A stretch of DNA of 49,509 nucleotides from assembly GCA_009103225.1 (NCBI GenBank), contig RHPI01002568.1:605729-655237 (forward strand), in the 5' to 3' direction. A program made the translations under genes and the position numbers. Below, one piece after another: positions 1-49,509 of the stretch; position 1 is the first letter of the stretch, and every line of letters starts with the position of its first letter. The stretch is from Chlorokybus atmophyticus. Taxonomy: Eukaryota; Plantae; Mesostigma and Chlorokybus algae. Below the pieces are notes generated by a model, which did not search any database, was not told where the DNA came from, and saw only the letters and a program-made list of their open reading frames with translations.

Positions 1-1209
1 TCATGGATGTATCTCCTCCGCTCCGGGTCTGCAGTGTCGGTCACCTCAAATCTCCGCCATGACTTATCTGCGACAGTCATACCGACAAGGCATTAGTCAC
101 GAAATAGATAGTTCAAGTTGAGCCTGCACCAGGCTAGAATAGTGCCTGTGACTTACTTTGGAGCGCGTTGCGCATCTGGGCTTTTTGGGTCTCGGGGTCC
201 ATTAGGGCGTCGATGTGCCTGATTGAATCGGTTACAATAGGCGAGATGAGTACGTGTGTATGGAGGCTGAGTAAGAAGGCAGTGTTGCATAGCAGACATG
301 GTGGTGAGGGACCCAACTCACTTGCGCTTGTTGCTGTTAAACAGTGTCCACTTGTACTCCTTTTCAAGGACATGCTTGATCCTGGTGACGTTCTTAGACC
401 GGACCTGCGTAGCTTTCTTCAAGGCGACACTCCAGTGGAAGGGGCACTCTTTGGGAGTCCAGTACACCTCATAGAACTTGGCCGCATCGGCCTCGTCGCC
501 ATCGTCGAAGCCAACTAACTGTCACGGGCAGGTTGGTCAGTGTCACGGTGCAGTGCGGTCATGAAGCATTCACAGCACCTGACACATGACGTTACGAATA
601 GTGTCCTCCTTGGGATAAACGTGGCTCTCTACCCAGTGGCCGTTTATGATTTCAACGACGGCATCTCGCAAATGCTGTCCACAGAAGAACAATCCGTTAC
701 ACACATACACACAGTGTCACAGTGTCACACAGTGCTTACCTCGTTGCTAATCTTCCACTTGCTTGGGGAAGGGTTGCTGACGACCGAGGTTGCCACGTCA
801 CGGCCAAATGTTTTAGGTTGGGGGTTCCAATCAACCCCCTGCAAACACAACCACATTGGACATGTTGCCAGCCATGAAAGATGCAACCCTCACAGTTGCA
901 AAAGAAGAACAACGTGCACAGTGTATTCGGAACGCATGCAGTGAGTCACTGTGCTAGTCATGAAAGAAGCAAGCATCCAAGTTAGAAGTTGAGCAAGAAG
1001 CAACGTGCACAGTGCTTCAAGAACGCATGCAGTCTAGCTTGCCCTTGCGACTGCGGTGTCAGGTGGAGTTGTTGTGATGTGCTGGGCGTTAGCGCGGGGT
1101 CTTGCTGCGATTGGTTGGCGACGGTTGCCTGGTTGAACACTGGGGGCAATGTGGACAACTGGCGCCGACCTCCACAACGAGGTGCACTTACGGATGGACC
1201 ACGAGGCAT
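1..1209 (-). pseudogene. Element gene X, 5' part (spliced, unknown accessory protein), copy A
   Basis: Exon 1 MPRGPS|gtaagt; exon 2 ATVANQ...SQG|gcaagc. Following exons are the reverse complement of 11405-12243. A 1-nt deletion near 820 relative to the 11.4-kb copy shifts the frame. Confidence 0.6.
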
Positions 1210-1299
1210 CTCTCTAACTGATAGTTGGGTGCCGCCTGTTTAGCTGATAGTGGCGCTGCCGCCTCCAACGCTGCCGCCGCTGGTTGGCCCGCCCGAATG

Positions 1300-1560
1300 T
1301 ACGAGGCGCGAAAACGAAAATGGGGCGGTTTTGAACGTCTAGAGTCCCGTACTAGAGTCGCACTTGTAGTGCGTCCTTGCTCCTATGGTTGATGGTACGA
1401 CTTATGCATTCGTGCCATCCATGCTTCGTACAACCATTGGTAACAATGGTTGTGTCGTAACATTTATGGTACGACAGAGGCATCTCTCGTCCAACCCCAG
1501 CCATTGCCGTACAATGGCTCTGTCGTACCATCCATGGTACGACCGAGGCATTACTCGATT
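1300..1560. promoter_or_regulatory. Element promoter hub 2 (between divergent gene X and the OTU/RING gene)
   Basis: Four exact TCGTACCAT/ATGGTACGA sites (1392, 1466, 1523, 1534); inverted repeats at 1430-1453 and 1522-1543; GCGCGAAAA (E2F-like) near 1306. Confidence 0.5.
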
Positions 1561-2556
1561 AGCCCAAATGGGAGTTAGCATGCACTCACCCAAACACGCT
1601 TCATTGATGGCCGGATGATGGCACGCAGGGGCACCAGGTCGATAACGGATCGAATATCAGGCTTGATGGGCCTGGGTTCGACTAGGAGGCGGAGGACCAG
1701 GAGTCGGAGGCGGCGGCGGCGGCGGCGTGGCACATCTTGCGAGAAGTTGTGGTCGTAAGAGTTCAAGCAGCGAAGCCAGCTACTACCGGTCGCCACGTCA
1801 TGGATCATGGCAGGCGTCAGCAATGGGCTGTCCAACATGCATCACCAACATTGGACAAACCAGCAGGCAAGCCATTAAAAGACCATCTTCACACAGAGAG
1901 CTGCTTGGTGGCTCGCTTTCTGCAACAAGGAGTGGATCAGGAGCTGCAGTCCTTGAAGCCCCTTGTCAGAACCATGCGGGACCAATTGCGGCTGTGGGAA
2001 CAAGCACAAAGGAATGCATAGGTACGCTGAACAGTCAAATGCATTTCCTTGCAAAAGCAATTTGTTTTTTAGCGCAATCCATGTGATATATGTAGCGTGG
2101 CTGCAGGCCTCCACTATTCACCCATACCCACCCTACAGTCAAGCCGACATTGCGGAAGCCAGAGCAGATAGACAGAGCTAGGCGGCGGTATGTTGTTGCC
2201 AATCTCGCTGTGCATGTTGACTGCTGCACCTCCAATGCATGCCTACCTTTGCATGCTAGGATGTGCGTGAGCGTGCGAAGTCGCGCGCGCGTGCCGAACG
2301 AAGTAGGCTGGGTTTGAGCACAGGAGCGCGTGGCCATTCGTCCGGCATTCAACCAATAGTGCATCAACCAGCAATGACGCAGTCCATGCAATCATTCGTG
2401 CATCAACCAGCAATGCCGCAGGTGACTGTTCGAAGCAACCAACTGATGACGGTGTGACGCAGTTGACTATTGCAATTGCAGTGTCGCAAGCATGCAGCTA
2501 ACCCACATGTGATTGGTTGACAGCACCACAGTGCACTAGGTTCTGTTGGAGCTCCC

Positions 2557-4051
2557 ATGCAAGCCCACTTGCTGATGGGCGCGGCGGCAATGCGGCATCA
2601 GTTTAACATGCATGTTGGCCTATTGAATCCCGACATGTCCATTGGGGCAGTGGCGCATGATGTGCCCATGGCTCAAGAGCTCCGTGACGAGTCTGCCATT
2701 GAGGGTGGCGGGGAGAGTGCAGCCAATACCACCTTGTCAGCCCCCATGGCTTCCCCTGCTCCATGCAGCCCACGGGCCATTGAGGTAAGTCGCTGTCTTT
2801 TATGCTCGTGCCTTGGTAACAATGCGTCAGGCACTGCATAAGCTTATATTCGTCCTTTGCAACATTGTGAGCCATCTTATCCTGGGTCCTGTATACAGCC
2901 CCCCTTGCTGCATGCACAAGTGGTCTCACCTGCAGCTCCTGCTCCCCTCGCAGCCAGAGCGCAACCACCTTCCGCGGCACCAGTCCTTCATGCACTGCCA
3001 TCTCCTCCACAAGCAGCACCGGTGATTGCGGGGCAACAATCCTTCTTGCCGCCACCGGCAAGACCACAGCACAATGCAACAACCGATGTGGCTTCTGCAC
3101 CTACCTTACCCCCCCCGCTGCAAGTTGAAGCCGGCAGTCTGCCCCAAACTCAGGTACTTTATCAATCACTGTGACTCTTGCCGTCCACAGTCGGACACAC
3201 CATTTGAGTGCTGTATGCGCATGCAGCAGGGGTTACCACCGGCCAGCGGGTCACCAGAGGAGCTGGCCGCAACCCGCATACGGCCATCAGTCATGCTAGG
3301 TGGCCAGCTCGCCTCATGGGACCACTTCAATGCGCCAACGGATGGTAATTGCTTCTACCATTGTGTATTTCGCGCCAGGCCAGCCATAGCGCAAAGTGTC
3401 CTGGATGATCACAAGTGCCCCAGCTCGAGCAGATTTTGGGCCACGCTGAACACCATGGACAACGACGACAGGGGGCACACTCTCCGAAAAATCACCGCCA
3501 AGGCTGTCGATGCAGGCGTGGCGAGCAGAATCCTAGACTTCTGCAGAGCCACTGGTGCCGCGGGAGAGATGGCGCAGTATTGCGACAAACTGCCTGCGAC
3601 CATGTTGGCTGATGTCAATTGCAACATTGACCTAGCCATGGCCAAGGTGCAACAGATTGTGCGGAGAAAAGATGTGTACGTCGAGCACCTGCAGATGACC
3701 ATGTTTGCCAACAAGCTGGGCTTGTTGACAAGCTGCGTGACCGTTCAGCGCGAGCATGGGGAGTGGGTGCCACGGCCCGGCAGCGCTGTTTGGGTTGGAA
3801 ATAAAGAAGCCCCCAACTCAGTCCTGGTTGTGGGCAACATTGCTTCTGATGAGCCAGAAGCACACTTTTGGCTCCTCAAGCCTGCAAGCATTGAACAGTG
3901 GTCGTGGCCTATGCATGAAGTGCCACCGGAGGTAACACACCTGATCGGAGAGTGGCGGAATGGCGTTGCCAATTCCCCGCTACCACCGGCTGTGACCCAG
4001 AGTGCTGCGCCAACGCCTCAGGCCTCGCCTTCGTGTGCTAGCGAGAAGTAG
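2557..4051 (+). CDS. OTU-like cysteine protease (deubiquitinase-like) with Pro-rich N-terminus; element cargo, probably continues past 4051 through a frameshift
   Basis: APTDGNCFYHCVF (OTU Asp/Cys box) and EAHFWLL (His box). Phase-0 splicing ...AIE|gtaagt..tacag|PPLL...QTQ|gtactt..gcag|QGLP. Confidence 0.7.
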
Positions 4052-4901
4052 CCGAGTGTTCTGCACATCCGGCCTCCCCTCAACCACAGCCACATGCTCG
4101 CAATCCCAATTCAGCACCCTCCCTTCCAGCCGCGGAGACTCACTTGCCACCGCACTCTGAGCATCCGGAGGCATCTCCATCAAGAAGCAGCTGTAGCTCG
4201 CCCTCTCCCTCTAAGCTTGCCACATTGATCCCAGCCTGTCTTGTTGGTAAAGAGATTAATCGAGGTGTCCTGAAAGCTGCGCTGAAAGACAAAGGCTTCA
4301 TGCTCGTTGCCTCCCGTTCCTTCACGACCTCATGAAGCAATATGAGGTCGTGGAGAAACGGGAGGCAACCAACAAGCGCAAGGCTGTGGAGCAAGAAGAT
4401 AATGCCTTACCTCCTCTGAGGGACAGTGCCACGGTGAGCGCTTGCCAGAATGTGCAGGGTGACGGAAAAAAAAAAAAAGAAGGTTATTGGAACAAGGGAC
4501 GCTGACGGGACCAAAAAAGGAAAGGTGAGGCATCGTTACAACATTAGAAAAAGCGCCTTGAAGCCTCACTGGGGCTGACTGTGTGTCCTAAGTAGGCACA
4601 TGCGGTTTTACAGCGTTAAGTGGATGCTCAGCATCGTCCAGAGAGACAGCCGGTGCGGCACGTGCTGTCTAAGCTTAAAGCACCGACGCGCAGACGCTTT
4701 GAGGGGCTGACTCGTAGTGCAAAGGAGTTAATCACCCTACAGTACGCCCAAGACGCGCTGCATCACCGCATGCGGCATGCCTCCAGGTGGGTGACGAAAG
4801 TATGCAATAAGTGGGAGCAAACGCGGAGAGTGCGGTCTAAATAGACCTCTGGGGATTGCCCGTGGTTGGAACCCATACACGATATGGCCATCCGTAGTTA
4901 G

Positions 4902-5582
4902 TTGTTGCCCCTCGCCGTCCTCGATATAATGGTGTTGTTGCTGCCGCAGCAACCCGGCAATGTGCAAGAGCTATCTGCGGAGCAGAACTTCGACCTGCTG
5001 CAGCAGATGTACCTGTCGATGTCGACCAATGCGGGTCGAAATGTGTGCCACTACCTGAGCAAACATACTGGGTGGCAAGTAAAACCATTCGAGCTGTACT
5101 TGGCATGCTTTGGCTGGCAGTGGCTGTATGTCATACGGCACGTCGAGCTGATTCTGTGGAAGCTCGAAGAAAATGACAATGCGGGGGAGTACACGAGTAA
5201 CGACAGCCATGTCGAGGGCCTGGATGAACGCATGCTGGACGAGACCACCAAGACCAGCAGGTGGTGTATGGCGGCAGACGGGCAACAGGTGATCACGCAG
5301 GCAGTGGAGCGTTATGCTGCGCTATTCAGATGGGAGTCGCTACGCCTGCAACGCGATAACAGAGTTTGGTGGCAGAGGCAGCTTGCACACCCGCGTGCAC
5401 CATGTGTGCTGATTTGTCGCATTGAAGAGCCACCCCCCCCAGCGGATGGGGAGACGCCCTGTTGCAATAAAGCGATGTGCCATGTCTGCATCATAGCACA
5501 TCAGACGATTGTGGCAAATAAATTAAAGAATCTACAAGCGTGTCCATTCTGCAACCTCACCCTTTTTGGTCGCCACGCCTGA
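4902..5582 (+). CDS. Exon encoding a C-terminal RING-like zinc finger; element cargo
   Basis: CVLIC-x14-CCNKAMCHVC-x16-CPFC at the C-terminus; acceptor ccgcag at about 4929. Confidence 0.55.
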   Translation: MLPLAVLDIMVLLLPQQPGNVQELSAEQNFDLLQQMYLSMSTNAGRNVCHYLSKHTGWQVKPFELYLACFGWQWLYVIRHVELILWKLEENDNAGEYTSNDSHVEGLDERMLDETTKTSRWCMAADGQQVITQAVERYAALFRWESLRLQRDNRVWWQRQLAHPRAPCVLICRIEEPPPPADGETPCCNKAMCHVCIIAHQTIVANKLKNLQACPFCNLTLFGRHA

Positions 5583-5890
5583 TGCAAGACGCCAACGTGT
5601 CGGCGGTGATTTGGCCCCCGCCTTGACGCCAATTGTGCATGTATTGTAGTTTTGTGTTGGCTTCCTGTGAACCATGTAGATACATGTATAGTTGCAGCAT
5701 GGTGCATGATGCACCAGAGATCTGCTGTTGTCAGAAGCATTGGCTGTACATGTGTATGATGACTGCCCTGCGCATGAGTCAGTGCATACCTCGCTGTTTT
5801 ATAGCGTGGTTGACAGCAACAAACTCGGACAGCGCTCTGGGTTCCATGGCATGACAGCACAGTATTACTCTACGATCGTGGTAGTATGCG

Positions 5891-6217
5891 AGTGGTAGCT
5901 ACCCCACCAGCACGCTGCTCGCACGCGGGCAAGGCAGTTGGACTGCTATCGCCGCATCGCCGCTGTCCGCTAGCGCGAAGAAGACAATCGTGACATCAAA
6001 CGCACCACAGCAGATGTACCCGGTCTATGGCCTTCCAAGCACCAGGGGCGGCATTGCTGCGTGGCAAACAGCGCTGAGAGTGCCATGGGTGACCTCGGCC
6101 GTTTCCATAGCGAATGCAGTTCCTCCCGCAATGGCGGAGTGCATAGGGCGTCTCATGCTTAAAACAATAGATATGCGATGTGACTACCCTCCTGTGTCAT
6201 GGAACTATGAGGCTTGA
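5891..6217 (+). pseudogene. C-terminal remnant of C5 cytosine DNA methyltransferase (copy A)
   Basis: WQTALRVPWVTSAVSIANAVPPAMAECIGRLML (motif X). Reverse complement of 48476-48797; upstream motifs deleted. Confidence 0.75.
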
Positions 6218-6420
6218 GTGTGGTGCACTGTATTGATGCTTAATACCACACGGGGGACTGATTGTTGAATGTTGCATGGCACATTCGATTGTGGTGACAG
6301 TTGTGCAGTGACAGCTGCCCGGTATTGTACACGTCCACATGCAAAAGTCTTAGCATACGATTAGCAATGCCTAACTGACTGATATGCTCCAAACTCAGAG
6401 TAGTGAGACAAGTACATGTG

Positions 6421-9400
6421 TCACGTGGAAGTGCAGTGAACGTTCACCCAATACTTGCCCTCTTGTACACGGGCGCTGTCCTTGTCAAACATGGGGAGCA
6501 GCTGGACAATGCCTTTTACTTGCTCCACAGTCACGACATCGAGATGTGGACCGCCTCAACGCTTTTCCCAGTCTAGAGCGATGCACTTTGTGTCGCTCGT
6601 CACATCCAACTTCGTGTACCAGCGGACAAACACGACCTCCTTCCACACGCGCTCGCCGCTACCACCCCACACCACCACGCGCAGAAAAAGGAGTGCCTGA
6701 GCCCACCACGTCACGTTCACACCGTCCTCATCACCTTCCAACTCAAGTGTAGAGAACCAAGGCCGCCCATGGAACATCCCAGTTGCGCGCGCCATGCTGA
6801 CTCCTGATGTCATGTACACCGCTGCGCCTCCGTTCACCACGCGAAAAGCACGCCACCCGTCGGCCAACTCCAGTTGTTCCCTCCTCAACCAGCTGTCCAG
6901 GCAGCTTGTCGGCGAATGGAGTCTTCAAGGCGACTTGGCGGCTACGCGCAGATCCGCTCCAGTACGAGCTGGACTCCCTCCTTGTCAGCACATCCATCCG
7001 TAGCAACTTGTCCGTCTTCTCCATGACATTACAGCACTGCTGCCGCGCCTGCGCCATGACCGAGCGCATCTCGGGATCCACGACCATGCCATCCTCTCTC
7101 ACATATTCCGCACAGCTCCATGCCTTCAGGATACGTGCCTGGTAGTCCCGGTTGTTGCCACCACGCGCCCACTGTTTGATATTTTGGGCGTGCATCTGCT
7201 CCATGTGGTTGGCGCTGAACCAATCTGGGTGTCCACTGCTGACAATTGCCGGCCCAAAATGAGTGAGCTGATGCATCTTCTCGATCTTCCAACCTGACTT
7301 CTGTGCAGAATATGACGACAGTAGCGGATGCAACACTGCAGCTTTGAAGGCAGCTAGCTCGTTAACGGCTGTGGTCAAGGTCTCTCTTGTGTGTTCATGC
7401 GCCTTGAGCAACTTCTTGTTCCACTGGGCAAGCGATGCGGCAGCAATGGTGAAGAAATCGTTGCCCTCACTGTCGAGCAGCAAACCGTTTGCGAGGACCG
7501 GCAGCAGCTGCAGCACCGCCACTTTCTCCACCACCTGAAAGGAGTGGTCGGACAGGAAGAAATCTACTGTGCTTGTGGGTGCCTTGAAGTGCGAAACTTG
7601 CAGAGTCGCCTTGCATGCATTCAGCCTGTGCACATCTGCTTGTGAGCACGTGTCGTTGCATTCTGTGTTCAAGACAAAAGCAACACGAAAGACGTGCCCG
7701 GCCTGCAGAATCTGTCTCGTGGATGGACGCATTCGTTCCTTCGCGGCGTCGTACACAGCAGCAAGCAGGTGGTTAATGATGCCTCCTAGCACATGCATTG
7801 CGTCAGGGGCAAGACGAGAGTAGCAGTCAGCTCCCGGCAAACGCGACTGTCGCCAACCCCACAGTGCATTCTGTTGCCAAAGCACATTGCCTGGTCTCAC
7901 GGAAAGCCATTCATCCTCACGAATGCCGATAATTTGACCATTACCTCCTCGACATGCATGGAGTGCTGCTCTTTGCAAGCCTTGGCTGCCTGGCGTGCAT
8001 TCCTAACACCGCTATGCAGGTCCGCCCGCAGCTGACGTAGTGCTGGTGTGTAGAAGGCCTCGGTTCTTAATTCCCGGTCCTCATCCATCTCTAACAGATC
8101 TGATTTGGTGACGAGACAAACATCGCAAGGATGTCGTGTTGGTTGCCCGACACAGTGCGTGCGAGTGTGGCAGTCTCCTACAACACGACAAACTCAGATG
8201 TTCAACTGACAACATCCTCCATGCACTGTTTGCTGGCAGGCTGCATCCGGTTACAACCATTCATGCCCACTACCTGCAAATCGCTGATGTAGTTGGCAAG
8301 CGCGGGAAACACACGACGCTCGATGCCATTCGGGTCGATGAGCTGCAGACCTTCCCAACTCGCCCGCTTCACATCCCCGAACACTACATTCAAAGCGTCA
8401 TGAAAAATCTCAAGTTTTCGAATGGACAACGATTCCTTGCCCTGCGCCCAGGTGGGATGCCCGGCCACTGCATGAACCACCGGCAGAAGCGCTATCATAA
8501 CAACCCCCATGTTGCTAGCATACATGTCCCAACTGTAGTTGGCAAGCGATGCCATCAGAGGGTAGCCAGAGCGCTTGCCCGCGCTGTTCAGCGTGGTCTT
8601 GTCACTGTACAGAATGGCAGGCGCCAAGTATGACGCTTCCCCCACCTCTCTCCTCAAATCCACCTCCACATCCTTCCACCAATCGCCCGTGGAAGGATGG
8701 CCAAAGCTGTGCTCGTCACTAGTGTACTGGAGATTGAAGCCATTGGCGGCATGTGGATTGCCATACAACCGCGCGAGCCATACCTGCTCCGACCAAGAGC
8801 ATTACTTACTATGCTGGCCTCAGAATAGATACTGCATCGATACTGCATTAGGTACTGCATTTCACAGACCTTGGCCGGCATATATGTGACGCAGATGTCC
8901 TGATCCTCAGGGTCTCCAGGCTTGCGCAGGTCAGCCGTCACGTAGTTCTGATACGGCAGCACACTCGCATGTGCATATGTGACATGGCTCTGATGGTTGA
9001 AGCACATGCACCGCACACCGTGAACACACCTCAGACTGAGAGAAAGCAATCGTGGTCCGGAGGTAGCTGGCCGCATGCACACCGGTCTCCCACTGGAGCT
9101 CTTCCGTCAGGAAGTGTGCATTTCGGATGCACTTGATGATCCGCCCCATGTCGGAGGCCGACAGGCCTTGGCCGTTGTTGCACTGCACGAATGCCACTGC
9201 AAGAGCATGCTCCGAGCCATACCACCTGGATTCCGACGCGTGCGAAGGGACGCCTCCACTTCCATGTTGGCGTGCCACAGGTTTCTCAGGCACACGCACA
9301 CATCGAAAGCCCTCGTTCACTTCCTCCTCCTCCTGTTGCTGCTGTGCGTGTGTCTCCTGGAGGAATCCTTCAGCATCAAGCATGTGAGCATCCTGGATCG

Positions 9401-9554
9401 AACTCCCCGGTTCAACATGACCCGCATCGTACTGTAATGGACGCTGGCCGACATACAGCTTGATCTGCTTGCACACCCTGCTGCTAATAATGTGCATGTA
9501 GACCGAGCTGCGTGTGGCGAAGCGCATGTGGCAATACGGACAAAGGACTCCCAT
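6421..9554 (-). pseudogene. Plavaka transposase, copy A (spliced, frameshifted)
   Basis: HPSTGDWW, AILYSDKT, GYPLMASLAN, FHDAL, GIERRVFPALANYISD, PDAMH, KMHQLTH, MEQMH, RATGMFHGRPWFS. Relative to copy B there is a 1-nt deletion at about 8139 and an 8-nt deletion at about 6898. Confidence 0.9.
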
Positions 9555-9679
9555 ATCTCACTACTAACGTCGACACAGGTGTCGCCAATGTAACCTGCAT
9601 CATATCCAGCAACACGCACACCCGCCGCCGCCGCCGCCACCGCCACCGCCACCGCTACCGCTACCGCTGCATGCCAGAG

Positions 9680-9905
9680 GCGGGAAACTTGGCCGCCAGT
9701 CACTGGCTCCGTCGTACCATTATAATGGTACGATCGAGCCATTGCACGTCCAGGGTGAGTCTCTGGATATTTTTATATACATATATATTCTGATTGAACC
9801 GTTTCAATGGTACGAAGATGCCTTTGCCAAAAGGTATAGGCATTGTACAAAGGTACCATTGAAATGGTACCTTTGTACAATGGCAATGGCAGTTCGTACC
9901 ATTGA
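9680..9905. promoter_or_regulatory. Element promoter hub 1 (between divergent transposase and gene W), copy A
   Basis: Exact TCGTACCAT/ATGGTACGA at 9712, 9725, 9807, 9894; 22-bp palindrome 9712-9733; hairpin 9841-9882 (20-bp arms); GCGGGAAA near 9680. Confidence 0.55.
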
Positions 9906-10919
9906 CAACTCTGGCAATGTCAGTCCCCCTGCGCATGAAAACACCATTGATAGCTCCGCCAAGCTATGCCCTTACAGGGGCGTGATGCCGAGGGTATGTG
10001 GCGTTTGGAAGATCGTTGGCGGCGCTGCCAGGGGCGTAGTGGGCATTGTGGTCGAGGTCCGGGATGAATTCCATGTTCGCACAGGGCGGGCAGGGTGCCG
10101 GAGGGGTGTCCTCGGTGTCAAACCCCACCAAGACTACCAAGGGCACATCCAATGACAACAGTGACTCGGGCGATATCTTACAGGGCTCCCCCTCCGAGTG
10201 GGCAAAGGCACACCACAATACTGCCTCTAAGAAAATCCGACCCACCAGCAGCTGCGACCACGGCGACATGATTGAAGGGACCAAACAAGACTGGCATAAC
10301 CAAGGTGGGTTACGATGCACTGTCAATGCCACATGCTAGGGTTCTTTTATCTTGCACATGCACAGCCTCAAGTATCTTGCACTTGACATACATTGTCAAT
10401 ACGACATGCACACCCTCATGCACAACCTCCAGTGTCATGCACATGAACAGCATGACCAATCTCGCAAATGCACAGCCTATTTCTACTTGCGGGAGCTCAC
10501 AAGTCGCAAAAGAGAAGCTGCGGAGTCAAACGAACGGGTAATCTATGACCTAGTTTAATGTTTCCAGCGGTAATTAAGCAGTATGCTTGCAGATTGCCAT
10601 GTTGGTCAGAGTGAACCAAGAGCAGCGCGGCAGGCTGACTGTCTGCCTGGCGGAGTGCAACAAAGCGGAAGACGAGGTAAGCGTGTGTATGCTGATGGGC
10701 TAGTCCTCTGGCAGCACGCCACTCTTACAGCATTACCAAATGCAGGTGGTCACTCTCAAAGCGACCATCAAGCGCATGCGCGTGCACGGCGAGGCGCTGA
10801 CATTCAAGCTGAAGGACGAAGTAGCCGCTGTACTGTCAGCGAGCGAGGCAGCGGATGAAGATGACTCCGGCGTTGAAGCAGAAGACTCGTCGGAGGAGGA
10901 ACAGGAGGAGGGGGTTTGA
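9880..10919 (+). CDS. Element gene W: spliced protein of unknown function with an acidic C-terminal tail (copy A)
   Basis: Exons ...LKYLALDIHCQYDMH...ESNER|IAMLVRVNQEQ...KAEDE|HYQMQVVTLKATIKRM...DEDDSGVEAEDSSEEEQEEGV*; present in copies A, B, C. The 5' exon model is tentative. Confidence 0.55.
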
Positions 10920-11404
10920 GGAGGAGTTTTTGGGCAGGCACCACGGGTTGACAAGCTACGCATGAGTCCGACAGCTAGACTCAATGTTATAGGATAGTTT
11001 CATGCGCAAGTCGGCTGCTCAGTTGTGAGTGGACATACTCTCACCACTGCCCGTACATTGTATATATTGTGGGCTTTTAGGTGCAAGACCAAACAATCAG
11101 TCCAAGGTTTGTACAAGCTGCATGGCATGTTGGTGTTGGCTTACGGCAAGAATTGCCAACTTTTGTCAAATGGCAAGGGTCACATATTAACAGCAGTGTA
11201 ACGGCAAAGAAACTGCACGTTCTTGATGCACTGTGCACGTTGCTTCTTGCTCAGCTTCTAACTTGGATGCTTGCTTCTATCATGACTAGCACAGTGACTC
11301 ACTGCATGCGTTCTGGATACACTGTGCACGTTGTTCTTCTTTTGCAACTGCGAGGGTTGCATCTTTCATGGCTGGCAGAATGACTCATGTGGTTGTGCTT
11401 GCAG

Positions 11405-12861
11405 AGGGTCGATTGGAACCCCAAACCCAAACGCATTTGGCCGTGACCGGGCAACCTCGGCCGTCAGCAACCCTTCCCCAAGCAAGTGGAAGATTGGCAA
11501 CGAGGTAAGCACTGTGTGACACTGTGACACTGTGTGTATGTGTGTAACGGATTGTTCTTCTGTGGACAGCATTTGCGAGATGCCGTCGTTGAAATCATAA
11601 ACGGCCACTGGGTAGAGAGCCACGTTTATCCCAAGGAGGACACTATTCGTAACGTCATGTGTCAGGTGCTGTGAATGCTTCATGACCGCACTGCACCGTG
11701 ACACTGACCAACCTGCCCGTGACAGGTAGTTGGCTTCGACCATGACGACGAGGCCGATGCGGCCAAGTTCTATGAGGTGTACTGGACTCCCAAGGAGTGC
11801 CCCTTCCACTGGAGTGTCGCCCTGAAGAAAGCTACGCAGGTCCGGTCTGAGAACGTCACCAAGATCAAGCATGTCCTTGAGAAGGAGTACAAGTGGACAC
11901 TGTTTAACAGCAACAAGCGCAAGTGAGTTGGGTCCCTCACCACCACGTCTGCTATGCAACACTGCCTTTTTACTCAGCCTCCATACACACGTACTCATCT
12001 CGCCTATTGTAACCGATTCAATCAGGCACATCGACGCCCTAATGGACCCCGAGACCCAAAAAGCCCAGATGCGCAACGCGCTCCAAAGTAAGTCACAGGC
12101 ACTATTCTAGCCTGGTGCAGGCTCAACTTGAACTATCTATTTCGTGACTAATGCCTTGTCGGTATGACTGTCGCAGACAAGTCATGGCGGAGATTTGAGG
12201 TGACCGACACTGCAGACCCGGAGCGGAGGAGATACATCCATGAATGGGGCAATCCCATAATCTGGCAAATGATCGTGCAATGCTGGTCTTACGCCGTCAC
12301 TACACCTGGTCGCCGGCAGCTGACAGTCAACCACCTCGCATACCTGTTGCTTACGGTGAGCACTCTGAACTCCATCATTAGCAATTCAGGAACGCTGTAG
12401 CCCCAAACTACAGGCTTGCAGACGCGTTGCAGTGAATAGTGGCTTTCGATGCCACTAAGACATGCCTGTAAACTACGCAGGTGGAGCGCATCCTAAAGGG
12501 CAAGGATGGAGACCCTCTCCTAGCTGCCAGCATAGACACACATGAAGAGTACCTCAGCGAAATCAACACCATGATCATGTCAATGAAGCGGGAGATGAGG
12601 CAACGGTACGCAGCCCTCCAGCCATTCACCCTTGTGAAACGCCGCACTGCATCTTGTGTCGAATACCTGAAAGATCCCAATCGGCGCCGGCCGCAAGAGA
12701 CAGCAGCTCGTGACCCGCTCGCTGAGGCAGAAGCGGCATTTGATTGGCTGGCACAACCGTTTGAGGAGGAAGAGCAAGCTCCGGCGTCTCCTCCACAGGC
12801 CCCAGCGCGTGGTGCTTTGTTCCGTAATGACGAGACCAGCGATGATGGAGAGGAGCTGTAG
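11405..12861 (+). CDS. Element gene X, last six exons (unknown accessory protein, acidic tail)
   Basis: Phase-consistent GT-AG exons: GSIG..IGNE|HLRDAVVEII..MCQ|VVGFDH..NKRN|LHTH..ALQN|KSWRRF..YLLLT|VERILKG..DETSDDGEEL*. No internal stops. Confidence 0.7.
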
Positions 12862-13241
12862 CGCAGTTGGTAGTCCGTTTAGCTGGTAGTGTACATAGCT
12901 ACAAGGCTCTTGTGACTGAGTGTTGTGCATCTTAAACCAGCTCAGTCAATCGTCATTATGCTCATGCACATCAATACTTGCATCCCTATGATATACAACA
13001 GAACTGCATTCGAGTCACATAATCGAACCACAAGCCTTGGCAAGTGACTGAGAGACACTGTACACATTTCAGGTACATGTACACAGCACGGGCACATAAC
13101 AATGCTGGAAGTCAGTGACAGTCGCGTGTAGTCAAGCTATGCAAATACATATGACGACAGTTAGGCATTGGTCACCTTCAGTTGTTGAAGAATGCCTTAT
13201 TTTGACGAAAATTACCTAGTTGGTGCTTGTGAATTAGGCTT

Positions 13242-13524
13242 AGTCGCCTGCGCTGGACTGGTGTGTAACCTGAAGGTGCCTGTCACATAGGCTGAGTCAC
13301 CTAGGTAAGACTGATGTGTAAGTTACAGGTGCCCGTTGATTAGTTGTAGTCACCTAATAAGGCCTGATGTGTAACTAACAGTTGCCTGTAAATTACAGAA
13401 AGTCATTTGTTAAGGCCTGGTGTGTGACTAACAGGTGCCTGCTTATTTTATGAAGTCACCTAATAGAGCCTGATGGGTAACTAACAGGCGCCTGTTAGTT
13501 AGGCAAAGTCAACTGTTAAAGACT
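13242..13524 (+). repeat. 53-bp subterminal tandem repeat, 5 units plus a partial unit
   Basis: Units start AGTC at 13242, 13295, 13348, 13401, 13454, 13507; consensus about AGTCACCTAATAAGGCCTGATGTGTAACTAACAGGTGCCTGT... Confidence 0.85.
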
Positions 13525-13681
13525 TAATTATAACAGAAAGGGCCTTACAGTAACGAAAGTTACTGTTAGGTCCCTGTATCAAGATTACAGGTGGCCTAAG
13601 CCACGACAGTCTAAATTAGCGTCCTCAGGTGCACGGCCGTTGCCAATATTTAGTCGGCCGGCAGGGAAAACATATTGCCAA

Positions 13682-14037
13682 GTTGGCGTGCCACAGGTTG
13701 CTCAGGCACACGCACACATCGAAAGCCCTCGTTCACTTCCTCCTCCTCCTGTTGCTGCTGTGCTTGTGTCTCCTGGAGGAATCCTTCAGCATCAAGCATG
13801 TGCGCATCCTGGATCGAACTCCCCGGTTCAACATGACCCGCATTGTACTGTAATGGACGCTGGCCGACATACAGCTTGATCTGCTTGCACACCCTGCTGC
13901 TAATAATGTGCATGTAGACCGAGCTGCGTGTGGCGAAGCGCATGTGGCAATACGGACAAAGAACTCCCATATCTCACTACTAACGTCGACACAGGTGTCG
14001 CCAATGTAACCAGCATCATATCCAGCAACACGCACAC

Positions 14038-14069
<32 letters not shown>

Positions 14070-15955
14070 GCCACCGCTACCGCTACCCTTGCATGCCAGA
14101 GGCGGGAAACTTGGCCGCCAGTCACTGGCTCCGTCGTACCATTATAATGGTACGATCGAGCCATTGCACGTCCAGGGTGAGTCTCTGGATATTTTTATAT
14201 ACATATATATTCTGATTGAACCGTTTCAATGGTACGAAGATGCCTTTGCCAAAAGGTATAGGCATTGTACAAAGGTACCATTGAAATGGTACCTTTGTAC
14301 AATGGCAATGGCAGTTCGTACCATTGACAACTCTGGCAATGTCAGTCCCCCTGCGCATGAAAACACCATTGATAGCTCCGCCAAGCTATGCCCTTACAGG
14401 GGCGCGATGCCGAGGGTATGTGGCGTTTGGAGGATCGTTGGCGGCGCTGCCAGAAGCGTAGTGGGCATTGTGGTCGAGGTCCGGGATGAATTCCATGTTC
14501 GCACAGGGCGGGCAGGGTGCCGGAGGGGTGTCCTCGGTGTCAAACCCCACCATGCCTACCAAGGGCACAGCCAATGACAACAGTGACTCGGGCGATATCT
14601 TACAGGGCTCCCCCTCCGAGTGGGCAAAGGCACACCACAATACTGCCTCTAAGAAAATCCGACCCACCAGCAGCTGCGACCACGGCGACATGATTGAAGG
14701 GANTCTGCCTCTAAGAAAATCCAACCCACCAGCAGCTGCAACCACGGCGACATGATTGAAGGGACCAAACAAGACTGGCATAACCAAGGTGGGTTACGAT
14801 GCACTGTCAATGCCACATGCTAGGGTTCTTTTATCTTGCACATGCACAGCCTCAAGTATCTTGCACTTGACATACATTGTCAATACGACATGCACACCCT
14901 CATGCACAACCTCCAGTGTCATGCACATGAACAGCATGACCAATCTCGCAAATGCACAGCCTATTTCTACTTGCGGGAGCTCACAAGTTGCAAAAGAGAN
15001 ATTACCACGAACGGGTAATCCATGACCTAGTTTAATGTTTTCAACGGTAATTAAGCAGTATGCTTGCAGATTGCCATGTTAGTCAGAGTGAACCGAGAGC
15101 AGCGCGGCAGGCTGACTGTCTGCCTGGCGCAGTGCAACAAAGCGGAAGACGAGGTAAGCATGTGTATGCTGATGGGCTAGTCCTCAGTTATCGTAACGCC
15201 ACTCTTACAGCATTACCAAATGCAAGTGGTCACTCTTAAAGCGACCATCAAGCGCATGCGCGTGCACGGCGAGGCGCTGACATTCAAGCTGAAGGACAAG
15301 TGGGCGCGGTTCTGTCAGCGAGCGAGGCAGCGGATGAAGATGACTCCGGCGTTGAAGCAGAAGACTTGTCGGAGGAGGAACAGGAGGAGGGGGTTTGAGG
15401 AGGAGTTCTGAGGCAGGCACCACGGGTTGACAAGTTGCGCATGAGTCCGACAGCTAGACTCAATGTTATAGGGTAGTTTCATGCGCGAGTTGGCTGCTCA
15501 GTTGCAAGTGGACATACTCTCACCACTGCCGGTACACTGTATATATTGTGGGCTTATAGGTGCAAGACCAAACAATCAGTACAAGGTTTGTACAAGCTGC
15601 ATAGCATGTTAGTGTTGGCTTACGGCAAGAATTGCCAACTTTTGTCAAACGGCAAGGGTCACATATTAACAGCAGTGTAACGGCAAAGAGACTGCCGGCT
15701 ATTGCTGTCAGCTGTCCGTAACCGGTTAACGGCCGTCTGTGCACATCGACCAAAGGGTAAATGGTTGACAACTCTTGGCCGGTTAGTGCCACTGACAACC
15801 ACTTTCGGCCCGCGGCCGTCTGCGTCAGTCCATTTAAGCCAACGGCAAACCCAACAGTCCACAAGTAATATTTCAGGCAGCGACAGGCAGGCTCAGGCAG
15901 GCTCAGGCACCAGTCAGTCCCTCAGTCCTTAGTCAGTCACCGTGTAAAATTTGCG
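13682..15955 (-). mobile_element. Plavaka element copy C: left-end fragment (left terminus, gene W, hub 1, transposase N-terminus)
   Basis: Reverse complement of 43200-45419 and direct repeat of 9262-11216. Ends ...GTGTAAAATTTGCG at 15955. Visibly more diverged than A and B are from each other. Confidence 0.85.
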
Positions 15956-16748
15956 NCCCCCCCCCCCCCCCCCCCTTCAATCGTATTATATCAGGGGGGT
16001 TGTATTTAAACAATAAGGTAACATGTACGTATATAGAATAATAAGCATGACTGTATGGCCATCGCTAAATGAATTATCGATAAACATGGTATCAGTCTAA
16101 TCAAGACAAAATGACAAGATTATTGACACCGGAATAAAAATTCAAGAAATTTACAAGTTATGTGCCGCAATGTTATCAATTTAATAATGACTTGTGAGCT
16201 GTAACCATCGTGCATGAGCATGAGTTTTGGTACATCAAATTTTAACAAATTGAACCTATGAAGGCCTTGTACAGCTTCAAGTATTATTGATTATAAGGTA
16301 ATCCTCCCAAACACATGCACACCATCTACTTCTTAACCGCATCAATAGCATTAATAAAACATCAGGTTCCTGAGAAGAAAAGTTGGCGTGTAGGCTTCAT
16401 TAATAAACCCGAGTAATAAACCCGAGGAAGCAGGTGACTGCTCCGAAAACGGCGTAAAACCGCCGCCAATATATTTGATTTGTTTCTTGCCAGAACCCCG
16501 CCAATGTATGATTCGTATTATCAATGCAACGTCACTGATTGCATACGTTTAGCTGCGGGAGACTTGACTAAATTCTGCTAGTGAATTTCGCGCAAGTGCC
16601 CTCACGGTGTTGATGTTTTTACAAGTAGCACTACCGTATTGCCGCAAACAGAAGATTGCCATAATCAAATAAGACATCAAGACATACTGAAGGAGGTATG
16701 TAATCAATGACTCTACTGCAATAGGGAGAAAAAGAAAGGAGCCTGCTA

Positions 16749-18790
16749 TCAATACGTGTCGCTTGCCCCATGAAACCCCCCTATAGAGGACTTACCACCA
16801 AAGCTTCTATGCGATACATACCCTCCATTCTTCATATCAGCACCCACGCGCTCGTGCTCGCTTGCCTCACCTACATAGCACATGTGCTTGTGAGCGTGCA
16901 CGATCATGTATGAGATTGCAGCACAACCTGAGACACACACCACGTATATGCTCACAATCAGTGGCTGTACAAGTGACCACCAGACACTCACATGCGATCA
17001 AAGACGCAAGGTACAGTATATACTTACATATGTGCGCTCGTTGAATGTGGACGTATATATACATATGTAAATAAGTATGCATATATGCATGCTGCTGTTG
17101 TATGCATATACATGCGTACCTTGAAGGTAGTCGAGGGCTGCCTCGTGCATCGCCATGCTTTGCCTGAGGCGCTGCGGGGCCACCTTGAGCCACTCAAGCT
17201 CCTAAGGATACAGCAGTATGGACACATACACTCATCCACCCAACATGCAAACACACACATACACATCTCCCCCTTCATCACCTGCTGCATGACGTACACC
17301 TTGTGCCTCAGCGCGACCCTCGCGCGCTCCCTCAGGTGCTTCTCAAACTTGCGCAGGACTTTGTCGGCGTGCGCGCGGGCCTTCGCCTGCACCTCTTCAC
17401 TACCGTTGTTGTTGTTGTTGTTGTTGCGCCCATTACTGTTAGTCTGCTGCATTGCCACAGTGGAGTTCTCCCGGCTGAGCGTTCGCCCGAAACCCTCCCT
17501 TTCAGTGCCACTTTTGCTACCGGGAGGAAGCGAATGAGCCCTCCTGTGCTGCTGGTGCTGTTGTTGTTGTTGTTGTTGTTGGAAGTGGGCAACATTGGGC
17601 AAGTCAATCAGCAGTGGAACCGCGCCTACGCCGCACACGCACTCGCTCCCTGCTTGATGATGAAGGTGTGTGTGTGCGTGTGCGCGCGTGCGCGCATGTG
17701 CTTATGTGTAAGTATGGTTGCGTGTGTTAATATACATGTATGCGCCTATGTGCGGTGGGCGTGTTTGTACGCATGCACGTGCACCTATGTGTGTGTACAT
17801 TCCTCACCTGGCAGGCAGTGTTCGCATGAAGTGGGCGCAACTCCCATGATGCCAGCCACTTCAGCGTCGGCCACAACGTCCTCGCTATGATCGTGCGCCA
17901 GCTCATGATCGATGGCTGTGGCTGCCCTGTGCTGTACATGCGTCCTGGCAACGTTCGGGCTTTTCACGCCGTAACTGCTGGACTGGGGCTTCAGGTATGG
18001 TGACGCAGACACCATACCACCTGTGGTAAAATGTGTGTGTAAAAAGCGTGCGCGTGTCGTGGTGTGCAAGGGTGCGCAAGAGCTTGTGTACACGTGTTCG
18101 TGCGTCGCGTACATCTGTACGTGCATGTATGCGTATGTCTCTGCAGAGGTGCGCATCTGCACTCGCATATGTGAGTTTGCGTGCGTGTGCGTGCGTCTGA
18201 GTGCATGCGTGTGTGGATGGATGATGAGTATATAGTGTCCGCCGTACGTCGCATCCTCGACGACGGCGATATCGCCGTCCCCGCCTGCGCCCCATAATGA
18301 TACCGTCCCTCGTCCTGGCCATGATGCCCGATGACCCCCCTGGCGATCCGGGCGCACAGCTCCTCCTGCCGCTGCTCCCACTTCTGCTCCTCTCTCATCA
18401 ACTGCTGAGCGAACCAGTGAGACACCGCCGCGCTGCTGCTGCTGCTGCTGACGGGGACGGCGTTGGGGTTGGAGGAGGAGAAGAGGACGGGGTGACGAGC
18501 GTCCCAGTCGAGCTTGGGGCCCTACATATGGGTGTGGGTGGGCGTGAGGNCGTGTGGTGGGTGGGGTGGGGGGGACACACATGCGTGCGCACACGCACCC
18601 TCAAGTATGCATAAGCTGAACAAGCGTGCACTGCGAGAATTAGAAACACAGATGTGCGTATCTGATGCTACGCACGCAGACATGCCCATGCCCACGCACG
18701 GGCACATATAGATGTGTGCCTCTGTGCAAGCATCTGAGAGCTGCTGAACAGAGGCACACGAAACCGTCCCTCTATTCAGGAGCACGCGCG

Positions 18791-18823
<33 letters not shown>

Positions 18824-19282
18824 TACACGATAACGTCTTTACGGTCTACCTACCTCCCCTCTCCCCGCTGCGCTCGCCGACCGCTTCTTCTTCTTCCTTC
18901 GACGACGCTGCGATGGCGGATGCGGCGCGACGCTTTGCATCAGAGGGAGGACGGAGGAGACAGAGGCCTGGTGCTCCACCCAACGGGACACGGCTGCAGG
19001 AGGGGGGGAAAGTAGTAATTGTTGTTGTGAGCTGATGGATATCTATCAAGTGTTAGTTGTGATATCGATAGAGCTGAAGACTCATTGGAATGGCTTCAGC
19101 ACAACGACAACAGCAATAATGACAGCAGCAACAGCAACAGCGACAACAACGACAGCAACAGCTATGGTAACATTGACACAAAGGCGACCACTGCGATGAC
19201 ACAACAATTTCCGCCACAGCGAGACAACAGCAAGCATAGCCACATAGAAAACAGCTACAACAGCGACAACAACAGCAGCAGC

Positions 19283-19337
<55 letters not shown>

Positions 19338-19341
19338 GCAA

Positions 19342-19373
<32 letters not shown>

Positions 19374-20398
19374 ACGGCAACGGCTACAACAACTAGTCAA
19401 GCTACAACACCGATAGATATGGAGGACGCTTTGTCAGCAACTACAGCAGCGCAACGACCACAACGTAGACAAAGTCAGCAGCTCAAATAACAGCAACCAC
19501 ACGACAGTCACGCACGAACGCAACAGATACCATCACAACGAGACCACAGAGGCGACAGCGGCAAACGTTATGGCTCCAGTTGTGTAACTACAGCAGCAAC
19601 CTCCTCTCTACAAACTCAGCCCGTGCGTGCACGTAATTGAGATTGAAAGCCACAACACACCAACAACATCCAGTAAAGGCTACCACCAAAAACCAACACT
19701 TGTCACAAGCTACACAACGTATTGGTTTTGGGGATTTAACATTGCGCACAGACATCCGCACAGCCTACCTTCGTAGTCCATAGGCGCCCTCCCGCTAGCC
19801 ACAACAAACCCCCTTGGGTGAGGAGGGAGCTCCCCATCAGCCGCTCCCATTTGTTCAACACTCCACTTCAAGAACAAAATCCCCTTTCGCGGGAGACTGA
19901 CACCTGCTAGAGATGAAACGCCATACCCGCTATATCCGCCATACCCACCACTACCAAGCCAAAGTAAGCAAGCAGTTGTCCCAGTGGTATTGCTTTGTCT
20001 TAATTGTAGGTGTGTAAACAGAGTAGTAGAGAAGTAAGCTTAGTTTGTGGAGCACGAGTGGTAAAGAGTGTGTATGCGAGTGGGAGTATTGTTTCGCGCA
20101 GTTTTTGGGGTGCGCGTGCGTGTGTGTTGAGGCGAAGTGTTGAGGCAGAGTGCGAGCGGCAAGCATGCGAGCCGAAAATCTTTGGCCCCCAAACGCCACA
20201 AATAAAGCAAGCAGTACACTGCATAACCGTGTGACGACACTGATAAACGTGCATTGACTGTACCAAAGCACCGACCATCGACAGTCGATTGTCCACTGAT
20301 CCAGAGTGGCGACTGTCGGTGTGAATACTTATGCGTTTATGTATAACGTACCTGCAGTGGCTGCAGCCGAATTTTGTCTGTCGCGGGAAAGGCTGCAT
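16749..20398 (-). CDS. Hypothetical low-complexity protein (about 7 exons)
   Basis: Exons MQPFPRQTKFGCSHC|SGGYGG..PMDYE|..GERGG|PQARLG..|GGMVSAS..HCLP|..ALRHK|ELEWLK..DYLQ|GEASEH..SDTY*; mostly canonical splice sites. No family recognised. Confidence 0.55.
19104..19393. repeat. (CAA/CAG)n trinucleotide microsatellite region
   Basis: Pure AAC run at about 19282-19338 inside a degenerate CAA/CAG tract; lies in an intron of the 16749-20398 gene. Confidence 0.9.
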
Positions 20399-20712
20399 CT
20401 TGGTCACGTGACCGGCGGTTTGGCTCCACAGGCAAATTTCTTTTCCTCGCTCCTCGCTCTGTCAACCAAAAGCGCCTGAACCAGACCAGATCAGGCCTGG
20501 CCCGTACCAGGCCGAGATCAGGCCCAGACCAGGCCACCGACGCACGGACTGCGCTACTAGCCTAACCAACTACTAGCCGAGCTGCCAACTACTACTACTC
20601 GGCTCAGATTAGACCAAACACTAACAGGCCAACAGTCCGAAGTCAAGCTTTAGTAAACCCTTTCACCAGCCCAGCCCAGATTACCATCACTACCACTCTA
20701 CCAACCAGCACC

Positions 20713-23273
20713 ATGCTCCCCCGCGCCCGCTTCTCCTCCCTCGCCTCCGCCCTCCTCGCCGCCGCCACCCTGACCCTCCTCGTGCTCGGACCCCACGTCG
20801 GACTGGACCGCGTCGACGACGGACGGACGAGGGTGGAGGTGAGGGGGAGAGTGTGTATGTGTGTGTGTGTGGGTGTGGGTGTGTATGTGTGTGGGAGAAG
20901 GGGACAGAGTGTGATGGATATGGTTTGGGTGCAGGACTTCCGGTCTAGGTATGCCAGGAGTAAAGGTGGAGCAGGAGGAGGAGGAGGAGGAGCATCGTTG
21001 GGTTCGTCGGCTGCGGGGCATGCCAGGAGATCGTCACGCAGCGCTCTGGAAGTGAGTGTATGCATTTTATGCACACAAGTGGATGCATACATAGTCAGTT
21101 GAACTCATATGCGCGAGTGATGCATTGAGATGAACTTGAAGCATGCCACGATAACATGCGCTTTGTTTGTCCTTCAATGTATCAGAGCCGCGTGAACGAG
21201 ACAATCTCACAAGGGGACATCCAGCGACTACTCAACACACCTGTCCCAGTCATCCTAAGGCAAGCAAAGAGACACATACACGCACACGCGCATAACCACG
21301 CACATACACTCGCACAAGCCCGCACACACGTCAACGCGAGCGTGCGCGCATACGCACCCAAGGACAATCCGTCCCTCACAATCGCAACACCACCAATCAA
21401 CAACAACAACAGCAACAACGACTTGTTGTCGTCGTTGGCAACAGCATACCAACACTCTGCCGATATCCGCAGCAAGTCTTCTATCCGTCCCGTTGCCCGT
21501 TTCTCCTGCGGTCGCACGCAGGTGGTCCGTCTCGGCCGCTACAGCACGCTCGGACTCGTGCATCGTCTGAGAAGCGCGCTGCCCGCCGTCGACCTGTTCG
21601 ATCCCAACATAACAACTGTCACAAACAACAACAAGGATGAGAATCTACACATACCGACGCATCATAAGCCGTATAGGACGTGCGCGGTGGTGAGTGGATG
21701 GGTTTCGTGTTGGGTGTTTGTGGTTGTGTATGTGTTTTGGGTGTTTGTGGGGTGAGAGTGAATGGGCATGGTGTGGTGTGCGAGTGTGGTTTTTGATTGT
21801 GTTGTGTTGTGTTGTGTTGTGTTGTGTTGTATGAAGGTGGGGAATAGCGGGTCGCTGTTGTCTGGTCAGCGGGGTGCGGAGATCGACGCGCACGAGGTGG
21901 TGATACGCTTCAATGCCGGAGTCACTTTCGGTGAGTTGTGCTACTGTGAGAGACTAACGCACGCACAGACATGCATACACGACCATTTGGGCATGCGCGC
22001 ACGCACACACATATATACACCTATGCCGCTTGCACGCACACACCTCTGATACTGTTTGTTGATTTCTATTACCATGTTGACGGTAAGCACACGGGTTTGC
22101 CTTTGGCGTGTAGGGTATGAGCAGTTTGTTGGGGCGAAGACAACATGGCGGTTATGCAACAGGTGCGTTAGTGACTCATATGTATAAATGCTATACCGTT
22201 ACTATATGTCATACGCACTTTGAGTCGCTACCAATCAGTTAAGCTATTGCATATACAATTGTAGGCCCGGGGCGTGGCCATCAGATGATGAGGACTCGCG
22301 CACGTTGACAACCCTGCGCGGGACCAAAGAGATGCAGGTGAGGGAGTGTGCGCGTGCATTTGCGCGTGCATGGGTGCGTGCGTGCGTACATTCGTACGGC
22401 CGCCTCTGTGTATGTATGTGCGCATGTGTACACTCGTGCATGTGCGTGTGCTGTGTCTGTGTACTTTTCGCCCACAAGACAACAGTGAGAGCCTTTGTTC
22501 TCTCACAGGAGTGGGCTCAAGATGTGCACCGAGGCAAGCGGAGGGCTTACGGCCTGGACCCCGAGTTCCTATGTCACGCCTGGGAGGTATGCATTGTTGA
22601 ACTCATCTATTGATGTGCTGCTAGGCTCATGCACATGTTGTTGTCATGCTGTCACGCTGTGAACACTCACATGCACACGCGCACATATGCAATCGTGCAT
22701 GTATGTTTACGCCTGTACACACCGTCATGCACACACATGCGCAGACATGCACCCACATGCACGCGCGCTCACTGGCAAACACATACACGCACATATGCTC
22801 ACGCACTCGTCTCTCGTCTCTCCCCCCTTCTCTCCAGTGGGTGGGCAACCAGGGCAGCAAGCCGTCCTCAGGCCTCGTCGGCATCGTGTTCGCCCTAAGA
22901 CTATGCGATGCAGTCACAGCCTACGGATTCCAAGTAATTGATGGTTGCTTGTGCGTGTGCGTGCATGTGCGAGTGTGCGTGTGTGTACGCAGAGAAGTTG
23001 TGTGTCTGTGTGTGCGTGTCTCACGCCTCCTCCCACCCCCACTCGCTCTCCCTCTGAGTAGCAGTAGCCATTGTCTGTACACACCAACTCACTCCCCCTC
23101 TTGCCTTCTCTCACACCCAGTTCCGCAACTACTTCACGAAGCGCGCCCGCCCCCACTACTACGACTGGGAGCGTCCCGCCAAGGGTCGGGAGGGCGTCCA
23201 CCCGTTCCGCCACGAGGTGGCGCTGTACGAGGGGCTGGCAAGGAGGGGCATGCTCAGACTAGTGGAGGATTAG
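20713..23273 (+). CDS. Sialyltransferase-like glycosyltransferase family 29 (type II membrane protein)
   Basis: N-terminal TM; sialylmotif L (CAV|VGNSGSLL..GAEIDAHEVVIRFN..GYEQFVGAKTTWRL), S (PSSGLVGIVFALRLCDAVTAYGF), III (HYYD), VS (HPFRHE); stop at 23271-23273. Confidence 0.9.
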
Positions 23274-23282
23274 ATTAGATTT

Positions 23283-23313
<31 letters not shown>

Positions 23314-23317
23314 GGGG

Positions 23318-23501
23318 NNNNNNNNNNNNNNNNNNNNNNNNNNNNNNNNNNNNNNNNNNNNNNNNNNNNNNNNNNNNNNNNNNNNNNNNNNNNNNNNNNN
23401 NNNNNNNNNNNNNNNNNNNNNNNNNNNNNNNNNNNNNNNNNNNNNNNNNNNNNNNNNNNNNNNNNNNNNNNNNNNNNNNNNNNNNNNNNNNNNNNNNNNN
23501 N
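23318..23501. other. Assembly gap (N run) flanked by poly-G
   Basis: 184 Ns; both flanks read (G)nTTAAGGGG. Confidence 0.97.
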
Positions 23502-25103
23502 NGGGGGGGGTTAAGGGGAGTGTTTTTTGGCCAGAGAGAGAAATTGCCAGTTTCAAATTGGGTCTCGAGTTGTTGTGTGTGGAGGGAAACTTCAGAGAGG
23601 GTTCGTGTTGGTCGACTGGTATTACGGATCTCTCAGAATGGCCCCCACACAGGCAGGATTTTTGGTAGTATATATGGTACCAGATATGGTTGACAAGATT
23701 CTCTTTCGTGTTACGAGTGATAATAAGTGCGCACTGACGAAGTATTAGACGCAGGAGCATGATGTGCGCATTTCAGTTGGTCTATATAGCACACAAAAAG
23801 AAAGGAAGCCGGAGTATGCGTCTGCTTCGGGATCATCGAACCCACACAGCGCCCATACGGTTTTCGCCACTTGCCACCCTTAAAGTGTTGACAAGACAGC
23901 TCTGTGTAAGTGTGTGTCTGTGTGACTAGGCCGCAGTGGAATAGGTGACCTATTATAGGTCACTGTGATTGACGTCTTCTGACGACCAAATAACGGAAGA
24001 GAATCTGATTCACAGACACAGTCAGAAAATGCAGAGGCAGAAAACCCATCAGGTGCCCTCTACACCACAGCCTAATGTTGGGTGCTAACCAATAATCAGT
24101 TCACCATTGACCAGGTAAATAAGGGTAACAAGTATCAAAGGACAGCAAAGGTTAACGGGTTAGCAGTTTACGCTTGATCACGTTTGATTACGCTAAGTTA
24201 CGACAATTACGTTCATATACGAGGTTGAGATACAGCTTGAGTTACGACATATGAATCTGTATCTGGCGCCTTATAATGTGAGTTGTAAGATCTCTTTATG
24301 ATACAATGTCGATCCTTTATGCTTATGTACGGCACGATTACATGTGGTATATGTTTTTACTTGCATCCATATACATATAATTATACATACAGACAAAGAC
24401 TATGTATACATGAAGAGGTTTATAAATAGGTTATATATATGTATATAATACATCATGGTATATTATACGCATGACATAATAAACATTTAGGTACTTGTGA
24501 GATCAACATGTTCAAGGATGATGATGTATATGTACATACAAGTTGAGTAAGTATATGTATTGTGTGTACACAAATTACTGCAAGTAAAGATTTGAGTTGT
24601 AGAAATCATTGTCGCGTATGTAAAGCAAAATCTCTTTACATGTCTACAGTTTATTTACAATGGGTCACTTGTACAAACACTGTAAGGAAGTACGGATATG
24701 TCTGCACATAACATGATTATTAAGTTCATGTCATACACCCTATATATTATGCAATAACATGGTCATTTGTGCGAAATGAAGTTGCTTGAAACCATTAACT
24801 TGCACGACAGCTGCAAAGACCTCATAAAGAGCTATCGTTTGCGCCTACTTTCATCTAAAACTGTGAGCTTATGCGAGATTAACCTGGCGTTAACATTAAC
24901 ATCAACCTGTTAACCAGTAACCACTAACCGGCCCCTGAAGGTGGTTAATGGCCAACACTACCACATCCTACTGCCGAAGAGTACATGTAGTGTTGGAAAG
25001 ACTCAGTGTCTGTGTGTGTGTTTGTGTTTTGGATAAGGGGTTGTGTTGGCGGCTTTGAGTTGTGGAAGGAGGAGGTTTGTGTGTGTGAGTTGTGCAGTGA
25101 GCC

Positions 25104-25711
25104 ATGCAGCAGCCACCGCCAGGAGGCTACCCACAAGGGGTGAGACTTGGTTGTGGCTGGAGTGTTCTCTCTCTCCTTCATTGTAATTGTCTGACTACTC
25201 TCATTCTTGCATCAAGTCTTCATCTCAATCTTGCTTGCCTGCAGTACGGGCAGCAAGGAGGCTACCCTCCTCAACAAGGGTATCCTCAACAAGGTTACCC
25301 ACCCCAGCAAGGTTACGCACCTCAGCAAGGTTACCCACCCCAGCAAGGTTACGCACCTCAGCAAGGTTACGCACCTCAGCAAGGTTACCCACCCCAGCAA
25401 GGCTACCCACCCCAGCAGTATGACCCCAACCACCCACCACCCGCAGGCTCTTACCCCCAGCAACAACACCAAGAAGGCAAGGGGATTCGTTCATCCAGTC
25501 ACCCACCCACCCACCCACCCACAGTTACACACTCACTCTCTGCTGATGTGACTTCTTGTTGTGTCTGTTGCACACAGGTCACCACATGCCGAGCATAGGC
25601 CAGGTGCTCAAGGCGCCCTTTGGCGGTGGACACAAGGAGGGGGAACAAGGCCAGCATGGCCAACATGGCAAGGGGAAGGGAGGAGGCCTCTTTCACCGCA
25701 AGCACAAGTGA
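25104..25711 (+). CDS. Small Pro/Gln/Gly/Tyr-rich protein with GYPPQQ repeats and a His/Lys/Gly-rich tail (3 exons)
   Basis: Exons 25104-25139, 25244-25476 and 25578-25711 splice in frame; 18-bp coding repeat GGTTACCCACCCCAGCAA; ends [14 protein letters not shown]. Confidence 0.7.
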
Positions 25712-26519
25712 AAAACGTGTCAGGGGACAGACAGGCACGCTGATGTGCGGAGCAGCTGTTTGTGTGTGATCTGTTGTGTTTTCTTTTGTTGTGTGGTCAT
25801 CTGTGTAGCAGCCGTGTGAAACATGGTTGGTCACAGATGACTTTGCAACCTTACTGCTGCTGCTGGACTGTCAGTTGTTGATGTGTTTTAGAACAGGTGG
25901 GCAGAATCTTGTACATACACATAACTCGCCCTCTTTTTGGTCACAATTCCTTGGCACTGGCCGCATCTGAGTGTACAATGAGAACGTGACTACTATCATT
26001 CAGTCTGCAATTCAACATCAGCATTGTGTGACATTGTTTGATGTTGTGGTTGTAGCATTTCTTGCTAATCAGACAGCCGCGTCATACATGCAACAAGGCA
26101 CAGGGTGTTTGCATAACTTCTTCTCTGTTGGAATCGCATGTATGTAAAAACAGGTTATGTTTCAACTTGGTGCGACTGTATGATCTTGACAAGGATGTCA
26201 CATGCATGGTGATGTGAGATTGTTATGGCTGAGCTCGCTGCCATCGAGCATTGTTTGCCAATGGAACAATACACCATACGTGCATGTAGACAATAGTAGT
26301 ATAGTGCAACAATACTGTCTTCGTATGTGTAATGGCAAAAGAAATGCTCTCTGTCCATCCAACATCAGTCCACGCAGAATCAAGGTGTGTCAATGTAACA
26401 TTGGCAACAGACAAGTAAATATTCATACCAACAATGTCACGTTGACCAGCCATGGTCATGACCAGCAGAAAAATGGTTTGCAGTTCACTGGACGGTTATT
26501 GCAGCCAATGTTCGCGGGA

Positions 26520-27427
26520 TTATAGTCGGCCTTCGGGTGCAGGCTCTGAAGGGATTTTGGGAGGCAATGTGCAACTGTCCAGCTTGCTTCTCACGGCACT
26601 CAACCCTGGACGACACATCATTTCGTGAGATATCTTACAGCTACGGACCATGACAGTCAGATTGATGCCATCATAAGCAACCAGCATTCATCCTCTTCCC
26701 CTTTTCAACAATGTTACACAGCGCGGTGATACAGTTGTGCCCACAGTGCATGCTCACTACACTGCCACAGTTTTCAGTTTGACTTCATTATCTATCAATC
26801 TTCAAACACAGGTGAGTCACACAAATGCACAGCATTGCATATTTTCTACACTCGAACACATTCAGGTTGCAATCAGGTGGCACTATGACTGGCACCATCC
26901 TCACTCCACATACCACGCACAATGCCCAACTTTACTGCTGTCGCTATCATTGCGTGCGAGTGTGCAATTTATGTGGCCAATTACATGAGGCCCATGACAT
27001 GTGGTGTCTGTGGTGTCATCTCTCTCACCTGGTGTGCGTGCGTAGTCGGGCTCGATGCCCCTCCCGTCGATGTCGCTGCGAGCGGGGGTAATGTACCGCC
27101 CGACCGTCAGCACCACGCCGGACCCGTCGCTCAGCTCGTACACCGACTGGATCAAGCCCTTGCCGTACGTGCGGCGGCCGACCTGCGAGGTAAGACATAG
27201 TTGTTGTGTGCGCATGCGAGCGCAGAAAGAAGTACATGTTGGCACCAGTACTGATATTGAGGGGAAGGGTAAGCGCAAACGCATACATACATGTATGTGT
27301 GTGTTAGCGCGTGTGTGCAAGCACATGCACACGCACGCGTGCACACGCGCACACGCACACGCACACACTCGTACACACACGTGCGCACAAGTTCATGCAT
27401 GCGTATCAGCGCGCGCACGCGCGCACG

Positions 27428-27499
<72 letters not shown>

Positions 27500-30400
27500 A
27501 ACTCCACGCACTCCTCTCCCACCCGCCCCCACCGCTCGCTCACACGTCCACGTACCAGCACCGCCCTGCAGTTGTCGTGCAGCGCCGCCGCGACGAGTTC
27601 CGACGCGGACGCGGTCCTCCCGTTGACGAGGACGACAAGCGGCGCTTTGGTGATGGCGGGGCCGCGCGCCGTCACGGACCGGGTGCGCGTCTCCGCGTTG
27701 TTGATGCGACCTCGGCCCTCCGTGTAGAGGACCGTGGCGTTTTCATCTAGAAAGAGGCGGGAGACTTCGATGCCGGCCTGCGGGGTGGACACATACGCGT
27801 GGTGAGATACATCCCACTTGCGTGCAAGGTGGCTTTGTGTCCCCACCGTCACATGTAGGTGGCCCTTAAGGATCTCGCACTGTGCGTATGTGCTGGTGCG
27901 TTTGTGTGTGCGCGTGCGTGCGCGTGCGTTGAGTTGTATCAACATGTGTATCGCGTGTCGAGTGTTGTACTTGCGTGATGGTGTGCGCACTTGCGTGCGT
28001 GCGCGCACGTACGTGTGAGGGCACGTGCGGGCACGGGTACGTGTGTGTGTGTGTGCGCATGTGTGCACATATATTGCAAGACAAACACACCTGCACCAAC
28101 CCGCCAGGATTATCCTGCAAATCCAGCACGAACGCCGTGGCTCCCCGCGCCCGCAAGTTCTCTATAGCTGCCAGGAATAAAAGAAACCCAACACATCACA
28201 CGTCGATCGTCACCCGCCCAAACCCACCCACCCACCCACCCACATTCCCAACGAGTCAGCACCTGTGTTAAACCCAACCTGCGGCCACTTCTCTCTGCGC
28301 CACGGCATTGAACTCCCGCAGCTTGACGTACCCCACGACCTCGCGGCCCTGACCGCGCTCCAGACGGGCAAACACGGGGGAGCGCACCTCCGCAGCGCGC
28401 TCGAGGGAAAAGGTCTTCACGTCCGCGTCGTCGCGGCGGACCTGCCAACAGCGGACAAATAACAAGCTTACCGCACTGAGGACTACAACAATAACAACAC
28501 TTGAATGTACACGTATGCACGCCCGCACACGCACGGGAATGCGTCTGCAGCAACACGCGCATACTGTATGCTCGTGATTGCAAGTTATACATGTGATTAC
28601 CAGTGCATACCAGTGCACACATGCAAGTACACACCTGTGTGTGCATGTGTTCAGAAGTCCAAGCACCATCAACAGGTGCCCGGCTAATTGCGTGTGCGTA
28701 CTTATGCGCATGTTGCAAATGTGCATGTTGACACGCTGTACCTTGGGGCACACATGCGTGCCAGAACCTAGGCTCTCTGCACACACGTCCACATATGCAC
28801 ACAGGCACCCATATCCCCACATACCCAACACACAACCCCCCACACCCCCACCACTCTCTCTCACCTCCAGTTCCACCCTGTTCCCCGTCGCCGACTGTAT
28901 GAGCGTGGACGCCTGGAAGGGGCTCATCCCCCGTACGCTGACGCCGTCGACGCGGAGGAGCTCGTCGCCCTGCTGGAGACCCGCGCGCTGGGAGGGGGAG
29001 CCCAGGACCAGTCCCAGGACGCGGAGGCCCTGGGGAGGGGTATGCGAGTGAGTTGGGTAGAAGGCGTTGAGGAGACAGTAAGCACGAGTTGTGGTAGACA
29101 CACGTGCGCACAGATGCATACGTGCACGCACGCACGCGCACGCACGGACGTGCGTGCGTGGTTGTGTGCGATGTCAATTGCGTGCGTGCGCACGCGTGCA
29201 CGCACGCACACACAGTTCAACAGCAGGCATGCGCGTGTCTCTGTTGAAACATGCGTGCGCGTGTGTCCAATCGTGTGCAAGCGCGAGCGCGCGCACACAC
29301 ACAGTTGAACCGCATGCTTGTGCGTGTCTCCGTGTGTGCGCGTGCAAGCGTGTGCGTATACGTGCACGTGCTATACTGGTTGACTGCGCGTGCAGGTGGG
29401 GACGTGCTAGTGCGCATGTGACGCAAACACCCCACACACACGCACCTTGCTCCCGTCATCTTCCCTACTCTCGCCGATGTTGAGCCCGACCCCCGTCAAG
29501 TCGTACTTGGCCAGCGCTGCAAATTGGCTCGGCGTGAGGAAGCGCGTGTACGGGTCTCCCAAGGACCGCAGCAGCGCGCTGCACACGCATGAGCACGCGT
29601 GAGCGCACGCATAGCAAGGAATGCTGACACGTATCTGCAGACAAATGAGCACGTGTGGTGCGTGTGCGTGTGCGTAGCGTGTACGCGTTCGTGTACATGC
29701 ACGTGCATGTGCATGTGTGCGCGTGAGCGTGCATGTGCGTGTACCTGCACTGCATATGTGCACGTGTGTGCAATTGCATGAACGCGCGAGCCTGAGCGCG
29801 CATGTGCATGAGCCTGAGTGTGTATGTGCGCATGTACATGTGCATGCAAGTGAACAGGAGTGCGAGTGTGCGCGTGAGCGTGCGCATGCGTGTGCGTGTG
29901 CGTGTGAGTGTCATCGCAAGTGCGCATAGACATGTTCATGCGCGTGTGCGCGCACGCGCGTGGCTTCTACCATCAACTCCACACACACTTCAAACCACCA
30001 CCCCACCACCACCCACCTTATGATACTATGCGCCCCCTCCGCGCTCCCCACTCCTCCCCCCTTCCCCCGCTCCAGCGCCTCCCCCAGCCGCCTCGCCCAC
30101 CCCTCCCGACTGAACCCGTGCCCCTTGGCGTCCAGGAAGTTCTCGTCCACCACGCGCCACGCCTCGCGCACAAGGGACTCGTGGGGGTCGTCGAGGGCGG
30201 GGGCGTCGACGGCGGGACTGGGCCTGGACGAAGTGAGTGTGGGACTGTTGGTTGTGTGTGTGTGGAGGAAGACCGGTCTGGTGCGGTGGTACGTGTGCGC
30301 GATGGTGACAGGTCGACCATAGCGTGGTATGCGGTTTTTGTTGGATGAGTTGTATACGCACACGCATGCATGCGTGCATGCGTGCATGTGGACACATGCA

Positions 30401-31308
30401 CGCATGAACGTGTACGCACGTGCGTGTGCAGACGCACACGTGCGTGTGCGTGATGCAGCATGCGAGAGTGCAGGTGCATGCGTGCAAAGTCCAGTGCTGC
30501 ACTCATCATATCCTCAACGTTACGACATCAACACAGATAACAACTTGCTTACTTGATGGTGGTTTCTGGGACTGTTGTTGCAGTGGGCGCCGGCGCATCA
30601 AGCACAGCTGCGACCGATGCGGCGGCTGGCAAAGGCAGCACGGCACTAGTCGGCAGCATCAAACACAAGCTGCACGCTGCTGAGACCAACGCTTGAACGG
30701 CTGCTGTTCGCCAAGCGGGAGTGTCTGATTGATTGTGTTCAGTTGCTTCATCATGCTTGAGCTGCCTTTGCCTCTCTCCCCGTCCTCCTTCACCTCCTCC
30801 TCCACCATCTCGTCCACCATCACCACCTCCATCTCCTCCTGCTGCAGCACTTCTTGTTGGGGTGCAGTGCACGCACGCACAACTGTAGTTGCTCACAAGC
30901 ATGCATGTGGCGTCGATTATGTTGTAGTGTAGGTAGTCCACTGCTACACTACTACAAATGACATGCAGTTGTAGAGAGAAAGGAGAGAAAAACCACACCT
31001 TGCTCCTCCTGCTGCGATGTGGAGGCGAGCCTGAAGGCGTCCTCTAACCTGGCATCCTCACGCCGCCTGTTACTGCTACTGCTACTGCTACTGCTATCGC
31101 TGCTGCTGCCTCCAGGCGGCGGCGGCGGCGGCGGCGTTGCGGCGCCGCGAGCAACAGCAGCACAGACGCTGGCAGCGAGCTGCTGCCTGTGGCTTTGGTG
31201 CTGCTTCGGCCGCCTTCTGCCATGTGCCAATGCGGGAGTAGCAGACTGCGGCACCAACACCTGCGCCTGCACCGCCGCCGTCGCCACGGACGGCAGGGCG
31301 CTCACCAT
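26520..31308 (-). CDS. ctpA: Plastid C-terminal processing peptidase (S41A, CTPA1-like), about 9 exons
   Basis: Transit peptide; LVREAWRVVDENFLD; SLGDPYTRFL; PDZ domain; GYVKLREFNA; DLQDNPGG; catalytic TASASE and TYGKG; ends PDYARTPG|LSAVRSKLDSC...*. Confidence 0.9.
27432..27497. repeat. (CA)n microsatellite, about 33 units, in a ctpA intron
   Basis: Pure CA run. Confidence 0.95.
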
Positions 31309-32113
31309 CAGGCTGGCGGCTGCTGCAAAATCTGCTAGTAAAGGCACAGCCAAGCTGCTATTGGGACTTCACAATTCAGAATTGCAAAGTAACGTCAGCT
31401 CTGGGGAGCAATTCAACCTCCTCGCTTTACCACGCCCGCCGCCGCCGCCACCGCCGCCGCCAAAGCGTTCGCGCACTGCTACTGCTTGTCTTTTTCGAAT
31501 CCGAGTGTCAACGTGAATGAATCCGAATGATAAGTTGACGTTGTCAACTTCATAGACGCTGAGCTTCAGAGACATTCACTGCTTCTTTGCGTTCATATAC
31601 TGAATGATTATTTGGACTGACAATTGAGGTTTCTTCAGTGGACAATAAATATTGTGGACAGCAGCATTGTGATGTGTGAGGTATGCGCAGTGACTGCCAA
31701 AGTTGTGACTACATCTATTAAAGTGAATCAGTGTGCAGAAAGCCAGCACCCGCCTGCCGTGGGCACTACTGCACACTGCTAGGGAGGCCTTTGCACTTGT
31801 CCGATCATAGAATAAGCTGTGCCATGCCTGCCAACCACTTTTGCATCATGATCGCCGACACACAGAAACCCTTGCTTTTTATCAATGTGGTACCCGCTTC
31901 TACACATATGAACACCATACTCTGCGACCAGTTTGTTCATGAATAGGCAGCGCGTTTCATGCGCGCATTGCACATGACTCTGTTGTTGCTCATGCTTGTA
32001 TTTGTGGTCAAGTTGTCAAGGTGCATGACAACTTCACAACAAGGTGCGCGGGTTAACATGCCAAAACAGAAGCGTGCGCACGACAAGCACACCCAAACTT
32101 GTGCCATCAAGGC

Positions 32114-34759
32114 TCATGGCTGCTGTTCTGATGCCGCTGACTTCATGAGAGCAGCGTACTCCTCATCGGTGGGCGCAAGCTGCACCGCATCAAACTTGTC
32201 CTCCTCATAGAACGTAGCCTTGACGACCCTTCCGCCAAAGAAGCGGCCGTCCAAGTCGACAAGCGCCTTCGTGGCCTCCTCCGCCCTTGAAAACTTCACG
32301 TAGATACGGACGGCTTCCGTTGCGGGATAATTGGGGTCTGTCACCTGTGGAATAACACAACAGAGTGACATAACAATTTTTTGCAGCTTGTGCGTTGCAA
32401 CCACATGATGGTGATGAGGTTGTGCACAATACTTCATGGTGTACCTCAAAGATGAGAACTCTGACCACGGTCCCGTATTTGGTGCACTCTTCAGCCACTT
32501 CACCCTCCAAGTCATCATCAACCTCTCCTGGGCCAACCTTCAAACAAGCACACACAACCCTTGGCATCAGTCAGCACAAACACACACCTGTGCAAACTGC
32601 GCGACGTCACTCGGGCTCTCGCTAGTTGAAGTATGCACTTGCATGTACACACGTTCATCTAAACAGTTAATGGGTATGCTGTCACACACACGCACACGCC
32701 CGCTCGCATGCGCAGTCACACACACCGCACTCACCATGTTGCGCAGGAGCAGCACAACAGTGGGCGGCATGTTGAACGTGACGCCGCCAACCTTTGGTTT
32801 CTTGGCAGAGGGAGGTGGAGGGCCAGGTAGAGGGGCGGCATTGACAATTACGCCGGACCGCCCAGCCGTTTTCTGATGCTGCAAAGGCGTCGCCATCCCC
32901 TGCCTGTTCTTGCCCAAACCCTCCCCATGCTGCCAACCCATCTTCTGCATCATCCGCTCTGCCATTGTCAACTGCACATACAGTTTGTGTAAGCTCACTT
33001 TGCATTGCAAGTATGACCAGTTGTGTGAGTAGCCACAGCAGTAGATTTGATGTGTTCACATGTCATGAGAGTCATCACACTTGGTACTTATGTGATGACA
33101 CATATGACGGCGCAACCACAACCACACACGACATGCCTTTGGCTCGCCATTGGATGCATCTGCACTCGGGCCCCTTTCGGCCCTTCCAGGTGTTGAGTCT
33201 TGCACGGGCGGGGGACTGGGCGAGCGGGGCGGAGGTGCTCGGCCGCTCAGCATGGCGCGGCGTTTCCATGCCTCCTCGCCACTTATGTTCAAGCTGCCAA
33301 CGGAAGAGTCATGCTGGTCACCCATCAAACAACATCATTCCAACATGCCAATGCACAGCTGATAGCTGTAGTAGCACCAGATATGCAATCGAGGACACTC
33401 TGAAAGATGCGCATGCGTGCTCGCACACACATACACACACACACAGCATAAGCCAAACCTTGCTCTACTGGGTTCTCTCTCTTCATCCCGCTTTTCTCGC
33501 ATGCGCTCCAACTCGCGCTCCATCTGTTCATGTCGCCTTCTCTCCTCTTCTCTTTGTCTGCCAACAGCAAACATGTATACACGCAATCCCATACACGACC
33601 AAGTCACTATTCTCGATTGCATTGCAAGCAGTAAGCAACTCACCTCCGCCCTTCCTGCTCTGCTTTTCGTCTGATAGCTCGCTCTCGGCAGTGCGCTTCA
33701 TAATCGTTGGGTCTGGCAGGATCATACTCGTCTTCTATCCGTTCACGCGCGGCCACAAGCGTCGCCGGCCGGTGATCAACTCCAGCATTGCGCGCAGCTG
33801 GAGTTGACTCATGCACTGCTGCTGTTGGTGTGCTGTGAACACGCAGAAGGCTAGTTGATGTTCTGCTGTTTACAATATATCATGTTCAAGGTGACAACTG
33901 TGCGGCTTAGTTGAAACGCGCACACCCCCGACGCGTGCAGACGCTCACCCACACACCCGCACATCCACACACTGACATGCGCTTGTGAGCATGCGCAAGT
34001 GCAAGTACCCACGCACCCACGCACGCACGCGCACACAGACAGCAGTACCTTGCTGCGGGCGTAACAGCGCTCTCTTTCTTGAGTATGCCCTTTACGGGAA
34101 TGCGAGGCCGTGGGGAGTTTGCGTTTAGTAGCTGCTGTGCGCGCAAGACTGCGGGCGGTGGCAGAAAGGAAGCTTTGCGCGGTGCCAATAGCTTTGACAC
34201 GCCTGCTGACCTGTTAGCCGCAAGTGACAATGAGCGTTTCGACAAAAATTATGTAACACATTGTTGTTTTCGTATACCCAAAAACAAAAGAATAGATTCA
34301 ACATGTACCACCGTTGGCTTGGCATACAAAAGTCAATGGCATGCTAGCACTATGACGGTCGAACGATCCGATCTTTTGCCCATAATAGTGATCTGGGTGT
34401 GCAATGCATTTTGCAACGACAACACCAACACCAACAACAACGACCAAACGACACAACCATGCAAGATGGAGGAGCGTTGCAGACTGCTTCACAAGCAGTG
34501 CCACACCTATGCGCTCAAGCAAAAGTTGGACAGCCAGCTTGCAGCTATGTTGTTGCTGATATGAATGGTAGAAAGCACTGGTGACATGCAATGGGCACAG
34601 CAAGCACTGCGACCACAAACAGCGTACAGCATGGTTCGAACCGCACCATCCTGCAGTCTTCTTGTCATCGGTGGCAGCGTCGGTGGCCGCAGCCGCAGCC
34701 GCCGCAGCAGTCTCTGCCGCTGACGGGGGCGGCAGATCGCCGTAGAGTCCCCCAAACAT
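32114..34759 (-). CDS. SPF45: Splicing factor 45 / DRT111 homologue (G-patch plus UHM)
   Basis: MFGGLYGDLPPP N-terminus; G-patch MAERMMQKMGWQHGEGLGKNRQG; UHM LLRNMV|GPGEVDDDLEGEVAEECTKYG...DGRFFGGRVVKATFY. Confidence 0.92.
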
Positions 34760-35138
34760 GCCGGCAGCGAACAGTAGCACACAGCCGCACAAGGCCAACA
34801 CCTAGCAAGTGGTTACTGAGCTTCCGGTCCACACTGCAAGCCTGAAGCGCAGTTGGTCCTCAACAAGTGACAGCATGTCACAGCTTGGTTTAGCTTCACG
34901 CATGAGCGTTGAGCATCAATCTTGGCCCAGCTTGCAGTTGAGCACCGCCAAGCAGCTTACTGCAGCTAAAATCAGCTTCGACCAGGTGAATGTGGTTGTA
35001 ACAAGCTATCGCAAGCTTGCCAAGCTTGCCGCAGCTTCAGCCAAGCCAACTGCAAGCGCACAATATCACAGCAGTTCAACTTTGTATTCAGCTTTGCGCC
35101 GGAGCTACACTTCGCAGACAATCTTCCGGCAGCGTTGG

Positions 35139-35147
35139 AAACCCTAA
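35139..35147 (+). promoter_or_regulatory. Telo-box-like motif AAACCCTAA upstream of dapL
   Basis: Exact 9-mer about 50 nt before the ATG, in the short divergent SPF45/dapL interval. Confidence 0.3.
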
Positions 35148-35198
35148 TCAGGCGGCAGCGGCGGCGGCGGCCCAGGAATATTGTGGAGGTGGGAACTA

Positions 35199-37980
<2,782 letters not shown>

Positions 37981-39021
37981 GGGGGGCTGTTTGGGATGTT
38001 GTAGTGGTATCAGATTGGTTGCGCGCAGTTCATACGAATTTTGGCACACTTTGCCTACGAATGTAACTAGTGTCATTTGTGAGTATTGGCTGGGGTATGT
38101 TGTGGCTATGGTGGCTACAATATGCGGTTGTACCTGCGGTACATGTAATATAGGTGACCTGCTGAATGATTGTTGTTGAGGAGCTTTATACATATCAATA
38201 GGAGGACATGCATGCAATTGAAGATTCAGGCACAGTGAACGCACAAACTTTACGTTATGTTACTCTACTCTCCTGGCTATGGACCGTTTGGCTGTAGATT
38301 GATAATATCAACTGCCCATGATGTGCTTTAGCCTACGCGGTGCAAATGCGTAGTTGTATGCAATCGGTGTGGTCAGGTATTATGACTGTGACAGTGTTTG
38401 AGGGTTGTGCATGTTAGAGTAGAGCTCAAGTAGATGTAGCATATAGCCTGACGGTGATAAAGCTGGTGTTGATGGTTGCATGCTGTGAGTGTGGACAATG
38501 ATGGTGCATTGGCGTAAAGGTACAAGCATGAGACAATAATTTACATATGCAACGCCATGCTAGCTTGCATAACTGCCTACCCAGTAAACAAGCATGTCAT
38601 CATGCGTATGTATAGTGTCGTTACAGCAGAAACCGCAATTATCACCACATAGGGCAGGCCTATAGGTTAAGGCGCCTGGCCAACAAGTCTTTCATGCGCT
38701 AAAGCAGGGGCGTGCAGCATGCCATCACATCATTACATGTTTGCGCTGCTCTGGCATTCTGTGCAAAGCCATGATGCACTGGACCACGCAATTACACAGA
38801 TGCACAGGCCCATTTATATTATAGTATACATGCAAACTCACAAGCCTGTATATATTTACATGTTGCACGTCCACTTCTCAGGGTGATGCTGAACGACTCT
38901 CTTGGATGTCGGCAACCACAGCGCTGCCTGTCCAGCACACATCCCTCCAACAAAACCACACCACAGACACAACCAGTTGCAACCCCCTGGCTAGTTCCGT
39001 CCTGTGCGTGTTGTTGACACC

Positions 39022-39648
39022 TCATTGGTAGCCCCGCTCGCGTTCTTCTCTCTTGTGCTTCTCCTTCTCGTGGTGCTCGATTTCGCCAACCGCCGCCGCT
39101 CCCACCAACGCCCCCATCACCATTTCACCCTTCGTGAGGTGATGGTGATGCCCAGCTGCGCGCAACAGACAAGTAGTGTGTGTAAGCAGAATACTGTAGG
39201 CAGAGAAATGGAGGTTGTGACTAGTGTGTGTATGTGTGTGTGCTTGGCCACAAGGTAAGGCAGGCCAGGTGTTGGCCGTGTATCTTGTGCTCCTTGCTGT
39301 TGTGCATGAAAAGTTGTGTTGCATGCACGCGTGCACAAAACATGCATGCAGGCAGGCAGGCAGGTGCCAAGGCCCTGACCTTGCGGAGGGTATTCTGCTG
39401 GGTAGCCACCTTGCGGAGGGGGTGGAGGGTAGGTAGCCTGCGGTGCATACCCGTATGGTGCAGGAGGCGGATACGTCCCCGGCTGTAGAGGATAGCCTCT
39501 CTCATCAACAACCTCCTCCTGCAAACGTTAGCTCTTACTCCTTACTCAAGCGTGCATGCATGCTTGAGTAAGGCCAACTCAATATCACCATAGGCGGTGC
39601 AGTGTAGCCTGGCGGGTAGTAGCCCTGAGGCGGACCGTAGGGCTGCAT
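39022..39648 (-). CDS. Small Pro/Tyr/Gly-rich protein with a GALVGAAAVG hydrophobic motif and His/Glu/Lys tail
   Basis: MQPYGPPQGYYPPGYTAPPM|EEVVDERGYP..EYPPQG|..|AGHHHHLTKGEMVMGALVGAAAVGEIEHHEKEKHKREERERGYQ*; middle exon uncertain. Confidence 0.6.
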
Positions 39649-40274
39649 GGCTGCTAGCTGGCCCTCTACGACATATGCTCATCCGTGTGCCAGGCATTGG
39701 TTTTATAGTGGCCGCCTGCGGCCTCGTCGCCTGACACACCACGTCAGTACTTGCTGTCAGTGTTGATGTGCACACAACAACAATGACACGTGCAGTGACA
39801 GGAGAGAACCAGTGCCTAAACTCAATGTATAAATATCGCAGTCATCATTCAAGTTCTACAAAGCATATAGTACGTGCACCTCACTGCTGCCCGACTGTGG
39901 CGCTTGCCTGCTGCATAGCAGTGCCACCCAGTCTGTACAGTTTTGGTTTGTACTACGGCATCAGCTAAGCGAATCAACTGTCTGGTGATGTCTGTAACGA
40001 GACGGCAGCGTGATGGTGTGGCGTACGGTGTAATCTACCCGAGCCGTGAACGTTTGTGTGACACAGTACTCAGTAGGTGCATTTCAATATCATCATTATT
40101 ATTTCTTGTTGCGCTTTGACCAGCGCGTGCACACAATGAGACATGTTTGCATGCATGTCGAAGTGTATATCAAGTCAAAGCACCAATGCAGCATGCACCA
40201 TCATTGGATGTGTGATACGTCATGCAATCATAACGTTAGACACGCCTACAGTCAACAAGTTGGGATTTTGTGTA

Positions 40275-40374
40275 GCAGACATACGGTGTCAGTAGTGCAC
40301 TCTATGTTTAGGGGCAAATGCCTGGTCGAAAGTCATGAGATGTGTTTAGGGGGATTCTGGAGAATGGAAGCAGC
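40275..40374 (+). pseudogene. Degenerate duplicate of one dapL exon (37632-37731)
   Basis: Ungapped 100-nt alignment; 19 mismatches by hand count. Confidence 0.8.
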
Positions 40375-41902
40375 AGTTCTCAAGTCCCACCTACCACAAC
40401 ATAACAACATGATTACAGTCTTGCTCATCTGATGTGGCCACACCACAAACACACAGATCGTCTTGTGGCGTCACGCACAAGTTGTGTTGCGCTGAGTGTA
40501 ACACTTCAAGTTCTTACCAATTGTTGTCTCACTTACTTTACGAGCATGCTGTTGGTTAGCTTGGCTGACTCATGCACAAGCATCAAGACCTTATTGCACA
40601 TGATGGAAGGAAGTCCCTCCAGCTGCACCGGTGCACTGCTGAGCACCTTGCAAAGGAAGGCACAACACCGCACATAAGAAGGAGAGGACGACGACAAGCC
40701 CCTTCAGCTCCCAGCAAGGAGAGGATGATCACCAGCCCCTCCACTCAGCTCCCAGCCCTGGCATAGAACCACACCGTGTGGCGTGACGCACATATACGAT
40801 CGATAGTGCAGCTGCACACAATCGGCCATGTGGGCATTCAAATGCTTGCCAAAACGCTGACATCATGATGCCTAACGGGGAGGTCGCTAGTGGTCACATC
40901 TACTCTAGTACCATCTGATTAAGTAGAGAATAGCAGTGGATGGCACTCGTTTGGTGGTTGTGTATGTGATGATGTTGTGATGTACTATGAGTGAGTGCTT
41001 ATGTGAATGTCATGCATACGCGATTGTACGACACCACACTTATTCTGTACACACAGCTTCATACCCCACACGGGATGGGAGAGGGCTGTCATGCCTATCG
41101 CCCATGCATGCCAGTCGTCATCGGGCATGCCTACAGCGAGACCATCGCCCGGCTTACCATCATGGCAACCCGCGCGCGTCTCTGACCAGTAGCTAGGTCA
41201 TGTCTCTAGAGTAGCTCATGACCATAGCCTACATAGGCACCGCGCGTAGCTGTTCAGTTGTGACTTCAGTTATAAGTCAGGTTCTATATCGAGTGGGAAT
41301 TTCCTGGGGAAATAGCCTTAATATGACCATTAGCTTATGTTCTGGACAGTCATGAGTTGACTTGTATAAGTAAGCACAGTGTTCACCAGATCAGCTGGTG
41401 ACACTGTAAGTGAGAAAGCTAAGAGCTTGTGAAGCGACTTGAACTACGAAACACACCGTCCCGGTTCCCAAGAATCCCCTCACCGTGTGAGAGCCTGTGC
41501 ATGTTCTTGTGCACTGTGCTTGTCCTTGCTGTGAGCTTTGTGTACTTGGTCGCGGTGTGCTTGTTGGCATCAGTTAGGGCATAGCATCCACGTGTTGCTT
41601 GCTCATTCACCTCACTTAACAGTGCAATTTCTCTTCCACTCACGCAAAGAACTGTGTAAACAGCACTACCTATAGTAGTAGCTTGTTGACTTACAGTGTC
41701 ACCCTTTTTGCTCAAGTGAGTGTAGTTGCAGGCTGTACATCAGCATCGCAATCTGTAGTTGTACACATCACAGTGCAGTGTTGTCACCGTCATCGCATAG
41801 CGCGCACAAGCGCTAGTGTGTTGGGTGATAGCAGCACTGGAGATTCCATTGTAGAGCACAAACACTCTACCCTTCATCCACTTTCACCATCGCATCAGCT
41901 GT

Positions 41903-43199
41903 ATGAGCAGGCCCACCCCTTTCTCGCCAATAGAAGAAGGGGACCTCAACAGCTGGAGCCCAACCTCCAACCTTACCTACGAGCGCGCAAGTGAAGGGAG
42001 CAATTACCGTAGCAGCAGAGGCGCACGCCCCGTCTCCGGCTTCACCTCCTCTCACTCCACTCCTCGCCAACGAGCATCTCCACCACCGTCGGACAGTGAC
42101 GACGAAGAGATGGAGCCTTCCAGCTCAACCAACTCCCTACGCTTCTCCGGACGCCCTGGCACCACCTCACTTGACGAGTTCATCATCAAGTTCCACTCCA
42201 AGATGCGGCAGCAAGCCCTCAAGAGCAAGGACTGGACAGATGAGGTATCGTTTCATGTGTCCGCTCAATACCTTGATCACGAAGCACATGATGTGTGGAA
42301 GTCCGTCGCTGAGTTGCACAAGAGTGATGGCTATGGCGAGTTGGTCAGCACGATAGCCGCCACGTCACTGCACAGCCCATCGGTTACTGTCCCTGTAGCA
42401 GCGGCCCCGCCCGCCTCAGTCACGGGTCTCACTCTAGCTGCAGCCATGGAGAAGGCAGAGAATGGAGAAGTTGAGGTGGTAGTGGCCTCATTGACTCCTG
42501 CAGAGATCGAAAGCAAGAAGGCCGAGCGCCGGATCAGGATACTCAACCGCACCGCTGCCATCATCAGGGAGCAACAAGAGGAGCAGCAAGCTGCAGCATT
42601 GGAGATGGGTACACCCCTGCTACCAACACCGAACTCGCGTGCTCCAGCGGGAGGTTGTGTTTTCACCCTCGGTTCAGTGGCATTGCGTGCACCTGCGCTT
42701 ACGGTGGGCGCGGCCATGTCGGACTCCCCGTTGAAAGACCTCTACGCCGCACTCCGGCGCACCTTCCCACCTCAAATCAACAGCAAGGTGGAGGAGTTGA
42801 GGCGTTTTCGACGGAAGCCCCACGAGGACCCTCTCCGACTGTATTCACGGTTGGAAGGGTTGCTTAAAGACACTGACTACAAGATTGTCAGTGAGGAGGC
42901 GGCAGCAGTGGTGTATGTGGCCGAGTTGGATCCCACCCTGAGTGAGTCAACGCGCCTGACGCTGAATTACAGCAGGCCCCTCGGCTACACCCTCAAGGAA
43001 GCTTTCGACACTGCACAAGCCATCCATAAGCGTGCAGTGTATGAGAAAGCGGTGCTGGATACCAACCGCAGTGCCTCACGGCCTATGGCAGGCACAAGTG
43101 CAGAGCCTCTTCGGCGGGACCGCAGCCGAGAGCCGCAAGGCATCCACTACAAGGATATACGGTCAGCTCATGCTGCCCTTGTGGCTCCAGTGCTGTCGT
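41903..43199 (+). mobile_element. Retrotransposon Gag-like ORF (Ty3/Gypsy- or DIRS-type capsid), interrupted by Plavaka copy B
   Basis: Intronless; FSGRPGTTSLDEFIIKF, QYLDHEAHDVW, LYAALRRTF, EELRRFRRKPHEDPLRLYSRLEGL (MHR-like), TLKEAFDTA. The last codons of the called ORF come from the element terminus. Confidence 0.7.
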
Positions 43200-43759
43200 C
43201 GCAAATTTTACACGGTGACTGATTAAGGACTGAGGGACTGACTGGTGCCTGAGCCTGCCTGAGCATGCCTGTTGCTGCCTGAAATATTACTTTTGGACTG
43301 TTGGGTTTGCCGTTGGCTTAAGTGGACTGACGCAGACGGCCGCGGGCCGAAAGTGGTTGTCAGTGGCACTAACCGGCCGAGAGTTGTCAACCAGTTACCC
43401 TTTGGTTGATGTGCACAGACGGCCGTTGACCGGTAGTTACGGACAGCTGACAGCAATAGCCGGCAGTTTCTTTGCCGTTACACTGCTGTTAATATGTGAC
43501 CCTTGCCATTTGACAAAAGTTGGCAATTCTTGCCGTAAGCCAACACTAACATGCCATGCAGCTTGTACAAACCTTGGACTGATTGTTTGGTCTTGCACCT
43601 AAAAGCCCACAATATATACAATGTACGGGCAGTGGTGAGAGTATGTCCACTTACAACTGAGCAGCCGACTTGCGCATGAAACTATCCTATAACATTGAGT
43701 CTAGCTGTCGGACTCATGCGCAGCTTGTCAACCCGTGGTGCCTGCCTCAGAACTCCTCC

Positions 43760-44799
43760 TCAAACCCCCTCCTCCTGTTCCTCCTCCGACGAGTCTTCTG
43801 CTTCAACGCCGGAGTCATCTTCATCCGCTGCCTCGCTCGCTGACATTACAGCGGCTACTTCGTCCTTCAGCTTGAATGTCAGCGCCTCGCCGTGCACGCG
43901 CATGCGCTTGATGGTCGCTTTGAGAGTGACCACCTGCATTTGGTAATGCTGTAAGAGTGGCGTGCTGCCAGAGGACTAGCCCATCAGCATACACACGCTT
44001 ACCTCGTCTTCCGCTTTGTTGCACTCCGCCAGGCAGACAGTCAGCCTGCCGCGCTGCTCTTGGTTCACTCTGACCAACATGGCAATCTGCAAGCATACTG
44101 CTTAACTACCGCTGGAAACATTAAACTAGGTCATAGATTACCCGTTCGTTTGACTCCGTAGCTTCTCTTTTGCGACTTGTGAGCTCCCGCAAGTAGAAAT
44201 AGGCTGTGCATTTGCGAGATTGGTCATGCTGTTCATGTGCATGACACTGGAGGTTGTGCATGAGGGTGTGCATGTCGTATTGACAATGTATGTCAAGTGC
44301 AAGATACTTGAGGCTGTGCATGTGCAAGATAAAAGAACCCTAGCATGTGGCATTGACAGTGCATCGTAACCCACCTTGGTTATGCCAGTCTTGTTTGGTC
44401 CCTTCAATCATGTCGCCGTGGTCGCAGCTGCTGGTGGGTCGGATTTTCTTAGAGGCAGTATTGTGGTGTGCCTTTGCCCACTCGGAGGGGGAGCCCTGTA
44501 AGATATCGCCCGAGTCACTGTTGTCATTGGATGTGCCCTTGGTAGTCTTGGTGGGGTTTGACACCGAGGACACCCCTCCGGCACCCTGCCCGCCCTGTGC
44601 GAACATGGAATTCATCCCGGACCTCGACCACAATGCCCACTACGCCCCTGGCAGCGCCGCCAACGATCTTCCAAACGCCACATACCCTCGGCATCACGCC
44701 CCTGTAAGGGCATAGCTTGGCGGAGCTATCAATGGTGTTTTCATGCGCAGGGGGACTGACATTGCCAGAGTTGTCAATGGTACGAACTGCCATTGCCAT
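43760..44799 (-). CDS. Element gene W, copy B
   Basis: Reverse complement of 9880-10919, same length. Confidence 0.55.
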
Positions 44800-45000
44800 T
44801 GTACAAAGGTACCATTTCAATGGTACCTTTGTATAATGCCTATACCTTGGGGCAAAGGCATCTTCGTACCATTGAAACGGTTCAATCAGAATATATATGT
44901 ATATATATATATATCCAGACTCACCCTGGACGTTCAATGGCTCGATCGTACCATTATAATGGTACGACGGAGCCAGTGACTGGCGGCCAAGTTTCCCGCC
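44775..45000. promoter_or_regulatory. Promoter hub 1, copy B
   Basis: 9-mer sites at 44777, 44864, 44946, 44959; hairpin 44797-44838 (one mismatch); TTTCCCGC at 44992. Confidence 0.55.
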
Positions 45001-45130
45001 TCTGGCATGCAAGGGTAGCGGTAGCGGTGGCGGTGGCGGTGGCGGCGGCGGCGGCGGCGGCGGGTGTGCGTGTTGCTGGATATGATGCAGGTTACATTGG
45101 CGACACCTGTGTCGACGTTAGTAGTGAGAT

Positions 45131-48100
45131 ATGGGAGTCCTTTGTCCGTATTGCCACATGCGCTTCGCCACACGCAGCTCGGTCTACATGCACATTATTA
45201 GCAGCAGGGTGTGCAAGCAGATCAAGCTGTATGTCGGCCAGCGTCCATTACAGTACGATGCGGGTCATGTTGAACCGGGGAGTTCGATCCAGGATGCTCA
45301 CATGCTTGATGCTGAAGGATTCCTCCAGGAGACACACGCACAGCAGCAACAGGAGGAGGAGGAAGTGAACGAGGGCTTTCGATGTGTGCGTGTGCCTGAG
45401 AAACCTGTGGCACGCCAACATGGAAGTGGAGGCGTCCCTTCGCACGCGTCGGAATCCAGGTGGTATGGCTCGGAGCATGCTCTTGCAGTGGCATTCGTGC
45501 AGTGCAACAACGGCCAAGGCCTGTCGGCCTCCGACATGGGGCGGATCATCAAGTGCATCCGAAATGCACACTTCCTGACGGAAGACCTCCAGTGGGAGAC
45601 CGGTGTGCATGCGGCCAGCTACCTCCGGACCACGATTGCTTTCTCTCAGTCTGAGGTGTGTTCACGGTGTGCGGTGCATGTGCTTCAACCATCAGAGCCA
45701 TGTCACATATGCACATGCGAGTGTGCTGCCGTATCAGAACTACGTGACGGCTGACCTGCGCAAGCCTGGAGACCCTGAGGATCAGGACATCTGCGTCACA
45801 TATATGCCGGCCAAGGTCTGTGAAATGCAGTACCTAATGCAGTATCGATGCAGTATCTATTCTGAGGCCAGCATAGTAAGTAATGCTCTTGGTCGGAGCA
45901 GGTATGGCTCGCGCGGTTGTATGGCAATCCACATGCCGCCAATGGCTTCAATCTCCAGTACACTGGTGACGAGCACAGCTTTGGCCATCCTTCCACGGGC
46001 GATTGGTGGAAGGATGTGGAGGTGGATTTGAGGAGAGAGGTGGGGGAAGCGTCCTACTTGGCGCCTGCCATTCTGTACAGTGACAAGACCACGCTGGACA
46101 GCGCGGGCAAGCGCTCTGGCTACCCTCTGATGGCATCGCTTGCCAACTACAGTTGGGACATGTATGCTAGCAACATGGGGGTTGTTATGATAGCGCTTCT
46201 GCCGGTGGTTCACGCAGTGGCCGGGCATCCCACCTGGGCGCAGGGCAAGGAATCGTTCTCCATTCGGAAACGTGAGATTTTTCATGACGCTTTGAATGTA
46301 GTGTTAGGGGATGTGAAGCGGGCGAGTTGGGAAGGTCTGCAGCTCATCGACCCGAATGGCATCGAGCGTCGTGTGTTTCCCGCGCTTGCCAACTACATCA
46401 GCGATTTGCAGGTAGTGGGCATGAATGGTTGTAACCGGATGCAGCCCGCCAGCAAACAGTGCATGGAGGATGTTGTCAGTAGAACATCTGAGTTTGTCGT
46501 GTTGTAGGAGACTGCCACACTCGCACGCACTGTGTCGGGCAACCAAACACGACATCCTTGCGATGTTTGTCTCGTCACCAAATCAGATCTGTTGGAGATG
46601 GATGAGGACCGGGAATTGAGAACCGAGGCCTTCTACACACCAGCAATACGTCAGCTGCGGGCGGACCTGCATAGCGGTGTTAGGAATGCACGCCAGACAG
46701 CCAAGGCTTTCAAAGAGCAGCACTCCATGCATGTCGAGGAGGTAATGGTCAAATTACCGGCATTCGTGAGGATGAATGGCTTTCCGTGAAACCAGGCAAT
46801 GTGGTTTGGCAACAGAATGCACTGTGGGGTTGGCGACAGTCGCGGGTGCCGGGAGCTGACTGCTACTCTCGTCTTGCCCCTGACGCAATGCATGTGCTGG
46901 GAGGCATCATTGACCACCTGCTTGCTGCTGTGTACGACGCCGCGAAAGAACGAATGCGTCCATCCACGAGACAGATTCTGCAGGCCAGGCACGTCTTTGG
47001 TGTTGCTTTTGTGTTGAACACAAAAGCCAACAACACGTGCTCACGAGCAGATGTGCACAGGCTGAATGCATGCAAGGCGACTCTGCGGGTTTCGCACTTC
47101 AAGGCACCCACAAGCACAGTAGATTTCTTCCTGTCCGACCACTCCTTTCAGGTGGTGGAGAAAGTGGCGGTGCTGCAGCTGCTGCCGGTCCTCGCAGACG
47201 GTTTGCTGCTCGACAGTGAGGGCAACGATTTCTTCACCATTGCTGCCGCATCGCTTGCCCAGTGGAACAAGAAGTTGCTGAAGGCGCATGAACACACAAG
47301 AGAGACCCTGACCACAGCCGACAACGAGCTGGCTGCCTTCAAAGCTGCAGTGTTGCATCCGCTACTGTCGTCATATTCTGCACAGAAGTCAGGTTGGAAG
47401 ATCGAGAAAATGCATCAGCTCACTCATTTTGGGCCGGCAATTGTCAGCAGTGGACACCCAGATTGGTTCAGCGCCAACCGCATGGAGCAGACGCACGCCC
47501 AAAATATCAAACGGTGGGCGCGTGGTGGCAACAACCGGGACTACCAGGCACGTATCCTGAAGGCATGGAGCTGTGCGGAATATGTGAGAGAGGATGGCAT
47601 GGTCGTGGATCCCGAGATGCGCTCGGTCATGGCGCAGGCGCGACAGCAGTGCGGTAATGTCATGAAAAAGACGGACAAGTTGCTACGGATGGATGTGCTG
47701 ACAAGGAGGGAGTCCAGCCCGTACTGGAGCGGATCTGCGCGTAGCCGCCAAGTCGCCTTGAAGACTTTATTTGCCAACAAGCTGCCTGCCACCCTGGTCA
47801 GCTGGTTGAGGAGGGAACAACTGGAGTTGGCCGACGGGTGGCGTGCTGTTCGCGTGGTGAACGGAGGCGCAGCGGTGTACATGACATCAGGAGTCAGCAT
47901 GGCGCGCGCAACTGGGATGTTCCATGGGCGGCCTTGGTTCCTACACTTGAGTTTGAAGGTGATGAGGACGGTGTGAACGTGACGTGGTGGGCTCAGGCAC
48001 TCCTTTTTCTGCGCGTGGTGGTGTGGGGTGGTAGCGGCGAGCGCGTGTGGAAGGAGGTCGTGTTTGTCCGCTGGTACACGAAGCTGGATGTGACGAGCGA

Positions 48101-48272
48101 CACAAAGTGCATCGCTCTGGAATGGGAAAAGCGTCGAGGCGGTCCACATCTCGATGTCGTGACTCTGGAGCAAGTAAAAGGCATTGTCCAGCTGCTCCCC
48201 ACGTTTGACAAGGACAGCGCCCGTGTACAAGAGGGCAAGTATTGGATGAACGTTCACTGCACTTCCACGTGA
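45131..48272 (+). pseudogene. Plavaka transposase, copy B (N-terminal C2HC zinc finger; 1-nt frameshift at about 47940)
   Basis: Exons 45131-45655, 45738-45815, 45902-46411, 46508-46741, 46816-end (one more intron possible); CPYC-x12-H-x5-C; full set of Plavaka motifs including YISDLQE..CDVC. Confidence 0.9.
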
Positions 48273-48475
48273 CACATGTACTTGTCTCACTACTCTGAGT
48301 TTGGAGCATATCAGTCAGTTAGGCATTGCTAATCGTATGCTAAGACTTTTGCATGTGGACGTGTACAATACCGGGCAGCTGTCACTGCACAACTGTCACC
48401 ACAATCGAATGTGCCATGCAACATTCAACAATCAGTCCGCCGTGTGGCATTAAGCATCAATACAGTGCACCACAC

Positions 48476-49049
48476 TCAAGCCTCATAGTTCCATGACACA
48501 GGAGGGTAGTCACAGCGCATATCCATTGTTTCAAGCATGAGACGCCCTATGCACTCCGCCATTGCGGGAGGAACTGCATTCGCTATGGAAACGGCCGAGG
48601 TCATCCATGGCACTCCCAGCGCTGTTTGCCACGCAGCAATGCCGCCCCTGGTGCTTGGAAGGCCATAGACCGGGTACATCTGCTGTGGCGCGTTTGATGT
48701 CACGATTGTCTTCTTCGCGCTAGCGGACAGGTGCGGCGATAGCAGTCCAACTGCCTTGCCCGCGTGCGAGCAGCGTGCTGGTGGGGTAGCTACCACTGGT
48801 TGTATCTCAAACAGACGGTGTCGGAAAGTTGATAGGCCAAACATTGTGCCACAAAGGGACAGATTGGGTCTGAATGAGGAAGCTGCTCCTGGCACATTTT
48901 ATCACAAACTTGACCTGGCTTGCAAGCAGCAGACGTCGGACGAGCGGTATCATATCCTGGTGTCTCCAGGATGTGCCATGTGCCGCCCGTTGAGGTGCCG
49001 GGATAGCACCTGAATAGGCCTGGCATGGTGGACTGGCCCAGAAGAGCTC
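48476..49049 (-). pseudogene. Intronless phage/bacterial-type C5 cytosine DNA methyltransferase (motifs IV-X; motif I deleted; 2-nt deletion at ENV)
   Basis: ELFWASPPCQAYS (IV); KFVI[E]NVPGA (VI, broken by ATAAAATGTG in place of ATAGAAAATGTG); LCGTMFGLSTFRHRLFE (VIII); IANAVPPAMAECIG (X). Confidence 0.85.
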
Positions 49050-49509
49050 GGTGCAGAAGCCACATCGGTTGTTGCATTGTGCTGTGGTCTCGCCGGTGGC
49101 GGCAAGAAGGATTGTTGCCCCGCAATCACCGGTGCTGCTCGTGGAGGAGATGGCAGTGCACGAAGGACTGGTGCCGCGGAAGGTGGTTGCGCTCTGGCTG
49201 GGAGGGGAGCAGGAGCTGCAGGTGAGACCACTTGTGCATGCAGCAAGGGGGGCTGTATACAGGACCCAGGAGAGAGTAAGATGGCTCACAATGTTGCAAA
49301 GGACGAATATAAGCTTATGCAGTGCCTGATGCATTGTTACCAAGGCACGAGCATAAAAGACAGCGACTTACCTCGATGGCCCGTGGGCTGCATGGAGCAG
49401 GGGAAGCCATGGGGGCTGACAAGATGGTATTGGCTGCACTCTCCCCGCCACCCTCGATGGCAGACTCGTCACGGAGCTCTTGAGCCATGGGCACATCATG
49501 CGCCACTGC
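49050..49509 (-). pseudogene. 5' exons of the OTU gene in copy B, fused out of frame to the MTase by deletion
   Basis: Reverse complement of 2647-3101; similarity ends at GCTTCTGCACC. Confidence 0.8.

Follow-up and report, generated by a model that had tools for sequence, protein, structure and literature searches.

A decayed C5 DNA methyltransferase carried by a Plavaka DNA transposon in Chlorokybus atmophyticus, with kin among green-algal and giant-virus enzymes

Several retrotransposons of algae are known to carry DNA methyltransferases (SymbioLINE-Dnmt, SymbioDIRS-Dnmt3, and KnitGypsy-Dnmt3) (PMC5890265), and LTR elements with C5 enzymes have been described as EpiLTRs (10.64898/2026.05.21.726589). 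Self-methylation has been proposed for these retrotransposon enzymes, with de novo CG activity demonstrated for some (PMC5890265; 10.64898/2026.05.21.726589). Among DDE transposons, Mariner-1_OLpv has a C5 methylase domain and is linked to giant viruses of algae (PMC3627910). Transposons of the Plavaka lineage are described, in the available text of the sources, with other epigenetic cargo: fungal Plavaka carry TET/JBP (PMC12730594), and red-algal Plavaka include PAG2, with an N6-adenine methylase plus SET, and PAG3 (10.1101/2025.02.11.637652). Plavaka giant repeats are described in Amoebidium (PMC11244446), and Plavaka is also present in chlorophytes (PMC13519894). A separate set of "orphan" eukaryotic DNMTs, sporadic and likely virus-derived, is described from algal and protist genomes (PMC12344493). 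C5 enzymes on mobile elements and epigenetic Plavaka cargo are thus both known, and we found no report of their combination in the literature searched. That search, with Repbase Reports, subscription journals, and supplements outside it, returned no C5 methyltransferase on a nuclear Plavaka or CACTA element.

We analyzed a stretch of 49,509 nucleotides of C. atmophyticus DNA (the window). An earlier note made from its sequence had placed a methyltransferase inside a eukaryotic DNA transposon, and this was borne out: The gene travels with a Plavaka DDE transposase in a repeated unit, of which three copies (denoted A, B, and C) lie within 49.5 kb. The main features are as follows.

3026-4048, plus strand: OTU-like protease frame of 341 codons, kept in copy A and deleted in copy B, with an Atlas match
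4902-5579, plus strand: RING-like frame of 226 codons that closes with a cysteine cluster; in copy A it precedes the methyltransferase
5891-11216, minus strand: copy A, inverted, 97.9% identical to 48797-43463; transposase and C-terminal third of the methyltransferase
13678-15955, minus strand: copy C, partial, with the left part and the 5' end of the transposase only; stops at an N
43200-45127, no strand assigned: left part of the repeated unit, common to copies A and C
45128-48272, plus strand: Plavaka (CMCT/EnSpm-related) transposase (PF18759, 82.4 bits against a cut-off of 26.3)
48476-49049, minus strand: remnant of a C5 DNA methyltransferase, motifs IV-X, recognized by homologues; reading frame broken at about 48899-48900 and N-terminus lost
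49050, no strand assigned: deletion junction of copy B; the right side leads to the OTU-like region in copy A and in four sequencing runs, and the left side continues in frame upstream in runs X1-X3
49050-49509, minus strand: unit sequence equal to copy A 2647-3101 (97.2%), continuing beyond the window end

The transposase gene of copy B has four GT-AG introns (45656-45737, 45816-45901, 46412-46507, and 46742-46815) and, once spliced, gives 825 codons without a stop, in which the D, CxxC, D, HxxxH, and E motifs are present; DDE, C(2)C, and H(3-4)H motifs define the Plavaka transposase (PMC12730594). Relative to copy A it has lost 1 nt at 47941. The earlier statement that every other gene of the element is spliced holds for the transposase and fails for the two uninterrupted frames (341 and 226 codons) of copy A. 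In copy B, the methyltransferase remnant and the transposase are arranged tail to tail. The two genes are common to copies A and B at 97.9% identity over 5341 nt; the C-terminal third of the methyltransferase lies at 5891-6213 on the plus strand in copy A, with a 5-nt insertion. The deletions of the two copies differ, as copy A has lost the gene up to motif VIII and retains 2.8 kb that are missing in B. Read together, the copies lead us to infer a full element with the transposase first, followed by facing OTU-like, RING-like, and methyltransferase genes.

Plavaka termini are TGT..ACA or CATCA..TGATG repeats with a 2-3 bp target duplication. Within the window we found no terminal inverted repeat, no sequence matching the left boundary in inverted orientation, and no target-site duplication, in a search limited by the right end of B lying beyond the window and by the rearrangement of copy A. 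In each of the three copies, short palindromic or tandem repeats sit just 5' of the transposase (44774-44826, 9853-9905, and 14275-14327). At the left boundary of the unit, the last 20 bases of an uninterrupted 455-codon frame (41855-43222, plus strand), retrotransposon gag-like by eye and without a Pfam match, overlap the unit. A spliced-looking gene is also repeated, as inverted copies of 96.6% identity at window positions 1-1033 and 11212-13677; it meets copy A at a 5-nt microhomology and is followed by 53-bp tandem repeats (13255-13511). Three of its frames had no match in Pfam, and it possibly forms the other extremity of the large element to which copy A belongs. Host genes in the window include those for a G-patch plus RRM protein and an LL-diaminopimelate aminotransferase (32117-33055, minus strand; 36786-37157, plus strand). 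These nearby genes are spliced and eukaryotic, with an aminotransferase exon match at E 9e-21 that, taken with the style of the introns, suggests a green-algal host. A 100-bp repeat of 81% identity joins 37632-37731 and 40275-40374.

The methyltransferase motifs quoted in the earlier note are all on the minus strand, between 49040 and 48479. One frame (49049-48900) holds ELFWASPPC, with WASPPC at 49040-49023 and SPPC at 49034-49023, and a second frame (48898-48479) holds NVPG, LCGTMFGL..RHRLFE, and ALGVPWMT..ANAVPP. The remnant thus has the Pro-Cys nucleophile (SPPC) of motif IV of C5 methyltransferases (PF00145), and its RHR (motif VIII RxR) and AVPP (motifs IX-X) align with invariant columns; the numbers IV-X follow the C5 methyltransferase scheme. 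Taken singly, the pieces on the two sides of the frame break (the N and C pieces) had no match in Pfam, and in PHROGs the N piece had only weak matches (E 0.035). When 120 homologues were searched with tblastn, all 120 reached the C piece and 108 the N piece. The C piece matches 861 proteins of 77-245 aa, and its best matches among them, taken alone, are compact enzymes at 38%-43% identity. It also matches 246 of 50,697 phage records (best E 1e-16; 33%-40% identity), and nearly all of the 30 phage matches listed are annotated as DNA methyltransferase. We assign the remnant to the C5 methyltransferases on the strength of these homologues.

A structure model of the C half (pLDDT 85.5) had a Pithovirus C5 methylase as its best BFVD match (E 1.3e-3), and the same model alone had no match in the PDB at E<=0.001. 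The model of one relative, P0244 (pLDDT 64.7), matches M.HaeIII (E 7.5e-5) and is 12%-20% identical to DNMT1/3 structures. None of the canonical families (DNMT1/CMT/DNMT3/DRM/DNMT5/ChloroDNMT) is named among the listed matches of the homologue searches. Four invariant cysteines and histidines of the C piece (C16, H27, C43, and H45) may be metal ligands.

We compared the window with four public runs (X1-X4) from two studies. Three of them (X1, X2, and X3, representing two samples and both studies) cover the gene; X4 covers only 49050 onward and so leaves out the site of the frame break. The earlier note had supposed a gap of 2 nt near 48900, and X1, X2, and X3 each carry two extra bases at 48898-48900 that bring motif VI (ENV) back into frame. 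All four runs part from the window at 49050, where the right-hand contigs run into sequence equal to window 3102 onward, and the left-hand contigs of X1-X3 keep the methyltransferase frame open for the further 30 bases that were read. Because every run breaks at this position and the contigs continue differently on each side, copy B has lost its N-terminus by deletion. About 60 N-terminal codons are gone, including the expected place of motif I (FxGxG, SAM binding), which is present in full-length relatives. The description of the gene as intronless therefore stands for motifs IV-X (574 nt) and does not reach the deleted N-terminal codons. With this deletion and a frameshift that disrupts motif VI, copy B is dead. 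In the main X1-X3 contigs, the gene reads without interruption as far as it is covered and keeps its catalytic residues. Undeleted copies probably keep an intact N-terminus with motif I; the homologue searches and the representative search returned no protein from such a copy.

The notion that the gene is contamination or a chimeric join has some features on its side, as it is prokaryote-like and lacks introns, and the window has N gaps and a frameshift that is missing from the runs. It is refuted by the linkage to the transposase, which is seen in the two window copies and independently in an X1 contig of 2521 nt that spans 48203-49050 into the end of the spliced transposase and extends beyond both ends (781 nt upstream). 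The gene is moreover equally present in three runs of two studies, and its composition (GC 0.56, CpG o/e 0.70) and dinucleotide bias match host DNA. We regard an assembly artifact as hardly credible.

Another question is whether the gene is a functionless passenger, swept up with flanking DNA and decaying, in a region where the repeats are local duplications and rearrangements. Each of the two window copies is broken, and not by the same deletion; no termini were found in the window, and among the minor copies in the runs there is a stop codon as well as a 37-nt skip. Against this, the gene reads through in the main contigs of both studies, which retain the catalytic residues, and X2 and X3 contain many low-depth variant contigs beside one dominant type, as expected from a dispersed family. 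Differences among the copies were synonymous at eight of 13 variable sites (31.8% expected; P = 0.026, on sites that were filtered and are not independent), a weak sign that the gene may be maintained. A mere passenger is, on balance, rather unlikely. The contexts of transitions between copies A and B showed no clear target signature (CA 18, CG 15, CC 14, CT 11).

In a search of longer proteins, P0121, which has an MBD (PF01429), and P0122 ranked above all compact matches. A profile search then added about 45 proteins (260-490 aa) that carry extra sequence between motifs VIII and IX. They form two groups. The first has an MBD as its insert (PDB MBD2 E 1.2e-9; fold matches). In the second, denoted INS, the insert aligns with that of the MBD group by profile yet has no MBD match. 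The window protein, joined across the frame break with an X (the read-through), scored 128-165 bits against the best MBD-group proteins and 105 against the best single compact enzyme, and by profile it scored 205 bits for MBD, 194 for INS, and 131 for compact enzymes. The window protein has the motifs of the clade, namely a linker after motif IV, MYPVYG, RG...W, and a DYxP tail. All five diagnostic motifs are found in it; each occurs in nine to 13 of 13 MBD rows and in one to five of 334 short proteins, where two exceptions are truncated MBD-group members.

A tree of 47 rows (the window, 13 MBD, 13 INS, and 20 compact proteins, hand-chosen from about 510 proteins and 211 loci) groups the window with MBD and INS at 97/94 and with MBD alone at 85/91. 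"Compact" here is a matter of length, with the origin known for few rows, and canonical DNMTs stood outside all trees. The phylogeny favors a place for the gene with the insert-bearing clade over one with the compact clade. The window branch is long (1.36), and in a quick tree of 89 rows the window came out at a polytomy, where the support separating the compact group was only 78. The MBD is absent between motifs VIII and IX both in the window and in the X1 contig, which crosses the place without a joint, so the window protein is kin of the MBD group and not itself an MBD enzyme. The window lineage likely shed its MBD, a loss that we put no higher because a placement outside MBD+INS was not rejected (p 0.229). 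Our literature search, with the same kinds of source outside it, returned no MBD-fused giant-virus methyltransferase and no MBD-insert clade.

These results bear on the earlier proposal that a phage or bacterium was the direct donor. The 246 phage records, the compact, insert-free window protein, and a segment after motif VIII like that of compact enzymes such as P0003 all speak for it. The joining of the window with a compact clade of nine rows was rejected (p-AU 0.023), however, and the five diagnostic motifs are nearly absent from the 334 short proteins. A wider pattern for the clade had 27 matches in 185,579 prokaryote genomes, none of them real. Direct capture is therefore quite improbable, and the label "phage/bacterial-type" suits the compact family, which is mostly phage and bacterial, but not the closest relatives, which are insert-bearing enzymes from green algae and from a giant virus. 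The family itself arose earlier from compact phage or bacterial enzymes; in the tree, such enzymes lie all around the clade.

Compact C5 enzymes with an MBD insert (P0121, P0241-P0244, P0251, P0254, P0260, P0357, P0361, and P0496) are possibly minimal reader-writers, and P0295 has an additional N-terminal zf-CW domain. P0124, P0257, P0259, and P0359 are proteins of ~450 aa; P0124 consists of two compact C5 methyltransferases in tandem, and the other three score similarly. In the Atlas, whose clusters have at least 50 members, P0244 falls only near phage and bacterial clusters.

The named MBD-group members are proteins of Klebsormidium nitens (GAQ92615.1) and Chromochloris zofingiensis (Chrzof1/11496). 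In Klebsormidium, one model (the P0496/P0494 cluster) shows a duplicated methyltransferase C half and a neighbor annotated elsewhere as HIT hydrolase; this fusion is likely a gene-model join. INS members occur on a giant-virus MAG contig of IMG/VR (GVMAG; L161) and on L191, whose unspliced genes look giant-virus-like. The wider pattern had two matches in viral contigs (one real) and 22 in metagenome contigs (four real, all INS, one being the same contig as L161), and the narrow MBD-group pattern had none in either. Three further viral scans gave no clade member beyond the one viral contig matching the clade pattern, and scans with P0121, A4, A5, P0270, and P0246 gave compact enzymes only, or nothing.

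The neighbors in copy A suggest a similar setting. A RING gene lies directly 5' of the methyltransferase in both long INS loci examined (L161 and L191), and the cysteine pattern of the RING-like frame, which had no Pfam match, aligns with these genes; L191 also has an OTU-like gene 1.8 kb from the methyltransferase (weak, E 7e-4). The first Atlas match of the OTU-like frame (0.94) is an OTU cluster with PF02338 on 34% of its members, whose recorded taxa are all viruses, most commonly Nucleocytoviricota, a lead only; the frame matched the PDB weakly (E 0.12) and had no Pfam match. Together, the two genes of copy A recall the giant-virus neighborhoods of INS methyltransferases. RING and OTU genes are common and also known as transposon cargo. 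Between the two frames, 4300-4830 holds a palindrome (4306-4369) and a broken, helix-turn-helix-looking frame without a Pfam match. None of 24 window frames searched against Pfam matched a giant-virus hallmark (capsid, polymerase, or packaging ATPase).

As the closest relatives are green-algal and giant-virus enzymes and not phage enzymes, the transposon likely took the gene from a giant virus, a route to which we give fairly good odds. The cargo could instead come from an older MBD-insert family of green-algal nuclear genomes or mobile elements, with no giant virus as direct donor. The only named MBD-group members are indeed two green-algal genome proteins, the giant-virus contig belongs to INS, the sister group, and Plavaka are described as carrying varied accessory genes (10.1101/2025.02.11.637652). 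However, the Chromochloris gene bears an unplaced-scaffold name, the contig with the Klebsormidium protein is no longer than 17.1 kb, and the remaining MBD-group members were called as single-frame genes on short contigs. The OTU-like neighbor, again as a lead only, points to Nucleocytoviricota. We consider an algal donor unlikely, if the least so of the alternatives.

Our favored reading, which we hold to be probable, is that the broken C5 methyltransferase is Plavaka cargo, likely acquired from a giant virus, or an endogenous copy of one, along with the OTU-like and RING-like genes, and that intact copies are predicted to methylate cytosines. Judged by itself, activity of intact copies on cytosine has a fairly good chance. 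An intact copy would bind SAM through its N-terminus and flip the cytosine; the motif IV Cys would then attack C6, aided by the motif VI Glu and the motif VIII Arg, which is the established chemistry of the C5 family. A recognition region of ~35 residues without an MBD would likely give a short or loose target, and the DNA methylated would most likely be the element's own or that of the insertion site. That the element gains by marking its own ends or new insertions is a tentative idea, and the earlier note's suggestion that the enzyme might alter host silencing is likewise conjectural. Equally tentative is the fullest version of the account, in which Plavaka captured OTU, RING, and methyltransferase genes as one block from a giant virus and now spreads a predicted working 5mC writer in a green-algal genome, with an enzyme from an undescribed clade with an MBD in the recognition region that has since shed it.

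If true, 5mC writers carried by transposons, known from retroelements, would be found on nuclear DNA transposons too, and the Plavaka cargo set, which has erasers and adenine and histone writers, would be completed by a cytosine writer. The locus would also offer a traceable route for orphan eukaryotic DNMTs, from a phage-type family to giant virus, transposon, and algal genome. An enzyme of ~300 aa in which an MBD replaces most of the recognition domain would be a simple natural reader-writer and a candidate for the spreading of methylation.

Compared with known systems, the locus resembles the retrotransposon DNMTs in having an intronless C5 methyltransferase (here motifs IV-X) on an algal mobile element. 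The retrotransposon enzymes are of the DNMT3, orphan, or DNMT4-sister type and sit mostly inside pol, whereas the gene described here is free-standing, of a compact family, and on a DDE DNA transposon. Mariner-1_OLpv, likened by description only, is likewise a DDE transposon with a C5 methylase, but it is a Mariner in a virus genome and its enzyme is paired with an endonuclease. The compact actinophage and bacterial enzymes (e.g., Gordonia phage Yakult gene 45) have the ~220-aa plan, SPPC, ENV, LCG.MF, RHR.FE, AIPP, and very short recognition region of the window protein, but lack its longer linker after motif IV, its MYPVYG/RG...W segment, and its DYxP tail. Orphan DNMTs are described as generally without companion domains, and the available text of that source mentions neither an MBD-insert clade nor carriage by transposons (PMC12344493). 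The cargo-bearing Plavaka, as far as the available descriptions go, come closest in sharing the transposase lineage, large size, and accessory genes acting on DNA or chromatin; their known cargo consists of PF01555/SET, 2OG oxygenases, or tyrosine recombinases, whereas that of the window is a C5 methyltransferase.
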